From an uncultured Methanosarcinales archaeon (GTDB lineage: Archaea; Nanobdellota; Nanobdellia; Woesearchaeales; JAGLXL01), in the NCBI GenBank assembly GCA_964384425.1, contig CAYLKE010000004.1, positions 6,511 through 70,510 of the forward strand: a stretch of 64,000 bases of DNA. The letters are read 5' to 3'. The translations under genes and the position numbers were made by a program. Of this stretch, positions 1 through 64,000 are shown piece by piece. The notes below the pieces were generated by a model. It did no database searches and was not told the origin of the DNA. It was given only the letters and a program-made list of their open reading frames with translations. Position 1 is the stretch's first letter. Every line of letters starts with the position of its first letter.

Positions 1-806
1 CTCCTAACGATGGAATAACAGACGGAGCAGCATTAAATTCATCTGCAATATATATTGAAAATAGTCTTCCTGAAAATGTTTCATTAATAGAAATTGCAAA
101 TGGAACAACAACAGGAGATAACACTCCATTCTTTAATTGGACAGAATCAACAGAGGATGTCGACGGAGACACAATAACATATACATTACAAATAGATAAT
201 AACTCAGATTTTACTTCTACTGAATTTGAAAAAACAGGAATAGAAGATACAAATTACACATTACTTTCTGGAGAATTCCTTACAGAAGATTACTATTATT
301 GGAGAGTTTTAGCAGATGACTCTTATGATACAAATCCATCAACAATATGGGAATTTGATTTAAATGCAACAGGTGCAATTGCAATATCATTATCTGATCC
401 ATTAGGAACAGGAATATCTTGGAATATATCATCCCTTCCTTCATACAACACTAGTGCAAATGGAAATAATGGGACAAGTGTAACAGAATACAACATATTG
501 GTTTTAGCAACAGGAATAACTGCAGATTTATATATGAAAGCAAATGCAGATTTAAGTAATTCATTTGGAGATAAAATAGGTGTTGGAAATATAACTTACG
601 ATTATAATTTATCAAATTCATCTGTACCTAGAAATGTTTTTGGTTCAATGACAACAGACTTTACTGGCAACCCAATAGGAGATAATGTTACAAATGGAAC
701 ATATTCTTATCTTAAATATTATTTAGATGTAGGACCTAGTCAATCACCTGGAACATATAATAATACTGTGCAATTTAAAGCAGTACCTGAGGGATACACT
801 CCTTAG
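1..806 (+). CDS. 3' portion of a surface-protein gene that begins upstream of the window; FN3-like module (…YYWRVLADD…) followed by the sequon-rich ~170-aa domain shared with the next two genes
   Basis: Frame 3 is open from nt 3 to the stop at 804-806; the track ORF 498..806 starts at an internal TTG. The last ~100 aa (…YYLDVGPSQSPGTYNNTVQFKAVPEGYTP) align with residues ~100-195 of ORF 852..4457 and with ORF 4670..5275. Confidence 0.6.
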   Translation, partial: PNDGITDGAALNSSAIYIENSLPENVSLIEIANGTTTGDNTPFFNWTESTEDVDGDTITYTLQIDNNSDFTSTEFEKTGIEDTNYTLLSGEFLTEDYYYWRVLADDSYDTNPSTIWEFDLNATGAIAISLSDPLGTGISWNISSLPSYNTSANGNNGTSVTEYNILVLATGITADLYMKANADLSNSFGDKIGVGNITYDYNLSNSSVPRNVFGSMTTDFTGNPIGDNVTNGTYSYLKYYLDVGPSQSPGTYNNTVQFKAVPEGYTP

Positions 807-851
807 TGAATAAAAAATATTATAAATGTTTTTTAATTACTTTTTTTAAAA

Positions 852-3800
852 ATGGAAAAAAAAAGATGGTTTATTTTTTTAGCAATTGTATGTTTTTCAC
901 TAATTTTAACTATAGGATTATATTATAGTTCACTTACTGGTAAGACAGTAGATCTCGATACAAATTCAACAGTAACAATTGCAAACTATTATGCAATTAG
1001 TTTATCAGATGATCTTTCAAATGGAATTGATTTTGGTTCAGTAACTCAACTACCTACTATAAAACAAAACGCAACTAAGAATAATTTATCTAATGGTCCT
1101 CCTGGATATTTTATCACTGTTAGTTCTGATTCAAATGTAAATGTGAGTTTATGTCTCAATGGAACACAGATGGAAAATGTCAATGGTGTTAAATTAACAT
1201 ATCCTAGTTATGTATGGAATGATTCTTTGACAGGATCTGCATCTTCTCCAAATTTTCCAGGAATTCAATTATCAAACAATCTTACAGATACAAGCACCCC
1301 TACAATAGCTCCAGGAGTTAATAATTATTTTAGATTTTGGTTGGATGTAAATTCATCAACTCCTCCGGGAACATACAATAATAGTATTTTATTCAAAGCA
1401 GTTAAGACTGGAGATACCTGTGGTTCAACTGGAACACTTGGAACTGGTGGTGCAGGTTCTTTAGGATTGGGAACTGGTTTTGGTAGTTTTTATTATTCTG
1501 TTATTGATTCAAATGGGGATCTTAATATTGGTAGTACTTCTGATTATAATTCTTATTCAATTAATACTATCACTGGTGCTTACACTGGAGAAACAAGTTT
1601 CTCATCATATGAAAGAACAACACCTAATACATATTATCAATCATTTGCTGCAGTTGATGGAGGTACACTTAAATTTTGTCAAAATCCTACAGGAACCTTT
1701 AATTGCGTTGATGTAACTGCAGGAAATATATGGGGAGTAAGTACATATTCAGATCCAAATGGTGCTTTTTCAGGCTATGTTATTGCTGCTTACGTCGATA
1801 ATGACCTTTATGTATACTTTAGCTCTGATGGTGTATCTTGGTCACCTTTGCAATTAGCAACAGGTTTATCTTTAACTCAAGGAGATGCTAATACTGATAT
1901 CGCATTAGACTCATTAACAAATACTTATATATTCTATAGAGATACAAATGATCTCTATTCTTATCAAATGGGGGGTTCTGCTGCACCTATTGCAACAGGA
2001 GTTTATCCTTCAAGAATATCAGCAACTTTTGATTCAAGTGATTATCCAAAAATAGTCTATTATAATGAAAATACAGATGAATTAAAACATACTTATTATG
2101 ATAGTGGTTTTCAAACAGAAACTATTGCTGCTAATGTAAATTATCCTAATATGGTTTATGATTCAGCAAATGATTATACTTATGTCACAGGAATCAATAC
2201 TGTAACTAATACTGTTGTGTTATATAGCAATACTGGATCTGGATGGGAATCTACAGATATAGCAACAGGCATTGACCAGACATATTCAGATGGAGTAAGT
2301 ATGAGTCAAACACCTGATGGGTTATTTAGAATAGCTTATATTAAATTAGGTTATGTTTTTGTAGGAGAATATGATCCAACAACTGAGGAGTTTACAATAA
2401 TTGGTGTAGCTGATACAGGTATGGCAATTACAGAAGATTCTTCAGGAAACGAATATTATGCATTAAATAACGGAGGAACATTGAATTTCGTTGATGATAC
2501 TAATTCAAATACATATCAGGTTGATACAAATGTAAATGGTATACCTTATGGTCTTGTTTTAGGTAATGGAGATCATTTCTTAGCATATACAAAAGGATCA
2601 TCTCCTGTTACTCTTGAAAAAGCAATAATAGATGGTTCTACATTTGCTGTAACAACTACAACAGAAGATTCAGGCAATGTAATTAATGGTTTAGACGATG
2701 ATGTGAGTAGTAATTATGTGGCATTATCTTATATTGGGGATACTGCTGTTATTTTAAGATTATATGATTATACTGATGAATCTTTTAACAAACAATGTAC
2801 TGTGGATACAACAAATATTGGTGGATCTGTATCATCTGTTGCATTAGGTCCTTTAGATAACTATGCTTATCTTTATTATAATGCAGCTAATGGAAATACT
2901 TACAATGCAAAAGTTAAAATCTCTGATTGCACTGTTACTGTAAATCAAGATACTGGTATAAGTACTCTTGCTGATATTGATTTAGAAATATTGGATGATG
3001 GCTATCTTTATGCAATGGTAGAAAAAGGTTCAAATAATGTCGAAGCTATGAAAGCAGAATTAATTAATTTAAATTTAGGATTGGAGAATGTGGTACTTGT
3101 CAATCTAAATCCTGGGGCTGGAGGTGCAATAGCTGGAATAGGTGCTAATGGGGGACAATTACCTGGAGCAAATATTATATTTTTTGGAGCTGGAGCAGCA
3201 CCTGGGGGAAATGCTCAAGTAGTACCTGTATTTATGGCTGCTGGTAATGCTAATGCAGCTATTAATGTACAAGACATTGTTGGTTTTGAAGAAGGTATTA
3301 TTGCATTTGAAGAAAAGGGACCTGTTGCTACTGGTGAAGAAATTATTGATTTTGGTAGTCTTGATGGTGAAGGTAATGCAGTAAAAAAAGACCCTAATAA
3401 TTTTCAAATAAGTTGTGGAGATGATGTTTGTACTGGTGATGAAACAGTTGAGAATTGTCCTGAAGATTGTTCAGTGGCAAATATTGAAGAAATTCCTAAT
3501 CCAGAAGGTCTAGAAAAGTCCATATCTGATGTATCTGTAAATTCTGCAGGAGAGGTACAAATTACTTATCCAACTAGTGGTGGATTAGAGGCAAGATCTA
3601 GAAATGGAGGGAATTTCGGACCACCAACAACAATTGTTGCTACAACCCCATATTATTTAGATGGTGCTACCTATGATAATAATTATTACGTTGCGGTAGT
3701 ATCTGATACTCAAGATGAGATAATACTATACAATGATGTTTTCGGTACAAATACTCCTGAAATAGTTGCAAGTGGTCTTAGTGGAGTAGAGTCAGTATCT

Positions 3801-4457
3801 ATGGAAATTGACTCAGCAACAGGTAATAAATTTGTTGTATACTCAACACAAGATAGTATTGTAATGAAATATCATGATGGGGTATCTTGGAATGAATATA
3901 TTTATTTAGAAGACATTGTTGGTGATACAGTGTTATCATCTGTTGAGACAGGTATAGATGAAACCAATAATCTGTTGTTTGTAATAGCATCAACAAATCT
4001 AGAAGGTATAATAAGGTATAGTTTTAATTTAGATACATTGACTTATGATTCATCAATTCAAAGAAGTGCACAAAATTGTCAAGAAATATCTTATAATGCT
4101 GTTGATAATGCATTTGGAATAATTGTTGGTATTACTGTTACAGGAGACCTTATTTTTATTCAAGGTGTTAGTGAGAGTACTTTAGGTTCAGGTTATACTG
4201 ATGCAATAGTAGCTTATAATGATGTAGAAGGATATAATACAATAATTGCTAGTAAAGAAGATAAATCTATCAGTAGATGGTTTAGTTTCGATGGAACAAT
4301 GACTGAACAAATAATTGGTGCAGGAACTATTTGGGATTTTGTTATGCTCGATCTTAATACTTATGTTGGTGCATTTTATAATCTTTTTACAGGAGAATTT
4401 TACATTGCAGACATACAACACTATCATTATTTTGATGCTGGTGGAGTGATAGGATAA
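852..4457 (+). CDS. Giant secreted / cell-surface protein (1201 aa): N-terminal hydrophobic anchor/signal, sequon-rich shared domain, BNR/Asp-box-like (SxDGxSW) beta-propeller-like region, Gly/Ala-rich linker, CGDDVCxGDE…CPEDC cysteine knot-like motif, beta-rich C-terminal part
   Basis: Long ORF with an N-terminal hydrophobic segment (WFIFLAIVCFSLILTIGLYY). Motifs YFSSDGVSWSP and YSNTGSGWEST resemble Asp-box repeats. Many N-x-S/T sequons. The N-terminal ~165 aa are paralogous to ORF 4670..5275. Confidence 0.75.
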   Translation: MEKKRWFIFLAIVCFSLILTIGLYYSSLTGKTVDLDTNSTVTIANYYAISLSDDLSNGIDFGSVTQLPTIKQNATKNNLSNGPPGYFITVSSDSNVNVSLCLNGTQMENVNGVKLTYPSYVWNDSLTGSASSPNFPGIQLSNNLTDTSTPTIAPGVNNYFRFWLDVNSSTPPGTYNNSILFKAVKTGDTCGSTGTLGTGGAGSLGLGTGFGSFYYSVIDSNGDLNIGSTSDYNSYSINTITGAYTGETSFSSYERTTPNTYYQSFAAVDGGTLKFCQNPTGTFNCVDVTAGNIWGVSTYSDPNGAFSGYVIAAYVDNDLYVYFSSDGVSWSPLQLATGLSLTQGDANTDIALDSLTNTYIFYRDTNDLYSYQMGGSAAPIATGVYPSRISATFDSSDYPKIVYYNENTDELKHTYYDSGFQTETIAANVNYPNMVYDSANDYTYVTGINTVTNTVVLYSNTGSGWESTDIATGIDQTYSDGVSMSQTPDGLFRIAYIKLGYVFVGEYDPTTEEFTIIGVADTGMAITEDSSGNEYYALNNGGTLNFVDDTNSNTYQVDTNVNGIPYGLVLGNGDHFLAYTKGSSPVTLEKAIIDGSTFAVTTTTEDSGNVINGLDDDVSSNYVALSYIGDTAVILRLYDYTDESFNKQCTVDTTNIGGSVSSVALGPLDNYAYLYYNAANGNTYNAKVKISDCTVTVNQDTGISTLADIDLEILDDGYLYAMVEKGSNNVEAMKAELINLNLGLENVVLVNLNPGAGGAIAGIGANGGQLPGANIIFFGAGAAPGGNAQVVPVFMAAGNANAAINVQDIVGFEEGIIAFEEKGPVATGEEIIDFGSLDGEGNAVKKDPNNFQISCGDDVCTGDETVENCPEDCSVANIEEIPNPEGLEKSISDVSVNSAGEVQITYPTSGGLEARSRNGGNFGPPTTIVATTPYYLDGATYDNNYYVAVVSDTQDEIILYNDVFGTNTPEIVASGLSGVESVSMEIDSATGNKFVVYSTQDSIVMKYHDGVSWNEYIYLEDIVGDTVLSSVETGIDETNNLLFVIASTNLEGIIRYSFNLDTLTYDSSIQRSAQNCQEISYNAVDNAFGIIVGITVTGDLIFIQGVSESTLGSGYTDAIVAYNDVEGYNTIIASKEDKSISRWFSFDGTMTEQIIGAGTIWDFVMLDLNTYVGAFYNLFTGEFYIADIQHYHYFDAGGVIG

Positions 4458-4482
4458 AATGTTTTTTATGTTTTTATCTAAT

Positions 4483-4526
4483 TTATTGATTTCCGATTAT
4501 AAAATTATTGATTTCCGACTATAAAA
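4483..4526. repeat. Perfect-phase tandem 22-bp repeat, ttattgatttccga(t/c)tataaaa x2, in the intergenic region upstream of ORF 4670
   Basis: Two adjacent copies (4483-4504 and 4505-4526) differ at one base. They end in TATA-like 'tataaaa' about 140 nt upstream of the start. Confidence 0.6.
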
Positions 4527-4669
4527 ACAATAAACTTTATAAACGATTACATCTTACTCTAAAAAATACATTATTAATGTTATTATTTATGATAATATAA
4601 TAATAAAAAAATAAGATAGTGAGATTATCCATTATCAAATAAAAAAAACAATAAAAAAGGAGGGATCAA

Positions 4670-5275
4670 ATGGAAAAAAAAGATCTATTGATCGTATTTC
4701 TAATAGGTGTCCTAGTAGTAGCAATAGGAGCACTAGTGGCTAATATAATGCCAGCACAAAGCAATTATTTTACAGGTAGACAAACAGAATTGGATACAAA
4801 TTCAACTGTAAATATCCAAAACTATATTGCTGTAAGTTTATCAGATGATTTAGCTAGTGGAATAGATTTTGGTACAGTAAATGCATTGCCTGTAACAAAA
4901 CAAAATGCTACAGAAAATAACCTTACATCAACTGCACCAGGTTATTATATTGAATTAAGTTCTGATTCAAACTATAATGCAACAATTTGTCTTAATGGTA
5001 GTATTATGACAAACCCTAATTCAGATACAATTCCTTTAGGAAATTATTTCTGGAATGATTCATTAACAGGAGATGGTAGTAATCCAGGATTACCTGGTAC
5101 AAACTTAACAAGTGAAATGAAAAATGGAACACCCACAATGGCACCATCAGCTAAGAATTATTATAGGTTCTGGTTGAATATTTCAGGAAACCAAAATCCA
5201 GGGGTATATAACAATACAGTTTATTTTAAAGCAGCAAGATCTGGACAAGATGCATGTGGTAATATAACCAAATAA
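4670..5275 (+). CDS. Small secreted/membrane-anchored paralog (201 aa) of the N-terminal domain of the 1201-aa surface protein
   Basis: AAGGAGGG Shine-Dalgarno 7 nt upstream of the ATG and an N-terminal hydrophobic segment. Roughly half of positions are identical to residues 30-195 of ORF 852..4457 (LDTNSTV.I.NY.A.SLSDDL..GIDFG…NYYRFWL…PG.YNN…FKA). Confidence 0.75.
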   Translation: MEKKDLLIVFLIGVLVVAIGALVANIMPAQSNYFTGRQTELDTNSTVNIQNYIAVSLSDDLASGIDFGTVNALPVTKQNATENNLTSTAPGYYIELSSDSNYNATICLNGSIMTNPNSDTIPLGNYFWNDSLTGDGSNPGLPGTNLTSEMKNGTPTMAPSAKNYYRFWLNISGNQNPGVYNNTVYFKAARSGQDACGNITK

Positions 5276-5299
5276 TTGGTTAAATAAAGAGGTGTTAAG

Positions 5300-5932
5300 A
5301 TGAAAAAAATATTATCAATCTTTATAGCGATTTTTTTAGTGACTATTGCATTCTCTTCTTTTACAGAAGCAAGAAAAGGAGTAGGTCTTAAAATACTAAG
5401 TGTTGGAGAAATAGTTAATGAAGGTGAAGAAGTATGTGTTCAGTATGGATTATATAATCCTTGGGATGAAGATGTTTATGCAAGTTTGAAAGTTTCAAAT
5501 GAACTTGCAGATGTTGTTTCAAATATCGAAGCAGAAAACAAATTAATTCCAGGATATACTTCTTCTGCAGAAGCAATTCCAACAAAATTATGTTTTGAAG
5601 TAGGAGAAATTTATGAAAAAGATTGTTTGATTGGAGACAATTATCTTTGTGAAAAAAGATGTCCTACAAATTTAGAAACATATAATGGAGAAGTAACTCT
5701 TGTACAAGTAAAAGACGATAGTATGGAAGGAATGGGTTCAGCAACAGCATTAGGAATAACTAGTGGATTAAGACTAAGGGTTATGTGTAATGGATATAAA
5801 AGAGACTGGACTCCGGTATATATTATTGTAATAGTAGCAATATTAGTTATATTGGCAATTTTATTATACATAAGATATAGTGTCCCAGAAACTCCAAAAA
5901 ATCGTAAAAAAAGCAGAAAGAAAAAAAGATAA
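5300..5932 (+). CDS. Secreted protein with N-terminal signal peptide, C-terminal transmembrane anchor and basic tail (…KNRKKSRKKKR)
   Basis: GAGG Shine-Dalgarno-like motif upstream. Signal peptide (IAIFLVTIAFSSFTEA). C-terminal hydrophobic stretch IIVIVAILVILAILLYI followed by a Lys/Arg tail. Confidence 0.7.
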   Translation: MKKILSIFIAIFLVTIAFSSFTEARKGVGLKILSVGEIVNEGEEVCVQYGLYNPWDEDVYASLKVSNELADVVSNIEAENKLIPGYTSSAEAIPTKLCFEVGEIYEKDCLIGDNYLCEKRCPTNLETYNGEVTLVQVKDDSMEGMGSATALGITSGLRLRVMCNGYKRDWTPVYIIVIVAILVILAILLYIRYSVPETPKNRKKSRKKKR

Positions 5933-5966
5933 TTCTTTTTTTTATTTTTTTTATTTATAATGTTAG

Positions 5967-8900
5967 ATGAAATCCAAAAGAATTTTTATTTATAGTTTAT
6001 TTATACTAATTATTATTCTCTCCTTATTTTCAATTTTATTCTTACCTAGCAAAATAACTGGTAATTTTGTAATAATAACAACTTCTTCTGCAAGAATAGA
6101 TCCAGGAATAAGAGTCATTTATGACACTTTCGATGGTTCTACAACTGATTTTCTTTATCTTAATGATACTCAATTATCGTCCATAGAAAATATGGTGGTT
6201 GAAAATAGTTCAAATGGAAAAATTATATTTAATGGGAGTATAAATCTTGCATCTGATGCAATTTTAAATATAGTTGATTTAGATAATGGGATAACTATTT
6301 CTTCTGATTCAATATACATAAATACAACATATCTTTCAAGTTTAACAGGATACACAACAATAACTTTTTACAACGAATCATTTACTAAACCTGTTGCATA
6401 TAAAAATGGACAATTATGTCCTAATTCAGAATGTTATTTTGTAAGTTATGATGGAGAAAATGCAACTTTTAATCTTTCATTTGATAGTACACCTTATACA
6501 AACATAACATTGGGTGAGGCCTATCCAAAATCTTGGGATAGCATAGAATATCCAGAAGGAGTTTATGAACCATACAACATTGGACTAGTGGGAACACACT
6601 TACATAGATTTGGAATTAAATTTGTAAATATGAATGCTTCTTCAGGAGATGTTTTGGGATGTTACATAAAACAATCTAATGGAAGTGTGTTTTTCTTAAA
6701 TGAAACTTTATTAACTTCATATAATTCACAAAATTATAGTTTAAATTATACTGTTGCAAATTCAGATAATATTTCTAAATTTACTAGGTGGGAAGGAATC
6801 AATTGTACTTTAACAAACTCCACTTCACTAAAATCTCTTGATAATGATTATTATTTTTCACGTCTAAAAAGATCTATATTTGTGCACGGAAATAATTGGA
6901 CAAAATTTAATACTGTTGATGATGATGCATATCTTGCAAGTAGATGTTTTTTAGGAATACCAAAAAGATATTTTAACAATTCCCACTATTGTGATTATGT
7001 AGGAGACGTTGCATTTGCAGTAAGCATGGCAACTGGTTTTGCAATAGAGGGTTATTGTGATGATGGGATAGATAATGACAATAATGGAAATACAGATTGT
7101 GACGATAGGTATTGTAGGGGTATCCCATATACTTGCATAGATCATAGATATGCAGGAGATCCATTTTATGGAGAATGTCAAAATGGTGTATGCTGGGAGA
7201 CGAAAAACTTTGGTGGAAGAGATATAACTTATTATTACAATAGATATGTCCAGCCTGGTGGAACGTTAAAAATAAGATTTGAAGGTGGAGATTATAATAC
7301 AACAAAACCAATTTCATATGCAATAACTGATTTACTTTCATATGATAGCTATGGTTATTATTCAGAAGGAAATGGACTTGGAACAATAAGCACAACTGAC
7401 TCAAGTGTCGTTGCTGAAGATGGAAATGGTAGAGTAGGAGATGCTGACATGGTTTTATGGGTAAACTTAAGTAGTGCATATACTGATGGAAACGAATATA
7501 ATGTTTCTATTTATTTGGTTCATGAAGGATATGATTTATTAGTTGCAGGAATACCTATAGTTATTGATTCTACTGCACCAAGCGTATGGGACGAATCTGT
7601 TACTGGAAAAAATAGAACTAGTCCTTGTTCAAATTCAATTGATGAAGATATTGATTACAATACAAGCTGTCAAGACTTAGATTGTAATGGTTCAATCGGA
7701 GGAAGTGATTGTGCAAGAGGAAATGCATACTGTGAATTTGGATCAGAGACAACATGTAATGATTGTTTTGATAATGAAGGAGATGGAAATTATGATTGTG
7801 CTGATTTAGATTGTGATTTAAAATCTGGATCTTCAACAAATTCAAGTATAAAATGTCATTATTATGGTGAAGGAAATCAAACACAATATAATTCATCATT
7901 ATATAGTTGGGTATTTGCTTGTGTTGATCTTTTTGATAATGATCAAGATGATGCTGTTGATTGTGAAGACAGAACATTCTGTTGGCAGAGGGGAGGAACA
8001 AGCCTAACTTTACCTTGTCCTGCTTATGAAAATAACACTGCTTTATGGTGTCACGATGGTATAAATAATGACTATGACAATAGGACAGACTGTGCTGATT
8101 ATGATTGTTGGAATGTTTCATATGCAAATGCAACATATTCTGCAAGATGTCCTGATAATGAATCACAAGATAAGTTTGGAAACTTTAAACCTTTACAATG
8201 TTTTGATTCATTGGATAATGATTTAGACAGCCCTATACAAAAATATTCTGGATTGGGGACAAATATTGATTGCGCAGATATAGATTGTAATGGAGTAACA
8301 CATCCCACATTAAATGTTACTTGTATGCCCTTTGAGTATAATCTTTCATTAAACATAACGCCAGAGTATTGTATGGATAATCTTGATCTTGATGGAGATA
8401 AATCTCTGGGTTGGCCAAATGGAGGATTAGATTGTAATGATCCTGACTGCAATAAACAATTTGGAAGTTGTGGACCATGTCCTTCATTTGAATATATGTC
8501 TTATGGATCTTGTGCAGATAATATTGATCAAGATACAGACAGACCAACATCCTACATAGATTGTGAAGATACAGATTGTTTAGGCAAAATGGGTTCAAAA
8601 GATTCATCACAGGTTTGTGCTGCTTCTGAAAATACTATTACTTTATGTTCTGATGAATTTGATAATGATGCAAATGGAAATACTGATTGTGCAGACAGCA
8701 ATTGTAATGGAATAGGAATATGTGAATACTCAACTGAAACAACTTGTAATGATCAACTAGATAATGATGGTGATGGTGATACTGATTGTCTAGATAGTGA
8801 TTGTTATGGGATTGGAAGTTGTGCATCGATGTCATGGACAGCAGGAAGTTGTTTGGTTGTGCCTTACAATACTAGCTCTTTATCAATAGGTTCAACAAGT

Positions 8901-11900
8901 GTAACATTCTATCATACAAGCAGACATCATATTAATAATAAATATTATATGAATTTTGCAAGTACTGAAAGTTATTCATCTGTAACAATAACTGTTGGAG
9001 ATGCAACTGATTCAAATGATTATTTTCCTTACAATGCTTCAACATGCACATTAAGTGGAGACACAAATAAAATTAACTTAGTGACTTCTCAAGATGAAGT
9101 TTTTCAGTTACAAGACAGAGGGAGTTTTACAGGAGGATTTAATGTAACTATTGAATGTGATGGACTAAGTAGTGCACAGACTAACACATACCCTATTATA
9201 ATTTCAAATAGCTTACAATCTAGTGCAACAGAAAGTGCTGATGAATCATACACAGCAGTTGTATATGAAAACACTGCTCCATCTGTTTCATCTGTTGAGG
9301 TAGATTTATGGGATGGGAGTGTTGCAGAAGTGAATTATGGAGATCCTATATCCTTAAGAGCAATACCTTTAAATGATCCATCAAATATTTGTAAATGTAG
9401 TTTTAACATTGGAGGAAATGTTTACAATAGTTCAGATGGAAATTGCATATATGAACATGATGTTTATGATGACACTTCTTATACATTATCTGCAGCTGCA
9501 AGAGATGGAGCATATAATTTAGGTACTTATGGGGGCACAAGAATTGTTCCTGTAAATGTACTTCCTGTACAAGATTTTTTTGCAATAAGCAGAAATTATC
9601 CTTTCTTTAATTCAACTGCTGGAGAAAGTATAGTTTTTACCTCACTATTCAAGTCTGCAACATCAGGAAGTATTAGTTCTTGTAATGCATGGATAGAGGA
9701 TGAAAGTGGAAGTATTGTTTTAAGTAAAAGTGTAACTCCTGTTGGAAGTAATAGTGCAGCATGCAATAATAATTTTAACACATCTTCATTAGCAGACGGA
9801 ATTTACTATGTCCGTATGAATGCAACTGATGAGGATGGTGACACTGTAACTTCAGATAAAAAATTATTTTATGTCTGTTCAAATTACACTTCCAGTGGAA
9901 GTAATTGGAATTGTTCAATCGCAGACTTTGATCAAGATGGTCAACCAGATCAATGTGATTACGCATTACAATACGATGTTGGAGTTGATTTAGCATTTAA
10001 TTTTGAATTCATTAGTAATTATTCAATTAAAATTACATCTATTTACGAAGCTGTAACTGACTTTTTATTATTAGAAAAAACAACAAACGCATCTTTCCTT
10101 GATTTTAAACTTCCAACAGGTGAGTATGATGTAAATATTGATGTTTTCGACGGAAACTTAATAGTACACTTAAATGATTTAAACTTAACTATTGAAAGTA
10201 ATTATACTTTTGCGTTTGATATGTATGATGGTGTAAATGGTATAAGGGCTTATGCTTTTTCACCTGGAGTTAATTTTAGTAGTGCTTATGTTAAATTCGA
10301 TTATTCAGAACTTGATTATGTCAGAGAAGCTAATTTAGTTTTATATAAGTGTGATGGTCATAATTATAACTTTACAACCAGAAGATGTATGAATGATTCT
10401 TGGTATTTACTTAATTCAACAATAAATTCCTCAACACAACATATATTAGCAGATGTTGATAATTTTTCAGGATTTTATATTTATGAAAATCCTCCAACTC
10501 CAAAATGGACAAGATTATTGCATCCAGAAGGAGTTTATGAACCTTATAACGCCGGACTTCCTGGAAAACATCTACACACATTTGCACTTAAATTTGAAAA
10601 CTTAAATACCTCTCTTGGAACTGAATTAGAATGTCTCATAGAACAATCAGATGGAACTTTATTTAATGTAACTGAACCTGTAACTCAGAACACTCTTTAT
10701 TCAAACTTTTCATTAAATTATACTATTAAAAATACAGACAATGTTTCCAAATTAACTCCTTGGGAAATTGTAAATTGTACTTTGTATCGGTCAGATGGAG
10801 TTATTGAGTTTTCAGATGACACTGAATTTAGTAATGCAACATACAATCTTACTCATTTAAACAGAAGTATTTTTGTTCATGGAAATGAATGGACGAGATT
10901 TGACACATCAAATGATGATGCTTACAGGGCAGCAAGATGTTTCTTAGGTTTCCCAAAAAGATATTTTAATAATTCTTATTATTGCGATTATGTGGGGGAC
11001 GTTGCATTTGCAGTTAGTATGAGTTTAGGAATGAATTTAGAAGGAAATTGTCAAGATGGAATAGATAATGATGGAAATGGAGATGTAGATTGCGATGACA
11101 GATATTGTCAAGGATTACCTTACTCTTGTAAGAATCATGTTTATGCAGGAGATCCATTTGAAGGAACATGTAGTAATGGAATATGTACAGAGTCAAGAAC
11201 ATTTGGTGTTCCTGCAAAAACATTAACATATAGTTTTACAAAATATGTAAAACCTAATGGAACATTCAAGGTCAGATTTAATGGTGGGAGTTATAGCACA
11301 TCGTCACCTGTTCTTTATAGTGTAACTGATTTAAATGGTGTTGATTCATATGGCCATTACAATAGAACAGGATATGATTCACTTGAATCTTTTAGTTCAA
11401 CTGCAACAAGTGTTGCTACTGAATCTTCTTCAGGACATAGTGGGAATGTAGATTTTGTTATGTGGATTAATTTAAGTGATTATAGTGAAGGTAATTACAA
11501 TATTTCATATTACTTTGTACATAATGGACAAGATCTTTATGTTCAAGGAATTCCAATTGTTGTGACAGATAATGCTGTTTCAAATTGGGATGAATCCGAA
11601 ACTGGAACATATACAACATTGCCTTGTGCAAATAGTGCAGATGAAGATTTAGATTACATTGAAGGATGTTTAGATTTAGATTGTGATGGAGAAATTGGTG
11701 GGACAAATTGTGTTGGTGGAAATGCATATTGTGAATATGGAACAGAGTTAACATGTTATGATTGTTTTGATAATGATGATAATGGAGCTTATGATTGTGG
11801 AGAAAGTGTATGTGATTTAAAAAGAGGAAGTTATAATGATGCAAGTATTCTTTGTCATTACAATGGAGAAGGACATAGTAGTTATGATAGTTCAATATAT

Positions 11901-14750
11901 AGTTGGGCAAATGCCTGTAATGATGGATTTAATAATGATCAAGAAGATGGAACAGATTGTTATGATACAACATTTTGTCGGGGAAGAGGAGGAAGTAGTA
12001 CAACATTACCTTGTCCTGCAAATGAGAGTAATGATCCAAGTTGGTGTTTTGATAGCATAGATAATGATTTTGATGGAATGATGGATTGTAATGATCTTGA
12101 TTGTAGTGGTGTTATTTATGGAGATAATAAATGTCCTACAAAAGAAATGGAAACAACTTCAAATGAAAATAGTTCATTACAATGTTTTGATAGCATAGAT
12201 AATGATTATGATGGTAGTTCAGATTGTTCTGATACAGCAGATTGTAGAGGAGTTGTCAATTTATTAAATTGGCAAGTATGTCATTCAAGTGAATTTAATT
12301 CAAGTTATAGTTTTTCTTCAATGTTTGGAGGATATAATACTATTGAATATACTGCACCTACAAATATTGTTGCATGTTTAAATAATATAAATGATGATGG
12401 TGATGGAGATGTAAATTGTTATGATGATGATTGTAATGGAAAAAGTGGAGAATGTGGACCTTGTCCAGATAGAGAAGATGTTTCATTTACTTCATGTTCA
12501 AATAATTTGAATGATGATTACAGTGGGGGAAGTGATTGTGTAGATAGTGATTGTTATGGGTTATTTGGAGAATTTACATCATCTAGTGGATCTGTAAAAT
12601 GCCAAGCAAGTGAAAATAATAATACTTTATGTTCTGATGAATATGACAATGATGCAGATGGAAATGTTGATTGTGAAGATAATGAATGTGATGGGTACAG
12701 TTATTGCGAACATTCAACTGAAACAACTTGTAATGATGAATATGACAATGATGCAGACGGAAAAACGGATTGTGCAGATAGTGATTGTTTTGGAGTTAGT
12801 GGGTGTAGTGCAATGTCTTGGACAGCAACAAGTTGTACTGCAATACCTGCAAGTGGATCTTTATCATTAGGATCTGTTTCTGCAAGTTATCTTACAAAAC
12901 ACCATATTAATTCAAATTATACAATATCTTTTACTGGATCAGGTGATTATGATTCAGTCACTGTAACTTTAGGGGACGCAACAAATAGTTCCTTATATTT
13001 TCCTTATAATGCAACACAATGTGTTTTAAGTGGAGACACAGATAAAGTAAAATGGGTATCTTCTCAAAATGTTGTAGGTCAGTTACAAGATAATAGTTCT
13101 TTTACAGGAGGATTTACTGCAACACTAACTTGTCCTGGACTTTCAACAGTACAAACTAATTCATATTCAATAACTACATCTAATCAAGTCGATGGTTCAA
13201 CAGAAAGCTATTCAGATACATTATCAACAACAACTTATGAAAATACACTTCCTAGTGTTAATGCTTTAGAACAATCACATATAAATTTAGAATATAATGA
13301 AGGATTTTATTTTAGAGGAATACCTTCAAATGATCCAAGTGGAATATGCACTTGTCTTTACAATATTTCTGGAACACAATCACTAGTTGATGGGAATTGT
13401 ATTAAAGCAATGAATTTACAGACTATAGATACCTCATATAATCTAGGTGTTGCTGCAAAAGATGGTGCAAGCAATATTGGAAGTTACACTTCATTTGGAA
13501 GTTATAATGTTAATGTGATGATAATTGCAAAATCAGTAAGTATAGGAGATTATTTTTATAATTCAAGTTCATTAAATTCAATATCTGTATCAGCTGATTT
13601 CCAGACTGCAGATAATGGGCAAGTAGTGGGATGTAATGCATCTATAATAAATTCAACAGGTCAACAACAAAGTATTATTGTTATGAATATTAGTGGTACA
13701 AATGATGTAACTTGTAGTGGGAACATAGATATAAGTTCACTTTCAGATGGAGATTATATTGTTGAATTTTTTGCAGTAGATGAAGATGGAGACAATGCAT
13801 CTATTGAAACTGTATTTAGCATATGTTCTGATAATACATCATCACCTATGTGTGCATATATGGATTTAGATAAAGATGGAATACCTGACAATAAAGATTG
13901 TAAATATCTTCTTCCATTTATGGATTATCCTTATCAACTTAAATTTAATTATGTTTATTCATCATCTGAAAATCCTTCACCTAAGTATTATATCTATAAA
14001 ACTGGATATAATTATTCTCTATTTAATAAAAATTTAGCAGGAGCATCTTCAACAGAATTTGATATTGTTGAAGATATTTATGATTTTGTAGTGTTAAATT
14101 ATGATGATAAGTTTTCAGTTAGATTTAATAGTGTTAATATAACTCAAAATGAGACATACACAATAAAATTAGACAATCTTGACAATACAAATACTTATGG
14201 ATATAAAACATATGCAATTGATATAGATCCAGAAAAAAATTCAGATGCAATTGTAACTGTGAGTTATGATGGATTAAATTATACTAATGAAACAAATATA
14301 GATCTTTATGTTTGTTCTGATTGGAATATGGGAACAAGAAGTTGTAAAACTAATTGGGTTGTTTCAAACTCTACACAATATTTTGCTGAAAATCTTTTTA
14401 GAACTACTTATGGTGGATCATTTCAAGCAGGATTTTCAATTGCAGATTCACAACCTATAAAAACAACTCCTCCTCCTGTAGAAGAAGAGGAAGAGATTCC
14501 ACGTAGAAGTGGATCAGGACCATTACCTTTCCAATTACAAGATTTGATATATCAAATTTCAACTAGTGAAATAAAATTATCTGATGATTTTGGAAAAAAA
14601 GAAACAAAACAAGAACTAGTATCATTTAGTATAAATAAAAAACAATTCGATTATAAAGAAGTTATAAAAGAATCAACTAAGTTTTATTTTAGTAAATTGA
14701 TTATTGCATCATTTAATTGGATATTGTCATTGTTTTTATTTTTATTCTAA
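5967..14750 (+). CDS. Giant cell-surface protein (2927 aa) with N-terminal signal/anchor, two large internal repeat units, many Cys-flanked Asp-rich DxDxDG (putative Ca-binding, TSP3/dockerin/EF-hand-loop-like) repeats, and a C-terminal hydrophobic anchor
   Basis: Uninterrupted 8.8-kb ORF with an N-terminal hydrophobic segment. Repeated C.D..DND.[DN]G..DC.D.DC motifs (e.g. CNDQLDNDGDGDTDCLDSDC). C-terminal hydrophobic tail (LIIASFNWILSLFLFLF). Abundant N-x-S/T sequons. Confidence 0.8.
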   Translation: MKSKRIFIYSLFILIIILSLFSILFLPSKITGNFVIITTSSARIDPGIRVIYDTFDGSTTDFLYLNDTQLSSIENMVVENSSNGKIIFNGSINLASDAILNIVDLDNGITISSDSIYINTTYLSSLTGYTTITFYNESFTKPVAYKNGQLCPNSECYFVSYDGENATFNLSFDSTPYTNITLGEAYPKSWDSIEYPEGVYEPYNIGLVGTHLHRFGIKFVNMNASSGDVLGCYIKQSNGSVFFLNETLLTSYNSQNYSLNYTVANSDNISKFTRWEGINCTLTNSTSLKSLDNDYYFSRLKRSIFVHGNNWTKFNTVDDDAYLASRCFLGIPKRYFNNSHYCDYVGDVAFAVSMATGFAIEGYCDDGIDNDNNGNTDCDDRYCRGIPYTCIDHRYAGDPFYGECQNGVCWETKNFGGRDITYYYNRYVQPGGTLKIRFEGGDYNTTKPISYAITDLLSYDSYGYYSEGNGLGTISTTDSSVVAEDGNGRVGDADMVLWVNLSSAYTDGNEYNVSIYLVHEGYDLLVAGIPIVIDSTAPSVWDESVTGKNRTSPCSNSIDEDIDYNTSCQDLDCNGSIGGSDCARGNAYCEFGSETTCNDCFDNEGDGNYDCADLDCDLKSGSSTNSSIKCHYYGEGNQTQYNSSLYSWVFACVDLFDNDQDDAVDCEDRTFCWQRGGTSLTLPCPAYENNTALWCHDGINNDYDNRTDCADYDCWNVSYANATYSARCPDNESQDKFGNFKPLQCFDSLDNDLDSPIQKYSGLGTNIDCADIDCNGVTHPTLNVTCMPFEYNLSLNITPEYCMDNLDLDGDKSLGWPNGGLDCNDPDCNKQFGSCGPCPSFEYMSYGSCADNIDQDTDRPTSYIDCEDTDCLGKMGSKDSSQVCAASENTITLCSDEFDNDANGNTDCADSNCNGIGICEYSTETTCNDQLDNDGDGDTDCLDSDCYGIGSCASMSWTAGSCLVVPYNTSSLSIGSTSVTFYHTSRHHINNKYYMNFASTESYSSVTITVGDATDSNDYFPYNASTCTLSGDTNKINLVTSQDEVFQLQDRGSFTGGFNVTIECDGLSSAQTNTYPIIISNSLQSSATESADESYTAVVYENTAPSVSSVEVDLWDGSVAEVNYGDPISLRAIPLNDPSNICKCSFNIGGNVYNSSDGNCIYEHDVYDDTSYTLSAAARDGAYNLGTYGGTRIVPVNVLPVQDFFAISRNYPFFNSTAGESIVFTSLFKSATSGSISSCNAWIEDESGSIVLSKSVTPVGSNSAACNNNFNTSSLADGIYYVRMNATDEDGDTVTSDKKLFYVCSNYTSSGSNWNCSIADFDQDGQPDQCDYALQYDVGVDLAFNFEFISNYSIKITSIYEAVTDFLLLEKTTNASFLDFKLPTGEYDVNIDVFDGNLIVHLNDLNLTIESNYTFAFDMYDGVNGIRAYAFSPGVNFSSAYVKFDYSELDYVREANLVLYKCDGHNYNFTTRRCMNDSWYLLNSTINSSTQHILADVDNFSGFYIYENPPTPKWTRLLHPEGVYEPYNAGLPGKHLHTFALKFENLNTSLGTELECLIEQSDGTLFNVTEPVTQNTLYSNFSLNYTIKNTDNVSKLTPWEIVNCTLYRSDGVIEFSDDTEFSNATYNLTHLNRSIFVHGNEWTRFDTSNDDAYRAARCFLGFPKRYFNNSYYCDYVGDVAFAVSMSLGMNLEGNCQDGIDNDGNGDVDCDDRYCQGLPYSCKNHVYAGDPFEGTCSNGICTESRTFGVPAKTLTYSFTKYVKPNGTFKVRFNGGSYSTSSPVLYSVTDLNGVDSYGHYNRTGYDSLESFSSTATSVATESSSGHSGNVDFVMWINLSDYSEGNYNISYYFVHNGQDLYVQGIPIVVTDNAVSNWDESETGTYTTLPCANSADEDLDYIEGCLDLDCDGEIGGTNCVGGNAYCEYGTELTCYDCFDNDDNGAYDCGESVCDLKRGSYNDASILCHYNGEGHSSYDSSIYSWANACNDGFNNDQEDGTDCYDTTFCRGRGGSSTTLPCPANESNDPSWCFDSIDNDFDGMMDCNDLDCSGVIYGDNKCPTKEMETTSNENSSLQCFDSIDNDYDGSSDCSDTADCRGVVNLLNWQVCHSSEFNSSYSFSSMFGGYNTIEYTAPTNIVACLNNINDDGDGDVNCYDDDCNGKSGECGPCPDREDVSFTSCSNNLNDDYSGGSDCVDSDCYGLFGEFTSSSGSVKCQASENNNTLCSDEYDNDADGNVDCEDNECDGYSYCEHSTETTCNDEYDNDADGKTDCADSDCFGVSGCSAMSWTATSCTAIPASGSLSLGSVSASYLTKHHINSNYTISFTGSGDYDSVTVTLGDATNSSLYFPYNATQCVLSGDTDKVKWVSSQNVVGQLQDNSSFTGGFTATLTCPGLSTVQTNSYSITTSNQVDGSTESYSDTLSTTTYENTLPSVNALEQSHINLEYNEGFYFRGIPSNDPSGICTCLYNISGTQSLVDGNCIKAMNLQTIDTSYNLGVAAKDGASNIGSYTSFGSYNVNVMIIAKSVSIGDYFYNSSSLNSISVSADFQTADNGQVVGCNASIINSTGQQQSIIVMNISGTNDVTCSGNIDISSLSDGDYIVEFFAVDEDGDNASIETVFSICSDNTSSPMCAYMDLDKDGIPDNKDCKYLLPFMDYPYQLKFNYVYSSSENPSPKYYIYKTGYNYSLFNKNLAGASSTEFDIVEDIYDFVVLNYDDKFSVRFNSVNITQNETYTIKLDNLDNTNTYGYKTYAIDIDPEKNSDAIVTVSYDGLNYTNETNIDLYVCSDWNMGTRSCKTNWVVSNSTQYFAENLFRTTYGGSFQAGFSIADSQPIKTTPPPVEEEEEIPRRSGSGPLPFQLQDLIYQISTSEIKLSDDFGKKETKQELVSFSINKKQFDYKEVIKESTKFYFSKLIIASFNWILSLFLFLF
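6540..13930 (+). repeat. Intragenic tandem duplication: two diverged ~3.9-kb copies (approx. 6540-10500 and 10510-13930) inside the 2927-aa gene
   Basis: Protein segments starting EYPEGVYEPYNIGLVGTHLH… and HPEGVYEPYNAGLPGKHLH… stay collinear over >1100 aa. Shared blocks include RSIFVHGN.WT.F.T.DDAY.A.RCFLG.PKRYFNNS.YCDYVGDVAFAVSM and …CSDE.DNDA(N/D)GN.DC…. Confidence 0.7.
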
Positions 14751-15266
14751 TTTGATTTTTATTCTCTAGTTTTATTTATTAGTTATTAACAAAACAACAA
14801 CAAACAAAAACAGAATAAAATAATATAAAAAAATACTAAACAAGATATCGACTAATAACAATCAATAACAAACAATATCAAAAACAAAAAAGAACAAAAT
14901 ACTAAACCAGATAATAACCAATAACAAAACAACAACAATAAAAACAAAGACTAATACAATATTACACAAAATAATAAACAATAAGAAAAAGAAAAAAACA
15001 AAAGAAAGACTAATAACTCTACAACAACAATAAAAACAAAGACAAATACAATATCACACAAAATAATAACCCATAACAAAACAATATCAAACAACAACAC
15101 AAAACCAAAATTAACATAATATCACACAAAATAATAACTCATAACAATACAATAACAAACAAAACAAAGACTCATAACAATACAATATCGCACAAAATAT
15201 TAAACAATAACAGAATAAAATAATATAAAAAATAATACTAAACAAATAACCATTTGATTAAACGAA
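14751..15266. repeat. G-poor A/C-rich low-complexity block of degenerate ~60-90-bp tandem repeats, bracketed by a ~34-bp direct repeat (14811-14844 and 15211-15246)
   Basis: About 0.5 kb between convergent genes composed almost entirely of A and C on the + strand. Recurring units such as acaaagact(a/c)ataacaatacaatat(t/c)(a/g)cacaaaataataa. Terminal copies read cagaataaaataatataaaaaa(a/ta)atactaaacaa. Confidence 0.6.
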
Positions 15267-15986
15267 TCATAATATATTTTCTCTTCTATGTGTATAATAA
15301 ATTGTAGAAATTATAGCAACAATAATTGCAAATAATAGTGTTATCCATATATTTATCAAATACATAAAAGCAATTATTGATGTAATAAACATAAATGAAA
15401 ATATGTAAAAAGTTCTATTTGCAAAATAAATATTAAGACCATTTAATTTAGGTAATGGTAGCATTGTAGCTATTGCAAGAGTTATGTTTATTAATATTAT
15501 TTCATTTAATATTGTTGAGTTTAAGAATGAATTTATTGTTTTTAATATTATTGCAAAAAATAATGATGTCAAAGGACCTGTTAATGAAACAAATGCTTTT
15601 TCAAGAAAATCAGTACCATATCTAAATTCTCCGATTCTTAGTCGAGAAACAAAAATCATAAATATGCCTCCTGGCAAAATAACTCTTACCCAACCATTTG
15701 TAAAAAATACTAATAATAATGATATTGCAATACCTATCCACCAAATTTCAAATTCTGCAATATGTCCATACTTCAAAGAATGTATTTTTTGTGCAGAAAG
15801 ATGTAAAAGCATAGATAATAATACAAAAATCGAAAGTAAAATCACTGAACTAAAACCTTTTATTAAAGAATCCCAACTTCTAAAAGCAAATATGAATCCA
15901 AATATTAAAGAACATATTATTAAATTTTTAAGTTCTTTTTTTGAAAATTCAAAATATTCTGTTATTCTTGATTTTAATTCTGACAT
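15267..15986 (-). CDS. Polytopic integral membrane protein of unknown function
   Basis: 239-aa ORF with about 6 hydrophobic segments. Convergent with the giant gene. Confidence 0.55.
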   Translation of the reverse strand: MSELKSRITEYFEFSKKELKNLIICSLIFGFIFAFRSWDSLIKGFSSVILLSIFVLLSMLLHLSAQKIHSLKYGHIAEFEIWWIGIAISLLLVFFTNGWVRVILPGGIFMIFVSRLRIGEFRYGTDFLEKAFVSLTGPLTSLFFAIILKTINSFLNSTILNEIILINITLAIATMLPLPKLNGLNIYFANRTFYIFSFMFITSIIAFMYLINIWITLLFAIIVAIISTIYYTHRRENIL

Positions 15987-16191
15987 AAGTATTGTTATTT
16001 ATTTAAGGCTTATAAATGTTATTGTAATTGTACTAAAGAGCAGGGTTTATTTTATATTTAAATTATAAAACTTGTTTAATTAATATTCTTGTTTTTTTCT
16101 TATTGAATTTATTGATTTAAATTAATCTATTCTAATTATTGTATTATTCTTATTGTATTATTCTATTTGTTGTTTTGTCTTATCTATTTTA

Positions 16192-16671
16192 TTAAAACAT
16201 TAATCTCATAATTTTAAGAATAAGAGCAACAATTAATAAAACAAATAAAAATACTTCGCTTGTTGTCCCGGTTTCAATAAATCCACTTAATCTAAGTGTT
16301 GTTATTGGATTTAGAAAATTAGTTCCTTGTACTGTAAATCCATCTATCAATAAATGACTAAGATATCCTACAAACAATCCAAATAAAAATGAATTACTGC
16401 TCCAGTATAATGTTATTGCAAATATAATAATTAAAGGAAATATAGAATGCATAACTCCTCTATGTTTTAATGTTCTACTTAAAACTTGAGTCATGGGTTT
16501 TAAAATTTGAGGAACTTTATTATTGAAATATGATTTAGGATGATCTACATCTGGAAGAATTGCACCTAAAAAAGCACCAATAAGATATAATGTCCAAGAA
16601 CTTGTTCCTCTAAAATCCAATACAAATAATGCTAAAAGAATACCAAAGACCATATGTGTCTTTACTCTCAT
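16192..16671 (-). CDS. Membrane-bound metal-dependent hydrolase-like protein (DUF457/YdjM-like)
   Basis: 159 aa with 4-5 transmembrane segments. His/Asp-containing motifs (ILPDVDHPKS, GVMHS, SHLLIDG) are typical of this family. Sits 3 nt downstream of the ZPR1 gene, so probably co-transcribed. Confidence 0.5.
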   Translation of the reverse strand: MRVKTHMVFGILLALFVLDFRGTSSWTLYLIGAFLGAILPDVDHPKSYFNNKVPQILKPMTQVLSRTLKHRGVMHSIFPLIIIFAITLYWSSNSFLFGLFVGYLSHLLIDGFTVQGTNFLNPITTLRLSGFIETGTTSEVFLFVLLIVALILKIMRLMF

Positions 16672-16674
16672 TTT

Positions 16675-17187
16675 TTATTTTCTCTTTTTTGTAATGTTTG
16701 TTTTGTCAGAAACAATTGCTGATGTTCCACTAGGATCATCAATTATGATCTTAATTTTATCTCTTCCAAGAAGCACATTACTTATTTTTTTAAGAAGATT
16801 TTTCTTTTTCTTTCTATCTACTTCTTCTTCATCATATGATTCTATTATCAGTTTAATTTTTGTTAAAAGTCCTTCGACATTTGTTATGAATCCTTCTGCA
16901 TCTGGACCAGGTTGGATGGTGATTATTCTGGGTATTTTTATTGTAGCTTGACTACTTCTTACTATTTTCACATTTAAGTCTTTTTCGTCTTTTACTTCAA
17001 ATTCATATTTTGCTGGATCATGAATCTTTTCTGGTTCAATGTCTGCTTTTTTATAATTACAGCCTTCACATTCCATAGATAAAATAAAAACTTTCCCAAA
17101 ATGAGGTATTTCTACTAATTCTTCTCTTAATATTAATTTATTTTCTCCACATATTGGACATTGCTGTCCCTTTAGTTCCTGTGCCAT
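16675..17187 (-). CDS. ZPR1-type zinc-finger protein (archaeal ZPR1-like)
   Basis: N-terminal C4 zinc ribbon CPICG…(x~25)…CEGCNYK followed by a beta-rich domain, the pattern of ZPR1 zinc-finger family proteins. Confidence 0.6.
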   Translation of the reverse strand: MAQELKGQQCPICGENKLILREELVEIPHFGKVFILSMECEGCNYKKADIEPEKIHDPAKYEFEVKDEKDLNVKIVRSSQATIKIPRIITIQPGPDAEGFITNVEGLLTKIKLIIESYDEEEVDRKKKKNLLKKISNVLLGRDKIKIIIDDPSGTSAIVSDKTNITKKRK

Positions 17188-17407
17188 ATTCCTATTAATT
17201 TATTTTTGTTTATATAATTTTTGTTTCTTTTTTCGTAGTTATTGTGATTATTATTCGTCGAATAGTAAGTTTTAAGAATGTTTTGATTTATTTTTTAATA
17301 TTTGTTCTGTCATATATTCCTCTTAATGTGCTATAATATAGAAAGATTTTAAAATTACATTATTTATTACTCTTAATATAAAAGAATATAATAAAAAGAG
17401 GTTTAAA

Positions 17408-17728
17408 ATGGATGAATTAAATAAAAAAGAGATTGAAAATCATTCAGATGATGTAAAGAAGATAATTAATAATATGTCTCTTGTAAAAGAGTTTATATCA
17501 GAATGGCAGATTTATATGAATAATATTGTTGAAGATATGTCATCCTTGGCTAAATTAGTAAAACAATATGATATTGTAAAAGGAGATATTAGACCAATAA
17601 ATATTGAAAAACAAAAAAATGTCATCAATAAAATTATTGAAAAACATGATATGTTTGTTGATGATGTTGAAAATAACAAGCAAAGATTTGAAAAAATTAA
17701 ATCAATAATAAATAACCTTAATGAATAA
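17408..17728 (+). CDS. Small charged coiled-coil protein of unknown function
   Basis: 106-aa ORF. Its stop overlaps the extended ThrRS reading frame. Confidence 0.4.
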   Translation: MDELNKKEIENHSDDVKKIINNMSLVKEFISEWQIYMNNIVEDMSSLAKLVKQYDIVKGDIRPINIEKQKNVINKIIEKHDMFVDDVENNKQRFEKIKSIINNLNE

Positions 17729-17759
17729 ATTTAAAATATTTAATATGGGAGTGGTTTTA

Positions 17760-19487
17760 ATGAAAATAGATTTTGAAAATAAAGAAGTATTTTGGCATAC
17801 TAGTGCTCATGTGTTGGCACAAGCAGTAAAGAAATTGTTTCCTGATGCAAAGCTTGCTATTGGTCCAACAATTGAAAATGGATTCTATTATGATTTTCAC
17901 ACAGAACATACATTCACACCTGAAGATCTTAAAAAGATTGAAAAAGAGATGCGAAGGATTATCAAGAAAGGATATGATATTACTTATAAGGATTTATCAA
18001 TTAAAGACGCTAAAAAATTATTTGAGAACAATAAATTTAAGATTGAACTTATTAATGAACTTGCTGAAGCAGGTGAAAAAAAAGTTAGAGTTTATTATCA
18101 TGAAGATGATTTCTATGATTTATGTAGGGGTCCTCATTTAGAAACTACAAGAAATATTACTGCTTACAAATTGTTAAAAGTATCTTCTGCATATTGGAGA
18201 GGAGATTCCAATAGGGAAAGTTTGCAAAGAATATATGGGATAACTTTTCCTTCAAAAGAACAGATGAAAGAATACATTAATTTTTTACGTGAAGCTGAGA
18301 AAAGAGATCATAGAAAAATTGGAAAGAAATTAGATTTATTTTCATTTCATGAAGAAGCACCAGGATCACCTTTTTTTCACGATAAAGGAAATTATATTTT
18401 TAGACAATTAGTTAATTATATGACCGAATTATTAGATGAAAGAGGATATGAACTTAATAGAACTCCTTTAATAATGAATGAATCTCTCTGGAAGCAATCT
18501 GGTCATTATGATCATTATAAAGAAAATATGTATTTTACTGAAATAGATGGACAGGAATTTGCTGTTAAACCAATGAATTGTCCTGGAAATTTATTAGTTT
18601 TCAAAGCTAATTCACATTCATATAGAGAGCTTCCCATAAAAGCTGGGGAATTTGGAATTGTTCATAGACACGAATTAAGAGGTGTTTTATCTGGATTATT
18701 CCGGGTGAGGTTTTTTACACAAGATGATGCTCATGTTTTCTGTACAGAGGAACAGATTGAAGAACAAGTAAAGGAATTGATTGATTTAATTGGTATAACT
18801 TACAAAACCTTTGGATTTAGTTATAATCTTGAACTTTCAACACGTCCTGAAAAAGCAATTGGATCGGATGATATGTGGAATAAGGCAGAATCTGCTTTGA
18901 AAAATGTTCTTGAAAAGAATAAAATTGATTATAAACTAAATCTTGGAGATGGTGCATTTTATGGACCTAAAATTGATTTTCATGTAAAAGATGCAATTGG
19001 AAGAAGTTGGCAGTGTGGGACGATTCAATTAGATTTTTCTATGCCTGAAAAATTTGATTTAAAGTATAAAGGAAAAGATGGAGAAGATCATAGACCTGTT
19101 ATGATACATAGAGCAATTTATGGAAGTTTAGAAAGATTCATGGGAATCTTAGTAGAGCATTACGCAGGAAAATTTCCTTTATGGATGAACCCAAATCAAA
19201 TTGTTGTGTTACCAATAACAGATAGGCATATTGATTATTGTAATGAAATATATTGTGAGATAAAGAAGAATTGTTTTAGAGTGGATGTTGATGATAGAAG
19301 AGTTTCTCTTCCTAAAAAAATTAGAGAAGCACAACTTTCTCAATATAATTATATCTTAGTTATTGGAGATGATGAAACTACAAAAGGAGTTATCAATATC
19401 CGTACAAGAAATAATGAAGTTCATGGTGAGAAACAATTAAATGAATTTATTAAAGAAATTGTGAAAGAAAGAGATGAGAAGAAATGA
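17760..19487 (+). CDS. thrS: Threonyl-tRNA synthetase (class II), N2 editing/SAD + catalytic + anticodon-binding domains; lacks an N-terminal TGS domain
   Basis: The HTSAHVLAQAV and CRGPH zinc-binding motifs of the SAD/N2 domain are present, followed by class II catalytic motifs. Probable start is the ATG at 17760 (MKIDFEN…) preceded by GGGAG about 9 nt upstream; the track ORF extends to 17721. Confidence 0.85.
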   Translation: MKIDFENKEVFWHTSAHVLAQAVKKLFPDAKLAIGPTIENGFYYDFHTEHTFTPEDLKKIEKEMRRIIKKGYDITYKDLSIKDAKKLFENNKFKIELINELAEAGEKKVRVYYHEDDFYDLCRGPHLETTRNITAYKLLKVSSAYWRGDSNRESLQRIYGITFPSKEQMKEYINFLREAEKRDHRKIGKKLDLFSFHEEAPGSPFFHDKGNYIFRQLVNYMTELLDERGYELNRTPLIMNESLWKQSGHYDHYKENMYFTEIDGQEFAVKPMNCPGNLLVFKANSHSYRELPIKAGEFGIVHRHELRGVLSGLFRVRFFTQDDAHVFCTEEQIEEQVKELIDLIGITYKTFGFSYNLELSTRPEKAIGSDDMWNKAESALKNVLEKNKIDYKLNLGDGAFYGPKIDFHVKDAIGRSWQCGTIQLDFSMPEKFDLKYKGKDGEDHRPVMIHRAIYGSLERFMGILVEHYAGKFPLWMNPNQIVVLPITDRHIDYCNEIYCEIKKNCFRVDVDDRRVSLPKKIREAQLSQYNYILVIGDDETTKGVINIRTRNNEVHGEKQLNEFIKEIVKERDEKK

Positions 19488-19693
19488 ATGATAAAGAAAG
19501 ATTGCAAAAATTAAGAGGTGCAGTAGAGATTCTTTTTAATTATTCTCTTGATGTGACTGTAAATACATCTTCTATTAAGGATTCCAAAAAAAGAGGAAAA
19601 TTGCATGAATATTTTTTTCAATTAAATCAAAAAGCAAAAGAAATGAGAATGATATTAGATAAGATAGATTACGAAATAAATAAAAAACATTAA
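19484..19693 (+). CDS. Small hypothetical protein (69 aa), 4-nt overlap with thrS stop
   Basis: ATGA start/stop overlap with thrS. Charged and helical. Confidence 0.35.
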   Translation: MNDKERLQKLRGAVEILFNYSLDVTVNTSSIKDSKKRGKLHEYFFQLNQKAKEMRMILDKIDYEINKKH

Positions 19694-20205
19694 AGTTTCC
19701 TACTATCAATTGCCCAATGAAGTAATGCTTGACGTTGTTTAGGTCGACAAGTAAATTGTTTTCTTTTGCAATTCTTTTTTACTTGTGCAATATGTCTTAT
19801 CATTGCTTTCCATCTTTTTATTTGTCTTTCATCGTCTTCATGGCGTCTTCCCATATAATATCTACAATACCATTGAAACCATCCTCTTGGATCATCATTA
19901 TGTATCCATCCTTTTTCTTTCCAATACCAAAGCGACTTAGACGCATTTATTTTGAAATAGTTTAATTCTGGATCATGTTTCTTGTGATTAAGTTTTGCTT
20001 TTTTAAACCATGATTTTGGAAATTCATTTTGGCAGTCAGTCATATACTTCCCACCAAAAACACCTAATTCAAGCATTTGTTTTGGTGTAAGGTCAGGAGT
20101 AAAATCTGGGTGAAAGTTCTTTCCTTCTGGTTCTGTTAAGAAGTAGGTGTAATTCTTCTGCATCAAGTCATTCACAACTACTTTTTTTGGTTTTTTTCTT
20201 GACAT
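19690..20205 (-). CDS. Conserved hypothetical Trp/Arg-rich protein (171 aa)
   Basis: Complex, non-repetitive sequence with conserved-looking blocks (ELGVFGGKYM, WIHNDDPRGWFQWYCRYYMGRR). Shares a ttaa stop overlap with the convergent upstream ORF. Confidence 0.5.
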   Translation of the reverse strand: MSRKKPKKVVVNDLMQKNYTYFLTEPEGKNFHPDFTPDLTPKQMLELGVFGGKYMTDCQNEFPKSWFKKAKLNHKKHDPELNYFKINASKSLWYWKEKGWIHNDDPRGWFQWYCRYYMGRRHEDDERQIKRWKAMIRHIAQVKKNCKRKQFTCRPKQRQALLHWAIDSRKL

Positions 20206-20343
20206 AATTAAATAATAGTTTTATTTTTTATAAAACATGTGGTTCGCATCATACTCATCGCATCTTTCACACATCCACAATATTAATAAATAGGCACATA
20301 TTATTTTTTTACTTATATTAATCAAAAATAGGAGGGGATAAAT

Positions 20344-21069
20344 ATGGAAGAAAATATGAACAATATTAATGAAAATACAGATGATTATGAAGACATTATT
20401 GTTGAGGAAGATCTTAATGATTCTGAAGAAAATTCTGGAGGAAGAATTCCTTTGTTAGGAGATTATTTTCCAGATGTTGAAGTACAGACAACACATGGGA
20501 CAATGACATTACCTGATGTATATGAAGGAAAATGGTTTGTGCTTTTTAGTCATCCAGCAGATTTCACACCTGTTTGTACAACTGAATTCGTTGCTTTTCA
20601 GAAAAGATATGATCAGTTTAAAGCATTAAATTGTGAATTAATTGGATTGAGTATTGACCAAGTTTTTTCACATATCAAATGGAAAGAATGGATCAAAGAT
20701 AAATTACAAGTAGATATTCAATTCCCTATAATTGCAGATAATGGGGATCTTGCTGAAGAATTAGGATTAGTGCATCCTGGAAAAGGAACAAATACTGTCA
20801 GAGCTGTATTTGTAGTTGACTCAAAAGGTATTATTAGAACAATATTATATTATCCTCAAGAACTAGGAAGAAATATGGATGAGATTGTAAGAGTTGTCAA
20901 AGGATTACAAAAAACAGATAATGAGAAAATAGCTCTTCCTGCAAATTGGCCTAATAATGAATTGATACAGGATAAGGTAATTATTCCACCACCAACTTCA
21001 GAAAAGGAAGTTGCAGAAAGAAAACAACAGTATCCAAATTGTTTAGACTGGTGGTTCTGTTATAAATAA
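20344..21069 (+). CDS. Peroxiredoxin (Prx6/1-Cys-like archaeal type with C-terminal Cys pair), with a ~35-aa acidic N-terminal extension
   Basis: GGAGGGG Shine-Dalgarno upstream. Peroxidatic-Cys motif FTPVCTTE. The C-terminal …CLDWWFCYK Cys pair is typical of archaeal Prx. Confidence 0.85.
21039..21069. repeat. Copy 1 of a 31-bp direct repeat (ttgtttagactggtggttctgttataaataa), the 3' end of the peroxiredoxin gene
   Basis: Identical to 21928-21958 except for one mismatch. Confidence 0.7.
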
Positions 21070-21145
21070 TTATTTTTTTTATTTTTAATATACAAAAAAT
21101 TTAAATAGTACATTGTATTACATTGTAACACAAAGGGTTTATACA

Positions 21146-21409
21146 ATGGAAACACTATCTATAAGATTTCAAGAAAATATTATGAAGAAAATTGATTCAG
21201 TAATAAAAAGCAATTTCTTTAATTCTAGAACTGAGTTTGTTAGAGAAGCTGTTAGAGATAAATTATCTGAATTAGAGAAAGAATGGGCTATTAATGAATT
21301 TTTAAAATTACATGGAAGTATTAAAAGAAAAACAAATAAGACTGATAGACAAATAAGAGAACAAGTCAGTAAAGAAATGTTAGCTGAATTAGAAAAAAAG
21401 TTTGGTTAA
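21146..21409 (+). CDS. Ribbon-helix-helix (CopG/RHH) DNA-binding protein, antitoxin-like
   Basis: The N-terminus (METLSIRFQENIMKKID…SRTEFVREAVRDKL) fits a beta-strand plus two helices RHH fold. AAGGG Shine-Dalgarno-like 9 nt upstream of the ATG at 21146; the track ORF starts at a TTG at 21113. Confidence 0.55.
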   Translation: METLSIRFQENIMKKIDSVIKSNFFNSRTEFVREAVRDKLSELEKEWAINEFLKLHGSIKRKTNKTDRQIREQVSKEMLAELEKKFG

Positions 21410-21443
21410 ATTTCTTCTGGTCTCTTTGCTTTAGTTATGTCAT

Positions 21444-21824
21444 TTAGATAATTAAAAAATGTTTATCTCTTGTAATCATTATTGCATTGTTATCTCTAGC
21501 TTGAATTGCATACAAACAATCTCCTAAAGGAAGATTTCTTTTTATTGAAAGATTTTTAGCTTCTTTAAATGTCTTTTCACTAATTTCTATTTTAATTATT
21601 TTGCCAGAAATAAATAATAAATTTAACATATAATTAATGTCTTGTTCAGAATATGTTGTTTTTAATTCTTTTATGGTTGTATTAGAAAATAATATTTTAT
21701 TTTTTGATTTAATTATCTTATTGATTAGTGCAGTTGCATATTGCCCTATTGGATTTCCTACTAAACTAATTCTGTTTTCAAAAAAGTCCATCCAAATACA
21801 TGTATCTAATAAATATTTTCTCAT
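21444..21824 (-). CDS. PIN-domain protein (VapC-like ribonuclease toxin)
   Basis: N-terminal LLDTCIWMDFF… with acidic residues spaced as in PIN domains, and a C-terminal …ITRDKHF. Confidence 0.55.
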   Translation of the reverse strand: MRKYLLDTCIWMDFFENRISLVGNPIGQYATALINKIIKSKNKILFSNTTIKELKTTYSEQDINYMLNLLFISGKIIKIEISEKTFKEAKNLSIKRNLPLGDCLYAIQARDNNAIMITRDKHFLII

Positions 21825-21927
21825 GTAAGAAAAAGAATATTTTAACTTATAAATGCTACACGAGGACTTGTCTAGTGTGTCCAGTGTATATTTCTGGAAA
21901 GAATAGAATATTTTTAATAAAAAATAT

Positions 21928-21958
21928 TTGTTTAGACTGGTGGTTTTGTTATAAATAA
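21928..21958. repeat. Copy 2 of the 31-bp direct repeat (ttgtttagactggtggttttgttataaataa)
   Basis: Matches the last 31 nt of the prx gene, including its stop codon, 858 bp downstream. Confidence 0.7.
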
Positions 21959-21990
21959 GTTTTTAAACTTCTTTTTCTTTTTATTATTTT

Positions 21991-22335
21991 ATGAAAAAGA
22001 AAAATAAAATAATTTTATTTTCTGTATTATTGATTGTGGTTTTAATATTAATTAGTTTTTTTAGTTTTAGATTAATTAATAGATATGACAATTATATAAA
22101 ACATAAAGATTTTTTTAAACAAGATAATGTCCATATAGAGTCTTGGATGGCAGTTAGTGTTGTTAAAAATAAATTCAATTTAAGTAATCAAGATTTATTT
22201 GAAGACTACAATATTGAAGATAAATTTTGGTATAATAGATACACTCTTGATGAGATATGTGAAAAATTTAATTTGGATTGTGAAAAATACGTTGAAGAAC
22301 TTAATCAAAAAGTAAAGGAAAAGAAAAATGATTGA
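21991..22335 (+). CDS. Small membrane-anchored hypothetical protein
   Basis: 114 aa with an N-terminal transmembrane helix, then a charged domain. Confidence 0.45.
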   Translation: MKKKNKIILFSVLLIVVLILISFFSFRLINRYDNYIKHKDFFKQDNVHIESWMAVSVVKNKFNLSNQDLFEDYNIEDKFWYNRYTLDEICEKFNLDCEKYVEELNQKVKEKKND

Positions 22336-22337
22336 AA

Positions 22338-22949
22338 ATGGTTGAAATTCTTTCTTTTACATTGGCAGGTATAGGAGCATTGGCATTATTTTTTCTAATA
22401 GTTTATGCTGCTTCTTTTGCAATACCAACAGGTGCAATGTTTTTTATTATATCATTAGGAGCATCTTTAATATCTTTCATAGATTATTTTTGGGTTGTAT
22501 TGATTACATTACTTGCAACTATTGCAGGAGATATTTCAACATATTTAGTTTCTAGAATTTTTAGAGAAAAGATTCATGGTTTTTTAAGTAAATACAAATG
22601 GTTTCTAAAAAGAGAAAAAGAAGCACAAAGACAATACCATAAACATGGTGCTTATGCAGTTTTCATAACCAGATTTTTTGCTGCTCCTATTGGTCCTTTT
22701 CTTAATTATATAAGTGGTTTTCAAAAATTAAAATTTAGAAAATTTTTTGTTGCAGTTGTGAGTGGAGAGATAATTTATTCTGCTTCATATGTAGGATTTG
22801 GATTTTTCTTTAAAGAGACATGGAGAGATTTGATTGTATTGGTAAATGATTTTACAATATTATTTGTTTTGATTGTTGTGTTGGGTTTTATATTGTATAA
22901 ATTACTTGGATATTGTAGGAGAAAGAAAAAATGCAAGATAAAAAAATAA
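22338..22949 (+). CDS. DedA/VTT (SNARE-associated Golgi protein)-family membrane protein
   Basis: Polytopic protein whose motifs YHKHGAYAVFITRFFAAPIGPFLNYISGFQ resemble DedA family signatures. ATG at 22338 lies immediately after the upstream stop; the track start at 22332 is a TTG. Confidence 0.5.
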   Translation: MVEILSFTLAGIGALALFFLIVYAASFAIPTGAMFFIISLGASLISFIDYFWVVLITLLATIAGDISTYLVSRIFREKIHGFLSKYKWFLKREKEAQRQYHKHGAYAVFITRFFAAPIGPFLNYISGFQKLKFRKFFVAVVSGEIIYSASYVGFGFFFKETWRDLIVLVNDFTILFVLIVVLGFILYKLLGYCRRKKKCKIKK

Positions 22950-23581
22950 ATATTGTATTAAAAAAATTAAATAAATTTGTTTCTAAGTTTAGACTGCCAT
23001 TAGGAGAGACAATTAAAAATAAACATAAATATGCTTTTCATGTTTTAGTTTCTACAATATTATCTGCGCAAACAAAAGATACTTTGAATGAGAGAGTTCT
23101 TCCAATCTTATTTAAGAAAGTTAAGAACTTTAAAGATCTTGAAAAGATTTCTCTTTCTGATTTGCAGTCGATAATTAGACCAATTAATTATTACAAAAAT
23201 AAATCCAAATACTTGAAAGCACTTCCTTCTGCTATTAAAGAATTTAAAGGAAAAGTTCCTGATAACATTGATGATCTGGTTAAGCTACCTGGTGTAGGAA
23301 GAAAGACAGCAAACTTAGTTGTAGGATTAGTATTTGATAAAGATAGTATTTGTGTGGATACACATGTTCACAGAATTTGTAATAGATTAGGATATGTTGA
23401 AACAAAAACTCCATTACAGACAGAGATGGCTTTGAGAAAGAAGCTTCCTAAAAAATGGTGGAAAGATATTAATAGAATTCTAGTTATGTTTGGACAGAAT
23501 CATTGTTTTCCTAGAAATCCTAAATGTAAAACTTGCCCTGTTCGTATGTATTGTAAATATAAGAAAGAAAAATCATATTAA
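22931..23581 (+). CDS. nth: Endonuclease III (HhH-GPD DNA glycosylase/AP lyase with [4Fe-4S] cluster)
   Basis: HhH-GPD motif LPGVGRKTANLVVG…VDTHVHRI and C-terminal Cys-x6-Cys-x2-Cys-x5-Cys (CFPRNPKCKTCPVRMYC). Confidence 0.85.
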   Translation: MQDKKINIVLKKLNKFVSKFRLPLGETIKNKHKYAFHVLVSTILSAQTKDTLNERVLPILFKKVKNFKDLEKISLSDLQSIIRPINYYKNKSKYLKALPSAIKEFKGKVPDNIDDLVKLPGVGRKTANLVVGLVFDKDSICVDTHVHRICNRLGYVETKTPLQTEMALRKKLPKKWWKDINRILVMFGQNHCFPRNPKCKTCPVRMYCKYKKEKSY

Positions 23582-23704
23582 TTTCTAAATATTGATGATT
23601 TTTTAGATGCAATCAAAAAAATTTAAATCAACTACCATAAAACCACAATCTTTAAAACAAAGAGGTAATTTTTTACTAGATTTTACTAAAAAAGGAGAGG
23701 CAAA

Positions 23705-24292
23705 ATGGAACAATACAAAATAACACCAAATCACATAGCTAACATAATAAAAGACGAGAAATTCTTAAAAAATACAAAAGATTTATCTAATTCAGATGGA
23801 CTTATCTATGTTTTACAGCAAGCTTTTACTGAAAATTTTGAAGTAAGTCCGGTAATAAATAAAATCGAACAATTAAATGGGTATCATCAAAGATTTTGCA
23901 TGGATCTGGAATTTAAATCTAAAAATCCAGAATATGGCTTAATGTCTTGTTATCCTTTCAAAAGGGACGGAGATCTTGTTTTTTCAGGTATTTTTCCACT
24001 TTCTGGACCTTATAAAAAAGAAATAAAAAGAAGAAATAAAACATTAGAAATAAATCCTTTTAGTTGTGGTGTTTATAATGAAGATGGGTTTAATTTAATT
24101 TTAATGCAAACTGATGAAGCCACAAATTATCTTCCATCAAATATCATATTGGAAAAAAATTCTTCTTATGAAAAAGTTAAAGAAAAATTAAAAAGTATTT
24201 TTGAAGAAAGAAAAATTAATTTTGCATTTATTAATCCTGATGAAGATAAAAGAAATATAGAAAAAAAATTGGAAGTTTTTAATTACTCTTAA
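23705..24292 (+). CDS. Hypothetical cytoplasmic protein (195 aa)
   Basis: GGAGAGG Shine-Dalgarno upstream. No recognisable motif. Confidence 0.45.
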   Translation: MEQYKITPNHIANIIKDEKFLKNTKDLSNSDGLIYVLQQAFTENFEVSPVINKIEQLNGYHQRFCMDLEFKSKNPEYGLMSCYPFKRDGDLVFSGIFPLSGPYKKEIKRRNKTLEINPFSCGVYNEDGFNLILMQTDEATNYLPSNIILEKNSSYEKVKEKLKSIFEERKINFAFINPDEDKRNIEKKLEVFNYS

Positions 24293-24681
24293 ACAAAAAC
24301 AACTAATCTATTGAAATAGTAATTTACAACTGACAAAGACATGTTTGTTCCAATTATTGTGGAAAGATATGGAAAATTATATCCTTCAACCAATGCAAAT
24401 GAAAAACTCCAACATAAAATTGCAATAATTGTTGTAAACACAAAAAATATTGGATAAGCAGGAGTGTCTATTTTTTTAACTCTAAATGTTATACTATAAT
24501 GGTATGTAAATAAAAACAATGTACCTACTGTTAATGCAAATATATACGAAAACATAGGTTCCATATCTAAAAACTTAACAAGACTTAAAAGAATAGTAAT
24601 TTCTAATACATATCCTATTCCTCCTCCTGTTAAGAATCTTAAAAATCTGTTTTGTGATAATCTTAATATCAAATTATACAT
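24289..24681 (-). CDS. GtrA-like small 4-TM membrane protein
   Basis: 130 aa with four hydrophobic helices and an N-terminal FLRFLTGGGIGYVLEI motif typical of the GtrA family. Confidence 0.5.
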   Translation of the reverse strand: MYNLILRLSQNRFLRFLTGGGIGYVLEITILLSLVKFLDMEPMFSYIFALTVGTLFLFTYHYSITFRVKKIDTPAYPIFFVFTTIIAILCWSFSFALVEGYNFPYLSTIIGTNMSLSVVNYYFNRLVVFV

Positions 24682-24779
24682 AATCTTATTTTAGAATTTG
24701 CATTTATTAATCTTTTTATTGTTATTTTTAAATAAAAGGTAAATCTTATAAATAAACTAAATACAATAATAAACAAAAG

Positions 24780-25595
24780 ATGTGTGATAAACTTAAGAAA
24801 AGAACCCATGATATCATGGAGAAAGCTCAAAAAGGAGATGTTTCAAGTAAGATATTCGATATATTTATTATTTTATTAATATCTTCAAATGTCTTAGCTG
24901 TTATTCTGGGGACTGTAAAAAGTTTTTCACAATATAATTACTACTTTCATGTTTTTGAAACTGTATCTGTTGTTGTATTTACAATAGAATATGTATTGAG
25001 ATTATGGTCTTCTACATCAGACAAAAGATATAGGGGTTGGTTTATAGGAAGAGTGCGTTATTTTTTCACTCCTCTTGCAATAATAGATCTTTTAGCAATA
25101 TTGCCTTTTTATATTCCTATGGTATTGCCTTTAGACCTTAGATTTTTAAGAGTTGTAAGGTTGATAAGAATATTTAGATTGTTTAAGATAGGTAGATATT
25201 CAAAATCTTTTGATATATTTAGAAGAGTACTAAAATCAAAAAAAGAACAATTGTTGATAACGCTTTTTATGGTATTCATATTACTTACATTATCTTCGAG
25301 TTTTATTTATTATGCAGAACATAAAGTGCAACCAGATACTTTTTCTGATATACCTTCATCTTATTGGTGGAGTATTGTAACTCTTGCAACTGTAGGTTAT
25401 GGTGATGCAATACCTGTGACTTCAGTAGGTAAGATAGTGGGTATGTTTGTGTCTCTTTTAGGAATAGGTATGTTTGCATTACCTGCAGGTATTCTTGGAA
25501 GTGGGTTTTTTGATGAGATACAGAAGAGAAAAACTATTAAATGTCCTCATTGTGGTAAAAGAATAAGAAAAAAAGATCATATAATAAAAAAATGA
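24780..25595 (+). CDS. Voltage-gated-type (6TM) potassium channel with C-terminal CxxC tail
   Basis: S4-like arginine ladder RFLRVVRLIRIFRLFKIGR. Pore helix plus selectivity filter TVGYGD. Confidence 0.8.
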   Translation: MCDKLKKRTHDIMEKAQKGDVSSKIFDIFIILLISSNVLAVILGTVKSFSQYNYYFHVFETVSVVVFTIEYVLRLWSSTSDKRYRGWFIGRVRYFFTPLAIIDLLAILPFYIPMVLPLDLRFLRVVRLIRIFRLFKIGRYSKSFDIFRRVLKSKKEQLLITLFMVFILLTLSSSFIYYAEHKVQPDTFSDIPSSYWWSIVTLATVGYGDAIPVTSVGKIVGMFVSLLGIGMFALPAGILGSGFFDEIQKRKTIKCPHCGKRIRKKDHIIKK

Positions 25596-25608
25596 TTATG
25601 CAATTAAA

Positions 25609-26649
25609 ATGGGAGTAAATATAAGAGATTTAGTTGATATAAAAGAAATAGAAATTGATGAACTTAGAGGAAAAATTCTTGCTATGGATGCATATAATAA
25701 TCTCTATCAATATCTAACAACAATTCGGCAATATGATGGGACACCTTTGATGGATAAAAAAGGTAGAATAACATCTCATCTAAATGGATTATTTTATCGT
25801 CTATGTTCTTTAATGCAGAAAAAACTGAAATTTATTTTTATATTTGATGGAAAACCACCTGAATTAAAAATAAAGGAATTAGAAAGTAGAAAAAAAAGAA
25901 AAAAGATTGCACAAGAGAAATTAAGAATAGCTTTTGAAGAAAAAGATACAGATGCAATGAAAAAGTTTTCTGCAAGAACTGTAAAGATAACATCTGAGAT
26001 TGTAGATGATGCAAAGAAACTTCTTGATGCACTAGGTGTACCTTATATAACAGCTCCTTCAGAAGGAGAATCTGAAGCAACAGAACTTGTAAAAAAAGGA
26101 AAAGCTTATGCTTGTGTATCACAAGATTTTGATACTTTATTATTCGGATGTCCTTATGTTGTTAGAAATTTATCTCTTGAACAGAAAAAAAGAGTTAGTG
26201 GAAAAATAGGAAAAGTAAAAGTTAAACCTCAATTTATATCTCTTTCAAAATCTCTTAATAAAATGGGTATTGATCAGGAGAAATTGATTGTGTTGGGTAT
26301 TCTTGTTGGAACAGATTATAATCCCGGAGGAATATCTGGCATAGGTCCTAAAAAAGGATTAAAAGCAGTTAAAGAATGCAATAATTTTGATGATTATGAT
26401 AAACTTTTTGAAAAATTAGAATGGGATAAATATTTTGATTTTTCTTGGAAAGAAGTTTTTGATTTAATTAAGAACATGCCTCATCATGATAAATTTGATA
26501 TTAATTTCAAAAAAATAGATGGTGAAAAAGTTGTTCAGTTGTTGGTTGAGGAACATGACTTTTCAGAGGATAGGGTTAGAAGTGTTTTAGATAAAACAAA
26601 GAAAGCATTAGGTTATGGACAACCTTCACTTAATAAATGGTTTGGATAA
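25609..26649 (+). CDS. fen: Flap endonuclease 1 (FEN-1), archaeal
   Basis: XPG N/I domain motifs (AMDAYN…, GKPPELK, SQDFDTLLFG, GIGPKKG) and a C-terminal PCNA-interacting QPSLNKWF motif. Confidence 0.85.
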   Translation: MGVNIRDLVDIKEIEIDELRGKILAMDAYNNLYQYLTTIRQYDGTPLMDKKGRITSHLNGLFYRLCSLMQKKLKFIFIFDGKPPELKIKELESRKKRKKIAQEKLRIAFEEKDTDAMKKFSARTVKITSEIVDDAKKLLDALGVPYITAPSEGESEATELVKKGKAYACVSQDFDTLLFGCPYVVRNLSLEQKKRVSGKIGKVKVKPQFISLSKSLNKMGIDQEKLIVLGILVGTDYNPGGISGIGPKKGLKAVKECNNFDDYDKLFEKLEWDKYFDFSWKEVFDLIKNMPHHDKFDINFKKIDGEKVVQLLVEEHDFSEDRVRSVLDKTKKALGYGQPSLNKWFG

Positions 26650-26660
26650 GCTAGAATAAA

Positions 26661-27884
26661 ATGAAAAATACAATAAAACTTTCTGAAAAAGAAAAAAAAC
26701 TATTGCCTTCATCATTTGATATGTTGGGAGATATGATTATTGTAGAGATTCCTGAAGAACTTATCAAAAAAGAAAAATTAATTGGAGAATATCTTTTGAA
26801 GAAAAATAAAGTAAAATCTGTGTTTAAGAAATCATCACATTTTTCAGGAGTCTATAGGACGAGAAAATTGCGTTTGTTGGCTGGAGAGAATGTTAAAGAA
26901 TCTTATTATAAAGAGAATGGTGCTATTCTTAGAGTAAATGGAGAAAAGGTTTATTTTTCAACACGATTGGCAAATGAAAGATTGCGAATAGGAAAAGCTG
27001 TTAAGAAAAATGAAAATGTCCTTATTATGTTTGCCGGATGTGCTCCTTATTTAGGGAGTATAGGAAAAAATTCAGATTACAGATTTATGTGTGGGATAGA
27101 AATAAATCCTTATGGTGTGTGGTTAGGACATCATAATATCAAAATAAATAAATTAAAGAATTCTATTATGTTAAATGGAGATGTAAGGGAAGTAATGCCA
27201 AAGTTAGAAAAGTATTTTGAAAAGAAAATCTATAAGCAAGAACATATTGTATTAGATAAGAAAGATACAAATTCACAATTTATAGTTGTTGAAGATCCAA
27301 CTAAAATCAAAAAAAGAATATTAAAGGATTTTTCTGTTAATTTTGTTATTCCTTATTTTGATTCATTAAGTTTTAGAACAATTGTAAAAGTATTAAGAGA
27401 TAGACATAAAGAATTTGGTATGGAATATTCAGATATTAGAGAGAGGATATATGTTTTGACTGATAATGTGAGTGAGGATGTTAAGAAGAGTATGGAATAT
27501 AATAAAATCAAAAATGTAATTCTTGAAAATGAAAAAGATAAAAAACATTTTGATATAAAAGAATATAATATTCATTTATTTGATGGAAAAAGAATAAATT
27601 TATTTCCTTTTCATGAAAAGTATTTTGACAGGATAGCAATGCCTCTTCCAATGACAGGAGAGGAGTTTTTAGATGTAGCTGTTACTCGTCTTAAAAACAA
27701 AGGAATTATTCATCTCTATGCATTTGAACATAAAGATGAATATGTTAAAATCATGAAAGATAGAATTGCCAAGTATTTAGGAAAATCAAAATATCAGTAT
27801 AAGATAAAACAAATAAAAGAATGTGGTGCATTTTCTCCAACTACAGTAAGAGTTGTTGCAGATATAAAAGTAATGAAGAAATAG
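26661..27884 (+). CDS. Trm5/Taw2-family tRNA (m1G37/wyosine) methyltransferase with a ~150-aa insertion between the GDaRE-like and NLP-like motifs
   Basis: Motifs VLIMFAGCAPY, IEINPYGVWLGHHNIKIN, GDVREV and …DRIAMPLP…GIIHLYAF are collinear with Trm5 MTase motifs. The extra segment spans about aa 180-320. Confidence 0.6.
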   Translation: MKNTIKLSEKEKKLLPSSFDMLGDMIIVEIPEELIKKEKLIGEYLLKKNKVKSVFKKSSHFSGVYRTRKLRLLAGENVKESYYKENGAILRVNGEKVYFSTRLANERLRIGKAVKKNENVLIMFAGCAPYLGSIGKNSDYRFMCGIEINPYGVWLGHHNIKINKLKNSIMLNGDVREVMPKLEKYFEKKIYKQEHIVLDKKDTNSQFIVVEDPTKIKKRILKDFSVNFVIPYFDSLSFRTIVKVLRDRHKEFGMEYSDIRERIYVLTDNVSEDVKKSMEYNKIKNVILENEKDKKHFDIKEYNIHLFDGKRINLFPFHEKYFDRIAMPLPMTGEEFLDVAVTRLKNKGIIHLYAFEHKDEYVKIMKDRIAKYLGKSKYQYKIKQIKECGAFSPTTVRVVADIKVMKK

Positions 27885-27990
27885 TTTTTGAATAATTTCT
27901 AATTTCATTAATTTTATTAGAAAGATTTATAAATATATAAATATATACAATAATATATATAAGTTTATATAAAAATTATAAGGAGATTAT

Positions 27991-28257
27991 ATGAAAACTA
28001 AAACACAATTAATACACTATCCTAATCTAAAAACTGTTTTGATGGTTGAAGAAACTTTAATGAAGTCAAGTAGTTTATTAACAAGAGAAGAATTGAAAAA
28101 TAAACTACCTAAAAAAATAATGCACCAAACACTTAATGTTATTTTAAGTTATCTTGAAAAAAGTGGTAAAATTATTGATGGTAGAAAAGGAATTTTGTGG
28201 ATATATAATAAAAGTAAAAAATTAGAAAAAGCTATTTCTTTAGGAGTAGAATTATGA
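27991..28257 (+). CDS. Putative antitoxin (small winged-helix-like protein) of a RelE/ParE-type pair
   Basis: AGGAG Shine-Dalgarno upstream. 88 aa. 4-nt ATGA overlap with the downstream toxin-like gene. Confidence 0.4.
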   Translation: MKTKTQLIHYPNLKTVLMVEETLMKSSSLLTREELKNKLPKKIMHQTLNVILSYLEKSGKIIDGRKGILWIYNKSKKLEKAISLGVEL

Positions 28258-28634
28258 AGTTTAATGATAAAATCATTAAGATAGTAATTACTGGACATGC
28301 TAAAGAGGAATTTGAAAAATTAAATGAAATTGTTGGGCAGGAAATCACAAAAGGAATTTCAGGAAGTAATTATCAAACTTTATTTAATTCAATAAAAGAC
28401 AAAATAAAATTATTAAAGAAAAATCCTCAATTTGGTGTACATGTTAGTAAAAACAAAATTCCTAAATCATATATCCAAAAATATGATGTTAACAATATTT
28501 GGAAAGTAAATTTGGCTGGTGCATGGAGGATGATATATACTTTGAGAGGGGATAAAGTAGAAATAATTTCATTAATTTTAGATATTATTAATCATAAGGA
28601 TTATGAAAAAAAATTTAATTATAAGAAATCTTAA
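28254..28634 (+). CDS. RelE/ParE-superfamily toxin-like protein
   Basis: C-terminal …WKVNLAGAWRMIYTLRGDKVEIISLILDIINHKDY fits the RelE/ParE pattern (R…YR.iY.…v.il.i.H+.dY). Confidence 0.5.
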   Translation: MKFNDKIIKIVITGHAKEEFEKLNEIVGQEITKGISGSNYQTLFNSIKDKIKLLKKNPQFGVHVSKNKIPKSYIQKYDVNNIWKVNLAGAWRMIYTLRGDKVEIISLILDIINHKDYEKKFNYKKS

Positions 28635-28697
28635 TTTAAAATCTTCATAAACAAAATATATAAAAAAATATTTTCTATCTTTGTTTTTATAAAATTT

Positions 28698-29324
28698 TTA
28701 TGTCACTTCTATACTATCTTTATGAATATTCAGTCTTCCTTCTTTCTCGAAATATCTTAATATGAGATCAAATTCAACATCATCAATATCTTCACTACTA
28801 GACATTATCTTTAATTGATTGATAAGAATTATCCTTCCACCTGTCATTGCCATGTCATTTATTATTTTCATAAGTGTTGCAATTTTATCTTCATCAAGAT
28901 CATCAAACATATCATCTCTTTTAATAACTTTTTTTGGTTTTTTTGTAGTTTTTTTAGATTTACTTTTTTTCTGAGAAGTTTTAGTATTTTTCTTTTTATT
29001 GGTTTTTGTTTTCTTAGAACTTTTACGAGTTGTTTTCTTTTTATTTGTTTTTTTATTAGTTGGATTCTTTTCTATTGTCTTCTTTTTTACTGGTTTTTTC
29101 TTTGTTGTTGTTTTCTTTTTTGCTACTTTATTTATTGCTTTCTTTCTTGAGTCTTTCTTTTTGTCTGTTTTTTTATTTTTTGAACCTGTTTTTGTTTTTT
29201 TCTTATTAGAATTTTTATTTTTCACATTCTTTTTTTTAGTAGATGACTTATTGATTTTCTTTTTAGAAGATTTAGCTACAGGTTTTTTCTTTTTTCTTTT
29301 TGAAGTTTTTTTAGTAGGGGACAT
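28698..29324 (-). CDS. Histone-H1-like basic protein: ~135-aa Lys-rich low-complexity N-terminal tail + ~70-aa C-terminal globular (winged-helix-like) domain
   Basis: GAGGTGA Shine-Dalgarno 4-5 nt upstream of the ATG on the minus strand. Tail is about 45% Lys (KKTSKRKKKKPVAKSSKKK…). C-terminus is a compact acidic/hydrophobic domain (…LMKIINDMAMTGGRIILINQLKIM…FDLILRYFEKEGRL…). Confidence 0.6.
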   Translation of the reverse strand: MSPTKKTSKRKKKKPVAKSSKKKINKSSTKKKNVKNKNSNKKKTKTGSKNKKTDKKKDSRKKAINKVAKKKTTTKKKPVKKKTIEKNPTNKKTNKKKTTRKSSKKTKTNKKKNTKTSQKKSKSKKTTKKPKKVIKRDDMFDDLDEDKIATLMKIINDMAMTGGRIILINQLKIMSSSEDIDDVEFDLILRYFEKEGRLNIHKDSIEVT

Positions 29325-29533
29325 AATATCACCTCAGTTTTTATTGGTGTATGATTTATGTGTTTTTATACTTTGCTATAATCTATGCGTATTTTATTAT
29401 AATATTACTATTTTTTTGTTATGGATTTTGTTTATCAAATCTATTGTAATTTAATTTTATGCAATTGATTAATTATCAATAGAGGTATTTGTATTTGTTT
29501 TTACACACACTCTCAGTAAATATAATCATAATT

Positions 29534-29696
29534 GTTGCATGATTACTATTTAACATACACTTAGCTGATAACTGTATTTTGTTATAATTACGAGTTAGTG
29601 CATTTGACATAATTACTATTCAGCACATAGCTGTTCACCTAAGAAAATTTAATTATGAATATATTGCATTTGATATAATTACTATTCAGCACATAG
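29534..29696. promoter_or_regulatory. Three ~32-bp direct repeats (tgcatttga(c/t)ataattactattcagcacatag; third copy degenerate) at ~65-bp spacing in the 560-bp divergent intergenic region upstream of the pilin-like operon
   Basis: Copies at 29599-29630 and 29665-29696 differ at one base. A degenerate copy lies at 29534-29560. Confidence 0.45.
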
Positions 29697-29886
29697 AGTT
29701 TATTGTGCGAAACATTTATATATATTTTATAATAAATAGTAATGTAAGATAAATAGTTAGATTAGTGTATTAAATTGGTGTGTTAAAAGTTGATATGTAT
29801 TAAATTAAATAAATTGCATAATATTAACCAATATTAAAACACATATTAATTAAATATCAAATAATTTATTTTCAAATAATAGGTTT

Positions 29887-31773
29887 ATGATGGAAAAAAG
29901 AGGTCAGGTGACAATATTTATTATAGTAGGTATAATATTATTGGTTTCTATTGGATTAGTTTTTGTTTTCAGAAGTGAGCTTATTTCTGAAACTAAAATA
30001 TCTTATCCTGCAGAAGTTGAACCTGTTGCATTTGCAGTAAGAGATTGTTTACAACAAAAAGCAGATGAAGGTTTAGCATTACTTGGAAGTCAGGCAGGAT
30101 ATATTTATATTCCTCCTCAAATATTAGATGATAGTAATCTTAATGCTGATATTGGTATAAAAATACCTTACTGGAAAAAAGGAGATATAGTAAACATACC
30201 TTCTCTTGATAAAATGAGTTTTGATCTTAACAAATATATTGAAGTTAATCTAAAAGATTGTATGGGTAATTTTTCTGATTTTAGAGATTATGAAGTTATT
30301 GAAACTTCTCCTTTATCTGTAAATACCTCAATAGGTGATGAGGCAGTTGTATTTTCAATGAATTATCCTCTCAAAATAAGATTATTTTCTGATGGATCTG
30401 AGTATGATATTTCTCAATTTGAATATATTTCAAATATTAAATTAAAAAAACTTTGGTTATTATCTAAAGAAATCATGGAAAAAGAAATTGCAACAAAAAA
30501 ATTAGGAGATACAACATTTGATCTTATGGCAATGGATACAAAAATACCTGTTAATGGATATGATTTTAGTTGTGATAAAAAAGAATGGAAAATATCTGAT
30601 GTAGAAGACAGATTAAGAAAATTATTAGCATTTAACTTACCTTTATTAAGAATAAAGAAAACCCCAATAGAACAATTTCCTGATGAATATGAATATATGA
30701 ATACTCACTATATATGGGATGCAACAGATTTTGAATATGATGATGTGTCTGTTAGTTTTGGAATGATGGAAACTGAACCTTTAATGATGCATGTTTCGCC
30801 TTCAAAAGGAGAATACATAAAAAGTGGTGTTATAGAATCTCCTGATAAAAATAAATTAAGTCAATTAGGTATAGATACATCTGCTTTGCTTTCATTGGTT
30901 TGTTTTCAATTATGGAAATTTAATTATGATGTTTCCTATACTGCTTTTGCAAATGTTTTAGATGAATCAACAGGTTTTAAATTTACATTTCTATTTGATG
31001 TAAATGTAGAAGATAATGCTCCAGTTGATACTAGCAATGTACAAGTTGATTATGAAACTTATGTTGAAAAAACAAGTAATGAAGATTTTTGTGATGATAA
31101 AGTTAATGACTTAACAATATATACAAATGAATTTACTAATAATGATAATTATGGTGGAAGTCTTAATAATGTTGAATTGACATTTGATTGCATGCAATAC
31201 TCTTGTGATTTAGGTGACTCAATACCTATTGAAGGAGCATCTGGACTTAAAGTAAAACTACCTAGATGTACTTATGGTTATGTAAGAGCTAATAAAGAAG
31301 GATTTTTAGATGATGAAGAAGTTATTGAAATAGGACAAGAAAAAGTAGATATTAATCTTGTTCCTATACATAAATTAAATAATTTTGTAGTAAAAAAATA
31401 TATTTGGAATGAAAATATAAATGATTGGTTTATAGACGATATAACTGGATCAGATTATGCACTTGTATCTTTAAGAGGTAGTTTAAATAAAGGTGGAGAA
31501 AGTGTTGATTTAGGATCAAGTACAACTTATCCTTTTGAAGAAAGTGTACAAAATTATCTTGAAATATTTTCAGGATCTGATGTAAATTATATTGTTGATG
31601 TTAATTTATTAAGGTCTGGTAAAGTTATAGGAACATATAGTGGAAATTGGAATGTTTCTTGGCAAGATATTTTATTAGGAGAAGAGGTTATTATTCCAGT
31701 TATATTTAATTCAGATAGTCAAGAAATTTTAAATCTTAATAAATCACTAATACCTGAGATAGAGATAAGATGA
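29887..31773 (+). CDS. Large (628 aa) archaeal type IV pilin-like protein with class III signal peptide
   Basis: N-terminus MMEKRGQVTIFIIVGIILLVSIGLVFVF has a KRG|Q prepilin-peptidase-type cleavage motif followed by a ~22-aa hydrophobic helix. 4-nt ATGA overlap with the next gene. Confidence 0.6.
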   Translation: MMEKRGQVTIFIIVGIILLVSIGLVFVFRSELISETKISYPAEVEPVAFAVRDCLQQKADEGLALLGSQAGYIYIPPQILDDSNLNADIGIKIPYWKKGDIVNIPSLDKMSFDLNKYIEVNLKDCMGNFSDFRDYEVIETSPLSVNTSIGDEAVVFSMNYPLKIRLFSDGSEYDISQFEYISNIKLKKLWLLSKEIMEKEIATKKLGDTTFDLMAMDTKIPVNGYDFSCDKKEWKISDVEDRLRKLLAFNLPLLRIKKTPIEQFPDEYEYMNTHYIWDATDFEYDDVSVSFGMMETEPLMMHVSPSKGEYIKSGVIESPDKNKLSQLGIDTSALLSLVCFQLWKFNYDVSYTAFANVLDESTGFKFTFLFDVNVEDNAPVDTSNVQVDYETYVEKTSNEDFCDDKVNDLTIYTNEFTNNDNYGGSLNNVELTFDCMQYSCDLGDSIPIEGASGLKVKLPRCTYGYVRANKEGFLDDEEVIEIGQEKVDINLVPIHKLNNFVVKKYIWNENINDWFIDDITGSDYALVSLRGSLNKGGESVDLGSSTTYPFEESVQNYLEIFSGSDVNYIVDVNLLRSGKVIGTYSGNWNVSWQDILLGEEVIIPVIFNSDSQEILNLNKSLIPEIEIR

Positions 31774-34700
31774 ATATAAAAAAAGGATTTATGATTGTAG
31801 TTTTGTTTATTTTGTCAGTCACATTTGTGTCTGGGCTTGTTACAGAAAATATAGATGTAACTTCTATAACTGATAAAAGTGCAGTTGTTTCAATTCAAGC
31901 AGATGAAACTTCAACAGCAATTGTAAGATATTGGCCAGAAGGAGGGAGTGTAAAGCAAGTAAGATCCTCATCTTCTAATAAAAAACATGAAATTACTTTA
32001 GGTGGTTTAGCAACAAATACTAAGTATTATTATAATCTAACTTTATATGGGGAAGGAGATAATATTTTTAATAACAATAATGTAGGACAACAATTTACAT
32101 TTACAACTGCTTCTGAAGATAATTTTGCACCATTTATTGATATAAATCTTCCTGATTCTTATGATAGAAAGCAAATAAGTATTCTTGGGAAAACAGAACA
32201 GAATTCACACATTACTCTTAGAGTAAATAATGAAGTTATTGGAGAAATGGATGATGATGTTGGAGAGTTTTATTTTCATCATGTTGTTTTAAATGAAAAT
32301 TCACAAAATGATATTTATATTGAAATAGAGGATAATAGGGGCAATAAAGAAACATATTCAAAAACAATATTTGTTGATACCATACCTCCAAATCTTAATG
32401 TTACAACATCTCCTGAAGGAGATTTAATAAATAAAAGTCAAATCACAATAATAGGAAATGTTTCTGAATCTTCACAAATAATTGTTACAATAAATGGTGA
32501 AGAAAAAATAAATACTTCTGGAAGATCATTTGAATCTTCTGTTCAATTGATTGATGGAAGAAATTATATTTCAGTAAAAGCTGTTGATAATGCTGGATGG
32601 AGTACAAAATATGAAAGAACAATAATTGCTGATTTTAAAGATCCTGAAATAACTGAGATAAGACCTAAATTAGATGATATGTTTTTTTATGAAGGAAGTG
32701 GATATAGGTCAGTAAGTGGAAAAACAGAACCTAATTCAAAAGTTTATATTTATGTTGATCCAATTTTAACACCTAGACCTTCTGATGCAACAATTGTAGG
32801 AGATTATTCATATCATACAACTACAGATGAGAATGGAAATTTTAATTTTGATATTGTTGATTTACAACATGGAAAAGACATAGGTAGAAGATTTACTATT
32901 CAAGAGACAGATGATGATCTCAGTATAACTAGAAATAAAAAAATTGATGTTTATGTAACTGTTGAAGACAAGGTAGGACATAAAACAACAAAAAAATATA
33001 CTCTTTCTGTTGGGAATTGCAATGAAGGTTCTTTTGTATTTGCAGTTAATAATCTAGTTGATTATCAATCTCCTAAATATTTTAGTTTAGAAAGAATGAA
33101 GCAAGGAACAGAAGTATTTTCATTTGTACTTGATTTAGAATATAATGGTGCTGCACAAAATAATAAACTCAAACCTTCAGTTGAGGAAATAAAAGATAAT
33201 TATTATCAAATAAGATCTGTAAGTTTAGATTCTGCTTGTAAGGCAGGAGCATATGGAGAAAGTAATAGTTATACTTGGGCATGTGAGGTTCTTCCTTCTC
33301 GTCCAAAAATAGCAATGCCATTGAATGCAGAAAAAACAAGATGGTTTTTTAGTTATGACCTTAAAAAATTAAGTTATGAAGATTTTGATAAGTTATCTCT
33401 TATTGATATGAATATTACTAAAAATGATACTTCTGTTGTTTCAGATAAAGCAGTTGAAAGATTTGAGGAATTAAAAAAGAATGCTTTATCTGTTTTTAAT
33501 AAAGATACAAATGGGGAACTTAAGTTTCCATTTAAAGTAAAAATATCTTATCAAGAAAAAATATTTTCTAAAAAACTTGAGACAAAATCTCAGACAAGTT
33601 GTACAGAAGTTGCAAACTATATGGATGTTGTAAGAACAGAAGATTTCCCAAGTTTAATTCCAGATAATATTATTGATGATGCTTCAAAAGAGATAAATAA
33701 TAGTATAAAAGAAATCGAATATTTCCAGACAAATTATCTTATGAAAGCAATAGAATATGTTAATTATGCTTGTATTGGAAGTACTGTTTCATTATTTGCA
33801 TTTAAGATATATAGGAATTTTCAAGAACTTAGTGCAATAACTGCTTGTATTGCTGGAGAATCTCAAGGAAAAACTTGTTCTCTTGGAAAAAATCCAGTAA
33901 CTGCAATAGATAAACTAAACAAATGTTATTATACTGGGTCTGAAGATCCTATAAAAAAATCAAAACAAGATTATGTGTTGGGGACATGTAAAACTGTACA
34001 AAATCCTACTGGAGAAAGAAAATCACTTACTTCACTTACCTTAACAAATCCTGAATTTTCAATTGTTCAAAGTGCATGGAATTATGAAGAAAGATTATGG
34101 TATATTATGAGATGGGCTTGTGATAGGACATTATGTAGGGTGACACCTGCAAGATGGACAGAAGATAGAACAATAGAAGATATAAGGAGTATAAAATCAA
34201 ATGAACAAAAATGTGCTGTTGATTTAGGAAATGTAAGGTCTTTAAGAAAAATAGATAGTTGTGGTGATAATTACAAAGATTTATTACAAAAAAGTTTTCA
34301 AAAACAAGAAAATTGTTATAAATTAGATAATTGTCTTTACAAATTAGATCCAGGAAATAACAAACTAATACTTATTTCTAAAGAAACAAAAGATAAAAAC
34401 AATGTAACTGATTGTGAAAAAAATCTTAAATACAATAAAGTTGGAGATAGTGTTTATACTTCTTTACAAGAAACATGTAATCAAATTTGTGGAAGAGCTG
34501 AAGGATGGGAAGGAAAATGCATGAAGAAAGATTTTGAAAAAGATTCTGCTTATAAAAAAGATACAGCATATTATTCAGGAGGATGGACAAGAGATTGTGC
34601 AACTAAAGATAATCAAATATGTGTATGTTATAGAAATGATACAAAAATAGTTTCAAAAGAAATAAAAGATGTTCAGAAAAGAGGTGCTGCTTATGCTGGT

Positions 34701-37070
34701 ATTGGAAAAGATGAATATTATTCGGGAAGTAGTGGTGCAGATAAATCTACTTTAGGTAGTGGTTGGAAATTTAATTACAGAGAAAATAGATTATATTTAG
34801 AAAATAATGGAAAATCTGGAATCTATTATCCTAAGGAAAGATTTTATTCTGGTAGAGATGAGCCAGGTGCATTAGGAATGTCTCATTTATTTGATATGTT
34901 TAGAGACGAGAAAAAAATATCCGAATTAAATCCTTATGTTGATTATATATCTCCATTTTTCCCACAACTTTGTTTAACTGGAATGAATGCAAGAATAAAT
35001 TTACTTAAGAATCATCTTAAAATGTTTCAAAAATGTATGGAACAAACAAAAACAACAGGAGATGCAAATTCAGCTACATGTAAGAAAATATTTAGTCAAG
35101 GATTATGTAATTTATTATCTACTTTATTTTTATCACAAGAAAAAGGATGTTTTGGAAAACCTATGTCTGCTTCACAAGGAAAAGATGGAGGAGCTCCTTC
35201 AACATTAGCTCTTTTAAGAACTGCTATAGGAAGTGCAACAAAAGATATGGAAAATAGTCTTAAAGCAGATTATGGAGAAGAAATGGGACTTGCATCCTAT
35301 CTTGAAGGAGGAAGTGTAAGTATTGCAAAAAACATTTGTCTTTTTGCATTAGGAATAGATATAAATCTTGATTTAGAAGCTATGGCAACTGTAACAATGG
35401 GATCTGAAGTTCCTTCAAGAACATCTGTATTAGTATTAACTAAATCAGGACAAGCAGGTGAAAGACAGATGCTTTCATTTAATCCAGCAAATGGAAATGC
35501 AATATATGCTTATGATGCTGCATGGACAATATCTTCTGGATGTGATTTAGATTACAACATATATCTATCTGCTGTTACAGACAAAGAAGTTAGAGAAAAT
35601 AATTTAGATTGTACAATAGTCAATGCAGCAATTGAAGGAAGTAATGGATGCGATAACTTTAATGGAAATACTGAAGTAACTTCTTTATTTTATTCTCAAT
35701 CAGGACTAGAAAATGGTCAATGGGTTGATAAATCAAAATCAGTTAATATAAATTCAAATAGAAGATATGATCATATAAAGATTGTGTTTAGACCAAAAAC
35801 TAATGTAGATATTTCAAAATGCTTTCCAAAAGAATATATTAAGGGAAATCAAGCTGTTATGTATTTCCCAATAAAAGAACAGTTTTCACTTGCAGATCAA
35901 TATGGATGTAGTGTGCAAAGTAATGGTGAATTTAAATGCACTGCTTTTGGAATAAGTGGCCAGAAACAAGCATGGATTCAGGATGTAAAATGTTTTAATC
36001 AAAGAACTTATGAATATGAAGATTGTAGTAGGGTTGAGATGCATTTGGGTGATCCTGTAAAATTAGCAGCAGAGGTTTATACTGATGGAAACAAATATTG
36101 TTTAGGTGGACAACTTACTGGAGATGAACAAAAGATATTGCCTGTTATAGGAGCAGGAAGACCTGAAACATTTGATGTTAAGATAACTCTTGATGATAAT
36201 ATTACCTTGCAAGATTTTATGTCTAATCTTAAGAATAGTGTGTGGGTAAGTAGTAAGGTTAATGTAAGTGCTGTGGGTATTGAATTTGTAAGTGCTGCAA
36301 GTGAAACAAAGAGTGGGGAAGTGAAGATAGGGTATCAGAAAAGTGGTTCACAATATAAGTTTACATTGCCTAAAAATAGTGGAATAAATTCAAAACCTTT
36401 TAATGATGGAGAATATTCTCTAACAGAAATTTCTCGTTATACAATAGATTATAATGGATATAAATTTAAGATAAAAGAATTCATTCCTTCAAAAGATAAA
36501 GGGTATTTTGTTATAAGAACTTCTGCAATAAGAGCAAGTGAGGGTTTTGGAAGAGATGCTTCTTTAAGTTTATATTATCCAAAGGAAGGGACAAGTACTT
36601 GTGTAAAAGGTCAGATGATATCTGTCACACTTCCAGAAGGAATGGCTTATCCAACTTCAAGAACAGTAAATCTTAAATTTAAGCAAACAGATGAAGTTAT
36701 TGAAGGAGCTCAGAAATATTATGACGCTGGAAAGAAAGCATTTAGAAAATGGGCAAGTAATTATACAGATAGTAAAACAGCTGAGTTTGCTATAAGTAAT
36801 TTTAAGATAGCTGCTACAAAAGAACCTCAAGGATTTTATGATCTTAATTCACAATTTGCAATAATTACAACTTATGGTTTATTGAGTGAGAAAGCAATTA
36901 ATGATAAAGAAAAATATAAGAAAAATATGTGTGATAATTATTTTGCAACAAAACAAAAATTTGATGCTGGTTATTATTCAAAATATCCAAAAAGAGATCA
37001 ATATGAATATACTTATGATTATGATAGAATAAAAGCATATTTTGATAAATATGGGGAGATATGCAAATAA
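31770..37070 (+). CDS. Giant secreted protein (1766 aa) with Ig/FN3-like beta repeats and a Cys-rich C-terminal half; possible class III-like N-terminus (KKG|F…)
   Basis: N-terminal MNIKKGFMIVVLFILSVTFVSGLV. Repeated ~90-aa beta-rich modules. About 60 Cys in the C-terminal 1200 aa. Confidence 0.75.
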   Translation: MNIKKGFMIVVLFILSVTFVSGLVTENIDVTSITDKSAVVSIQADETSTAIVRYWPEGGSVKQVRSSSSNKKHEITLGGLATNTKYYYNLTLYGEGDNIFNNNNVGQQFTFTTASEDNFAPFIDINLPDSYDRKQISILGKTEQNSHITLRVNNEVIGEMDDDVGEFYFHHVVLNENSQNDIYIEIEDNRGNKETYSKTIFVDTIPPNLNVTTSPEGDLINKSQITIIGNVSESSQIIVTINGEEKINTSGRSFESSVQLIDGRNYISVKAVDNAGWSTKYERTIIADFKDPEITEIRPKLDDMFFYEGSGYRSVSGKTEPNSKVYIYVDPILTPRPSDATIVGDYSYHTTTDENGNFNFDIVDLQHGKDIGRRFTIQETDDDLSITRNKKIDVYVTVEDKVGHKTTKKYTLSVGNCNEGSFVFAVNNLVDYQSPKYFSLERMKQGTEVFSFVLDLEYNGAAQNNKLKPSVEEIKDNYYQIRSVSLDSACKAGAYGESNSYTWACEVLPSRPKIAMPLNAEKTRWFFSYDLKKLSYEDFDKLSLIDMNITKNDTSVVSDKAVERFEELKKNALSVFNKDTNGELKFPFKVKISYQEKIFSKKLETKSQTSCTEVANYMDVVRTEDFPSLIPDNIIDDASKEINNSIKEIEYFQTNYLMKAIEYVNYACIGSTVSLFAFKIYRNFQELSAITACIAGESQGKTCSLGKNPVTAIDKLNKCYYTGSEDPIKKSKQDYVLGTCKTVQNPTGERKSLTSLTLTNPEFSIVQSAWNYEERLWYIMRWACDRTLCRVTPARWTEDRTIEDIRSIKSNEQKCAVDLGNVRSLRKIDSCGDNYKDLLQKSFQKQENCYKLDNCLYKLDPGNNKLILISKETKDKNNVTDCEKNLKYNKVGDSVYTSLQETCNQICGRAEGWEGKCMKKDFEKDSAYKKDTAYYSGGWTRDCATKDNQICVCYRNDTKIVSKEIKDVQKRGAAYAGIGKDEYYSGSSGADKSTLGSGWKFNYRENRLYLENNGKSGIYYPKERFYSGRDEPGALGMSHLFDMFRDEKKISELNPYVDYISPFFPQLCLTGMNARINLLKNHLKMFQKCMEQTKTTGDANSATCKKIFSQGLCNLLSTLFLSQEKGCFGKPMSASQGKDGGAPSTLALLRTAIGSATKDMENSLKADYGEEMGLASYLEGGSVSIAKNICLFALGIDINLDLEAMATVTMGSEVPSRTSVLVLTKSGQAGERQMLSFNPANGNAIYAYDAAWTISSGCDLDYNIYLSAVTDKEVRENNLDCTIVNAAIEGSNGCDNFNGNTEVTSLFYSQSGLENGQWVDKSKSVNINSNRRYDHIKIVFRPKTNVDISKCFPKEYIKGNQAVMYFPIKEQFSLADQYGCSVQSNGEFKCTAFGISGQKQAWIQDVKCFNQRTYEYEDCSRVEMHLGDPVKLAAEVYTDGNKYCLGGQLTGDEQKILPVIGAGRPETFDVKITLDDNITLQDFMSNLKNSVWVSSKVNVSAVGIEFVSAASETKSGEVKIGYQKSGSQYKFTLPKNSGINSKPFNDGEYSLTEISRYTIDYNGYKFKIKEFIPSKDKGYFVIRTSAIRASEGFGRDASLSLYYPKEGTSTCVKGQMISVTLPEGMAYPTSRTVNLKFKQTDEVIEGAQKYYDAGKKAFRKWASNYTDSKTAEFAISNFKIAATKEPQGFYDLNSQFAIITTYGLLSEKAINDKEKYKKNMCDNYFATKQKFDAGYYSKYPKRDQYEYTYDYDRIKAYFDKYGEICK

Positions 37071-37128
37071 AAGATTGAAGGTGAAAATTGCAAACAATTT
37101 TCAGTCATCAATTAGGAGAGTGATAAAT

Positions 37129-37803
37129 ATGAAATATATAACACCATTCAAGAAAATGTATGAAAAGTGGTATTTAACATTATTATGTTTAGCAATAATA
37201 TTTTTATCTATGTTTTTTATAGGGGTTATTAGTGTGAGATATTCTTTACATCTTGCAGAACTCACATTAACAAATCAAATGTTTGATTCTGGTTTACAAC
37301 AGCAGGTTATGTCAACAATGCAGAATATGTTTTTGTTTATGTTACTTATATTTATTTTTAATGAAGGATTTTTATGGACATTAGGTGAAAGAATAATGCA
37401 TAGAAAACTTTCATTTTATAATTCATGGTTTAGGTGGTTAATAATAACAATAGTTACTGCTTTGTTTGTGTTATTGTTTTCAGTATTTGCTTATATGGGA
37501 TTGAATATGATTATTTATTACTTGCTGTTGTTGTTAGTGGGATATTTTGCAATAATTGCATATTCTTCTATACACCATAGATGGCCAGGGATATGGAAGT
37601 CAATTTTTAAGGTAGGGTTTAAGAAATTTTATATTGCACTTCCATTTTATTTGATTCCTGCATGGTTTTTTTATTATTTTGGTGGTTGGATGATGACAAT
37701 ATCAAATGCATTTGCTAGTGTGTTTTTATTGGTGTTTTTAGGAGTTGTTTATTTATTAATTAGATTATATTGGATATATTTATATGGAGAGATACTTGCA
37801 TAA
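37129..37803 (+). CDS. Polytopic membrane protein (6-7 TM) of unknown function
   Basis: AGGAG Shine-Dalgarno about 10 nt upstream of the ATG at 37129; the track ORF starts at a TTG at 37042 inside the previous gene. Several hydrophobic helices. Confidence 0.6.
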   Translation: MKYITPFKKMYEKWYLTLLCLAIIFLSMFFIGVISVRYSLHLAELTLTNQMFDSGLQQQVMSTMQNMFLFMLLIFIFNEGFLWTLGERIMHRKLSFYNSWFRWLIITIVTALFVLLFSVFAYMGLNMIIYYLLLLLVGYFAIIAYSSIHHRWPGIWKSIFKVGFKKFYIALPFYLIPAWFFYYFGGWMMTISNAFASVFLLVFLGVVYLLIRLYWIYLYGEILA

Positions 37804-37812
37804 TTATTAAAA

Positions 37813-38376
37813 ATGAGTAATATAACTCAAAAATGGGTAAATGTATTTAAAGCTTATTCATCAAATTATAATGGAAAGCTTTCTGCTAGTCAGATTTCTA
37901 AAAATACAAAAATACCTCAACAAACAGTTTCCAGAATAATGAATCAAATGGTTAAAGATAATGTTGTTAGATTTATTAAAGAGGGAAGAAATAAATTATT
38001 CTATCTTGATAAAAATGCAGTTACCACAAAACCTCTTGTTAAAATAATAGAATGCCAAAAATCTGTTGATTTTTTATTGAAGAATAAAAATATTTCTTTG
38101 ATTGTTAAAGATTTACTTAAGAAATTTAAATGTTTTATTATATTCGGAAGTTATGCTTCTGGTAAAAACAAAAAAAGTTCTGATTTGGATATTTTGATAT
38201 TTTCTAAGAAGAAATCAATAAGAGATATTAAATCTAAATATTCTATTGATATAAATGAACATTTTATTACTTTTGCTGAATTTAAGAGAATGAAAAATAA
38301 TACTTTAATTAAGGAAGTTATAATGAATCACGTGTTATTTGGGGATTTTGACAATGTAATTGAGGTGTTTTTATGA
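37813..38376 (+). CDS. Minimal nucleotidyltransferase (MNT) with N-terminal winged-HTH
   Basis: NTase motif IIFGSYASGKNKKSSDLDILIF (hG[GS]x9-13DhD). N-terminal HTH-like segment (LSASQISKNTKIPQQTVSRIMNQMV). Confidence 0.65.
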   Translation: MSNITQKWVNVFKAYSSNYNGKLSASQISKNTKIPQQTVSRIMNQMVKDNVVRFIKEGRNKLFYLDKNAVTTKPLVKIIECQKSVDFLLKNKNISLIVKDLLKKFKCFIIFGSYASGKNKKSSDLDILIFSKKKSIRDIKSKYSIDINEHFITFAEFKRMKNNTLIKEVIMNHVLFGDFDNVIEVFL

Positions 38377-38810
38377 AGATTAAATGGTGTTTTGAACAAA
38401 AAGGTGTTGAACTTATTGATAAAAAAGAACATCTTTCTGAATCTTATATGAAAGAAGCAGACGAAACACTTGAAAATATGTATTTAACTAAAGGAAAATG
38501 GAAAGTAATTACTGCTTATTATTCTTGCTATAATGCAATTTATTCTTTGTTGATGAAAGTAGGTATAAAATGTGAAATACCTGATTGCACTATTGAATTG
38601 ATGGAATTATTTGGATTTAGTTTGGATGATATTGAGTTTATGAAAGATCTGAAAGACGATAGAATTAAAAACCAGTACTACTTAAAGAATATTGAACTAA
38701 AAAATGAATCAAAAGTTAAAGAATTTGTTTTAAAATGTAAGGAAAAACTTTTGATGAATGATTCAGATGTTGAGAATATAAGAAAAAAGATAAAAGAGAT
38801 GATTGAATGA
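38373..38810 (+). CDS. HEPN-domain protein, cognate partner of the upstream MNT
   Basis: 4-nt overlap with the MNT gene. Helical 145-aa protein with an R-x2-N-x2-Y motif (DDRIKNQYYLKN) in place of the canonical Rx4-6H. Confidence 0.5.
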   Translation: MKIKWCFEQKGVELIDKKEHLSESYMKEADETLENMYLTKGKWKVITAYYSCYNAIYSLLMKVGIKCEIPDCTIELMELFGFSLDDIEFMKDLKDDRIKNQYYLKNIELKNESKVKEFVLKCKEKLLMNDSDVENIRKKIKEMIE

Positions 38811-40189
38811 AGAAATTAATTGCTTTGATGTTTGTATTGATGTTTTTGTTAGTTCCATTTACAAGTGCACAAACTAATGATGCAGCATTAGAGGATACTG
38901 CTTTTATCGAATATATCTGGAGTCAGATTGTGTATAAAACAACATTGAAATTTAATTTAGAAGGAAATAATGTTTTTTATAATCCTGAAAAGAAAGCTTG
39001 GACAAATAAACTTACTCAAAAAAGTTTAGAAGATATTGTTGGGTTTACAATTGAGTTAGAAACAATAAGAAAAGAACTAGTTGGTAATTATTCTGATCAA
39101 AAAGATGGCATAAATATTATTTTGAATGAGATAGAAAGAATTGGTCCTGATGCTATTTTTGCTTTAGGAGATTTTTGGTTGATATTTAAGAATAAAAGTA
39201 TGTCATCAGGTGTTCGAGATAATTTTATTAATGTTGCAAGAAAATTAAAAGATGATAAGCTCGAAAATTTCCTTTTAAAAGCAGAGAGATCAGATAACCT
39301 TGAAACATTTATTTCATCTTATAATAAGTCTAAAGAAAAAGAAGAAGATAAAGGTGAAGAAAATAAAGAAGAAACAAAATCAGAAAAAGATGGTTTATGT
39401 ATTGATACAAATAATTGTTATATTACACCAAGAAGTATATCTGAGGCAAATAAAACAAAAATAAGAACTTATCTTAGTAAATTTAAAGCTGAAGATTTAA
39501 GTGATGCTGAAAAAAGACAAATAAGTTTTTGTGCTTATGTAGATACTGTTCCTAATTTTGAATATCTTTATCATGTTCTTGGAAAAGGAGATTATACTGG
39601 GCCTATTTGGCCAGATGGTACAGAATATGTACTGGAAGGAAAAAGTTATTTGGGTGATTTTGATGGATTCGCTAGCGCTTATGTAAATGCTTTAGCATAC
39701 CCATATCATCGTGTTTTTAAAATATATTATGATGAAGGAACTGCTGATTGGTGGATTGAATTTGCAGAAGAAGGATTTTCAGGAGATATAACATCTTATT
39801 CTACTAAAAATAAATTTTTTAAGGAAGTTCTTGCTGACAAAGATGAGAAGTTAGATGTTTATTTTGAACAAGATAAAGATTGGCATATAGCAATAGGTAA
39901 TTATTGTAACTTAAGTTTTCAAAATAATTTGGATTTTTATAGTTCTTCAGTTTATAATTGCCCTCATGGATTTTGGGATTTGGTTCATTGTAAAGAGATA
40001 GAATTTAATAATACAGAAAAGAAATATTATATTTTTGCAAAAGAGGAAGTAGAAAATAATCATGAAGTAATTGGTTCTGAAGAAAAAATTAGGGAAGATT
40101 TTGGTCCTTGGAGAGTTTACAAAAAAGAATTTTTAGATAGCTTTTTGAATAATAAAACAAGGATAAAATTTACTGAAATAAAAAAATAA
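38807..40189 (+). CDS. Secreted protein (460 aa) with Sec signal peptide, K/E-rich linker and Cys-containing C-terminal domain
   Basis: Signal peptide MKKLIALMFVLMFLLVPFTSAQ|TND. 4-nt overlap with the HEPN gene. Confidence 0.65.
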   Translation: MKKLIALMFVLMFLLVPFTSAQTNDAALEDTAFIEYIWSQIVYKTTLKFNLEGNNVFYNPEKKAWTNKLTQKSLEDIVGFTIELETIRKELVGNYSDQKDGINIILNEIERIGPDAIFALGDFWLIFKNKSMSSGVRDNFINVARKLKDDKLENFLLKAERSDNLETFISSYNKSKEKEEDKGEENKEETKSEKDGLCIDTNNCYITPRSISEANKTKIRTYLSKFKAEDLSDAEKRQISFCAYVDTVPNFEYLYHVLGKGDYTGPIWPDGTEYVLEGKSYLGDFDGFASAYVNALAYPYHRVFKIYYDEGTADWWIEFAEEGFSGDITSYSTKNKFFKEVLADKDEKLDVYFEQDKDWHIAIGNYCNLSFQNNLDFYSSSVYNCPHGFWDLVHCKEIEFNNTEKKYYIFAKEEVENNHEVIGSEEKIREDFGPWRVYKKEFLDSFLNNKTRIKFTEIKK

Positions 40190-40246
40190 TAAATGAATAA
40201 TGAATAAAATAAAAACATTTAAATTACTTCTTTATCTCTTTTCTTT

Positions 40247-40822
40247 ATGATTTACATAATAGAACATTTAGATGATGAATTATACAAATGGAGTTTGTTA
40301 GAGTATACTCATATCTCTAAGATTGTTGGAAAAGAGAATGTTCTCTTCACAAATATTAAATACGAGAAAGATGCTAAAATATTATCTAAGATTGGAAAGG
40401 TTGAGGAAAAATCAGTAATAGAACTATCTTATTTAAACAAAAACAATACTTGTATTCTAGAACTAGATGGAAAACAGAAACTTTCACTTAATGAAACATT
40501 CAAATATTATATCTTTGGAGGTATTCTCGGAGATCATCCACCACAAGGGCGTACAAGATATATAACAGAGAAATTAAATTTTCCAAAGAGATGTTTAGGA
40601 AATAAACAAATGTCAACAGACACTGCAGTTATTGTTTCTCATGAGATTTTAGAAAACAAAAAGAAATTTTCTGATTTAAAATTCCAAGATGGATTCGAAT
40701 TACAGATAGATGAAGGATTTTCTAATTATTTTCCATTTAGGTATTTGAAGAAAAATAATAAAGTTGTTTTAACACCTGGATTAAAAGAATATCTGAAAGA
40801 AGAAGATATTTCTAATTGTTAA
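40247..40822 (+). CDS. Hypothetical protein (191 aa)
   Basis: Globular, non-repetitive ORF with conserved-looking motifs (YIFGGILGDHPPQGRT). Confidence 0.45.
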   Translation: MIYIIEHLDDELYKWSLLEYTHISKIVGKENVLFTNIKYEKDAKILSKIGKVEEKSVIELSYLNKNNTCILELDGKQKLSLNETFKYYIFGGILGDHPPQGRTRYITEKLNFPKRCLGNKQMSTDTAVIVSHEILENKKKFSDLKFQDGFELQIDEGFSNYFPFRYLKKNNKVVLTPGLKEYLKEEDISNC

Positions 40823-40893
40823 TTACTATTTAACATTTGTTTATAAAGACTTGTTAAATGGCAAAGAAAGGTTTATAAAGAAAAACAGTTTGT

Positions 40894-41835
40894 TTATAAA
40901 TACCCAAAATAAACTTCAAAGAATTTCTTAAAAGTGTTTTCAAATTTATTTAAAATAAATCTAATCAACTTATTGTTATGTTTATTATCAAAAGCACTTA
41001 AACAATCAAAATATGCTTTTCTCATTGTTTTTCTTATTATCAATGGAGGATATCCTTTTTCCATTAACATAGCATTTAATAAAATTCTTCCAATCCTTCC
41101 ATTTCCATCTTCAAATGGATGAATGTTTTCAAATTTTCCATGAAATATCGAACATAGTTCTAAAATGTGTTTTTTATCTTTATTTTTTTCATACCATCTG
41201 ATTAGTTTATCTATTTCTTGTTCAACTTTTTCAGGAGGTGTTGTGCGGAGGTTAGTCATAACAATAAAATTAGGAAATTTTTTAAAACCAGTTGAGACAC
41301 CTGTATCTTTAACAATTTCTGAATGTAATTTAATTATTGATTTTTTATTGATTTTAATTTTTTTATTAAACAATAATTCAATAACATTTCTCATATTTCT
41401 TGTTTCATACACTTCCCTTAGGTCTTTATCTTTTGGAATAAGGTTATCTGTCATAAACATAGTTACATCTTTTAATGTTAATGAGTTTCCTTCAATTGCA
41501 TTAGTTTCATAAGTAAAGTTTGCTGTAAATCTGTCAAGAATGTCTTTTTTTTGGTTTTTAGTTAATTTATTCATTAAATGTTTATACTTAACTTTAATTG
41601 TTTCTATTTTTTTAATATTTATTAAAGAATTTTTTTCTTTAGTTTTTTCTATAAATTTGATATTTTCTTCTATTTCTTTATTTAACAAATATTCTTTTAC
41701 TTCTTTTTTATTTACATCAGATTTATTTTTAATCATTTTTGATACTTTCTTTATTTTTTGATTAGGTAATCTAAATGAATGTTCTGCATAAAGGTACTTA
41801 TGGGACTTAATTGTTTTAGTTTGGACACTAACCAT
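40894..41835 (-). CDS. Fic/Doc-family protein (AMPylation-type Fic domain)
   Basis: Canonical Fic motif HPFEDGNGRIGR within a helical domain. Confidence 0.8.
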   Translation of the reverse strand: MVSVQTKTIKSHKYLYAEHSFRLPNQKIKKVSKMIKNKSDVNKKEVKEYLLNKEIEENIKFIEKTKEKNSLINIKKIETIKVKYKHLMNKLTKNQKKDILDRFTANFTYETNAIEGNSLTLKDVTMFMTDNLIPKDKDLREVYETRNMRNVIELLFNKKIKINKKSIIKLHSEIVKDTGVSTGFKKFPNFIVMTNLRTTPPEKVEQEIDKLIRWYEKNKDKKHILELCSIFHGKFENIHPFEDGNGRIGRILLNAMLMEKGYPPLIIRKTMRKAYFDCLSAFDNKHNNKLIRFILNKFENTFKKFFEVYFGYL

Positions 41836-41882
41836 GTATTTTGTTATCCCTACATACTTTTAAATATTTCTATTTTGTAGGG

Positions 41883-42227
41883 TTAACTAATTAAATTTAC
41901 TTTATTCCCTACCATTACATATTCACCTTCTTCTTTTTCTACACTTCCTTCAACTTGTATTATGTCTCCTTTTTTTAATGAAATATTTTTATCATAGAAT
42001 AATAAAACACTTACTTCTTTTGGAACCATTTGTTGAACTGTTAAGAAGGTTACTTTATTTCCATTACCAGTATTTGTAATTTCTCCTCTTAGAACAAAGT
42101 CTCCTTCTTGTGTAAGATTTTGAATAGTTGTTATGTTTGGATTAATTGTAAGAGATATTATAAAAAGCAATACAACACCTACAAATGCTCCAATATAAGA
42201 TATTTTCTTTAATGTTGATTCTTCCAT
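41883..42227 (-). CDS. Small exported/membrane-anchored protein with beta-rich (OB-like) domain
   Basis: An N-terminal transmembrane/signal segment (IGAFVGVVLLFIISLTI), then ~80 aa of beta-like sequence. Confidence 0.45.
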   Translation of the reverse strand: MEESTLKKISYIGAFVGVVLLFIISLTINPNITTIQNLTQEGDFVLRGEITNTGNGNKVTFLTVQQMVPKEVSVLLFYDKNISLKKGDIIQVEGSVEKEEGEYVMVGNKVNLIS

Positions 42228-42347
42228 AAGATTTTTTTGGATTTACTTTTTATAAGTTACTTGTTTTTATTTTCGGAATATTTTTGTTAATATACTATTG
42301 CTTAAAGGTTAACAATATTAATAAAGAGACTATAATTTATTTTATTA

Positions 42348-43318
42348 TGAAAAGAGTTCAAAGTCCAAGTTCAATAAACACATACAAGCAATGCCCTAGA
42401 AAATATTATTATCAATATATAATCAAATTACCTACTTCTGGAAATATTCACACAATTAGAGGAAATATTGCACATACTGTGTTAGAAGATTTTTATGATG
42501 TAGATGTAAGTTCAGTTGATTTTTCTAATTTTGAAGGATTTTTCAAGAAAAAGATGCAGAATATGCTTTTTGAAGAATGGGGAAAACATAAAGAAGAGAT
42601 TGAGGAGATGGTGGGGTCAAAGGATAAAGCTATATTTTATTTTGAAGAAACCCTTATGATGTTATTTAATTGGTTACAGCATTTTATTAGAGAAGTAAAG
42701 GAGAAGAATGATGGAGAAAAGTCTTTTCAAGAATTATTTAAACAACTTACTCCAGAAAGAGAAGGATCATATAAATCTATGAAATACTCTGTCAGAGGAT
42801 ATATTGATAGAGTAGATCTTGTGGATGGGAAAATAATGGTTGTTGATTATAAGACAAGTTCTCGTTATAAATTATCTAATGATTATAAATTACAATTAGC
42901 TATATATTCTTTATTATATTATGAAAAACATGGAAAGATTCCAGATGAAGTTGGATTGTTTTTTTTAAGATTTCAGCCTTTGATGATACCTGCTAATCAA
43001 GAACTTATTGATTATGCAATTCAAGAAGTTGAATTTGTTCACGAACAGACACAATACAAAGAAATAGAATATTATCCTCGTAAAACTTCTCCATTATGTA
43101 AATATTCTACTGGACAATGTCCTTTTTATGATGTATGTAATGGAAATATGTGTCCTGAGAAGTATAAAGAGATTATGGGTGTTAAGGACGATAAAAATAA
43201 TCCTAGGAATGAGAAAAATGATGATTCTAGTAAAAAGGAACAAGTTAAGAAATGTGAATCTCTCATAGAGAAAAGACCTCAGTCACATTTCACAAATGGT
43301 CAGACGACATTTAGATAA
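42348..43318 (+). CDS. Cas4-like / RecB-family PD-(D/E)xK nuclease with predicted 4-Cys Fe-S cluster (stand-alone, no cas genes)
   Basis: N-terminal QCPRKYYYQY. Motif II-III GYIDRVDL…VVDYKTS. C-terminal Cys triad CKYSTGQCPFYDVC(…C). Probable start is the ATG at 42348; the track ORF begins at an upstream TTG. Confidence 0.6.
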
Positions 43319-43594
43319 TTCTTTTATTCTACAAATGAAATTAATGAGTGGATAAACAATGAAAATAAAATTTTCAAGCATTAATCAGAGATTAATAAAA
43401 TAGTAAGACCGATGTTTCAAAAGAATAATATGAATTAGTTATCAAAGAGATTAAAGAATTTATGGAACTTATCAAAGGACATGAAAAAATACTCTATGCT
43501 ATTGGTAAACTTTAGTTTTTTATTTATTTTACTAAATTAATTATTTATGAAGATAATTTATTTGTTTATTGTATTGAACAAATTGTATCAAAAA

Positions 43595-43612
43595 TGTTCA
43601 GTGTACTGAACA
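43595..43612. promoter_or_regulatory. Perfect 18-bp palindrome tgttcagtgtactgaaca flanked by tgaacaaatt direct repeats, about 160 bp upstream of ORF 43767
   Basis: Seven-bp arms around tgta; tgaacaaatt recurs at 43575 and 43607. Confidence 0.3.
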
Positions 43613-43766
43613 AATTTAATGTATTTCTAATTTTTGTTTTTTATTGGAATAGTTGTTGGAATTATACTTATTACGATAAGTATTATTACGATAAGTATGT
43701 TTTCTTGTCTAAAAGATATGAATTTCACTCACAAATAATAACACATCTTTTTAAATAATAATTTTA

Positions 43767-45203
43767 ATGTATTCTTATATGAAAAAATTATGGGTGCTAT
43801 TAGTAATTCCTTTACTTTGTTTTGGATTCTTTAATTGGTTTTCTTCAGAACCTGTTGTTACAGGAAAACAAGCTAATCCAATAAAGGTTTATCCAGGACA
43901 ATCACTTAATATTATGGTTTCTTTTGAAGATAAATATGGAATAGAAAAAGCAACTGCTTATTTTCAACATGAAAAAGGAGAAGATAAAGTTGATATGATT
44001 TTATCTGCTGGATACGATACAAAAGGGACGTATTCTGCTAATTGGATTGTTCGTGATACCTTAGATCAAGTATGGTATGGTACAAGAGTTGTTCTCGTCA
44101 ATAAAAAAGGAAAGAAAACTGAAACATTTGTAAGATGGCAAGATCCTACACAAAGTCATTCTTTGAGTCAGATAAAACCAGGACACACAAATGTGGATTC
44201 TGTTGTTGAAAATACAGATGGAAGCCAATTTAACTTTACATATAATGGAACTGATCTTGCAAAAAATTACACTATTCTAGGTTCTACTTATTATCATATG
44301 TATCCATTTATGAATATAAAAACACATAATTCTTCAGGACTTTTTGTTAATTCTTCATATGATGTAAACACACTTTATCAATATGCAATTAAAGGATTTG
44401 GGAAATTCATTGGTGTTGTTGGCGAAACAGATTTTGGTTATGGGGTTCAAGGAAAAACAACATCTTCTAGTTCTGGTTCGATAGGAGTTTATGGGCATGC
44501 AAGTTCAAGTTCTGGTTCAACCAAAGCAGTTTATGGATTATCAGAATCTTCTTCTGGAATAGGTATTTACGGAGAGGCAAGTTCAAGTTCTGGTTCAACA
44601 ATTGGTGTTCGTGGTGAATCAAATTCTCCGAATGGATGGGGGGTTGTTGCAGAAGGAGCAGATTATAATTATAATTCACTTTACAATGTAACTCAAATAA
44701 ATTCTGAAACAAGAGGACAAGCACTTTTAGCAAAAGGGGATGAAAATATAACTGGATTAACAAATGATAATTGTGTTATATGGAACTATTCTTTTACCAA
44801 AAGTAATCATACTATTCCTGTACCAGAATCATGCATTGATAGTACTTGTGATATAATTTTATCTGATATAGGTAAGCAGGAAAGTTCAGATACTATTGAT
44901 ACAATAAGACAATTAAAACTTGTTAATTATTTTCAATCAAGTTTAGACAATCGTGTTGTTTATATGAGTTCTTTTTATAGTACTTCAGAAAGTCTTTTTA
45001 CATATTATAGTAGTAATCCTGACGCAAGAAATGGAATAAATCAAAATTTATTAATAACTCAAACTGGAACATGGGGTGGAAGCATATATAATGATGATTA
45101 TTGCTTTTTGTGGATAGATAGAAGTGCAAGTGGTGAAACAGATGCAAATAATTGGACTTTAGAAATAACAAATAATGGTTGTGCAATTTATATTTGTAAT
45201 TAA
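43767..45203 (+). CDS. Secreted protein (478 aa) with four tandem Ser/Gly-rich ~17-aa repeats (SSSSGS..GVYG.A)
   Basis: N-terminal signal/anchor (LWVLLVIPLLCFGFFNWF). Repeats lie at about aa 232-295. Confidence 0.65.
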   Translation: MYSYMKKLWVLLVIPLLCFGFFNWFSSEPVVTGKQANPIKVYPGQSLNIMVSFEDKYGIEKATAYFQHEKGEDKVDMILSAGYDTKGTYSANWIVRDTLDQVWYGTRVVLVNKKGKKTETFVRWQDPTQSHSLSQIKPGHTNVDSVVENTDGSQFNFTYNGTDLAKNYTILGSTYYHMYPFMNIKTHNSSGLFVNSSYDVNTLYQYAIKGFGKFIGVVGETDFGYGVQGKTTSSSSGSIGVYGHASSSSGSTKAVYGLSESSSGIGIYGEASSSSGSTIGVRGESNSPNGWGVVAEGADYNYNSLYNVTQINSETRGQALLAKGDENITGLTNDNCVIWNYSFTKSNHTIPVPESCIDSTCDIILSDIGKQESSDTIDTIRQLKLVNYFQSSLDNRVVYMSSFYSTSESLFTYYSSNPDARNGINQNLLITQTGTWGGSIYNDDYCFLWIDRSASGETDANNWTLEITNNGCAIYICN

Positions 45204-45233
45204 AATAAAAGAAGAATAAAAAAGAGGTAAAAA

Positions 45234-48200
45234 ATGAAAAAAAATACTAGATTTTTAAAAATCATTCAAATGTTTATTGTTTTTATTTTTATGTTTTCCA
45301 TATTTTCTAATTCTGCAAATGCTCAATTTGGTGCTGGAACTACTGGAGGTGTTGCTGCAGCAGCAGCTGGTGGAGGAGCAGCAACTATTTCTGTAGGAGC
45401 AGTTCTAGGTATTGTCGGTGGAGCAGCTGCGATATTAGCAATAACTGGTTATTTTGCTTATGAAAAGGGTTGGTTTAATTCAGATGAATACATGTTTTTA
45501 CATAGTGTTGCTAATGGAAAGACAGATGATGCTGTTGATTTCTTAAATCATCTTAGTAGGGATGAACTTATTGAATTGATTTGTGAGCATATGGATGAAT
45601 TGCTTGAAAATCTTAATAAAAAACGAAAGGAAATAACTGGTGATCTTCTTGATGTCAGTGAGGATGTTAATAAAGAAGATAAAGAAAATCAAGAAGAAGA
45701 AAACGCTATTAAAAATGGTGAAAGCACAGATGAAACTAGTCGACAAGAAGCAGCTAGAGAATCTCTTGAAAGTAGTGTTTGGAGCGAAACACTTGGTGAA
45801 TTAAACGCTACATTTGATAAAGAGATGAAAAATGCTGCAAAAGATGCAGTAACTGAAGATTATGATGATGCTATGGAAGCTGAAAAGAAAGCTGAACAAA
45901 AAGAGGCAGCTAAAAAAGCAGCAGAAGAACTTCAAGGTATTGTTAAAGGATTCAAAAAACAAAAAGAGGGTAGTTCTGAACTTAATGATAATACTATTAA
46001 ACAAGTTGCAGGTGTTTTGAATGATCCAGATATTTCACAAAAAGATAAACAAAGATTGTTTAATGCATTACCTGATTTTATTAAAAATAAAGTTAAACAA
46101 AAAGCATTATTGGGATTAAAGAATCATTACACTAAATTGATAAATAATTTTTCTAAATTTAAAGACAAGTTTGATGCGTTATGTGATGAGAGTGCTAAAG
46201 AAGGATATACTCATGACAACCTTATAACTGCAGTCGAAATATTATTTGAATATGATTTAGGCCCAAAGATTATGAATGGAGAGGCAGAACCTGGAGAAGC
46301 TTGGAAAAGAATAATGCAGATATGGGAAGGTTCTGATGCTATTTCTGGAGAAGATGAAGCACTTTTATTTAAGATGGCTGTTGCTGCAGCAAACAAACTT
46401 AATGAAGCTAGAAAAGCAGCAAAAGGAAATACTGCAGCAGAACAAAATCTTTTGGAGCAAGAATGTTCTATATATTGTGGTCTTCTTAATAAGCTAGGTT
46501 GTGATGCTTTCTTTGAAAACCTTAACAAGCAAGATATGAAAAAAGCAAGAAGAGTGGCTGAAGTTCTTTCTGAATGTGCAGACAAAAATATTGGTGGATG
46601 TTCAGCAACAGATTGTTTAAAGCCAGGTTCAATTGCATTTAAGGCAGCAACTGAAAATCTTTTGAAGTGTAATAAAAATCTTGTTAATCTTTTTAAAAAA
46701 GAAGTTGATAAGATAAAAGCTATGGAAGATGGTGATGCAAAAAATGATGCAATCAATAAAGCAAAGAACAAATACAAAAAACTTGCTCAAAAATTAGAAG
46801 AAGAATTTAAGAAAAAAGTCAAAGCTAAAGAATCAGTAAGTCAAGATGTTAGTGACAAAATAAAACAAATGAATGATTTAGTTAATAAACTTGAAGAAAT
46901 GGAAGATGCTGTTATTAGAAAGTTAAGTCTTAAGGTTGTTACAAGTATGATTCCTCCTGAAGCACATATAAATGATGCATTGGATAAACTTATGGAATGT
47001 GATTCTTCTTATATTGATGGTTTAATAGAGAATCTTGTTAAAAAAAGAAATGCTCTATTAAATGATAATGCAGAAGAAGATGATAATAAAAAGAAAGAAG
47101 AGAGGAATAAAGAGATAGAAAAATTAAATGATGCAATAAAAAAAGTAAAAGATTCAGTTGATAAAGTTAAAGATTGTTTAGAAAAAACTAAAAATGATTT
47201 AAATAATAATCCTTCTAAATATTATGGTGAAGGAAGTGATGTTGTTGATAATAAAAAACTCAAAGATAATCTAAGAAAATGTCTTGGAAAAGAAGGAATC
47301 AGAGAATATGTTGGTGTTTTAGGAAATGGAGAAAATATTGGAAATATTGTTAAGCAACTTGAAGCTAAGATAGATGCTTTAAGTAAAGTATCAAGTAATG
47401 CAGATCCTGGTAAGGAAAAAGATCTAGAGGATCCAAAAGGAACAAAAATACCTGCTAATGATATTGGACAAACATCTGAACCTGCACCAAGACCTGCGTT
47501 TAGAAATCAGATAACTCAAATCCTAAATGAGATTAGGGCTTGTCAGACAGAAAAGATAGATAAGTTAAAAGAAATGTTAAAAGATAAAGGTGCAGACGAA
47601 GGTGACAAACAATTGATTAGAAATACTATTGCTGCTTTGGAGAAAGAGAAAGCAAAAGAAGAAAAAAAATTAATTTTGATAGTTAATCGAAGATTAGTGG
47701 AAATCAATAAAAAAATTGAGAAATTAGAACAACTACTCAATGGGGTTAATGATATTCCTCAAAGTAATATTGGGAATGGACAATTAACACAGCTTCTGGA
47801 AGGTATTAAAGCATGTAATGTTGATGCTGAAGATTTATTGAAAGAAGCAAAAGAGAGAGGTGTTTCTGAAGCAGATGCTAATGCAATAAAAGCTGCAATG
47901 AAAGATATGGAAGACAAAGTTAAGAGATTGGAAAAAGAAAAAAATACATTAGAAGCTGAATTAGAAACAGAAGAAGATGATTATGCTCCCGATGAATGGG
48001 GACCAGAAGAGGATAAAGAAAAAAAGATAAAAGATTTACGAGATAAAATAAAAGAAAAAGAAGAAGAGATTAAAAAATACAAACACAAATTAGAAGTATT
48101 ACAAGAAATATTGGATGAATACACTGATTACGCTACATTTGATAATAAAAAGCAGTTTACTGGATTATTAGTAGAAATAGCTAAATGTAATATTGATGCT

Positions 48201-49487
48201 GAAAGATTAAAAGTAATTGCAGATAATTATAAATTAAATGAAAAAGATAGAAAAGAAATAGAAAAAGCTAGAGAAAAGATTAAGGAAGAAATTAAGAGAT
48301 TAGAGAAAGAAAAAGAAGAAGAAGAAGATAAATTTCTGAATTCTGATAATGTTGATTCAACTTCAACAAAACTTTTAGAACTAGAAGAACAATTAGCTAA
48401 ATATAAAAATAAACTAGAAATATTAAATCAAATATTGGAAGAAGATAGAGGTCAAAAACTAATAGGGATTATTACACTTAAACTAAAAAAAAGTGAAGAA
48501 AAACAAACAGAAGAACAAGCAGAACCACAAGAAACACCAATAATAACTTCTTCAGAAATAGAAGAACCAGCTGAGCAAGAACAAGTATATGTTAATGGTG
48601 AGTTACAATTGTCTGAAGAAGCTGTAAGTCTTTTAAGAGATGTACAAGAAGACTGGAGTGTTCTAAGTATGGTTGGAGATGCATTTATGGCTGCAATTAA
48701 TCCAATACCTGGAAATGATATAATAAGTGATATAGAATCCCTAGTAGTCTCAGAAACAGAATTAGAATATCCCGAACAACTATATGAAGAAGAGCAACAA
48801 GTATCACAAGAACCAACAGGTGATACAGACGCAGATGGAATACCACAAGAACCAACAACACCAGAAGAACCAACAATATCTTACACACAACAAGAGCTTG
48901 AAACAGTTGAATATCTTCTTGAAAGAACAGCTAGTGGAGAACTATCTGCTGTACTTGAATTAAATGACTTGGTAAATGCAAATCCAGGATTAAGAGACAC
49001 ATTTGAAGTATTAAATGAACAAGTTGACAATGCATATATGACATTATTTGAAAACTATGCAGGTGACCTATATACACAAATAGGAGATAATATCTTTGAA
49101 ATGAAAATGGATGTTTCAGGAGAATCTGCTGACATGCTTACAATGTTTGATGAGGCAATAACAGGAGAAGATAATACAGCAAGTGAAATAGTAAACACTT
49201 ATTCATTTGATGCTCAAGTATTAGGTAATGATGGTGTAACTGTACTTATTCCAGATTGCATGGCAGAAGAATCTGTAATATGTGGTGTTGAATATTGTTA
49301 TGGCATATATAATGGAGAGGCATTTTCAGTTGATGCTCCTAGAGAAGATGTAGTATCAGCAGTAACTACAGAAAATGGATTTAGCATAGAAAATGGACAA
49401 TTAGTTGTTGAACCAGGACAAAAAGACATAAATAACTACGTAATGTTATTTAAAAATCCAATAAGCAGAATAGTACCTTTAATATAA
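45234..49487 (+). CDS. Giant (1417 aa) membrane-anchored coiled-coil protein (N-terminal signal + Gly/Ala-rich TM, Cys-containing head, >900 aa Lys/Glu-rich coiled coil, acidic C-terminal domain)
   Basis: GAGG Shine-Dalgarno upstream. N-terminal signal peptide, then GAGTTGGVAAAAAGGGAATISVGAVLGIVGGAAAILAITGYFAY. Long heptad-like K/E-rich stretches. Confidence 0.75.
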   Translation: MKKNTRFLKIIQMFIVFIFMFSIFSNSANAQFGAGTTGGVAAAAAGGGAATISVGAVLGIVGGAAAILAITGYFAYEKGWFNSDEYMFLHSVANGKTDDAVDFLNHLSRDELIELICEHMDELLENLNKKRKEITGDLLDVSEDVNKEDKENQEEENAIKNGESTDETSRQEAARESLESSVWSETLGELNATFDKEMKNAAKDAVTEDYDDAMEAEKKAEQKEAAKKAAEELQGIVKGFKKQKEGSSELNDNTIKQVAGVLNDPDISQKDKQRLFNALPDFIKNKVKQKALLGLKNHYTKLINNFSKFKDKFDALCDESAKEGYTHDNLITAVEILFEYDLGPKIMNGEAEPGEAWKRIMQIWEGSDAISGEDEALLFKMAVAAANKLNEARKAAKGNTAAEQNLLEQECSIYCGLLNKLGCDAFFENLNKQDMKKARRVAEVLSECADKNIGGCSATDCLKPGSIAFKAATENLLKCNKNLVNLFKKEVDKIKAMEDGDAKNDAINKAKNKYKKLAQKLEEEFKKKVKAKESVSQDVSDKIKQMNDLVNKLEEMEDAVIRKLSLKVVTSMIPPEAHINDALDKLMECDSSYIDGLIENLVKKRNALLNDNAEEDDNKKKEERNKEIEKLNDAIKKVKDSVDKVKDCLEKTKNDLNNNPSKYYGEGSDVVDNKKLKDNLRKCLGKEGIREYVGVLGNGENIGNIVKQLEAKIDALSKVSSNADPGKEKDLEDPKGTKIPANDIGQTSEPAPRPAFRNQITQILNEIRACQTEKIDKLKEMLKDKGADEGDKQLIRNTIAALEKEKAKEEKKLILIVNRRLVEINKKIEKLEQLLNGVNDIPQSNIGNGQLTQLLEGIKACNVDAEDLLKEAKERGVSEADANAIKAAMKDMEDKVKRLEKEKNTLEAELETEEDDYAPDEWGPEEDKEKKIKDLRDKIKEKEEEIKKYKHKLEVLQEILDEYTDYATFDNKKQFTGLLVEIAKCNIDAERLKVIADNYKLNEKDRKEIEKAREKIKEEIKRLEKEKEEEEDKFLNSDNVDSTSTKLLELEEQLAKYKNKLEILNQILEEDRGQKLIGIITLKLKKSEEKQTEEQAEPQETPIITSSEIEEPAEQEQVYVNGELQLSEEAVSLLRDVQEDWSVLSMVGDAFMAAINPIPGNDIISDIESLVVSETELEYPEQLYEEEQQVSQEPTGDTDADGIPQEPTTPEEPTISYTQQELETVEYLLERTASGELSAVLELNDLVNANPGLRDTFEVLNEQVDNAYMTLFENYAGDLYTQIGDNIFEMKMDVSGESADMLTMFDEAITGEDNTASEIVNTYSFDAQVLGNDGVTVLIPDCMAEESVICGVEYCYGIYNGEAFSVDAPREDVVSAVTTENGFSIENGQLVVEPGQKDINNYVMLFKNPISRIVPLI

Positions 49488-49569
49488 TTTATTTTCTTTT
49501 TTATATATTTTTTAATATATATTTTGTAAAATAGCATTATTTATTAATAGTAACAACTTTCTAATTGAT

Positions 49570-50184
49570 ATGAAAAACAAAATACTTAAATTATCATTCT
49601 TAGCAATGTTGGCTTATTCAGGATGTAATTCTCCAGGTCTTACTGAAAGACAACATCAAGAAGATCTTAAAAGACACGAAAGAAAGATGTATCTTAAAGC
49701 TTTTAAAAAGAAATTTGATGATCCAAAACAACAAGATTTATGGGATTCTATAGATAATATTCATTTATTGCTTATAGATAATGATGTAGCATTAGATTAC
49801 AAAGAAGTTATAAATAAACTTACAGAAAGAGGTTTCTATAAAACAGGAGATGATGATACTATAAGAGATAGATTTAAAATAATTATAGATGAAAAATATT
49901 ATGGCTCATTAAAAGAACATTTTCCTTCTGCTAAGAAGAATACTAGATGTTTTAATCCAAATCATTTTTATAGGCATCTTGTTATAACAGATGTAAAACA
50001 TAATCTTTATAGAGATGAAATTACAGGAAATAAAATACAACCTACCATAGAAGAGATAGTGAATGAAATTCCTTTCATGAGACCAGGTTATTATAAAAAT
50101 TCTATAAAGGAAAGATTAAATAAAGATAATGTTATAGTAATTCCAGAAAAAATATATCAACCTAAAGGACAAGCAGTAGATTAA
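49570..50184 (+). CDS. Lipoprotein (lipobox …AYSGC), paralog A
   Basis: Signal peptide plus Cys lipobox. About 45% identical to ORF 50273..50896 (…KQQ.LWDSIDNI..L..DNDVAL.YKEV.N.LT.RGFYKTGDD…GQ.VD). Confidence 0.6.
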   Translation: MKNKILKLSFLAMLAYSGCNSPGLTERQHQEDLKRHERKMYLKAFKKKFDDPKQQDLWDSIDNIHLLLIDNDVALDYKEVINKLTERGFYKTGDDDTIRDRFKIIIDEKYYGSLKEHFPSAKKNTRCFNPNHFYRHLVITDVKHNLYRDEITGNKIQPTIEEIVNEIPFMRPGYYKNSIKERLNKDNVIVIPEKIYQPKGQAVD

Positions 50185-50272
50185 AAATATTTTTTTATTA
50201 AATTATTAAAATAAACTTTTATATATTCTCCACACCAATATTATTTATTAATTTATATTTCTAATAAAAATT

Positions 50273-50896
50273 ATGAAAAAAACACTTACTACTTTATTAT
50301 CTGGATTATTATTAGCTTATTCTTCATGCTCTTCTCAACAAATAACAAAAGAAGAAAAAGAAAAACAATTCAAAGAAAGAATGGAGACATATAAAAAACA
50401 AAGATATTTCAGAGCTTTTAATAGAAATTTTAAAGATCCAAAACAACAAAAATTATGGGATTCTATTGACAATATAAATGTTTTATTTGTTGATAATGAT
50501 GTTGCATTAGAATACAAAGAAGTGTTAAATGAATTAACAGATAGGGGATTTTATAAAACAGGTGACGATATAAGTTTAAGAGATAATTTTATAATATTTA
50601 TAGATCACAAATATAAAGACTTACGAAAACATTTTGATAAATGCGAAGTAAAAAAAGAACCTTATATTCAAGAAAAATTATATAGGCATATTTTCATAAC
50701 AGATATAAAAAACAATCCTTATGTTGATGAATTTTCTGGAAAAATAATACAGCCAACAATAAAAAATATATTATTTGACATTCCATTTATGACTAATAGT
50801 TATTATAAGTATTCTTTTTATAATAGATATAATAAAAATAATGTTAAAGTTATTTCTGAACCATTTAGATCTATGAGGGGTCAGGGAGTGGATTAA
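50273..50896 (+). CDS. Lipoprotein (lipobox …AYSSC), paralog B
   Basis: Tandem duplicate of ORF 49570..50184. Confidence 0.6.
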   Translation: MKKTLTTLLSGLLLAYSSCSSQQITKEEKEKQFKERMETYKKQRYFRAFNRNFKDPKQQKLWDSIDNINVLFVDNDVALEYKEVLNELTDRGFYKTGDDISLRDNFIIFIDHKYKDLRKHFDKCEVKKEPYIQEKLYRHIFITDIKNNPYVDEFSGKIIQPTIKNILFDIPFMTNSYYKYSFYNRYNKNNVKVISEPFRSMRGQGVD

Positions 50897-50971
50897 TTCT
50901 TACATTATTAAAAACATTTATAAACTAGTGGTTATTTTATTAACCAAGTGGTTATTTAAATAAACATTAAA

Positions 50972-51493
50972 ATGGATAATATCTTTAAAACAAATCAATA
51001 CAGAATGTTAGAGTTATTTATAGAAAATCCCAGAATAGATTATTCTGCTAGAGGTATGGCTAGAGAATTAGGGATAAATCATGTTACAGTGTTAAAATAT
51101 TTAAAAGAGTTATTAAAATTAGATTTAATAAAAGTAAAAAATGCTCTATATCCTCTTTATTATGCAAACACTCAAAATAAAAATTATCAATTTTATAAAA
51201 TAAATAAAATTGTTTTTGATATTAAACAATCTAGGGTTGTCGAATATATACATAATAAAACTTTAGCTTCTGCAATAGTATTATTTGGTAGTTGTTCAAA
51301 AGGAACTTATAATAAAGAAAGCGATATAGATATATTTGTTGAATCTACTCAAAAGAAACTTAATTTATCTAAATATGAGAAAATATTAAAGAAAAAAATA
51401 AATCTTATTTTTCATTCTGATATACAAAAACTTTCCGAGAATCTGAGAATAAATGTTATAAATGGTATTACTTTATATGGCAATATAAGGTAA
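50972..51493 (+). CDS. Minimal nucleotidyltransferase (MNT) with N-terminal winged-HTH (second copy)
   Basis: NTase motif LFGSCSKGTYNKESDIDIFVE. N-terminal HTH-like segment (ARGMARELGINHVTVLKYLKEL). Confidence 0.65.
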   Translation: MDNIFKTNQYRMLELFIENPRIDYSARGMARELGINHVTVLKYLKELLKLDLIKVKNALYPLYYANTQNKNYQFYKINKIVFDIKQSRVVEYIHNKTLASAIVLFGSCSKGTYNKESDIDIFVESTQKKLNLSKYEKILKKKINLIFHSDIQKLSENLRINVINGITLYGNIR

Positions 51494-51498
51494 TCAAT

Positions 51499-51921
51499 AT
51501 GGATGAAATATCATGGAAAGAATGTATAGAAAATGGAATTATTTTTGAAACTATACCTGATTTAGAAAGATCATTACAATTATTGTCTATGGCTGAGACA
51601 AGATTTCTTTTTTGGAATAAAAAAGTTAATAAAAAATTTATTACATTGAAAGTTGAAGGATACTACGAAATCATTAAAGAACTTATTTTTGCTTTAATAT
51701 ATAAAAATGGTTTTAATTGTAAAAATCATATTTGTTTAATTGCATATTTACAAGAAAAACATTCTGAATTAATTTATGAAATTGATAAGATCAATGAATT
51801 GAGAAAAATAAGAAATGATATATCTTATCGTGGATTTTATGTTGATAAAGATTATTTAGATAGAAATGAATTAGAGTTTAAGAATATTATAAATATCTTA
51901 ATAAATAAAGTTAAACAATAA
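51499..51921 (+). CDS. HEPN-domain protein, partner of MNT (second pair)
   Basis: Starts 6 nt after the MNT stop. Helical, with an R-x-R-N-x3-Y motif (LRKIRNDISYRG). Confidence 0.5.
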   Translation: MDEISWKECIENGIIFETIPDLERSLQLLSMAETRFLFWNKKVNKKFITLKVEGYYEIIKELIFALIYKNGFNCKNHICLIAYLQEKHSELIYEIDKINELRKIRNDISYRGFYVDKDYLDRNELEFKNIINILINKVKQ

Positions 51922-52038
51922 TTTTTTAACATCAAAATTAAAATATCAAAATAAAATTGTCTCGTTTGGCACAAAACCTTCCCAAAATAGACAGGATATT
52001 GAGAAATATTTATAAACAAAGCTTTCTTTTTTAAAATA

Positions 52039-53253
52039 ATGATAAAAAGACATTATTTTGAAGATATTGAAAAAGAACTTGATTTTAAAGAAATAACTGT
52101 GTTAATTGGTAGTAGAAGAGTTGGAAAAACTACTATAATGCAACACTTGTATGAAAAAGTAAAAGATAGGGCTGTTTATTTAACATTTGATGATCTTGAA
52201 GTTTTGGATCTTTTTGAAAATAATGAAAAATTATTCAAAGAACAATATGTAGATACAAATGATATAATCTTCATAGATGAGATACAATATTCTAAACAAT
52301 CAGGTAGAATATTAAAGTATCTTTATGATACAACTAAAAAGAAATTTATTGTATCTGGTTCATCTACTCCAGAAATATCTATTCATTCAATTTCATATCT
52401 TGTTGGAAGAATGAGAGTAATAGAGGTTTTTCCAATAAAATTCAATGAATTTATTCAATATAGAGCAAGTAAAAAATCTATTCTTTTAAACAAGATAAGA
52501 TCACTTAAAGAATTTAAACAATTAAAAAATTATTTTGAAGAATTTTTAAAATTTGGAGGATATCCAAGAGTTATATCTTTAAAATATGATGAAAAGAAAA
52601 AACATCTTTCATCATTAGTAAACACATATCTATTAAAAGAGATAAAAGACATTATAAAATATAAAAATGTCATGGAATTTGAAAGGTTTTTAAGATATCT
52701 ATCAAATAAAGACGGAAATATAATTAACAAATCTGTTATTTCTAGAGAATTTGGATTAAATAGAAAAAAAATATCAGAAATAATAGATACTTTAATTAAA
52801 ACTTATGTTTTATACGAAGTTAAACCTTTTCTAAAAAGAAAAACAAAAGAACAAATAAAAAATAATAAAATTTATTTTCAAGATACAGGTTTTAAAAATT
52901 CATTGGCAAATAATTTTAATGATCTTGATTTTAAACATGATAAAGGAATGATTCTAGAAAATTTTATTTTAAATTCATTGATACGGAAAGGATATGATGT
53001 TAAATTTTGGAATTATAAAAACAGATATGAAATGGATTTTGTAATAGAGAAAGATAATAAAATTGTGGGGATTGAGTGCAAATCAAGGTTAACTGATGCA
53101 ACAATAAGTAGTTCTTCAAAAGAATTTAAGAAAAGATTTTCACCATATAAAATATATGTTGTTAATGAGTCTATTGATAATAAGAAAGATAATATTGAAT
53201 TCATAAACTATTATAACTTCATAGTCCTTTTAGAAAATAATAAATTATTCTAA
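52039..53253 (+). CDS. AAA+ ATPase with C-terminal DUF4143-like PD-(D/E)xK nuclease-fold domain
   Basis: Walker A GSRRVGKTT; Walker B-like IIFIDEIQ; C-terminal …YEMDFVIEKDNKIVGIECKS (D…E.K). Confidence 0.7.
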   Translation: MIKRHYFEDIEKELDFKEITVLIGSRRVGKTTIMQHLYEKVKDRAVYLTFDDLEVLDLFENNEKLFKEQYVDTNDIIFIDEIQYSKQSGRILKYLYDTTKKKFIVSGSSTPEISIHSISYLVGRMRVIEVFPIKFNEFIQYRASKKSILLNKIRSLKEFKQLKNYFEEFLKFGGYPRVISLKYDEKKKHLSSLVNTYLLKEIKDIIKYKNVMEFERFLRYLSNKDGNIINKSVISREFGLNRKKISEIIDTLIKTYVLYEVKPFLKRKTKEQIKNNKIYFQDTGFKNSLANNFNDLDFKHDKGMILENFILNSLIRKGYDVKFWNYKNRYEMDFVIEKDNKIVGIECKSRLTDATISSSSKEFKKRFSPYKIYVVNESIDNKKDNIEFINYYNFIVLLENNKLF

Positions 53254-53387
53254 CCAAAAACACTTTCAATAATATAATCAATAATCATAAGAATAAAAGT
53301 TATTATCATTTATATCACATATATTAATTATATATTATTTAGAATTGCATCAAAATAAAATTTTAATAAAATAAAAAAAGAAGAAAA

Positions 53388-54695
53388 TTAGTAATAATTT
53401 TCATCATCATCTTCTAGGTCATCATCGTCTTTCTTTCTCATTTTTGTTAATCCGACGATAACTAATAGTAATACTAAGATGATAACTAAAACTATTAAAC
53501 TAACTTCTAATATTTTAACTGTGTCTGTTCCAGCAAAAGTTGAACTTTCTTCTGTTCCATCTGTTCCTATTACAAATGCATTGAAGTTTACGTCCTTTAA
53601 TGCTTTTGTGTTTGATAAAACAGTAACTGCTATTTCTTGAAGTCCTTCTGTTTCTTTTTTAGCTGCAAGATATAAGTTAATTTTTTTAGATTCTTGAGGT
53701 TCTAGAACAACAATATTGTTGCTTAGTTGAGCATCTGCCCACTCAATTTCTTCTGTTTTTAACATATATGTTTTAACTGAATCTGCTTTATTGGTTAAAA
53801 GCATTGAAAATTCAGCAGTTTCTCCAGCTTTAACTTCTTGAAAATTATCAGCAACTGAAATTACTAGTGCTTTATCAGATTGACTTATTATTTCATTAGC
53901 TTCTGAAGCTATAACTTCTGCTTCTGTTACTAATGTTTCTTCGTATGTTTCTATTTTTTCTGATTTTTTAAATACTAATTTAGGTTGTAAATTTATTCTT
54001 TTAAATTCTTCTTTTCCTAATTTAATACCTAATACACCTTCTTCTCCTTCTTCAAATTCTTCTGGTACATTAACTACAAATGTTTTTGTGTAAATTGTAT
54101 CTTTATCAACATTGAATTTATTTGTTCTTAATGATTCACTTTCAAATTCTGAACCTGAAAATTTATATTCAATAAAGATATTTTCAACATCTTCTTTTGC
54201 TTCGAATGTTAGTTTAACTTTTAGATCTTCGCCGATTATGATATCATCAACTTTGTATCTGTCTGCATCATTATCTCTAATTCTGAAATCTGCATCTCCA
54301 ATATCTAGTTTCATAACATCAACCCAGTCAACTCTTGATGTATCTCTACATAATGCGTATGCTGTTCCTCTGATTTCAGCTTTATTCCATGTTCCGCCTG
54401 TTCTTCTTACGTTCCATTTAACTGAATTTACTTTATCTTCTTTTTCAAAGTCATCCATATGGATTCCTGTTGATTCTTCTTTATCATTTTCCATCCATGC
54501 ATCAACTGCATAATAATTTGGTGGACATGATACTTTAATGTCTATGCTTTCATCTGGCCATCTGATTATTTTATGGTATGTATCTGACATTACAACATCT
54601 CCATCTTGGTATTCTGGTGATGTGTATGTTTGAGCTGCTGCAAATGGAGCAACCAAAGCCAGTACAAGCATTAATGCTGTAAATAATTTTTTCAT
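53388..54695 (-). CDS. Secreted protein with Sec signal peptide, beta-rich ectodomain, C-terminal TM anchor and poly-acidic tail
   Basis: Signal peptide MKKLFTALMLVLALVAPFAAAQ|T. C-terminus …LIVLVIILVLLLVIVGLTKMRKKDDDDLEDDDENYY. Confidence 0.65.
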   Translation of the reverse strand: MKKLFTALMLVLALVAPFAAAQTYTSPEYQDGDVVMSDTYHKIIRWPDESIDIKVSCPPNYYAVDAWMENDKEESTGIHMDDFEKEDKVNSVKWNVRRTGGTWNKAEIRGTAYALCRDTSRVDWVDVMKLDIGDADFRIRDNDADRYKVDDIIIGEDLKVKLTFEAKEDVENIFIEYKFSGSEFESESLRTNKFNVDKDTIYTKTFVVNVPEEFEEGEEGVLGIKLGKEEFKRINLQPKLVFKKSEKIETYEETLVTEAEVIASEANEIISQSDKALVISVADNFQEVKAGETAEFSMLLTNKADSVKTYMLKTEEIEWADAQLSNNIVVLEPQESKKINLYLAAKKETEGLQEIAVTVLSNTKALKDVNFNAFVIGTDGTEESSTFAGTDTVKILEVSLIVLVIILVLLLVIVGLTKMRKKDDDDLEDDDENYY

Positions 54696-54726
54696 TTTAC
54701 CCCTCCTATTGAGTTATTATGATTTT

Positions 54727-55581
54727 TTATTGTTTTTTGAATATAAATTCAGATTTGCTATACTCTTCTTTAAAATCCTTTAAGTCATCTAATAAATTGC
54801 TGTATTTTTTCTCTATTTTCCCAATAGCTTCATTTCTGTTTTGCATATATTGTTGTGTTTTCTTTACTAATTTCTTATATTGGTTCATATTACTCTTTTT
54901 AAGTGCTTTTTTTCTATCGTCATTTATTTTACTAAGATTATTAGTGTATAAATCATTCACTTTTTTAATCTCTTTTTTCTTTATACCATCATAAGAATCA
55001 ATTATCAATTCAATTATCTGAGAACTGTATACATTATTCAGACTTTTTTTGAATTTATCATTAAAGCCATCTATTTTTTCACCATTGACATATAATGCAT
55101 CCATTGCCTTCATATGCTTTAATGTATTTTCTTTATAACCAGGATTTATTATACTCAAGTTAAATCCTTCTTCATCTATATTTGTTTTTCCCAATACTTT
55201 TCTATTATCAATATAACCAGTAATTGTAACTTTATCATTTAATTTAACTGAATAAGTATCAACAATAGAAGTATTTAGTATTTTATTTATATTTTTTTTA
55301 ACTAATTCATTACATCCTTTAAATTCATTAATTATTTGATCTTTAGAATAAATATCTTTTATTTTGAAATCTTCCTTTGCTATATTTTCATCATGTATAA
55401 TTTTTTCTAAAGGTGTATCTTTCTTCATATCTGATTTTTTTTCTTTAATAAACTCATTTCTTAGTTTAATATAATCTTCTTTAGGTACAATATTTTCGTT
55501 TGAAGTGATACATCCTTGACTCATTCCAAATGCTACAGGTAATACCCCATACTTTCCGATTTTTAATAATAAATCTGCCAT
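54727..55581 (-). CDS. Putative lipoprotein (lipobox-like …FGMSQGC) with K/E-rich domain
   Basis: N-terminal hydrophobic segment ending in a Cys. Confidence 0.55.
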   Translation of the reverse strand: MADLLLKIGKYGVLPVAFGMSQGCITSNENIVPKEDYIKLRNEFIKEKKSDMKKDTPLEKIIHDENIAKEDFKIKDIYSKDQIINEFKGCNELVKKNINKILNTSIVDTYSVKLNDKVTITGYIDNRKVLGKTNIDEEGFNLSIINPGYKENTLKHMKAMDALYVNGEKIDGFNDKFKKSLNNVYSSQIIELIIDSYDGIKKKEIKKVNDLYTNNLSKINDDRKKALKKSNMNQYKKLVKKTQQYMQNRNEAIGKIEKKYSNLLDDLKDFKEEYSKSEFIFKKQ

Positions 55582-55685
55582 TTTATTCCTCCTCTAATGT
55601 AACTTTATAGTGATAACCTTATTTATACAACTTTTATTTATAAACTTTTTGGTTCTGTAGTTACTATAGAGTAGTTTTACCATTT

Positions 55686-58283
55686 TTATCTTTGTTTTAA
55701 TATGATTTCATATTTTTTTGTTAAATTGAGCTTATTTTCTTTTTCTCCATCATCATTCAATCTCATATATGGGAGAATATCATTTGAATAGATTTTTTTG
55801 TTATTTTTTATCTTGTTTTTTAAATCATTATTTATTTCTTTATTTACTATAACATATCTATTATTCAACCAATCTGTCTTTTTTCCCTTGAATGTAACCT
55901 TATATATTAATATATCATTTATCTTATCATCTATTCCTTTTGCTCTACCCAATATATCCTTATATTGCTCAAATACTTGCTGTGAGTTAGTTATTTTAGA
56001 TGAATACAACTTATTGATTGCAAATTGCTTTAATTCATCTGGAAGTTCTTGATTCGAGTATTTTGTTTTCAAATCAAGATATTCAGAAGTTAAGTTATCG
56101 ATTTTTTCATTTAATTTACTATATTCATTAATTGTTCTTTTATTTACTTTATTTAATCCACTAAATATTGTTTTTTTGATTTCTTGAATATCTTCTCTAA
56201 CTTCTGCTTTTTTAACATAACTACTTAGTGATTTATTGAATGCACTAACTAATTTTCTTATATTAGAACCAAATTTTTGTATTTTCATGTAGTCATTCAA
56301 TGATGTTGTTATATCTTTTACTTGTTCTTTGATACTTTTGTCATTTTTGTACAGTTTAGACATCTTTCTACTTATGGACCCCATAACTCTCCCGAACTCT
56401 TTTTTACTTAAAACATCATCATTTTTGTTATTATTTATGTAATCTATTACTTTATTGTAAAGCTTTTGATGTTTTTCTTTTAATTCTTTTTTATCTAAAT
56501 TAATCTGCTCTTCAATACCTGTAATTTTTTCTGATAGTGAAACATATCCTGCTTTGATATTTTCTAGTTTTTCTTCTAATTTATCATTATCTTCTAATTT
56601 ATCATCAACAACATTCCCAACTTCTTGTTTGAATTTTCCTTTTATGTTTGATAATAATTTGTTAATTTTATTAGAAATATAGGATTTTGATTGTTTTATC
56701 TTATTGCTTACAAAACCTTCTTCTGCCACATAACCTTGTTCAGCAGCTGCTCCTGCCCCACCTAATGCCAATGCTCCAATTACTAGTGAAGCCAATACTG
56801 TTTTTCTTACAGGATGTGTGTTTGTAGCTTTTTTCACTGCTTTTCTTTTTTTCTCGTCTTCAACTTTCTCATAAATTGCATTCTCTATTTTTTCTTTAAA
56901 ATATTCAAGTTCCTTTCCTTTTCCTTTATCAAATCCAGAGATTATTTTAGATAATCTAGGAATCTCTTTTTTAAGAACTCTTTTTAATTTTTTGGCTTTG
57001 TAATTAGCAATATCATCTGCAAGTTCTTTATCAAGTTTACCTTTAACAGCTTCACTTTCAAAATCACTTAGTTTTTTATCAAAAACTTTATTTTCTAGAT
57101 CTTTCTTATTTTTATTAAGATATGCCCTCAATTTACTCTTTTGAAGGGAATTTTTAGCACTGTCAGCAATAAGATATTGAATAATTGTTTTTTCTTTGTT
57201 ATTTAATTTAATTTTATTATCTTTTGAATATTTTTGAATTATATTATTATAAGCTGAAGCAACAGAATTGTCTATATTATAATTCTCTCCATCCATTACC
57301 ATATCTGTATTAATCTTATTGAATTTATTTTTAATATAATTAATAATTCCACTTTCTAAATTTTTATTAGTTATACCTGTAGTTTTTTTTGTAGTTTCTG
57401 GTTTTTTTCTTTTAATTCTTATTTCTGTTTTCTTATTGATATCATCGTCTTTTTCTTCACTAAAATTTTCTTCAACATTAAATTCAGAATAAGGTTTATT
57501 ATTATCTTCAGAAATCATTTTTTCAATACCTTTTTCAACATCTATATCTTTCTTTGAAACTTTTTTGTTTTGTTTATTATCATCTGTCTTTTGAATTTTA
57601 TATTCGTCAGGTTCTTGATTTTCTAAAGGTTTATCATCATTTTCTATCTTAGGACTTCTATTAACATTTTCAACAGATTTCTTAACCTCAGAATTATCTT
57701 TTACTTTTTCTAATTTATTGTATGGTTGAGTTACTAATTCTTTTTCATCATTTTCCTCAACATTTGATTTATCATCTTGTTTGGTATTATATTCTTGTTT
57801 TTTATCTAGAGGTTCTTCATTAACTTTCCCTAATTTATTATTTAAAATATTACTTACTTCATTATTGATACCACTATAATTACTTGGATTAGGATTTTCT
57901 TGTTCTGAAATGTATTGATTATTTATTTTTATAAATTGATCAAGATTTTTAGCTATGTCTCTCGCATAATTATCATTAATATTTACAAATTCTTCTTTTA
58001 AAATTTCAAGATAATCATTAATTTGATATATTTTTTCACTGTCTAAATTATCTACTTTTATATTTGATTGGTAATCTTTGAATATTTTAGATGACTCTGC
58101 TAATTTTTTAATTTCTTCTGAGAATATTTGGTGTGTTTGAGGATCAATTGATTTTTCTAATTCAAATTCATTAGGGTTTATTCTTTTAATATATCCTAAT
58201 GTTGCTATTTCAGAATTAACTTTTTTTTTAGCACTTCCTAAACTTTTTTCATTAATAATATCTTCGAGGTCTTTTTTGTCCAT
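55686..58283 (-). CDS. Large (865 aa) bitopic membrane protein: ~490-aa Lys/Asn/Glu-rich low-complexity N-terminal region, single Gly/Ala-rich TM, ~350-aa coiled-coil C-terminal region
   Basis: Central hydrophobic segment VLASLVIGALALGGAGAAA. Strongly charged flanking regions. Confidence 0.65.
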   Translation of the reverse strand: MDKKDLEDIINEKSLGSAKKKVNSEIATLGYIKRINPNEFELEKSIDPQTHQIFSEEIKKLAESSKIFKDYQSNIKVDNLDSEKIYQINDYLEILKEEFVNINDNYARDIAKNLDQFIKINNQYISEQENPNPSNYSGINNEVSNILNNKLGKVNEEPLDKKQEYNTKQDDKSNVEENDEKELVTQPYNKLEKVKDNSEVKKSVENVNRSPKIENDDKPLENQEPDEYKIQKTDDNKQNKKVSKKDIDVEKGIEKMISEDNNKPYSEFNVEENFSEEKDDDINKKTEIRIKRKKPETTKKTTGITNKNLESGIINYIKNKFNKINTDMVMDGENYNIDNSVASAYNNIIQKYSKDNKIKLNNKEKTIIQYLIADSAKNSLQKSKLRAYLNKNKKDLENKVFDKKLSDFESEAVKGKLDKELADDIANYKAKKLKRVLKKEIPRLSKIISGFDKGKGKELEYFKEKIENAIYEKVEDEKKRKAVKKATNTHPVRKTVLASLVIGALALGGAGAAAEQGYVAEEGFVSNKIKQSKSYISNKINKLLSNIKGKFKQEVGNVVDDKLEDNDKLEEKLENIKAGYVSLSEKITGIEEQINLDKKELKEKHQKLYNKVIDYINNNKNDDVLSKKEFGRVMGSISRKMSKLYKNDKSIKEQVKDITTSLNDYMKIQKFGSNIRKLVSAFNKSLSSYVKKAEVREDIQEIKKTIFSGLNKVNKRTINEYSKLNEKIDNLTSEYLDLKTKYSNQELPDELKQFAINKLYSSKITNSQQVFEQYKDILGRAKGIDDKINDILIYKVTFKGKKTDWLNNRYVIVNKEINNDLKNKIKNNKKIYSNDILPYMRLNDDGEKENKLNLTKKYEIILKQR

Positions 58284-58442
58284 TCTTTCTCCATAAAATA
58301 TAATAATTAAGTTAAACAGACTACCAACCTCTCCTATTTGTATTTACTATTTCAAAGTGGTTTATAAGTTTTTCTATTTTTTTACATAATTGATTAGGTA
58401 TAAATAATATATTATAGAATTTAATAATAAAAATAAAATTAG

Positions 58443-58976
58443 TTATCTTAAAAGATTTAATATTTCTTTAAAATCATCTTTTTTAGTTAAATCAATATTA
58501 TCAATACTCTTAGCTTCCTGTGTCATTAATTTCATTGATTGAATAATCTTTTTAATATCATCTAATGAAAAATCTTTTTCACCAATATAAGGACCTAATT
58601 TTTTTAGATCATTTTTAGAAAGATTATCCATATATTTTATCAATTTATTGAATCTTGATTCAATCCTTCCAGCTATTTTTATTATCTTGTTCTTGTCTTT
58701 TGTATTTTTTAAAAGTTCAAAGTCATTTTTATTTTCTTTTTTTATTTTTATTATTTCACTTAAAATATTTTTTTCTGTGTCTGTTATATTTTCTTTATCA
58801 ATCTTTTGAACTATTTTATTATTCAATTTATCAAATTCATTATTCACTTTTTCAACTTGTTTAGCAACAACTGGTTTAAGTTCATTATATTTGTCTTTTA
58901 TTTGTTGCTTTATACATCCTGTTGCTAGTGTAAATCCAATAAGTGCCATTCCGATAAGTCTTTTTATTTTATCCAT
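58443..58976 (-). CDS. Small lipoprotein with coiled-coil domain
   Basis: N-terminal LIGMALIGFTLATGC lipobox-like signal. Lies 10 nt downstream of the FlaJ-like gene. Confidence 0.55.
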   Translation of the reverse strand: MDKIKRLIGMALIGFTLATGCIKQQIKDKYNELKPVVAKQVEKVNNEFDKLNNKIVQKIDKENITDTEKNILSEIIKIKKENKNDFELLKNTKDKNKIIKIAGRIESRFNKLIKYMDNLSKNDLKKLGPYIGEKDFSLDDIKKIIQSMKLMTQEAKSIDNIDLTKKDDFKEILNLLR

Positions 58977-58986
58977 TTTCTCTCCC

Positions 58987-61170
58987 TTATGTCATAGTTC
59001 CTACCATTACATATCCTGCAATAGAATTAAATAATATCATAACAACCAGAGCTATTGCACAATACATAAGTGTACTATTTGTTAAATTTTTTCCAAGTTG
59101 ATATCTTTCCATTGTATCATCTTCTCCAAATTCAATACCATTACTTATGATTGTTAATATGAATATTAACTCAACAACATATATTCCAATAATTATTTGA
59201 AAATAATATATTGGAAGACCTGTTCCAAACATATCCACTATTCCTGTAAATTGAGATGCTTGTCCCTGAACTTGTCCACCACTAACTAATTTTGTAAGCT
59301 GTCCACTTAATCCTGCTAGTATTGTTGTAATCATTGATGTGATACCCACAACTATTCCTGATATTGCAGGTGTCATAAACTTTATCTGAGATTTCATTGA
59401 AGAAAGTGTTTCTCCTAATAAATCTCTTAATCTCTCATCAACTCTATGCATCTCTCTTATGTAACGAGACATTGAAAGTAATGCTTGTGCAGCTATCTTA
59501 GGACCTTTTTTAGAACTTTCAACAAGTATTTTCATTGAACTTTTAATTATCTCAGAAGGAAACATACTTAATGTTCCTGTTTCTTTATTAAATAGGGCTT
59601 CTTCTATACTCATGCCCATTTTTATCATGTTCTCTACAGTACGCTTAAAAAATTGTCCTGTTGTACTATCTCCTAATTCTGCTGCAACTTTCCTAAATGC
59701 AACTTCTACAGGTAGTCCATCTCCTAAACGATTACCTAATTGAAATAAAGCTGATGCAAATTCTTCTTCTAATTCTTTTGTTTTATCTCTTATTTTTATT
59801 ACATTTTTACTACTTAATTTATAATAAATACCTGCACTTATTCCTACTGCTAATGTTATGAATAAAGACATTATACCTGCTCCTAATCCAAATGGGCCTA
59901 TTTTTTCTGAAGCATCACATGCAATTTTTCCAGGAGGACAGATATAATTTAAGAACTTTGATGTTTCAGTTATTGCAATATCAAATGCAGGATCTAAAAA
60001 ATGAATAATCATTGGAAATAATCCTATTAATAGTAAACCCGCACCTATTAATATTGCAATATGTTTTGCCTTTATTGTTATTTCAGAAAATCCTAATTTT
60101 ATTGTAATACCTTTAATAATAGATTTTTTATTTTTTTCTTTTCCTCCTCCACTTGGACGTTTTTCAAGTATACGTCTTCCCATATAATAAACTCCTACAG
60201 GAAGAAGAATGTTGTATATTACAGCAATATAAAGAGCAATTCTTCCAGGAGAAAGTGATTCATCACTCATAAAACTTACAATTAAAGGCAACATGACTAA
60301 TCCTAAAATAGGAAGAATAACTCCTAACATATTTAACATAGTCATGGGAGTACCCATATTATGTGCATAATGAAGCATTTTTTCATATGTTTCAGAAAGA
60401 AGTACATCAAGAGATTTATCTAATAAATCAAGACGACGTGATTCAGATCCTTCATATAATGAACTTACAATAAGATGAAAAACTTCTATAAATTCTCTAT
60501 TAGTTTCTTTCCATCTTTCTAAATAATGATTAATTGATTCAGTTATATTTGAAAATTCTTGTGTTTCTACATCCCAAAGTATTTTTTTCATATCTAATGC
60601 AAGAGGAGGTTTAAGATGAATAGATGCAAACTCAATTGCTCTTTCAAGATTAGATGTATGTTTCATATATGTAACAATATAAAAAATACATAAAATCATT
60701 TGATTAGATGTACGCATTTTCCATTTAGTTGATAAAAAATCTGGAACTTTTTGAAGTATAAAAAATAAAACAGCTGCTACAATAAGAGATAGTAATAAAA
60801 GAAACATAGAGCCCAATAATCCAAAAGAAATAAATGCACCTAAAAAGAACACAATAATTGCTGTAATATAACTCAAAGATATTGCTCCTTGTGGAGTTAT
60901 ACCAAGATGAGCTTCTTCTATTCTTATATTTAAATTTTTTACTTGTTTATCAGTTATAGGAAATTTTATTTTTTCAGAATAATTACATGCTTTTTCATAA
61001 TAAGTTAATCTTTTAGACATAAATGATTTTTTGAAATTTTCATATTCAACAGTTATTGGACGTTTACTTTTTTCAAATTGTTCTATCTTTTTATCTGGAT
61101 TTGTACTTTTTTCTAACTCATTCTTTATTCTTTCCTTATACCTGCTGATTATTTTTTCTTCATCAGCCAT
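58987..61170 (-). CDS. FlaJ/TadC (GspF-like) polytopic membrane platform protein of a type IV pilus/archaellum-type system
   Basis: 727 aa with at least 9 hydrophobic helices and two soluble helical domains. 8-nt overlap with the upstream secretion ATPase gene, the gene order expected for FlaI-FlaJ. Confidence 0.55.
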   Translation of the reverse strand: MADEEKIISRYKERIKNELEKSTNPDKKIEQFEKSKRPITVEYENFKKSFMSKRLTYYEKACNYSEKIKFPITDKQVKNLNIRIEEAHLGITPQGAISLSYITAIIVFFLGAFISFGLLGSMFLLLLSLIVAAVLFFILQKVPDFLSTKWKMRTSNQMILCIFYIVTYMKHTSNLERAIEFASIHLKPPLALDMKKILWDVETQEFSNITESINHYLERWKETNREFIEVFHLIVSSLYEGSESRRLDLLDKSLDVLLSETYEKMLHYAHNMGTPMTMLNMLGVILPILGLVMLPLIVSFMSDESLSPGRIALYIAVIYNILLPVGVYYMGRRILEKRPSGGGKEKNKKSIIKGITIKLGFSEITIKAKHIAILIGAGLLLIGLFPMIIHFLDPAFDIAITETSKFLNYICPPGKIACDASEKIGPFGLGAGIMSLFITLAVGISAGIYYKLSSKNVIKIRDKTKELEEEFASALFQLGNRLGDGLPVEVAFRKVAAELGDSTTGQFFKRTVENMIKMGMSIEEALFNKETGTLSMFPSEIIKSSMKILVESSKKGPKIAAQALLSMSRYIREMHRVDERLRDLLGETLSSMKSQIKFMTPAISGIVVGITSMITTILAGLSGQLTKLVSGGQVQGQASQFTGIVDMFGTGLPIYYFQIIIGIYVVELIFILTIISNGIEFGEDDTMERYQLGKNLTNSTLMYCAIALVVMILFNSIAGYVMVGTMT

Positions 61171-64000
61171 ATTTCTTAGCCTCTTTTTTTATAAGTTCTT
61201 TATATTCAAAAAAAACTCTTTCATTATCTATAAATCCTTTATCTTTTTTAATTTTATCAATTGTTTTATGAAAATAATCATTGCATCTTAATACAAAATC
61301 TGCTTCAAGAAGATCAGGATTTTTTAATTTATCAGATAATTTAACTATTTCTTCTTTGCATTTTGCTCTCAATTGTATATTTTCCCATACTGCATTCCAG
61401 TTTCCTGCAAAATCAGATATATTCGATGCAATTAATTTAAGAACTTCTGAATCTCCTGATGATAGTTCGTCTGTAATTTCTAATTGGTCTGTAATAGAGT
61501 TGTATTTCATAAGATCAACAAAACCTTTCTCTCTCATAGGATCATCTGTCCATTTTTTTCTTACTTCTGTTATTTTAAGAACTCTTCTTTTTTTCTTAAG
61601 ACCTGCAGCACTCTTAACAGGATTAGATATTACAATTATATCTGTTGCTTTGAAAGAAGTTTTTGGAACACCAATATCATTAACAACTCTATCAAAAACA
61701 CCATAAGGTGAATCACCATGAATTGTTCCTGCAACTACATTTGCAGCTGCACCAACTCTCATTGCTTCATAAAGTGATTTCGCTTCACTGTTATGAAGAA
61801 GTATGCTTCCTGATCCGCCAATAAATCTTTGTGTTGATTTAACAGAAAGATCATAAACATATTCGGGCTTATGAAGATTTATTGTTTCTATTGATTTTAT
61901 TCTATCAATAAAAAAATCTCCGTGAGCAAAATCATATAATTCATCAGTACATTTTACTTCTTCTGTAAGTTTTTTTAGATAATTCTTTGAACAGCATTTT
62001 GTCTTTCTTAAATGTCTGTATTTTCTTGGAAGTACAACATTTTTTTCTAATTCTTTTGGGTTAAAGACAACAGAGTCATTTTTTGAATGTGAAAATGAAT
62101 TTGATATTATTTTTGGTTTTTTATGAGTAAATCCTATGTTTTCAAGAAAGTATTTTATATATTTTCTTAATTTTATCTCAGCAATATAATATTTCCTATT
62201 TTCTTTTTTATTGGGCATTCTTTCAATTAGTTTGCATACTATGCCTTGAGTTAATAGAGCATAATTCACATCTTCAACTAGTTTTTTAGAAGTTGAATAA
62301 TATCTTATTATATTACCGCACTTTTTTAGAGAAGAAATTGATCCATCTCCACTATACATTCCTTTTAGAAGAGCACATATTTTATTTTTATTTAATCCAT
62401 AAACAAATTCAGGTATTCTTTTATGCAGACTTGTTTTGCCACAACCAAAATACAATAAAAGATCTATTAATGGTTTTGACATTATAAATATCTGAACCGA
62501 AGAACCTAATCCTTTAATTTTTCTTTGTGATACTTGAAGACCTAATTCTTTCTGACAAATATATTTTATATCTTCAATAATCTTTGGTTTTGAATTTGTG
62601 ATTTGAATTTTATTATTGTCGATGTTACCTTCTGCGAGATAATATCCAATAAGTCTTAAAATATTTTCATTGATTGGAAATTTGGCAGGAATACTATTAG
62701 AAGTACCTCTTTTTATTCTTAAGTCCTCAAGATTGTATTTTATCTTTGCTCTTTTCATTAGTTTTAAAAATGATTTTATGGGGATTCTTGTTTTTTGTGT
62801 TGAAAGAAGATACCTATAAATATCTGGGATTTTGCATATTTTACTTGCTTTTTTCCAGTTAAGTATTTTTATTGCTTTCCTTATATATGGTTCTGCATTT
62901 TCAACACGATAATTTTCTTTGAATATTTCAAGAAGATTAATACTATCAAAATTTTTGAATCCACAAGGTATTTTTGAAGGTATTATTATTGGATCATCAG
63001 ACATTAATTGATTTGTATTTATAGCTGCTATTTTAAAATCTACATGAGTAAATACACTATGATCTGGTGTTACAATAACTGATCTTCCTGATTTAGTTGT
63101 AAGTTTTATTAATTTGCTGGATTTAGGGTGTTTTATAAATCCTGAAATTGGTTTCAATTCCATTTTATTTTCATTTGTCAATGTGGGAAGATAAACATTT
63201 TTTAGATCTTTTCCTTCTATGTTTTTAATTGCAGTTCTTCTAGTAATTCCTTTTTCAATTATCACAACTTCTTGATCTCCCCTTAAAGAGCTTCTAACTT
63301 CTCCTACAATTAATGCACTATCTCCTAAACGAAGAGTTGTTCTAATTCCTATTGTTGCAGAAACTTCACTACTTTCTTTTCCAGCAAGTGCTGATGCAAC
63401 TTTAAGTGGTTGTATGTTGTAACCTAATTTCATAAGGGAATCAGTTGGAAGTTCTAGAGTGTTATGTGCTAGGATATTATCTGAAATAAAATTTTCATTT
63501 TCTGGAACTGAAAAATCATAAACCCAATTTTGTTTATTTTTTAATTTTTTAATTGAAACAATTTCGTCCCAAAAAATATCTGAATTAGATATTTTTTTAA
63601 GATATTTACCTAACTCATTTTTTTTGTCTATCAGATAATCTGCAATCTTATCTAGTTTATTTATTCCAATTTTATTGTTTCTTGTAATGTAATCTTGACT
63701 ATTAAAGATTTTCTTAGGACAAATTGACTTTAATTTATTCAATATGGTTTTATCTAATTTAACACTATCTGAACTAGCATGAGTTGATTTTCTTTTTGAT
63801 AAAATATTTAATTTCTTATTTTTATACTCTTGTAAAAATCCAATATATTTTTTAAACTTATCAATACTTTCCTGAGAACTGATTCTTCCATCTTTAGTTC
63901 TGTCATTATCTTTTGATTTTCTTTTTCTTAGTCTATTTATCCTAAATATTATTCCCCAATTAAGTAAAAGTGTTTGAATATCTTCCAATAGATTCATTGA
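61163..64000 (-). CDS. FlaI/VirB11-family secretion ATPase (N-terminus beyond window) interrupted by two inteins
   Basis: The frame stays open to the window edge, so the M at 63997 is internal. Extein motifs: …RLGDSALIVGEVRS | SEAKSLYEAMRVGAAANVVAGTIHGDSPYGVFDRV (Walker B, then a His-box-like motif), plus a C-terminal domain. Confidence 0.7.
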   Translation of the reverse strand, partial: SMNLLEDIQTLLLNWGIIFRINRLRKRKSKDNDRTKDGRISSQESIDKFKKYIGFLQEYKNKKLNILSKRKSTHASSDSVKLDKTILNKLKSICPKKIFNSQDYITRNNKIGINKLDKIADYLIDKKNELGKYLKKISNSDIFWDEIVSIKKLKNKQNWVYDFSVPENENFISDNILAHNTLELPTDSLMKLGYNIQPLKVASALAGKESSEVSATIGIRTTLRLGDSALIVGEVRSSLRGDQEVVIIEKGITRRTAIKNIEGKDLKNVYLPTLTNENKMELKPISGFIKHPKSSKLIKLTTKSGRSVIVTPDHSVFTHVDFKIAAINTNQLMSDDPIIIPSKIPCGFKNFDSINLLEIFKENYRVENAEPYIRKAIKILNWKKASKICKIPDIYRYLLSTQKTRIPIKSFLKLMKRAKIKYNLEDLRIKRGTSNSIPAKFPINENILRLIGYYLAEGNIDNNKIQITNSKPKIIEDIKYICQKELGLQVSQRKIKGLGSSVQIFIMSKPLIDLLLYFGCGKTSLHKRIPEFVYGLNKNKICALLKGMYSGDGSISSLKKCGNIIRYYSTSKKLVEDVNYALLTQGIVCKLIERMPNKKENRKYYIAEIKLRKYIKYFLENIGFTHKKPKIISNSFSHSKNDSVVFNPKELEKNVVLPRKYRHLRKTKCCSKNYLKKLTEEVKCTDELYDFAHGDFFIDRIKSIETINLHKPEYVYDLSVKSTQRFIGGSGSILLHNSEAKSLYEAMRVGAAANVVAGTIHGDSPYGVFDRVVNDIGVPKTSFKATDIIVISNPVKSAAGLKKKRRVLKITEVRKKWTDDPMREKGFVDLMKYNSITDQLEITDELSSGDSEVLKLIASNISDFAGNWNAVWENIQLRAKCKEEIVKLSDKLKNPDLLEADFVLRCNDYFHKTIDKIKKDKGFIDNERVFFEYKELIKKEAKKYG
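61790..63289 (-). other. Intein 2 (500 aa) with LAGLIDADG homing-endonuclease domain, inserted after VGEVRS of the ATPase
   Basis: Block A SLRGDQEVVI; block B TPDHSVFT; LAGLIDADG motifs LIGYYLAEGNI and LLKGMYSGDGSI; C-terminal …VYDLSV…GSILLHN followed by +1 Ser. Confidence 0.7.
63461..64000 (-). other. C-terminal part of intein 1 (start lies beyond the window), ending …NWVYDFSVPENENFISDNILAHN with +1 Thr
   Basis: Intein blocks F/G (VYDFSV…ILAHN|T). The downstream extein resumes with TLEL…, as expected for an insertion right after the P-loop GKT. Confidence 0.5.

Follow-up and report, generated by a model that had tools for sequence, protein, structure and literature searches.

What does a 2,927-aa protein, built of two similar halves and studded with Cys- and Asp-rich units, do for the archaeon that encodes it, and is its doubling genuine? 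The ORF list and the translation of the window (the whole 64,000-nucleotide stretch of DNA that was analyzed, archaeal and of very low G+C content) assign these 2,927 aa to ORF 5967-14750 of the forward strand. An open frame of 8.8 kb in DNA of 28% G+C is not attributable to chance, and a public collection holds an identical protein (P0001). The gene (5967..14750) ends a same-strand run of ORFs for secreted proteins (852-4457, 4670-5275, and 5300-5932). An NCBIfam scan of ten neighboring large ORFs returned no matches, thus revealing no further proteins with the acidic double-disulfide repeat (ADR) among them, and a synteny comparison of the window's ORFs with ten related loci detected no conserved neighbors and gave no neighborhood-based hint of function.

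Architecture and internal doubling

Kyte–Doolittle analysis revealed two hydrophobic segments only, an N-terminal signal peptide or TM segment and a C-terminal one, in agreement with the giant surface protein envisaged in a preliminary description of this DNA. The same description considered the protein dense in glycosylation sequons, and the count bears this out, with 89 N-X-S/T sequons where shuffles of the same composition give 50 ± 6.4 (z = 6.1). The whole protein is strongly acidic (411 D+E versus 141 K+R). Between the two hydrophobic segments lie two cassettes of the same layout. Each starts with an Ig-like sandwich, one ADR, and another sandwich; nine further ADRs follow, and then come Ig-like domains, a DxDxDG loop flanked by Cys, and at the end a tail domain. 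The features are listed below with their coordinates in the window, their strand, and the supporting evidence.

5967..14750 (+): whole gene, 2,927-aa surface protein (ORF; identical P0001)
5967..6065 (+): N-terminal signal peptide or TM segment, aa 1-33, MKSKRIFIYSLFILIIILSLFSILFLPSKITG (Kyte–Doolittle maximum 2.91)
6066..6524 (+): N-terminal beta-rich domain, aa 34-186, outside the cassettes (no family match; beyond the duplicated region)
6525..10466 (+): cassette A, aa 187-1500 (BLASTP between halves; 13 other proteins carry the unit once or twice)
6525..7040 (+): cassette A head, Ig-like beta-sandwich plus helical hairpin, aa 187-358 (AF2 blocks, pLDDT 80-93)
7041..7151 (+): ADR unit 1, aa 359-395 (unit profile, NF033662)
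7152..7616 (+): second beta-sandwich of cassette A, aa 396-550 (AF2 strands at model residues 217-347, pLDDT 80-92)
7617..8834 (+): nine-ADR array with linkers, aa 551-956, 39 Cys, 19.5% Asp+Glu (NF033662, Cys conservation, AF2, Foldseek)
8835..9959 (+): beta-rich Ig-like region, aa 957-1331 (sub-threshold Pfam traces of TcfC E-set, FlgD_ig, and Big_13)
9924-9950 (+): stand-alone Cys-flanked DFDQDGQPD loop, aa 1320-1328, at the C-terminal end of aa 957-1331 (motif scan)
9960..10466 (+): cassette A tail domain, aa 1332-1500, ending in ...NFSGFYIYE (no significant family match)
10500..14375 (+): cassette B, aa 1512-2803, deep paralog of cassette A (BLASTP, tree)
11034..11144 (+): ADR unit 11, aa 1690-1726, first in cassette B (unit profile)
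11616..12818 (+): nine-ADR array of cassette B, aa 1884-2284, 39 Cys, 21.7% Asp+Glu (unit profile, NF033662, Cys conservation)
13863..13889 (+): stand-alone Cys-flanked DLDKDGIPD loop of cassette B, aa 2633-2641 (motif scan)
14376..14687 (+): membrane-proximal charged linker, aa 2804-2907, PPPVEEEEE..., Lys/Glu-rich, with no Cys and no sequons (composition)
14688..14750 (+): C-terminal hydrophobic anchor, aa 2908-2927, FSKLIIASFNWILSLFLFLF, plus stop codon (hydropathy; homologs end in a TM segment and basic tail)

A BLASTP alignment of one half against the other (E=0) spans 1,341 columns with 46% identity and pairs aa 187-1485 with aa 1512-2803, and both halves carry PEGVYEPYN, RSIFVHGN.WT.F, and CFLG.PKRYFNNS.YCDYVGDVAFAVSM. 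The two halves had been described as collinear paralogs spanning residues ~190-1530 and ~1515-2650; the collinearity stands, but the second copy ends about 150 aa later, at aa 2803. Where alignable, the halves share only 66-70% DNA identity, with no long near-identical repeat, so that a collapsed or expanded assembly, which had been raised as a possible origin of the duplication, cannot explain the doubling. Nor can the duplication be called recent, as it first was: on trimmed columns copies A and B are 51% identical in protein sequence, compared with 62%, 60%, and 56% identity of copy A to P0002a, P0004, and P0005, and the tree unites copy A with the modules of P0002, P0004, and P0005 in a clade (bootstrap 1.0) from which copy B is absent. 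Both copies are about equally far from the outgroups P0008 and P0009 (46-48%), which indicates that copy B is not simply fast-evolving. The two-cassette layout and the junction FSGF..YE-PP.P.W-..PEGVYEPYN are the same in a second genome (P0002, L001). Judged from the sequences, the doubling is neither recent nor an assembly artefact; although the halves are collinear and adjacent, as expected of an aberrant gene doubled by a recent tandem duplication or by misassembly, the divergence of the halves (protein identity 46-51%), the grouping of copy A, the equal outgroup distances, and the recurrence in the second genome leave that explanation with almost no likelihood.

The Cys/Asp units and their relatives

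A profile built from the units detected exactly ten in each half when run on the whole protein, in line with the approximate count of the preliminary description. The units start near aa 361, 554, 593, 651, 691, 743, 801, 847, 890, and 923 in half A, and near aa 1692, 1887, 1926, 1983, 2024, 2071, 2133, 2174, 2218, and 2251 in half B. The repeat had been described as matching no standard Pfam repeat that could be named. It corresponds to NCBIfam NF033662 (acid_disulf_rpt, acidic double-disulfide repeat-containing protein), which matched 14 stretches with 169.5 bits and E=7.6e-51, the whole-protein cut-off being 41 bits. Model and protein have in common a unit of ~32 aa that is rich in Asp and has four conserved Cys, whereas the 1,300-aa cassette, its Ig-like domains, and any function lie outside the model, which covers the repeat alone; a literature search on NF033662 returned no paper on the family. 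Pfam is without a model for the units, as had been supposed, and Pfam searches with the whole protein (E<=1) and with seven sub-regions gave nothing above any cut-off. The weak Pfam traces of TcfC, FlgD_ig, and Big_13 say no more than "Ig-like", and a PDB sequence search with aa 952-1511 returned no match.

The conservation of the units is pronounced. The four cysteines C1-C4 are present in all 20 units, and the nine-unit array, compared among 14 cassettes with identities of only 45-68%, has 37 invariant Cys columns. Unit-specific identity is kept between cassettes at seven of the ten positions, and the positions are also kept across the 14 cassettes.

In the PDB, the sequence relatives of the units were teneurin C-rich domains only (8/8 matches up to E=10), chain 7plp_A being found at E=5e-4 with one region and at E=1.8e-5 with a 17-unit profile. 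An AF2 model of aa 551-956, computed without ions (pLDDT 76), also had 7plp_A as its top Foldseek match, with an rmsd of 1.0 A over 32 columns, 53% identity, TM(target) 0.70, and probability 0.99; this match concerns a predicted model, and its E=0.064 reflects the shortness of the domain. The structure, 7PLP, shows residues 834-871 of the human Ten4 C-rich domain binding three Ca2+ through E835, D840, D843, N844, D845, D847, D851, D854, and D856, with disulfides that include C838-C857 and C852-C863 (Meijer et al. 2022, PMC9058538). These ions are structural, fully coordinated, and fold-stabilizing, and sites I and II are coordinated as in T3 repeats (Meijer et al., PMC9058538).

The units contain the teneurin motif ExxCx(D/N)xxDx(D/E)xDxxxDCxxx(D/E)C with fixed spacing. 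The shared pattern E-x2-C-x-D-x2-D-N-D-x-D-x3-D-C-x-D-x-D-C places three Cys and nine Ca ligands at identical spacing in both proteins. The C-x13-C-x4-C spacing is identical to that of 7PLP in 14/20 units, with D/E/N at 7-9 of the nine ligand positions, and all nine positions are kept in the units at aa 597, 927, 2222, and 2255. The teneurin domain also sits in a cell-adhesion ectodomain, which it stabilizes in its Ca2+-bound form. In contrast, it occurs there in one copy with six Cys (disulfides 1-3, 2-5, and 4-6), a CC doublet, and a conotoxin-like C-terminal extension, whereas the archaeal protein has 20 arrayed copies of four Cys each, with no CC doublet and no third disulfide, and is devoid of the EGF, TTR, and YD-shell context. 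By analogy with these relatives, in which three Ca2+ are bound under the same Cys spacing and ligand positions, it is very probable that the ADR units bind Ca in loops that disulfides hold together, the view already taken in the preliminary description. Their pairing would be C1-C3 and C2-C4, as in 7PLP. Such disulfides would have to form in a habitat that is probably anoxic. Loop insertions occur in 6/20 units and acidic ligands are lost in some, which makes the Ca2+ stoichiometry uncertain.

An alternative identity named at the outset, the thrombospondin type 3 (TSP3) repeat, was not recovered: Pfam TSP_3 (PF02412) and TSP3_bac (PF18884) gave no hit with the whole protein at E<=1 or with the repeat segments at E<=10, and neither thrombospondin nor COMP chains were among the matches of the PDB profile search up to E=10. 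TSP type 3 repeats (TSP-1, the COMP "wire") share with the ADR units the DxDxDGxxD Ca-binding logic, the disulfide stapling, and tandem arrays of many Ca2+, but their Cys pattern is different. The calcium-binding motif DxDxDGxxD itself has seven exact matches in the protein, two of them in the Cys-flanked loops that stand alone at aa 1320 and 2633. As for dockerin and EF-hand profiles, the sole trace in the repeat segments was EF-hand_STIM1 (E=0.13, 12.8 bits versus a cut-off of 32.2), and almost no helix surrounds the loops in the AF2 model, which lacks the helix-loop-helix context of EF-hands. This trace was the only Pfam family at E<=10 in the segments, which gave no match to PF11617 (Cu-binding_MopE), the "putative metal-binding motif" family.

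The cassette in other archaea

Searches for the cassette of ~1,300 aa, among them a genome scan with an alignment of 7 closer sequences, located one to four copies per protein in a total of 10 archaeal genomes; 115 representatives in the library match it at E<1e-30. The giant proteins that bear it are encoded in Woesearchaeota, Nanoarchaeota, and Altiarchaeota MAGs, the last with 53-63% G+C, and the N-terminal fusions of the homologs are diverse (FG-GAP, beta-helix, Kelch, and LamG). To our knowledge, Altiarchaeota are not described as episymbionts, and the occurrence of the cassette in their MAGs means that a contact role specific to episymbiont and host is not implied. For the source organism of the window, a DPANN-like position is suggested by its G+C, its archaeal housekeeping genes, and the closest relatives of its cassettes. 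We tentatively consider, as a possibility on which we would not yet rely, that the cassette is an ancient and so far undescribed module of giant surface proteins in archaea, used in one to four copies by DPANN-like archaea and Altiarchaeota across 28-63% G+C, and that the teneurin C-rich domain is an elaborated lone copy of its repeat. If so, the archaeal arrays would offer a natural system for the mechanics of the teneurin domain.

Outside the repeats, AF2 models and the PDB fold search indicate that the protein folds as Ig-like sandwiches, with PDB matches to integrin legs, pilins, and adhesin domains that are generic (TM ~0.2). The head of cassette A (aa 187-358), marked by PEGVYEPYN, IFVHGN.W, and PKRYFNN..CDYVGDVAF, had no Pfam match, and its PDB matches were only generic Ig-like and adhesin domains. 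Neither a binding partner nor a ligand-binding or enzymatic domain emerged from the Pfam, NCBIfam, and PDB fold searches.

Candidate roles at the cell surface

The explanation we favor, with a probability of roughly 0.6, is that the archaeon, of low G+C, exports through Sec an N-glycosylated surface stalk or adhesin, which is anchored in the membrane by its C-terminus and stiffened by Ca2+. The ectodomain would consist of two copies of the ancient ~1,300-aa cassette, in which each ADR may form a knot of ~30 residues whose Asp, Asn, and Glu wrap two to three Ca2+, by homology with teneurin, and which two disulfides would lock. Some 40-60 Ca2+ per protein might thus be held by the ~20 units. The nine-unit arrays would act as stiff, protease-resistant rods spacing the beta-sandwich domains from the membrane, and the doubling of the cassette could provide a longer stalk with twice as many candidate binding modules. 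The most likely role would be that of a cell-surface spacer or adhesin contacting other cells or surfaces; adhesion to a host, suggested in the preliminary description for an episymbiotic archaeon, is a plausible candidate role. The sequence and model data establish the anatomy, the family membership, the homology to a solved Ca-binding domain, the conserved Cys and ligand positions, the topology signals, the excess of sequons, and the age of the duplication, and from these the Ca2+ binding, the disulfide pairing, the rigidity, the glycosylation, and the adhesion are inferred.

A less probable alternative, though the most serious one, is a structural envelope component (S-layer-like or a canopy) that would brace or form the cell wall, with Ca2+ stabilizing a lattice, and would not be a host adhesin. 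The membrane anchor, the sequon excess, the acidic composition, and the beta-sandwich nature of all domains would suit such a component, as would the presence of the cassette in Altiarchaeota. The variation from one to four cassettes and the varied N-terminal fusions are, however, typical of modular adhesins and not of lattice-forming S-layer proteins, and 2,927 aa far exceeds the usual S-layer range of 40-210 kDa (Altiarchaeum hamus paper). The Altiarchaeum hamus and S-layer proteins are of 97 kDa, and the paper on them mentions neither cysteine nor calcium. An identity with the altiarchaeal hami themselves was considered and ruled out, given the 97 kDa of the hamus subunit and the absence of cysteine and calcium from its description.

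It is improbable that the protein serves as a divalent-metal sink or biomineralization scaffold, whose ~20 acidic units would mainly trap Ca2+ or other metals on the cell surface, or seed their deposition there, and would not stiffen a stalk. The arrays do contain 19-22% acidic residues, the homologous teneurin domain holds three Ca2+ per ~35 residues, and bacterial and algal motifs resembling the teneurin Cys-rich motif are called "putative metal-binding motifs" where Jackson et al. 2019 cite Tucker et al. 2012. Against this, the Ca2+ of teneurin is structural and stabilizes the fold, the fixed positions of the units (7/10 between cassettes, and across 14 cassettes) fit a set architecture and not a bulk chelator, and the flanking Ig-like domains would be left unexplained. 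The teneurin homology also brought up a teneurin-like or polymorphic-toxin delivery protein, with the repeats preceding a C-terminal toxin or YD shell, which is highly unlikely and was dropped, since Pfam and NCBIfam detected no YD/RHS, NHL, TTR, EGF, or toxin domain and the C-terminus consists of the charged linker and the hydrophobic anchor.

The preferred stalk or adhesin has analogs among other giant proteins. RTX adhesins are giant bacterial Ca2+-dependent adhesins with Ca2+-rigidified Ig-like extender domains. The archaeal protein would appear to follow the same design, in which a membrane or cell-wall anchor carries a long beta-sandwich chain and many structural Ca2+ stiffen the stalk that projects the binding modules. 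Unlike in RTX adhesins, its Ca2+ would sit in dedicated Cys-knotted mini-domains and not between Ig domains, no RTX or T1SS signal is present, and the host is an archaeon with export presumably through Sec. The SPEARE proteins of Nanohaloarchaeum antarcticus are reportedly giant DPANN surface proteins with protease and nuclease domains. By description alone, they are likewise predicted surface proteins of several thousand residues, in small-genome archaea and with a proposed role in cell contact, whereas Pfam and NCBIfam detected no protease or nuclease domains in the present protein and the cassette family is also found outside DPANN.

For a specialist, these results would hold no great surprise, as the repeat has its entry in NCBIfam and genomes of this kind can be expected to encode giant modular surface proteins. 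If the favored explanation is correct, the protein and its approximately one hundred library relatives would provide a structural handle, namely a solved homolog with three bound Ca2+, on the unannotated surface proteins of small-genome archaea, whose surface architecture and any cell-cell contact would then depend on Ca2+. The known prokaryotic ancestry of teneurin domains would likewise be extended to the C-rich domain in archaea.

Doubling, repeat identity and architecture of the giant protein

The giant gene of the preliminary description (5967-14750, + strand) indeed encodes a protein of 2,927 aa, and a BLASTP comparison of its N-terminal with its C-terminal half aligned aa 187-1485 (cassette A) with aa 1512-2803 (cassette B) at 46% identity over 1,341 columns (E=0), which confirms the internal doubling of ~3.9 kb (~1,300 aa). 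The second copy exists as described, with its end at ~aa 2803 rather than at 2650. With a profile of the plainly visible Cys/Asp units and a regular-expression scan, we found 10 + 10 of these ~30-aa four-Cys repeats, in agreement with the earlier estimate of about ten per half. The protein contains 126 Cys and 411 Asp+Glu vs 141 Lys+Arg, and the suspected density of N-X-S/T sequons is a true excess (89 vs 50 +/- 6.4 in composition-preserving shuffles, z = 6.1). Overall, what had been observed on this gene is confirmed and how it had been interpreted is partly supported.

Pfam searches with the whole protein and the repeat segments, carried to E<=10, produced nothing above threshold, including TSP_3, dockerin and EF-hand. 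The remark that the repeat is no standard Pfam type holds, as Pfam has no model of it; in NCBIfam it matches NF033662 (acid_disulf_rpt, "acidic double-disulfide repeat-containing protein"; E=7.6e-51, 169.5 bits vs a cut-off of 41, 14 stretches) and thus already belongs to a curated family, for which our literature search found no paper. This known family has a solved eukaryotic relative. The nine-unit array of cassette A (aa 551-956) matched a single PDB chain in phmmer, 7plp_A, the C-rich domain of human teneurin-4 (E=5e-4), and a 17-unit profile retrieved only teneurins from the PDB up to E=10 (Ten-4 at E=1.8e-5, Ten-2 and Drosophila Ten-m), with no thrombospondin or COMP chain; a mapping to TSP3, raised earlier, was thus seen in neither the Pfam nor the PDB profile search. 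Foldseek with an AlphaFold2 model of this array (mean pLDDT 76, from a 14-sequence alignment) likewise placed 7plp_A first in the PDB (53% identity and an rmsd of 1.0 A over 32 columns, TM(target) 0.70, probability 0.99).

Within 38 residues, the teneurin domain binds three Ca2+ ions, each of them fully coordinated, through E835, D840, D843, N844, D845, D847, D851, D854 and D856, with two sites resembling thrombospondin type 3 repeats and one resembling LDL-receptor class A modules; its disulfides are C838-C857, C852-C863 and C858-C869, and calcium stabilises the teneurin ectodomain (Meijer et al. 2022, PMC9058538). The C-x13-C-x4-C spacing of the teneurin domain recurs exactly in 14 of the 20 units. 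Of the nine ligand positions, these units fill 7-9 with D/E/N, and all nine are so occupied in the units at aa 597, 927, 2222 and 2255. Each unit has four Cys where the teneurin domain has six, and homology predicts that the four pair as C1-C3 and C2-C4, giving the "double disulfide". The array has 37 Cys columns that never vary in 14 cassettes sharing only 45-68% identity. The proposal of putative Ca-binding loops locked by disulfides is hence well supported by homology to the teneurin domain. This teneurin link is not wholly new, since Jackson et al. 2019 (PMC6425310) quote the motif, citing Tucker et al.

In 7/10 units the best match lies at the same ordinal position of the other cassette, and unit positions are also kept across the cassette family, so that the array is a fixed architecture and not a fluid tandem repeat. 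Ahead of the array, the AlphaFold2 model of aa 187-552 (18-sequence alignment, mean pLDDT 73) comprises an Ig-like sandwich, a helical hairpin, the first repeat (badly modelled) and a second, well-predicted sandwich; its PDB matches are generic (TM ~0.2: integrin legs, pilins, Als and other adhesin domains, transglutaminase sandwiches). The post-array region gave sub-threshold Ig-like traces (TcfC E-set, FlgD_ig, Big_13) and no PDB match by sequence. Each cassette also has a stand-alone Cys-flanked DxDxDGxxD loop:
aa 1320-1328: cassette A
aa 2633-2641: cassette B
In many homologues (P0003, P0007, P0008, P0009, P0011, P0012 and P0014), the stand-alone DFDQDG loop behind the final Ig-like domain leads into a longer segment, CDMCPG..NTG.D.D.DGIDD.CD, that looks like a genuine thrombospondin-type-3-like repeat; the window protein retains the first loop only.

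Age of the duplication and spread of the family

The homology search yielded a set of 14 proteins, in which the cassette is a discrete unit of ~1,150-1,310 aa behind greatly differing N-terminal regions. One cassette occurs in P0004, P0005, P0006, P0008, P0009, P0010, P0011 and P0014, and two (suffixes a and b) in the window protein, P0002, P0003, P0007 and P0012.

Identity of cassette A to other cassettes (1,102 trimmed columns)
P0002a: 62%
P0002b: 61%
P0004: 60%
P0005: 56%
P0006: 56%
cassette B (own partner): 51%

The "recently duplicated" of the preliminary description is unsupported, as cassette A is closer to all these homologues than to B, and a neighbour-joining clade of cassette A with P0002a, P0002b, P0004 and P0005 leaves out cassette B (bootstrap 1.0). 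Identities to the outgroup cassettes P0008/P0009 are near-equal for copy A (48/46%) and copy B (46/47%), so copy B is truly a deep paralog and not a recent copy that evolved fast. In the DNA, only parts of the two halves can be aligned, at 66-70% identity, so that collapse or expansion by the assembler is impossible; the longest near-identical matches (28-32 nt) lie between adjacent repeat units. We accordingly give almost no credence to an artefactual or recent doubling.

P0002a pairs with P0002b (66% identity) and P0003a with P0003b (61%) as nearest relatives, a sign of independent duplications or of gene conversion in those lineages, and L007:5663-21083 (contig CAZDZV010000008.1) has up to four successive cassettes with 26-38% identity to the window cassette. 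Cassette number thus varies from 1 to 4, and its multiplication is recurrent in the family.

Cassettes were found in MAGs labelled Woesearchaeota, in four labelled Altiarchaeota, in four TPA assemblies labelled "Methanosarcinales" and in a SAG labelled Nanoarchaeota, at loci of 35% to 63% G+C; given its presence in Altiarchaeota, the family is no signature of episymbiosis. A profile of the cassette's head region retrieved 115 representatives at E<1e-30 from a 1.84-billion-protein library, many of them giants of 1.5-7.3 kaa, and also matches many repeat-only proteins of up to ~40 units. The window protein belongs to a sizeable, as yet uncharacterised family of modular surface giants in archaea; its 1,300-aa cassette may be an undescribed ancient building block, and its arrays the prokaryotic context of the teneurin C-rich domain.

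Topology, neighbourhood and proposed role

In the window protein, hydrophobic segments occur only at aa 2-33 (signal/TM) and over the final 20 residues; homologues carry a TM and a basic tail at their C-terminus. The linker ahead of the anchor (aa 2804-2907) is charged and free of Cys and sequons. The gene is the last in a same-strand run of four secreted-looking ORFs; in ten related loci, no upstream secreted-type ORF is kept beside the cassette genes.
498-806, 852-4457 and 4670-5275 (+): three ORFs directly upstream, with a common paralogous ~160-aa secreted domain
5300-5932 (+): 210-aa ORF, ending 34 nt before the giant gene
The ~160-aa domain (…DLDTNSTV.I.NY.A.SLSDDL..GIDFG.V..LP..KQNAT.NNL…PG.YNN...FKA…) follows a signal/TM segment in proteins of 201 aa and 1,201 aa and has no Pfam or NCBIfam match; these ORFs may be a small surface or fibre-subunit family that, together with the giant gene, makes up a surface-protein island. 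The 210-aa ORF opens with a signal and ends in a TM and a poly-basic tail (KNRKKSRKKKR); it matched no family and is not conserved beside the cassette genes of the ten loci.

The best-supported picture is that of a Sec-exported, tail-anchored protein with an N-glycosylated ectodomain, in which Ca2+-loaded, disulfide-knotted mini-domains would act as stiff segments between beta-sandwich modules, together making a long stalk. Cassette doubling would lengthen this stalk and double the candidate binding modules, and the protein could hold roughly 40-60 Ca2+, if each unit binds 2-3 ions as in teneurin. Its most likely role, by analogy with teneurin itself and with other giant surface proteins of modular build, is to adhere to other cells or surfaces; no ligand-binding domain or partner was identified. 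An S-layer-like structural component is an unlikely alternative reading of the same anchored ectodomain, a metal sink or mineralisation scaffold built on the acidic units is improbable, and toxin delivery is hardly credible.

Other genes of the window

The window DNA (27.6% G+C) is archaeal and encodes a ZPR1-type zinc finger, TYW2/Trm5, FEN1 (XPG), ThrRS, an SFM1-like methyltransferase and a LAGLIDADG intein.
21444-21824 (-): PIN-domain ORF
29887-37070 (+): second large-protein cluster, in which the stop of a 628-aa ORF overlaps the start of a 1,766-aa ORF
37813-38810 and 50972-51921 (+): two pairs of overlapping/adjacent small ORFs
40894-41835 (-): Fic/DOC ORF
45234-49487 (+): 1,417-aa ORF
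61163-63997 (-): ORF running past the window end, with an intein (Intein_splicing E=5e-28) and its LAGLIDADG homing-endonuclease domain
The 1,766-aa ORF, probably another surface protein, has a Glucodextranase-B-like Ig domain (E=3.7e-14), weak CBM/Big_13 traces and no acidic double-disulfide repeats. In each small pair, the first ORF combines HTH and nucleotidyltransferase (NTP_transf_2/Polbeta) domains and the partner ORFs, of 145 aa and 140 aa, lack a Pfam match, a layout that resembles MNT-HEPN-type toxin-antitoxin systems. The 1,417-aa ORF, with weak coiled-coil-type Pfam traces only (CCDC93_CC, OmpH), may be an SMC/Rad50-like or structural coiled-coil protein. Cumulative GC skew climbs without interruption to a peak of ~5.05 at ~54 kb before it declines, the peak coinciding with a + to - strand gene switch at ~53.3 kb; this turn (~53000-54000) could be a replication-related boundary or mere transcription-strand bias.

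Follow-up and report, generated by a model that had tools for sequence, protein, structure and literature searches.

The peroxiredoxin locus and its direct repeat

The locus belongs to an AT-rich archaeal genome (27.6 % GC) and was analysed within a 64-kb window, i.e., the whole stretch of 64,000 nucleotides under study. It comprises (Table 1): (i) a gene (prx) encoding a peroxiredoxin (Prx) of 241 aa, (ii) a gene for a ribbon-helix-helix (RHH) DNA-binding protein, (iii) a convergent gene for a PIN-domain nuclease, and (iv) a host gene opening an overlapping run with genes for a VTT/DedA protein (22332-22949) and an endonuclease III (22931-23581). As already recognised in the sequence-only reading, the final 31 nt of the prx ORF (TTGTTTAGACTGGTGGTTCTGTTATAAATAA, TAA stop codon included) recur downstream with one mismatch, and the two copies bracket the RHH and PIN genes. 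The copies are separated by a gap of 858 nt (889 nt from start to start), and their sole mismatch (TTC to TTT) is synonymous (Phe). The 858-nt insert contains the RHH and PIN genes with their own promoters and no other genes. Neither tRNA and tmRNA genes nor other Rfam families were found in the window, and its other toxin-antitoxin (TA)-like loci (two nucleotidyltransferase-plus-small-gene pairs and a Fic gene) are devoid of bracketing repeats.

Table 1. Coordinates of genes, repeats and predicted sites at the prx locus (window numbering)
Feature	Position	Strand	Remarks
Peroxiredoxin gene (prx, target)	20344..21069	+	Pfam AhpC-TSA, E = 1.5e-32; 1-cysPrx_C
Direct repeat, copy 1	21039..21069	+	Coding; third base of Asn codon, CLDWWFCYK, TAA
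Putative RHH promoter	21100..21129	+	TATA-like TTTAAATA (21100-21107), then operator-like GTACATTGTATTACATTGTAAC (21108-21129)
RHH (CopG/NikR-N-type) DNA-binding protein gene	21146..21409	+	Pfam RHH_1, 21.9 bits (cut-off 20.5), and RHH_8; marginal scores
PIN-domain nuclease gene	21406..21824	-	Annotated ORF 21444-21824, 126 aa; Pfam PIN, E = 2.4e-8
T6 homopolymer (A6 on + strand), PIN frame break	21454..21459	-	
PIN upstream region	21846..21901	-	TATA-like ATTTATAAG (complement 21846-21854); near-palindrome TTTCCAGAAA (complement 21891-21901)
Direct repeat, copy 2 (orphan)	21928..21958	+	30/31 identical to copy 1; contains TTATAAATAA
Downstream host gene	21991..22335	+	114 aa; N-terminal TM segment

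Similarity between the copies ends sharply at both edges, the repeat beginning at the third base of an Asn codon ahead of Cys-Leu-Asp-Trp-Trp-Phe-Cys-Tyr-Lys. Since the C-terminal motif C-x-DWWFC-x-K is conserved in distant Prx homologues (67-76 % identity), the repeat represents native prx coding sequence. In copy 2, TTATAAATAA ends 32 nt upstream of the start codon (ATG) of the next gene, a position suggesting that it serves as TATA box of this gene. A foreign origin of the insert is not marked by its GC content (23.1 %, as compared to 26 % in the downstream genes).

A biologically meaningless repeat, due to chance similarity or misassembly, is conceivable for an AT-rich genome represented by a metagenome assembly, the more so as all four window proteins looked up are singletons at 90 % identity from one contig. 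We nevertheless give this explanation hardly any credence. Allowing up to 3 mismatches, the 31-nt sequence occurs just twice in the 64-kb window and never in 100 shuffles, and the flank-repeat score of 28 obtained for the module compares to scores of at least 20 in 0 of 150 sliding pseudo-modules from the same window. Moreover, the repeat is G+C-richer than the surrounding DNA. A k-mer assembly artefact is unlikely, because the longest exact run common to both copies is just 18 nt, which is below what misleads the usual k-mer sizes. Finally, the same pattern surrounds related modules in independent assemblies and samples (see below).

RHH and PIN genes of the insert

Matches of the RHH protein in NCBIfam are restricted to N-terminal RHH domains of NikR and CdrS. 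The arrangement in front of its gene, i.e., a TATA element, TATTAC-type repeats spaced by ~10 nt and then ATGGAA, recurs upstream of RHH in ~65 loci, which is consistent with a putative promoter function of TTTAAATA and a putative operator function of GTACATTGTATTACATTGTAAC.

Residues D7, D102 and D120 of the PIN protein are invariant in 15 homologues, and a Glu is also conserved. PIN homologues generally comprise ~140 aa, whereas the window protein is devoid of the last ~15 codons due to a frameshift at the T6 homopolymer. Past this frameshift, the family-length frame extends to the boundary given in Table 1, and the shifted frame reads FFNYLNDITKAKRPEEI followed by a stop codon, matching the C-terminus of the family. 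The identical 126-aa product is on record from NCBI and Logan sources. With its PIN gene thus shortened, the module is perhaps undergoing decay. Related loci show an enrichment of a TTCCGGAA-like palindrome at 41-80 nt upstream of PIN, of which the window carries only a variant. An interpretation of this motif as generic promoter was rejected, since just 7 % of control genes carry it at the same position.

RHH partners (34-59 % identical) adjoin every PIN homologue. The two genes most likely form a TA-like addiction pair, with PIN as the putative toxin and RHH as the putative antitoxin and autorepressor.

The RHH/PIN module in other archaea

The convergent RHH/PIN pair represents a conserved module of DPANN-type archaea, encountered at ~85 loci. 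In all of these with sufficient contig, PIN(+) and RHH(-) converge and, as in the window, their genes overlap at the 3' ends by 4-8 nt and possess separate promoters. The extent of the unit is defined by two loci (L092 and L117), which share 83.6 % identity across exactly 773 nt embedded in unrelated flanks. This unit begins 44 nt ahead of the PIN start codon and ends 45 nt past the RHH start codon, i.e., it runs from promoter to promoter. Similarly, homology at two further loci (L151 and L160) ends 36-40 nt past the RHH start. The insert in the window corresponds to this conserved unit plus 30-60 nt and harbours no pseudogene remnants.

Long bracketing direct repeats (score of at least 16) were detected at 13 of 67 module loci, but at only 1 of 185 shifted control positions. 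About 80 % of the related modules, including the L092/L117 pair, display no detectable flanking repeat. The repeats of the 13 loci (the window locus and 12 others) are 19-142 nt long, differ in their distance to the genes and are unrelated in sequence between loci, even around modules sharing 77-82 % identity with one another. prx is not the only neighbouring gene overlapped at its 3' end by a repeat: the repeat comprises the last 28 nt (stop codon included) of an uL16/L10e gene (L127), begins at the stop codon of an archease gene (L104), or covers the final 21 nt plus stop codon of a gene for a 448-aa protein (L088). No tRNA genes are present at the repeat-positive loci. In several loci the repeat holds the PIN promoter together with a TTCCGGAA-like palindrome, a motif enriched on either side of the module; some repeats may therefore consist in part of functional module sequence rather than of target alone.

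Two loci are organized as arrays, in which 4 copies of a 28-nt repeat (L091) or 3 copies of a 59-nt repeat (L104) are located between different cassettes, the repeat ends being sharp and identical. Random staggered breaks account less readily for these arrays than would site-directed or homology-directed re-use of a single site.

Proposed mode of insertion

On balance, we favour the interpretation that a self-contained RHH/PIN cassette of ~0.86 kb inserted directly behind prx and duplicated 31 bp of the target, most likely without an element-borne integrase. The inserted DNA would correspond to 21070-21927, with its true ends lying anywhere within the 31-nt repeat. The promoter-to-promoter segment, in which RHH is preceded by a putative TATA box and tandem operator of its own and PIN is transcribed towards RHH with overlapping 3' ends, would become incorporated into a target that is staggered or re-replicated, thereby leaving a locus-specific stretch on both sides. 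Copy 1 retains the Prx C-terminus with the stop codon and copy 2 the TATA-like TTATAAATAA, so both neighbours would stay functional. At later stages, the repeats may permit precise excision, renewed entry at that site in related cells, and formation of cassette arrays via homologous recombination.

The sequence-only reading had already proposed an element that inserted at the 3' end of prx and regenerated the gene. Insertion with target duplication leaving prx intact agrees with the native nature of the repeat and with its recurrence at the related loci. The analogy to integration at tRNA 3' ends, i.e., an att/integrase mechanism, is not supported, considering the missing recombinase and common core and the variable repeat length. 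In such a mechanism a tyrosine or serine recombinase would have acted site-specifically, with the 31-nt repeats as attL and attR at the prx 3' end and the integrase provided in trans or lost, resembling the remnants known as cis-mobilisable elements (CIMEs). The geometry is indeed that of gene-3'-end integration, in which the end of a conserved gene is regenerated by the repeat, and the identical repeats between different cassettes in the two arrays recall tandem accretion at a single att site. However, no recombinase domain was detected in the 858-nt insert or among 20 further window ORFs (several ORFs being without Pfam match and hence unassigned), and no integrase family is recurrent among the 127 ORFs flanking 60-odd related modules. 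In addition, the repeats of the 13 loci share neither an att core nor a target, differ widely in length and are unrelated even on closely similar modules, the insert barely exceeds the conserved unit, and the scan of viral contigs revealed no relatives of PIN (and no match to the DNA pattern of the Prx C-terminus). Site-specific recombination is therefore regarded as unlikely. It is also implausible that larger elements decayed independently to just these two genes at each locus.

An origin by Campbell-type homologous recombination appears similarly doubtful. Here, a circular cassette that had been excised from this site in a related cell, and carried one copy of the prx-3'-end repeat, would have entered through one crossover inside the 31 nt; the repeat would then reflect the spread of an older insertion. 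This would yield the observed topology; the one synonymous mismatch fits a donor allele differing from that of the recipient, the arrays with identical repeats fit homology-driven re-use of a site, and a similar life cycle has been proposed for restriction-modification (R-M) units. Nonetheless, the origin of the first repeat at many different sites is left unexplained, 31 nt represent a short substrate, and an excised or empty form was not observed.

Even less probable is a tandem duplication of the prx 3'-end segment, the inner part of which was later replaced by RHH/PIN via recombination. Comparable footprints in rRNA operons have prompted discussion of duplication followed by substitution, a formal alternative to long target duplication (PMC3457768). 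It would likewise leave direct repeats around foreign DNA. Yet two rare events would be required at each of at least 11 independent loci, the repeats are short (19-59 nt at most loci), and no leftover prx-like sequence precedes the sharp boundary of copy 2.

Going beyond the favoured insertion of a cassette with target duplication, one may speculate, as a rather remote prospect, that the RHH/PIN pair itself is an autonomous minimal mobile element, with PIN, guided by RHH and/or the outer TTCCGGAA-like palindromes, cutting staggered target breaks that give rise to the long duplications. If true, the pair would represent a recombinase-free class of selfish elements, explaining the movement of TA cassettes and the build-up of arrays in DPANN archaea.

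For the window locus, the empty site can be reconstructed as ...CAGTATCCAAATTGTTTAGACTGGTGGTTYTGTTATAAATAAGTTTTTAAACTTC.... Empty sites reconstructed for 12 repeat-positive loci and compared with all module loci matched only the same occupied loci, and PIN proteins encoded on more than one contig (P0127 and P0135) lie in the same occupied arrangement in further samples. An empty site was seen neither at the window locus nor at related loci, so the direction of the event, taken here as insertion and not as another rearrangement, is an inference. That none was found for the window locus is attributed to the lack of close relatives of the organism in the databases. Exact look-ups of the window Prx, the window PIN and one further protein (P0001) retrieved no encoding contig, and the search for Prx homologues yielded only matches of at most 76 % identity from many phyla, which are uninformative for synteny. 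The best match in a scan of genome contigs for threonyl-tRNA synthetase (ThrRS) reached 53 %, the matches originating mostly from bacteria and from two DPANN-type archaeal metagenome-assembled genomes; prx synteny was absent at these matches. For the VTT/DedA neighbour, relatives do not exceed 38 % identity. Across the neighbouring genes, the best relatives show 38-53 % identity and lack synteny.

Relation to known systems

The closest parallel is provided by R-M systems inserted with long target duplication (2000, Gene 259:99; Furuta, Abe and Kobayashi 2010, NAR 38:2428), which, as in the window, are addiction-type pairs without mobility gene. The same footprint is documented for their insertions, some repeats extending over the 3' ends of genes (PMC2853133; PMC3874152), e.g., a 46-bp repeat overlapping 15 bp of HI0105 (PMC2853133). 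As at the RHH/PIN loci, these direct repeats are long, locus-specific, variable in length (tens of bp) and in some cases located over the 3' end of an adjacent gene. They were proposed to support excision and amplification (PMC2853133). Differences concern the RHH/PIN cargo, the DPANN-type archaeal hosts, and the arrangement of some RHH/PIN loci as arrays of different cassettes around one repeat. Since the cargo is not an R-M system, the proposed role of DNA breaks by restriction enzymes is not obviously applicable, and the window locus should be viewed as a variant of this type of insertion rather than a strict member.

CIMEs are integrase-less, att-flanked remnants. Together with islands at gene 3' ends, they share with the window locus the direct repeats around a small recombinase-less insert, one of which ends a conserved gene; in contrast to CIMEs, related RHH/PIN modules possess no common att core, their repeats vary in length, and no cognate integrase was found nearby. 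Integron gene cassettes (including the TA cassettes of chromosomal integrons) and elements exploiting Xer/dif (IMEX) are likewise small, integrase-less and sometimes arrayed with similar repeats, as in L091 and L104. Inspection of the repeats led to rejection of both an attC reading (no pair of inverse core and core, RYYYAAC...GTTRRRY) and a dif reading (no dif-like imperfect palindrome). Unlike in integron cassettes, the repeats are wholly different between genomes, that of the window being prx coding sequence; an IntI-like gene was not seen.

With type II systems of the VapBC family, the module has in common a PIN protein with invariant acidic residues beside a small RHH protein, as well as operator-like repeats at the RHH promoter. 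VapBC, however, forms a co-directional antitoxin-toxin operon, whereas RHH and PIN are convergent with 3' overlap and separate promoters (~85 loci). The PIN protein matches the NCBIfam VapC model with only 16.9 bits (cut-off 80), and no sequence match to solved structures was obtained.

The route by which carrier-less TA cassettes arrive at new chromosomal sites is poorly understood; reviews call them highly mobile, giving no mechanism. RHH/PIN cassettes apparently move without any known carrier, and the window locus with its ~85 relatives offers (i) a compact, clearly bounded unit of ~0.77 kb, (ii) a dozen independent junctions with long duplications specific to the site, and (iii) arrays of different TA cassettes around one repeat. 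Insertion with long target duplication would, if confirmed, reach beyond bacterial R-M systems to an archaeal nuclease/RHH pair, which would argue against its dependence on DNA breaks by restriction enzymes, and the junction sequences could be used for read-level hunts for empty sites and excised circles. With respect to annotation, the convergent RHH/PIN architecture is conserved and missed by standard TA models. The module clusters with other TA pairs, e.g., ParE/DUF7557 and MazE-type/PIN.

Duplication of the prx 3' end

Recurrence of the last 31 nt of the peroxiredoxin gene (prx) behind an RHH gene and a convergent PIN-domain gene, as noticed in the sequence-only reading, was confirmed: the two copies differ by one synonymous mismatch (TTC to TTT) and flank both genes (see table). 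Across the 64-kb window, only two matches in total are present (up to 3 mismatches allowed), and none in 100 shuffles. The flank-repeat score at the real module position is 28, while none of 150 same-size pseudo-modules slid along the window reached a score of at least 20. Similarity between the two copies breaks off sharply at either edge. Their longest identical run comprises 18 nt, which disfavours a k-mer assembly artefact; an artefactual origin of the repeat is unlikely.

Features of the prx locus and of repeats at selected related loci
Feature	Position	Strand	Remarks
prx, peroxiredoxin gene	20344-21069	+	241 aa; Pfam AhpC-TSA (E = 1.5e-32) plus 1-cysPrx_C
Repeat copy 1, TTGTTTAGACTGGTGGTTCTGTTATAAATAA	21039-21069	+	last ten codons and TAA stop of prx
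RHH gene	21146-21409	+	between repeat copies
PIN gene	21444-21824	-	between repeat copies, convergent with RHH
Repeat copy 2	21928-21958	+	one mismatch to copy 1
L127 repeat			final 28 nt of ribosomal protein uL16/L10e gene, stop included
L104 repeat			starts at archease stop codon
L088 repeat			final 21 nt and stop codon of a gene encoding 448 aa; arranged as in the window
L159 repeat (30 nt)			promoter; ends 8 nt ahead of PIN ATG and 7 nt ahead of TctA transporter ATG

The C-terminal motif C-x-D-W-W-F-C-x-K of Prx is retained across many lineages in homologues sharing 67-76 % identity, identifying copy 1 as the true prx coding sequence and copy 2 as the duplicate. Prx-like sequence was not found upstream of copy 2, and tandem duplication followed by substitution of the intervening DNA is an unlikely origin of the arrangement. 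Copy 2 closes with TTATAAATAA, 32 nt ahead of the ATG of the next gene (21991), the first of an overlapping run that includes VTT/DedA and endonuclease III genes. This spacing agrees with TATA-box placement in the conserved promoters of the module, suggesting that the downstream genes had a promoter overlapping the end of prx before insertion. Judged from this arrangement, the duplication would have kept both the prx end and the downstream promoter working.

The RHH/PIN pair as a conserved module

Next to PIN homologues of 41-59 % identity a convergent RHH gene is always found, the 3' ends overlapping by ~8 nt. This layout is present on NCBI MAG contigs as well as in all of the ~85 metagenome loci from a PIN alignment search in which the contig reaches far enough. 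RHH identity follows PIN identity (e.g., 57 and 56 %, respectively, for locus L001). The PIN subfamily comprises 455 cluster representatives (E ≤ 1e-10) with invariant D7, D102 and D120, and is distant from curated VapC models (16.9 bits versus a cut-off of 80) and also from solved structures. The RHH and PIN proteins probably act as antitoxin and toxin of a toxin-antitoxin (TA)-like pair.

The module is a discrete unit found in differing genomic contexts. Between unrelated flanks, loci L092 and L117 are 83.6 % identical over a stretch of exactly 773 nt that opens 44 nt ahead of the PIN ATG and closes 45 nt past the RHH ATG. Between L151 and L160, homology covers the left flank and the module and is lost 36-40 nt past the start of RHH. 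In one lineage (L171-L176, PIN protein P0135), which retains the convergent RHH gene, there is a 4-nt overlap between PIN and the end of a nucleotidyltransferase gene (NTP_transf_2/Polbeta) located upstream; here, another gene's transcription unit has apparently taken up the module.

Upstream of RHH (L001-L167), the arrangement is highly conserved: a TATA box (TTTAAATA or TTTATATA) is located ~36 nt ahead of the ATG, followed by three TATTAC-type repeats at ~10-nt spacing and then ATGGAA. Such elements presumably serve as promoter, which in most loci looks leaderless and autorepressed. The same elements occur in the window at 21100-21129, with a leader longer by ~16 nt before the ATG. Furthermore, both outer flanks of the module (L088-L167) are enriched 5- to 9-fold in a TTCCGGAA/TTTCGAAA-like palindrome, located 41-80 nt ahead of PIN and 41-60 nt past the start of RHH. 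There it occurs at a density of 10-19 per kb, compared with ~2 per kb at the corresponding position in 182 other genes; a variant is present in the window (21891-21901). The palindrome could be recognised by a regulator, reflect a target preference or mark the terminus of an element.

The RHH gene of the window is intact. The PIN ORF of the window encodes 126 aa as compared to ~140 aa in the family. The frame breaks after TRDKHF in a T6 run (21454-21459, minus strand), and the shifted frame, FFNYLNDITKAKRPEEI*, agrees with the family C-terminus and terminates at 21406 with a 4-nt overlap with the RHH stop. Two sources record the identical product of 126 aa. Truncation of the toxin gene is probably real, suggesting that the module is starting to decay.

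Bracketing repeats and proposed mode of insertion

Comparison of the 400-nt flanks on either side of the module revealed direct repeats (score at least 16) in 13 of 67 loci, versus 1 of 185 control positions in the same loci shifted by 1.5-3.5 kb. Excluding a low-complexity A-run and counting L098 and L102, which represent the same locus, only once, 11 of the 13 are independent. The repeats measure 19-142 nt at mostly ≥90 % identity and are unrelated from locus to locus, even where the modules are 77-82 % identical. Several of them fall on the ends of adjoining genes (see table). On the RHH side they start 38-76 nt beyond the RHH start, immediately outside the RHH promoter, and on the PIN side at a distance of 8 to ~100 nt.

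Among the 127 ORFs (225-480 aa) flanking the modules, no integrase family is encountered repeatedly, only rve_3 being found twice; a recombinase domain is absent from 20 further window ORFs, and no relatives of the module were found in viral contigs. For the proposed insertion regenerating the prx 3' end, the supporting evidence is indirect but convergent. The analogy to integrase-mediated insertion at an att site is not supported: with no recombinase found nearby and repeats unrelated between loci, an element-encoded integrase acting at a conserved att site fits poorly.

Two loci contain arrays with identical, sharply ending repeats: (i) in L091 (1458-3778; also L168 and L169), a ParE/DUF7557 pair and two diverged PIN/RHH modules are set apart by a 28-nt repeat present in four copies, and (ii) in L104 (4918-6888), a 59-nt repeat present in three copies borders a PIN/RHH module and an ORF6N/Rha-type gene. 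Other TA pairs adjoin the module in L098 and L156. The array layout resembles that of integrons, but lacks attC-like structures and a nearby integrase. Identity of the array repeats argues for re-use of an already occupied site by homology- or site-directed recombination, rendering a trans-acting recombinase or Campbell-type recombination a serious partial rival.

Taken together, the data fit a cassette insertion with locus-specific target duplication: a self-contained addiction-type cassette would have inserted, duplicating a target stretch specific to the locus, by a presumably recombinase-independent mechanism. Comparable insertions of restriction-modification (R-M) units hold R-M genes only and carry repeats of tens of bp, unique per site, some of which extend into the 3' end of an adjacent gene; excision and amplification via the repeats were proposed (PMC2853133; PMC3874152). 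The window locus would be a long-target-duplication insertion with a convergent RHH/PIN cassette as cargo and an archaeal host. Within the literature searched, no paper was found on such insertion of TA modules, or in DPANN archaea. The family-wide repeat pattern makes carrier-free TA mobility directly testable.

Host genome and neighbouring genes

The window genome is AT-rich (27.6 % GC), archaeal and of DPANN type, encoding FEN1/XPG, TYW2/Trm5 and ZPR1-type proteins as well as several giant ORFs. Source names of PIN homologues include Woesearchaeota and Nanoarchaeia, and TFIIB and aIF2-gamma are encoded on their contigs. At 90 % identity, Prx, RHH, PIN and the protein encoded downstream are each singletons, and the downstream VTT/DedA protein has its closest relative at only 38 % identity; judged by these sequences, the organism stands isolated in databases. 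Neither the nearest ThrRS (53 %) nor the nearest VTT/DedA (38 %) relative displays synteny with the prx region, and no tRNA or Rfam family was detected in the window.

An HTH-nucleotidyltransferase (NTP_transf_2) gene is twice combined with a small downstream gene (37813-38810 and 50972-51921), and both combinations may represent MNT/HEPN-like TA pairs; neither these nor a Fic/DOC gene (40894-41835) are bracketed by direct repeats. Divergent from prx, a 171-aa Trp/Arg-rich protein of strongly conserved-looking sequence (19690-20205, minus strand) has no match in Pfam or NCBIfam. Two neighbouring paralogues of 204 and 207 aa (49570-50184 and 50273-50896; 73 % identity over 270 nt) are likewise devoid of Pfam matches. 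The threonyl-tRNA synthetase (17721-19487) belongs to the bacterial type; at 41-53 % identity, its best relatives come from many bacteria and two archaeal MAGs of DPANN type. A giant ORF of 2927 aa (5967-14750) is internally duplicated over ~4 kb (blocks of 70-77 % identity, ~3.97-4.0 kb apart), carries many Cys/Asp-rich repeats of ~17 codons each (TGT..GAT..GATAATGAT..GAT..GATTGT), and is directly followed at its 3' end by non-coding A/C-rich degenerate tandem repeats (14787-15222) with periods of ~10, 33, 60 and 68 nt.

Follow-up and report, generated by a model that had tools for sequence, protein, structure and literature searches.

Within the window (the whole 64,000-nt stretch of DNA that was analysed), six open reading frames lie on one strand downstream of a group of direct repeats, and all six have the coordinates and lengths given in the earlier note that this analysis followed up. 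The features were as follows:

29538..29696, + strand: direct repeats, within the 562-nt intergenic region upstream of the C0 gene
29887..31773, + strand: C0 gene (628 aa), with a predicted class III-type N-terminus, an N-domain and beta-sandwich domains
31770..37070, + strand: giant partner (1766 aa), with a Sec-type signal peptide and FN3/Ig-like domains, Cys-rich
34887..35804, + strand: conserved core of the giant (residues 1040–1345), with five invariant cysteines
37126..37803, + strand: polytopic membrane protein (225 aa from the ATG; 253 aa from TTG 37042), with ~5 hydrophobic helices
37813..38376, + strand: wHTH + minimal nucleotidyltransferase (MNT) protein (187 aa), with a GS-x10-DLD motif and Pfam NTP_transf_2
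38373..38810, + strand: HEPN-domain protein (145 aa) of the AF0298/UPF0332 type, assigned by family profile; 4-nt overlap with the MNT gene
38807..40189, + strand: 460-aa secreted protein, carrying a Sec signal plus a linker that is acidic and rich in Lys; it begins in an ATGA shared with the end of the HEPN gene

A sequence check located ATGA overlaps at 31770, 38373 and 38807, the first of which is the junction that had been described, correctly, between the 628-aa and 1766-aa genes. The broader proposal that the genes are chained by overlaps of 4–29 nt stood at these three positions but not between the membrane protein gene and the MNT gene, which are separated by a 9-nt spacer with no overlap. 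The 29-nt overlap between the membrane protein gene and the giant gene holds only when TTG 37042 is taken as the start; the alternative start, ATG 37126, has a ribosome-binding site (AGGAGAGTGAT) just upstream and yields an N-terminus resembling that of the homologous protein in locus L005, in which case a 55-nt spacer lies between the two genes. Upstream of the C0 gene, two 35-nt repeat copies (29596–29630 and 29662–29696; 94% identical, 66 nt apart) are accompanied by two weaker ones, and a count of exact matches gave 2 in the window, where shuffled sequence predicts 0. These repeats may be operator or promoter elements of the locus. An Rfam search of positions 27500–42500 returned no match, and scans against Pfam, NCBIfam and PADLOC likewise gave no match for the 628-aa protein, the 253-aa form of the membrane protein or the 460-aa protein.

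The 628-aa protein was confirmed to begin with MMEKRG|QVTIFIIVG and is organised as a short leader (MMEKRG), a helix, a conserved alpha/beta N-domain of ~200 aa and a series of beta-sandwich domains reaching to the C-terminus. Its predicted class III cleavage site is G6|Q7 (nt 29902–29907); near the N-terminus, K-R-G6 supplies the basic −2 residue and the −1 Gly, and a hydrophobic H-domain of ~20 residues comes straight after the site. Residues 7 to ~30 are hydrophobic (Kyte-Doolittle 2.6), and the structural model shows a helix at residues 5–34. The Gln at +1 (Q7) is invariant in C0 homologs, and a Gln at this position is required by the EppA peptidase of M. maripaludis, whose Epd pilin substrates have the sites KGQV/KGQI (PMC4371748). 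Residues G6 to I12 were invariant among 15 homologs that are only 20–33% identical overall, and the nearly invariant N-terminus of the superfamily reads K-[KR]-G-Q-V-T-I-F-I-I, with K or R at position −2 in 95 of 106 family members. Paralogs caught by gene adjacency, for which the motif was not used, read [KR]-G-Q-[VI]-[TA]-x-F (Gly in 10/11, Q and F in 11/11). Leader length varied from 3 to more than 30 residues across the family, while the position of the site remained constant. Judged from these alignments, the conservation of the C0 N-terminus is far above chance. The earlier note had described a prepilin-like, class III-type N-terminus and named loss of the −1 Gly in homologs as what would speak against it; since both this Gly and the +1 Gln are conserved in homologs, the description stands, and a class III signal with predicted cleavage is well supported for C0.

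Homology searches with a word index were of limited yield: the N-terminal 205 aa of C0 retrieved one match, and the giant retrieved only itself and two matches confined to a small part of the N-terminus, covering 13% and 5% of the query. A scan of species-representative genomes for the motif gave more than 100 N-terminal occurrences among the matches listed, nearly all of them in DPANN MAGs, while the bacterial matches were short, internal and attributable to chance. The C0 superfamily thereby covers more than 100 species-level MAGs of Woese-, Pace- and Nanoarchaeota. Its members fall into size classes of ~250, 610–665 and 800 aa (250–860 aa overall) and, as a single superfamily, have the first ~200 aa in common. 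Under a strict count, 76 of 90 loci had, as the next same-strand gene after C0, one for a large, Cys-rich protein with a Sec signal, and the other 14 were mostly cases of split or truncated genes; upstream neighbours were large in only 12/90. The spacing from C0 to the giant had a median of −4 nt, and the giant partners a median of 40 cysteines, which supports the close coupling of the 628-aa protein to the 1766-aa giant proposed previously. Several paralogous copies are present per genome, and the arrangement is nearly universal in Woese-, Pace- and Nanoarchaeota. By these sequence comparisons, the locus is one copy of a two-gene cassette specific to this branch of the tiny, symbiotic DPANN archaea; literature searches found neither the motif nor the cassette described.

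The neighbourhoods of related cassettes were varied. Small [KR]GQ pilin-like genes adjoin some of them, and in locus L094 four such genes precede C0 and the giant. CysRS, enolase and RelA genes adjoin the cassette in L001/L007, and sister cassettes lie beside genes for PCNA/primase or ribosomal proteins. A gene of ~241 aa found beside small C0 genes was considered as a prepilin peptidase and rejected, as its representative sequences read as PCNA; by the same reading, its neighbours are primase, S3Ae, L44e and FtsY.

In most loci where the position was visible, the giant is followed by a polytopic membrane protein. At this place L005 (two cases), L086 and probably L120 have proteins whose size and topology are similar to those of the window protein; these third-gene products are conserved in position and topology, and sequence similarity among them was not significant. 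The 460-aa protein had no homolog, beyond its signal peptide, in related loci or in the window, and its membership of the cassette is uncertain.

The N-domain of C0 has conserved residues at C54, G67, Q69, G71, Y72, W96 and C125. No Pfam or PDB match was obtained for this ~200-aa region, and Pfam searches of 51 C0 N-domains gave no family in common. Structure prediction, which had been suggested as a check for a pilin fold, produced a confident N-domain model (pLDDT 81) in which the membrane helix and the helix after it are separated by a break; Foldseek comparison of this model with the PDB detected no pilin and nothing at E < 0.001, and the C0 profile matched pilin N-terminal helices in the PDB only below threshold (E = 0.19 and 1.5). 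On the predicted model, a pilin globular fold is not supported. Neither a prepilin peptidase nor a TFF ATPase or platform gene was present among the scanned ORFs of the window, and none recurred beside the ~115 loci. The regulated adhesive fibre envisaged in the earlier note was not borne out, as neither a pilin fold nor pilus assembly genes nearby were detected.

The same negative results, together with Phe instead of Glu at +5 of C0 and the frequent polytopic membrane protein after the giant, are what one would expect if the GQVTIFII helix were an uncleaved signal-anchor of a type II membrane protein, conserved because it packs against a helix of some partner, for example the third-gene product, and unrelated to type IV filaments. 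We consider this unlikely, although it deserves serious attention. A charged [KR]-G before the helix followed by an invariant polar Gln is the recognition pattern of prepilin peptidases, the motif lines up with bacterial G|F pilins, the site is fixed in spite of leaders of very different length, and pilin genes frequently lie apart from those of their machinery (PMC4371748). Epd-type ‘system 1’ machineries have been reported in DPANN (bioRxiv 10.64898/2026.04.22.720090).

The giant itself carries FN3/Ig-like domains in its N-terminal part (approximately residues 26–113 and 207–289) and 40 cysteines, all beyond residue 400; a search for a membrane anchor beyond the Sec-type signal found none. 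A class III signal was also considered for this protein and rejected, since its KKGF lacks conservation and the signals of its homologs are of the ordinary Sec kind, with A-L-[DE] at their end. The five-cysteine core is common to the giants that follow 600–800-aa C0 proteins (clusters C7, C3, C60 and C95), and giants of cluster C9 have only its first ~90–130 positions. Pfam searches of the giants detected FN3/Ig-like domains only, with no catalytic domain in any of them and no PilY1/PilC homology. The sole match of the core profile in the PDB, saposin C, was sub-threshold (E = 0.23).

This weak match would be in line not with a passive adhesin but with a device for attack or feeding, in which the giant would disturb or breach a host cell's envelope or membrane. 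Downstream of the cassette in L007 and L001 lie secreted proteins of the SLT lytic transglycosylase and GDSL lipase-like kinds, and Castelle et al. 2021 linked large SLT proteins of these lineages to bacterial cell walls (PMC8204110). We nevertheless judge such a device to be quite improbable, given that the saposin match is not significant, that no giant has a detectable catalytic domain and that the window has no SLT or lipase neighbour.

The identification of an MNT/HEPN pair in the window proved genuine, by Pfam for the MNT and by family profile for the HEPN protein. The MNT matched PF01909 (NTP_transf_2; E = 2.3e-8) and HTH families corresponding to its wHTH domain, contains the GS-x(n)-DxD motif of minimal nucleotidyltransferases (GSYASGKNKKSSDLD), matched PDC-M05A, a component of a PADLOC candidate system, along its entire length (E = 2.5e-12) and showed a weak MntA match. 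Searched singly, the 145-aa protein gave no HEPN match and was matched by no PADLOC model; within its family, however, 51 of 63 members match PF05168, and the family profile matches PDB 2hsb (AF0298; E = 1.3e-11). The Rx4-6H RNase motif is missing from the window HEPN, which has R97-IKNQ-Y102 instead. This R-x4-Y state is that of the whole subfamily, and Pro70 of the window protein stands where at least 90% of the family has His. A second wHTH-MNT/HEPN pair is present in the window at 50972–51921, in an unrelated context.

The claim that the pair is an integral part of the operon did not hold up. It is missing from the nearest homologous cassettes (L001, L005 and L007), and for this reason we regard it as a local insertion and not as a conserved component, presumably independent of the cassette. 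MNT genes do recur elsewhere: in L003, L008 and L098 one comes just after the C0-giant pair, and in the P0012 locus one separates the C0 and giant genes, which means that a loose functional link may exist. They are found at only ~7/115 loci, belong to other clusters and occupy different positions. We find it very unlikely that the pair functions in the operon, either with the wHTH-MNT regulating the surface genes or with the pair securing retention of the locus by addiction. The common strand, the 9-nt spacer before the MNT gene, the ATGA overlaps into the HEPN and 460-aa genes, the potentially DNA-binding wHTH domain and the MNT genes beside other pairs would all fit such a role; the absence from the closest cassettes, the scattered clusters and positions of the other MNTs, the second pair in the window and the loss of the near-invariant His from the window HEPN argue against it. 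The addiction module stabilising an accessory locus, as put forward earlier, is further disfavoured by the housekeeping genes beside relatives' cassettes (CysRS, enolase and RelA; PCNA/primase and ribosomal proteins), which argue against an accessory locus in need of stabilisation. MNT/HEPN modules of these genomes evidently land in tightly packed operons without being members of them, and this calls for caution in guilt-by-association analysis.

Taken as a whole, we lean slightly towards an explanation in which C0, as a pilin-like anchor or adaptor, displays a giant adhesin that has no anchor itself, with the MNT/HEPN pair as an independent insertion. C0 would sit in the membrane through its N-terminal helix, bearing the EppA-type class III site K-R-G|Q-V-T-I-F-I-I, and would be processed by a prepilin peptidase; the ATGA overlap would couple translation of the giant (gene 2) to that of C0 (gene 1). 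The giant would be exported by Sec and, for want of its own anchor, be held at the cell surface by C0, which could either act as a pilin-like stalk embedded in the membrane or belong, as a large minor subunit or tip subunit, to a type-IV-filament-like structure. There it would attach the cell to a host cell or substrate, and gene 3 would supply a small polytopic membrane protein. The wHTH-MNT and HEPN proteins would form a module of toxin-antitoxin or defence type, independent of the cassette, that entered behind gene 3 and has the same orientation as the 460-aa gene. A role of the cassette in surface attachment is probable. A more specific picture, namely that the cassettes are the host-contact apparatus of uncultured DPANN, in which a disulfide-rich giant is displayed on a pilin-type subunit and engages the host membrane or envelope through its conserved five-cysteine core, seems to us doubtful at present.

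Most DPANN archaea of these lineages have not been cultured, and their presumed way of life is attachment to other cells; we know of no molecules established as mediating this contact. A locus of anonymous ‘hypothetical proteins’ here becomes a defined and searchable family, marked by the signature K-[KR]-G-Q-V-T-I-F-I-I, the giant partner, the cysteine core and the recurrent membrane component. Annotation pipelines currently have no model for C0 or the giant; the family offers them, as well as proteomics, co-folding and antibody or cryo-ET localisation in enrichment cultures, concrete targets.

Among known systems, the pair in the window resembles AF0298/UPF0332 (PDB 2hsb), type VII MntA/HepT and PDC-M05 in consisting of adjacent, overlapping wHTH-NTP_transf_2 and HEPN genes. 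It differs from HepT (PF01934) in its HEPN protein, with R-x4-Y in place of Rx4-6H and Pro at the near-invariant His, and from PADLOC PDC-M05 in that only the A component is matched (E = 2.5e-12), the 145-aa partner matching no PADLOC model. The cassette proteins are comparable to the large, lineage-specific families of Castelle et al. 2021 (PMC8204110), which lack annotation, are located outside the cell or in its membrane and stem from the same lineages, and an SLT protein adjoins the L007 cassette; the passages of that paper retrieved by keyword make no mention of the GQVTIFII motif, the C0-giant pairing or the cysteine core.

C0 has in common with Epd pilins a short basic leader, Gly at −1, Gln at +1, Val/Ile at +2 and a hydrophobic helix (PMC4371748), and in both, conservation is highest at the N-terminus. 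A small size and a frequent Glu at +5, the usual residue there in EppA substrates and bacterial pilins, distinguish the Epd pilins from C0 proteins, which are 250–860 aa long with an invariant Phe at this position, a distinct conserved N-domain, no pilin fold match and a giant secreted partner (76/90 loci). The occurrence in one operon (L094) of small pilin-like proteins, a larger pilin-like protein and a large Sec-secreted non-pilin recalls minor pilins with PilY1 and the T2SS GspK tip complex, and the giant, like the PilY1 adhesin, lacks its own anchor; however, with no sequence or domain homology to PilY1/GspK in the cassette and no assembly ATPase or platform gene nearby, the likeness is one of analogy only. 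C0 has no solute-binding or vWA-type domains, unlike the modular type IV pilin PilB of Streptococcus sanguinis (PMC8179133) and the Sulfolobus bindosome binding proteins with class III signals, and carries beta-sandwiches only, so that its grafted domains are related to neither; it is similar to both in being a large protein whose pilin-type N-terminus would serve to display domains at the surface.

The six ORFs that the earlier note had read as a surface-structure operon lie exactly where it placed them, all on the forward strand. C0 denotes the superfamily of the 628-aa protein (class-III-type N-terminus K-[KR]-G-Q-V-T-I-F-I-I followed by an N-domain of ~200 aa), and the giant is the large, Cys-rich protein encoded after it, the two genes together forming the cassette.

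ORFs of the proposed operon in the window
29887-31773, +, C0 gene, 628 aa
31770-37070, +, giant gene, 1766 aa
37042-37803, +, membrane-protein gene, 253 aa counted from TTG
37813-38376, +, minimal nucleotidyltransferase (MNT) gene, 187 aa
38373-38810, +, HEPN gene, 145 aa
38807-40189, +, sixth ORF, 460 aa

Of the overlaps said to chain these genes, the ATGA overlaps at 31770, 38373 and 38807 are present in the DNA, whereas two other junctions had to be revised. The ATG at 37126 is a more likely start of the membrane-protein gene than the TTG at 37042, because it is preceded by AGGAGAGTGAT and the resulting N-terminus resembles that of the counterpart in the related locus L005; the giant and membrane-protein genes are then separated by a 55-nt spacer instead of overlapping by 29 nt, and the MNT gene begins after a 9-nt gap, without overlap. 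Upstream of the C0 gene lies a 562-nt region with a 35-nt direct repeat (94% identical, 66 nt apart) and two weaker copies (29538-29696); this repeat occurs nowhere else in the window (chance expectation 0) and may serve as operator or promoter. The window is archaeal (FEN1, TYW2, ThrRS, SFM1-like methyltransferase, intein; GC ~27%), and by synteny a Woesearchaeota contig is closest to it. The intein, with a LAGLIDADG homing endonuclease, is contained in a 944-aa ORF (61163-63997, minus strand) whose listed start lies at most 4 nt from the window end. The window is rich in surface proteins: further very large secreted proteins of 1201, 2927, 478 and 1417 aa, almost without Pfam matches, are encoded at 852-4457, 5967-14750 and 43767-49487, and the sequence at the N-terminus of the 1201-aa protein recurs in small single-helix proteins encoded at 4670-5932.

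The 628-aa protein had no match in Pfam or NCBIfam. A homolog search returned 15 relatives (20-33% identity), across which G6-Q-V-T-I-F-I12 was invariant, preceded by a leader of a few to >30 residues. A scan that took a single genome for each species and looked for DNA encoding GQVTIFI[IV] yielded at least 120 stretches; among the matches listed, the motif was N-terminal in ~100, these ORFs belonging to MAGs labelled Woesearchaeota, Pacearchaeota, Nanoarchaeota or Nanoarchaeia, and a few hits were labelled Aenigmarchaeota, Diapherotrites, 'Methanosarcinales' or 'bacterium'. Clearly bacterial hits were short, internal chance matches. Since the scanned set had been selected by motif, we also checked 11 paralogs caught solely by their presence in the same loci; these follow [KR]-G-Q-[VI]-[TA]-x-F-[IVLM]-[IV], with Gly in 10/11 and Gln and Phe in 11/11. 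K or R occupied position -2 in 95 of 106 C0 family members. Judged by sequence, the C0 N-terminus is a class III (prepilin) pattern, as the earlier note had proposed, and the Gly at -1, whose loss among homologs had been named as grounds for abandoning that reading, was retained. Specifically, it is of the KGQV/KGQI type found in the Epd pilins of Methanococcus maripaludis, which are processed by EppA, a peptidase that needs a Gln at +1 (PMC4371748); Epd-type 'system 1' filaments have been reported in DPANN (2026 preprint, bioRxiv 10.64898/2026.04.22.720090). That the C0 N-terminus is an uncleaved signal-anchor seems unlikely; the conserved site speaks against it, and the gene content speaks for it, as no ATPase, platform or peptidase genes recurred across ~115 loci and none was found among the window ORFs scanned.

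With the N-terminal helix removed, all motif proteins still formed one homology network, the ~250-aa C0 proteins aligning to window residues 1 to ~200 and the ~610-665-aa and ~800-aa classes aligning further. In the N-domain alignment (51 sequences), C54 and C125 were invariant and G71 and P105 near-invariant, while G67, Q69, Y72 and W96 were invariant or nearly so in closer homologs of the 628-aa protein; Pfam gave no shared family for any of the 51. AlphaFold models (full length, pLDDT 77; residues 1-225, pLDDT 81) predicted a membrane helix (5-34), a break, a second helix (42-68), a loop region with helix 107-126, a four-stranded sheet (135-182), further alpha/beta structure and, from about residue 400, beta-sandwich domains. 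Foldseek of the N-domain model against PDB returned no match with E<0.001 and none to a pilin; the full model gave generic beta-sandwich matches only (PDB and BFVD).

All ORFs of ~115 loci were clustered, and pairing was counted at 90 C0 genes, a partner being a large (>=450 aa or cut by the locus end) same-strand gene with a hydrophobic signal at its start. The gene directly downstream qualified in 76/90 cases (median spacing -4 nt; median 40 cysteines per full-length partner), the 14 exceptions being mostly split, truncated or mis-started giants; large upstream neighbours occurred in only 12/90. Partners followed C0 size: ~250-aa proteins paired with cluster C1, ~610-665-aa with C3 or C7, and ~800-aa with C9. 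The window giant belongs to C7 (25% identity to the L001 giant over ~1600 aa), and an iterated profile joined C7, C3, C60, C95 and, in part, C9 by a core of ~275 aa in which five cysteines are invariant, residues 1040-1345 in the window giant. In a profile search of PDB the sole match of this core was the non-significant saposin C (E 0.23), a lead only. FN3/Pur_ac_phosph_N-like and Glucodextran_B/Big-like domains lie near the N-terminus of the window giant; its signal is of Sec type, its KKGF is not conserved among homologs, and no other hydrophobic anchor was found. A moderate to strong mid-protein hydrophobic segment recurs in C7-type giants (window 33730-33810, residues ~655-680; L001 giant 689-707; L120 giant 645-678), candidate roles being a buried helix, a membrane-active segment or an anchor. 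On balance we lean towards C0 as a class-III-processed, pilin-like anchor or adaptor that would display the anchorless giant for attachment, with an accessory role for the third-gene membrane protein. An envelope-attacking rather than adhesive cassette, a reading that overlaps with this model, appears improbable.

Cassettes are not islands. Pairs of ~250-aa C0 with C1 adjoin what we take, from representative sequences, to be PCNA and primase, and ~610-aa/C3 pairs presumably adjoin ribosomal proteins S3Ae and L44e and FtsY; the cassettes most closely related to that of the window lie between CysRS and enolase/RelA. Multiple cassettes occur in several MAGs (a tandem pair in L005; more than one each in CAWJRC010000004.1, CAZWBB01 and JBAXEZ01). 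The gene that follows a complete giant, in loci where it could be seen, codes for a polytopic membrane protein (225-275 aa) in the window, in L005 (two cases), in L086 and probably in L120, and for a single-helix protein (181-185 aa) in L001 and in L007; these third-gene proteins showed no significant similarity to each other. Some cassettes are flanked by small pilin-like genes (clusters C14, C18, C59 and C303) whose products carry [KR]GQ or [KR]GF sites, and in L094 C0 and giant come after four such genes. Such clusters of ~140-300-aa proteins with class-III-like N-termini (L094 5670-7999, minus strand; L100 6624-8000; also L048, L069 and L103) are, by their N-termini, candidates for the true pilins of these archaea. 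Just downstream of homologous cassettes lie genes for a secreted SLT lytic transglycosylase (L007 8540-10348, 602 aa) and a secreted GDSL-lipase-like product (L001 19693-21630, 645 aa), in agreement with the passages of PMC8204110 on large proteins resembling murein hydrolases in Woese- and Pacearchaeota.

The embedded pair proved to be what the earlier note had named: the 187-aa protein combines wHTH and NTP_transf_2 and matches PADLOC component PDC-M05A over its full length, and the 145-aa protein, without a direct match on its own, gained 292 relatives in an exhaustive search, 51 of the 63 aligned members matching Pfam HEPN and the family profile matching AF0298 (PDB 2hsb, E 1.3e-11). This subfamily has R-x4-Y in place of Rx4-6H. 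The window copy (38373-38810) carries Pro70 in place of a His found in at least 90% of the 63 (CEIHxCT to CEIPDCT) and may be functionally degenerate. The pair is embedded among these genes but is no integral part of the cassette: it is missing from the homologous cassettes of L001, L005 and L007, and the MNTs of ~7/115 loci differ in cluster and position (immediately following the giant in L003, L008 and L098; between the two cassette genes in the P0012 locus). We therefore conclude that it is an inserted mobile toxin-antitoxin (TA) or defence-type module; such modules may have a loose tendency to land at cassette ends. We consider a functional link to the cassette very doubtful. The L003 pair, which comes after an 805-aa/1094-aa cassette, is orthologous to a second window pair (50972-51921; wHTH-MNT, 173 aa, and weak-HEPN partner, 140 aa, R-x4-Y) and not to the embedded one; the second pair is followed by an AAA_14/DUF4143 ATPase (PADLOC PDC-S01, 52039-53253). 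An 88-aa/126-aa gene pair with weak AbiEi/wHTH and ParE-like matches (window 27991-28634; L003 9244-9905) is conserved upstream of the C0 gene in L003, a Woesearchaeota locus (55% and 46% identity), and is probably a further TA-like pair in conserved synteny. A Fic-domain protein (40894-41835, minus strand; PADLOC PDC-S04/SoFic-like) is 40% identical to one near the L003 cassette, extending the synteny between the two genomes.

The observation of the earlier note thus holds and its interpretation in part, the object of interest being the DPANN-wide C0-giant cassette and not the TA pair. Literature searches found no earlier description of the motif or of the pairing, and the passages of Castelle et al. 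(2021, PMC8204110) on DPANN-specific families describe many as extracellular or membrane-bound and unannotated, noting nothing beyond that. Sequence features of class III signals are present in the cassette; a pilin fold and PilY1 homology were not found. Among the closest known systems are EppA-type Epd pilins, whose KGQV/KGQI site type C0 shares, modular pilins and bindosome proteins, minor-pilin/PilY1 complexes and, for the MNT/HEPN pair, AF0298-type MNT-HEPN pairs; the gene order of L094 (small pilin-like genes, C0, giant) recalls bacterial minor-pilin/PilY1 operons.

Follow-up and report, generated by a model that had tools for sequence, protein, structure and literature searches.

DPANN archaea have tiny genomes and a host-attached life, and how they build their surface structures is a central question. 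In known archaeal type IV pilus operons, the gene of a VirB11/FlaI-family ATPase is followed directly by that of a TadC/FlaJ-type platform protein (PMC4858521), and the nanoarchaeal ATPases of subclade 4F have been described without identifiable cognate pilins (Makarova, Koonin and Albers 2016, PMC4858521). The locus considered here occupies 53388..64000 of a stretch of DNA of 64,000 nucleotides, the whole of which was analysed and is called the window. An earlier note had read it as a six-gene operon that couples FlaI/FlaJ-like machinery to lipoproteins and a very large bitopic protein, pointing to a non-canonical pilus or secretion apparatus, possibly one for host attachment. Our analyses suggest that the functional unit is probably a two-gene type IV pilus-like motor, and that the genes downstream of it are lineage-specific neighbours rather than parts of a six-gene apparatus. 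The pair itself is best read as a DPANN type IV pilus-like motor of ordinary kind that has gone unannotated.

The ORF list and an independent parsing agree on six co-oriented minus-strand genes, as had been claimed (Table 1). These ORFs are real genes, because such lengths are very improbable by chance at about 24–25% G+C. Their orphan status, low-complexity K/N/E composition and very low AF2 confidence could suggest that the downstream ORFs, and above all the 865-aa one, are spurious or decaying remnants. We consider this highly improbable, since reading frames of 177–865 codons are extremely unlikely to arise at a base composition that makes stop codons frequent, a GGAGG-type ribosome-binding site stands at the right distance before each (as it does before all six genes), they show a consistent set of signal-peptide, lipobox and transmembrane features, and their GC3 and strand skews are like those of neighbouring genes.

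Table 1. Genes, gene segments and inteins discussed in the text, with positions in the window.
Feature	Position	Strand	Details	Source
ATPase	C-terminal end at 61163	(-)	5' part beyond window end 64000	ORF list and parsing
Intein 1, C-terminal part	63461..64000	(-)	ends ...ILAHN, then extein Thr; continues past window	parsing
ATPase extein segment, 57 aa	63290..63460	(-)	TLELP...LIVGEVRS, Walker B region	
Intein 2, complete, 500 aa	61790..63289	(-)	Ser start, ...LLHN end; next extein residue Ser	
ATPase C-terminal extein	61163..61789	(-)	stop codon included	
Platform protein, 727 aa	58987..61170	(-)	overlaps ATPase gene by 8 nt	
Lipobox protein, 177 aa	58443..58976	(-)	starts 10 nt past platform gene	
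Bitopic protein, 865 aa, K/N/E-rich	55686..58283	(-)		
Lipobox-like protein, 284 aa, K/N-rich	54727..55581	(-)		
Sec-secreted, C-terminally anchored protein, 435 aa	53388..54695	(-)		
628- and 1766-aa proteins, overlapping genes	29887..37070	(+)	class III-like signals	motif scan

From the ATPase gene to the 435-aa gene, successive spacings are -8, 10, 159, 104 and 31 nt. The shared strand, the 8-nt overlap and the 10-nt gap agree with an operon, and the latter spacing is compatible with a functional link between the 177-aa gene and the pair. The 159- and 104-nt gaps, both of which contain TATA-like boxes, weaken the case for a single operon, and for all six genes together 'operon' would have to be argued from their shared orientation. 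Same-strand gene runs of great length are usual across the 64-kb window. Among the four downstream genes, probably only the 177-aa gene is co-transcribed with the pair.

The ATPase gene is incomplete, being cut by the window end at 64000, and it is split by two inteins; both features had been overlooked previously. The extein residues inside the window number just 265. The boundary of intein 1 was confirmed by aligning the flanking extein to intein-free orthologues from two related loci (L003 and L004), and an insertion of ~500 aa occupies the same IED/T site in two others (L029 and L058). Intein 2 matches Pfam Intein_splicing (E 5e-28) and LAGLIDADG_3 (E 9e-25), a LAGLIDADG homing-endonuclease domain. 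The extein segment between the inteins is 73–75% identical to the ATPases of L003 and L004, and the C-terminal extein is 64–68% identical to orthologues of 757/758 aa. When spliced in silico, the 265 residues give a weak match to T2SSE (E 7e-3) and another weak match to CpaF; the motifs LIVGEVRS (Walker B region) and AGTIHGD (tested as a His-box motif) are both present in the window sequence. A full-length orthologue matches Pfam T2SSE (PF00437) with E 3e-15 and 56 bits, over a cut-off of 24.9, and the NCBIfam FlaI model with E 5e-38; its PDB matches include afGspE (2oap, E 3e-25), CpaF (E 4e-17) and FlaI (4ii7, E 7e-17), and orthologues also match the NCBIfam TadA, TrbB and VirB11 models. Judged by these sequence matches, the ATPase is a member of the FlaI/GspE/TadA (VirB11) superfamily.

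The platform protein has at least eight hydrophobic segments, about nine transmembrane helices, a conserved inter-helix loop with two conserved Cys, and a pair of putative cytoplasmic domains of T2SSF/GspF-like type near residues 162–295 and 457–587. Against Pfam T2SSF (PF00482), the window protein aligns over one stretch with 16.2 bits, under the threshold of 25.2, and the model is matched by only two of 36 close homologues. More diverse members of the platform family match it in 24 of 41 cases (best E 3e-10). The match in the distant members P0263, P0228 and P0246 maps to window residues 162–295, the N-terminal repeat, and P0246 has two T2SSF stretches. Residues 457–587, the C-terminal repeat, are covered by the weak T2SSF match of the window protein itself and by a profile alignment to EpsF, and a profile comparison of the N-terminal with the C-terminal half was weak (E 0.018). 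Foldseek searches with an AF2 model of the platform (pLDDT 76, pTM 0.67) returned the cytoplasmic domains of EpsF, OutF and PilC with probability 1.00, target TM-scores of 0.68–0.75 and an rmsd of ~3 Å, the E-values of these matches being weak (0.3–1) and the output not specific as to which repeat had matched; the top global match was the PilC model 3jc8. The platform is probably a very divergent FlaJ/TadC/GspF-type protein with two T2SSF domains, an identity visible only through distant relatives and fold comparison because the window protein scores below the Pfam threshold. The earlier note had named a lack of paired T2SSF domains as a result that would refute it; with the distant members included, the paired domains are found at the level of the family, and the window sequence alone yields a single sub-threshold stretch. 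The note's assignment of the first two genes to FlaI/FlaJ-like machinery is upheld by the ATPase homology and by the fold and T2SSF evidence for the platform.

Conservation of the ATPase/platform pair extends over three groups, Woesearchaeota, Nanoarchaeota and Aenigmarchaeota. Wherever the ATPase gene is seen in related loci, 57 in number, it lies upstream of the platform gene and shares its strand, and in 40 of these the two are directly adjacent; 17 related loci have a platform gene with no ATPase gene within 2.5–10 kb upstream, so that the pairing is frequent and not obligatory. Platform proteins are ~50% identical across Woesearchaeota; clustered at 90% identity they fall into more than 3300 groups, and at 50% identity into 1260. 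Members of the pair are everywhere annotated as 'hypothetical protein', and the platform carries no Pfam domain. An unannotated but well-conserved DPANN platform can now be placed among the T2SSF-family platforms, which supplies a handle for locating pilus systems and their substrates in DPANN genomes.

Like the described archaeal type IV pilus ATPase/TadC operons, the window has a TadC/FlaJ-type platform, with two T2SSF domains as judged at the level of its family, right after the ATPase, and it shares with them the previously described pattern of pairs standing without local pilin genes (PMC4858521): a motif scan of 53388..64000 turned up no class III (pilin-type) signal on any encoded protein, in agreement with what had been noted before. 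It differs from those systems in the larger ATPase of its family (~758 aa), which has an extra N-terminal region of ~230–270 aa before the part that can be aligned to known secretion ATPases, and in a 727-aa platform with ~9 helices and the two-Cys loop that is nearly invisible to Pfam.

The archaellum motor FlaI/FlaJ (ArlI/ArlJ) shares both superfamilies with the pair, and FlaI is the best-scoring named NCBIfam model for the orthologous ATPase; moreover, according to a survey paper (PMC11606122), most Woesearchaeota genomes carry fla genes. Nevertheless, it is very unlikely that the pair is an archaellum motor driving swimming. The window-family ATPase falls far under the curated equivalog cut-off (131 against 550 bits, NF058587), and the PDB matches to afGspE and CpaF equal or beat that to FlaI. 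No FlaH, FlaF/G, FlaC/D/E, FlaX or archaellin was found in 53388..64000 or near the pair in 85 relatives, the conserved neighbour families in those relatives (c2, c3 and c5) have no Pfam or NCBIfam match to FlaH, FlaF/G or FlaC/D/E, and no archaellin-like class III-signal protein was found beside the pair in the Woesearchaeota loci. A platform of 727 aa with no Pfam match at threshold also speaks against it. The earlier view that this is not a standard archaellum is therefore sustained.

Among bacterial systems, the Tad machinery (CpaF, TadB/TadC) is related through the ATPase core, which aligns to CpaF, and type II secretion and PilC through the cytoplasmic domains of the platform, which superpose on EpsF, OutF and PilC with the TM-scores given above. 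In contrast to these, the window motor is archaeal, has one fused two-domain platform of ~9 helices where they have GspF (3 helices) or TadB plus TadC, and has no secretin or alignment subcomplex.

All four products encoded downstream of the platform are predicted envelope proteins. The K-rich 177-aa protein has a K/R-rich start and the lipobox LIGMALIGFTLATG/C (LATG/C), with Cys21; the 284-aa protein has a lipobox-like VLPVAFGMSQG/C, with Cys24 and a weak hydrophobic core. Both were checked by hand against the lipobox pattern of PROSITE PS51257 (a signal plus an invariant Cys), and both fit it; they are putative targets of lipid modification. The 865-aa protein (18% K, 11% N, 10% E) has a single hydrophobic, transmembrane segment at residues 496–514, and the positive-inside rule predicts a cytoplasmic N-terminus; its AF2 model, consisting of helices and a disordered stretch at 150–305, is unusable (pLDDT 37.8). 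The 435-aa protein carries a Sec-type signal at residues 4–22 and a C-terminal transmembrane segment at 398–416. It has just two weak matches (E ~4e-9, ~28% of the query), which concern Ig-like domains and both carry FixG_C, CARDB, NPCBM_assoc or DUF11 domains. The protein includes an Ig-like region of CARDB/NEW3 type, resembles a surface-layer protein overall and comes close to being an orphan.

None of the four has a homologue in the 85 related loci or a paralogue within the window. The 865-aa protein found nothing but itself among 5.8 billion proteins and belongs to no family in Pfam or NCBIfam; Pfam, NCBIfam and PHROG offer no family for the 177- or the 284-aa protein, and neither has relatives in metagenome contigs, in a search by a method sensitive to close relatives only. 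In ~16 relatives, the genes tightly coupled 3' of the platform are unrelated singletons, and many of the genes directly after the platform look cytoplasmic. The best reading of these sequences is that the four downstream genes encode lineage-specific, fast-evolving envelope proteins, and they illustrate how large a share of the DPANN envelope is encoded by lineage-specific orphans. Fast divergence could hide true accessory genes from BLAST, because the platform of this organism's closest relative is just 57% identical, and undetected homologues do not prove the absence of a role.

It is unlikely that the six genes together make up a single non-canonical machine for pilus formation, secretion or host attachment, with the lipoproteins and the 865- and 435-aa proteins taking the place of pilins as accessory or structural parts. 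Shared orientation, the position of the 177-aa gene 10 nt past the platform, the envelope character of all four products and a region without pilin genes would agree with such a machine. Also in favour of it, bitopic coiled-coil proteins are known parts of related machines (FlaX, PilN/O, GspL/M). In an Aenigmatarchaeota locus (L086, GCA_038999725.1), a platform of the same family (P0228, which shares 26% identity with that of the window) likewise precedes a tight, co-oriented run of envelope-protein genes, including a large secreted NPCBM_assoc protein. That run, however, comprises classical pilins with class III signals (MKG/IALE...) and a 1020-aa secreted protein, whereas the window has lipobox, bitopic and Sec-secreted proteins, none of which finds a homologue among the L086 genes in BLAST comparison. 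The pilin run of L086 also links the platform family to pilins, in line with the two-gene motor. The orphan status of the four proteins (two weak domain-level matches of the 435-aa protein apart), their lack of paralogues, the TATA-like boxes in the two long gaps, the heterogeneity of the genes 3' of the platform in relatives and the commonness of long same-strand runs also speak against it. 'Unconserved filler' downstream in related genomes had been named beforehand as an outcome that would refute the six-gene apparatus, and the comparison with relatives gave this outcome; the roles proposed for the lipobox and 865-aa proteins as accessory partners, and the apparatus with them, find no support in the 85 loci or in global searches. 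Nothing obtained here places the four neighbours in the machine.

We regard as quite improbable a variant in which the motor pair recruited non-pilin partners into an attachment or secretion structure that is peculiar to this lineage and contains no classical pilins, the partners looking like orphans only for the reason that rapid evolution has made them unrecognizable. Such a structure would bring together a co-transcribed lipobox protein, an anchored Ig-like surface protein and a large bitopic scaffold, the latter with a cytoplasmic part of 490 aa and an external part of 345 aa.

In the two-gene motor that we prefer, the first gene would encode a hexameric secretion ATPase from which both inteins must splice out before it is active, and the second, translationally coupled to it, a platform of ~9 helices, onto whose pair of GspF-like helical domains in the cytoplasm the ATPase would dock. 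On the model of the characterised type IV pilus, Tad and archaellum machines, hydrolysis of ATP may turn or push the platform, which would then lift class III-signal proteins out of the membrane to be assembled into a filament or displayed at the surface. The four downstream genes would share the strand by chance in a compact genome, and the substrates of the motor would be encoded elsewhere. Those window proteins that were scanned, a part of its ORFs, gave no match to a prepilin peptidase (PibD/FlaK; Peptidase_A24). The 628- and 1766-aa proteins encoded at 29887..37070 are candidate substrates: they carry the class III-like signals MMEKRG/QVTIFIIVG and MNIKKG/FMIVVLF, and homologues of the 628-aa protein adjoin the ATPase/platform pair in two related loci (L064 and L045).

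The six minus-strand genes at the end of the window were read in the earlier note as a single apparatus, in which FlaI/FlaJ-like machinery was coupled to lipoproteins and to other charged or anchored proteins. Our analyses show a T2SSE ATPase whose gene is translationally coupled to that of a platform carrying two T2SSF domains, and the two genes are conserved together; this motor pair is real, but a six-gene apparatus is not supported. The window DNA is low in G+C (~22-34%) and comes from a DPANN archaeon, and the best matches to its proteins lie in Nanoarchaeota and Woesearchaeota genomes. The ORF list reproduces the lengths and spacings of the six genes: the ATPase gene shares 8 nt with the 727-aa platform gene, 10 nt lie between the latter and the 177-aa gene, the remaining gaps are 159, 104 and 31 nt, and a GGAGG-type ribosome-binding site precedes every gene. 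The predicted envelope features also hold, comprising a lipobox in the 177-aa protein and a weaker one in the 284-aa protein, one membrane-spanning segment at residues 496-514 of the K/N/E-rich 865-aa protein, and a Sec signal with a C-terminal anchor in the 435-aa protein. Among these four, the 177-aa gene alone is likely to share a transcript with the pair. TATA-like boxes are present in both the 159-nt and 104-nt gaps, although they are weak evidence in DNA so A+T-rich, and a scan for bacterial-type promoters and terminators, ill-suited to archaea, returned sites no commoner than in shuffled sequence.

The ATPase gene is present as proposed, but it had been overlooked that it runs off the window end and contains two inteins, one of them partial (see table); only 265 extein residues lie inside the window. 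The first intein site is IED/T, at which ~500 aa are also inserted in two related loci (L029 and L058), and the second, GEVRS/S, was seen in the window alone. The spliced extein by itself matches T2SSE and CpaF weakly. Related loci encode orthologues of 757/758 aa that have no inteins and share 64-75% identity with it; these score 56 bits against T2SSE (cut-off 24.9), match the NCBIfam FlaI, TadA, TrbB and VirB11 models far below all equivalog cut-offs (for FlaI, 131 vs 550), and match afGspE (E 3e-25), CpaF (4e-17) and FlaI (7e-17) in the PDB. Together, the T2SSE, NCBIfam and PDB matches of these orthologues identify the window protein as a secretion ATPase in the archaeal FlaI/GspE/TadA superfamily, but do not show it to be a FlaI. 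Stand-alone ORFs recognized by LAGLIDADG-type motifs only (..LAEFIGILxGDGY..) lie directly 3' of the platform gene in 13 related loci, which suggests that homing endonucleases have inserted at this position repeatedly.

Coordinates of features in the window and in related loci (L-numbers)
Feature	Sequence	Position	Strand	Remark
Six-gene run	window	53388..64000	minus	
Platform gene, 727 aa	window	58987..61170	minus	
Partial intein in ATPase gene	window	64000..63461	minus	runs off window
Complete 500-aa LAGLIDADG intein in ATPase gene	window	63289..61790	minus	
Intein region	window	61790-64000	minus	
Region with insertion at first intein site	L029	994-4764		
Region with insertion at first intein site	L058	3980-7765		
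LAGLIDADG-type ORFs, examples	L022; L034; L026	2578-3096; 12408-13055; 8649-9380		3' of platform gene
Overlapping 628- and 1766-aa genes	window	29887..37070	plus	
Same, with 253-aa gene	window	29887-37803	plus	
Platform gene and pilin-like run	L086	10124-18115		GCA_038999725.1
~149-, ~216- and ~189-aa families	L004; L006; L011	12543-15439; 3374-6820; 2405-5277		and ~25 other loci
Nucleotidyltransferase, small ORF, AAA_14/DUF4143 ATPase	window	50972-53253	plus	
Tandem lipobox proteins, 204 and 207 aa	window	49570-50184; 50273-50896	plus	
[LIVF]TG[KNHR]x[VT] pattern	window	852-4457; 4670-5275; 5967-14750; 43767-45203		
[LIVF]TG[KNHR]x[VT] pattern	L003	4709-6397; 8147-10837		
[LIVF]TG[KNHR]x[VT] pattern	L004	2638-4281; 6044-7699		

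The 727-aa protein has more than 3300 full-length homologues (50-57% identity), all named 'hypothetical' and without a Pfam domain. Its own match to T2SSF is below threshold (16.2 bits) and confined to one stretch, residues 477-587; T2SSF was touched by only 2 of 36 close homologues, and neither a PDB search with their profile nor an internal-repeat test (hhalign) found anything. An exhaustive profile search extended the family to 1260 clusters at 50% identity, and here 24 of 41 diverse members (23-47% identity to the window protein) matched T2SSF (best E 3e-10); the internal-repeat test on diverse members reached E 0.018 at best. Three distant members (P0263, P0228 and P0246) match over the whole Pfam profile, P0263 and P0246 above the threshold; their matches correspond to an N-terminal repeat at window residues 162-295. 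A C-terminal repeat (457-587) is marked by the window protein's own weak T2SSF match and by a profile alignment to EpsF. With the AF2 model (pLDDT 76, pTM 0.67), Foldseek recovered the cytoplasmic domains of EpsF, OutF and PilC (probability 1.00, TM-score on the target 0.68-0.75, rmsd ~3 A); the best global match was a PilC model, with weak E-values throughout. Taken together, the distant-member, C-terminal-repeat and fold matches show the 727-aa protein to be a platform of ~9 transmembrane helices that carries two T2SSF domains, bearing out the paired domains on which the earlier reading depended. Residues 354-428 include a conserved loop between transmembrane helices, with two nearly invariant cysteines (C411, C418) and invariant G425, P426 and G428, ahead of which the model places a small beta-hairpin (354-367). 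We know of no such cysteine-bearing loop in GspF or TadC proteins.

The platform-family gene was compared across 85 related loci from ~83 distinct contigs. Wherever an ATPase gene was seen (57 of 57 loci) it lay upstream of the platform on the same strand, directly adjacent in 40 and 0.3-10 kb away in 17; no ATPase was found within 2.5-10 kb upstream in a further 17, and 11 loci were too short to judge. The family extends to Aenigmarchaeota. In an Aenigmatarchaeota locus (L086, the source of P0228), a tight series of co-oriented genes comes after the platform gene; it comprises pilin-like genes with class III signals (MKG/IALE...) and one for a 1020-aa secreted protein. No ATPase was called within 8 kb. 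This run ties the platform family to type IV pilus-type substrates. The families kept with the pair in relatives are not those of the downstream four: they are two of coiled-coil proteins, a set of three tandem paralogues with several transmembrane segments, one protein anchored at its N-terminus and one with an OB fold, and most sit beyond the ATPase on its far side, which here is past the window end. Those of ~149 aa (coiled coil, C-terminal ..WNPxxFVTQ), ~216 aa (N-terminal QLRxQG..D.IVEQL and a coiled coil) and ~189 aa (the three paralogues, G..D..LPFLLVFTIVFAIL.KTK) lie upstream of the ATPase, equivalent to past 64000, and have no informative homologue; the coiled-coil families c2 and c3 gave only generic coiled-coil matches in PDB and Pfam. 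As pilins, the multi-transmembrane paralogues (c4) and the 177-aa protein were rejected, having no [KR][GA] site with a hydrophobic stretch after it at the N-terminus; several transmembrane segments also count against c4.

For the four downstream proteins, the best reading is that they are envelope proteins specific to the lineage. The earlier note took lack of conservation of the downstream genes in related genomes as refuting its proposal, and this was the outcome: none was found by tblastn in the 85 related loci (E <= 1e-3), and when 1217 ORFs were clustered all against all, the ATPase and platform were the only window members of multi-locus clusters. All four are singletons at 90% identity, have no paralogues within the window, and match Pfam, NCBIfam and PHROGs only at chance level, with no family. 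Among 5.8 billion proteins the 865-aa protein found only itself, and its AF2 model, made without an alignment, was unusable (pLDDT 37.8); the 435-aa protein had two matches (E ~4e-9, ~28% of its length), both carrying Ig-like domains (CARDB, NEW3, DUF11 or FixG_C), and the 177- and 284-aa proteins had no relatives in metagenome contigs by a method that finds close relatives only. A viral or mobile origin of this orphan block was rejected, with no PHROG support and GC3 the same as in the rest of the window. Genes right after the platform vary by locus in relatives, and the tightly coupled ones (~16 loci) are unrelated singletons, several of which look cytoplasmic; close spacing behind the platform gene is therefore no sign of common function in these compact genomes. 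Even in the nearest relative the platform, a protein ~50% identical across the whole order, shows only 57% identity, and fast-evolving true partners could thus escape detection; on balance, we consider it improbable that the downstream proteins are accessory partners of the motor pair.

Archaeal ATPase/TadC pairs encoded away from their pilins are a known arrangement; Makarova et al. 2016 also reported an ATPase of nanoarchaea for which no pilins could be identified (PMC4858521), and a later paper noted DPANN pilus components to be often unrecognisable (PMC6393860). The window pair is a divergent, enlarged and unannotated case of these. It is not an archaellum, because its ATPase orthologues fall short of the FlaI equivalog score, no FlaH, FlaF/G or FlaC/D/E was matched among the neighbour families tested in relatives, and no archaellin-like neighbour bearing a class III signal was seen next to the pair. 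By analogy with the characterised type IV pilus, Tad and archaellum systems, a hexamer of the spliced ATPase would sit beneath the platform and spend ATP to move proteins with class III signals out of the membrane, either into a filament or to the surface. Candidate substrates, we infer, are the products of the overlapping 628- and 1766-aa genes, which carry pilin-type class III signals (MMEKRG/QVTIF... and MNIKKG/FMIVV... respectively); homologues of the 628-aa protein adjoin the motor pair in two related loci (L064 and L045). A gene for a 253-aa membrane protein comes after them.

Accessory-type content borders the orphan block: a nucleotidyltransferase gene is followed by a small ORF without a Pfam match, which we guessed from its sequence to encode a HEPN partner, and then by an AAA_14/DUF4143 ATPase gene converging on the 435-aa gene. 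For two tandem paralogous lipobox proteins (AYSG/C and AYSS/C, 49% identical), neither a Pfam family nor a homologue in the 85 related loci was found. Finally, an N-terminal pattern recurs on large surface proteins, in which a transmembrane helix precedes [LIVF]TG[KNHR]x[VT] (e.g. SSLTGKTV, SKITGNFV); it occurs in 4 of 46 window proteins, in loci L003 and L004 and in a family (c5) kept near the pair in 22 loci, and may serve as a signal for processing or sorting that is specific to the lineage.
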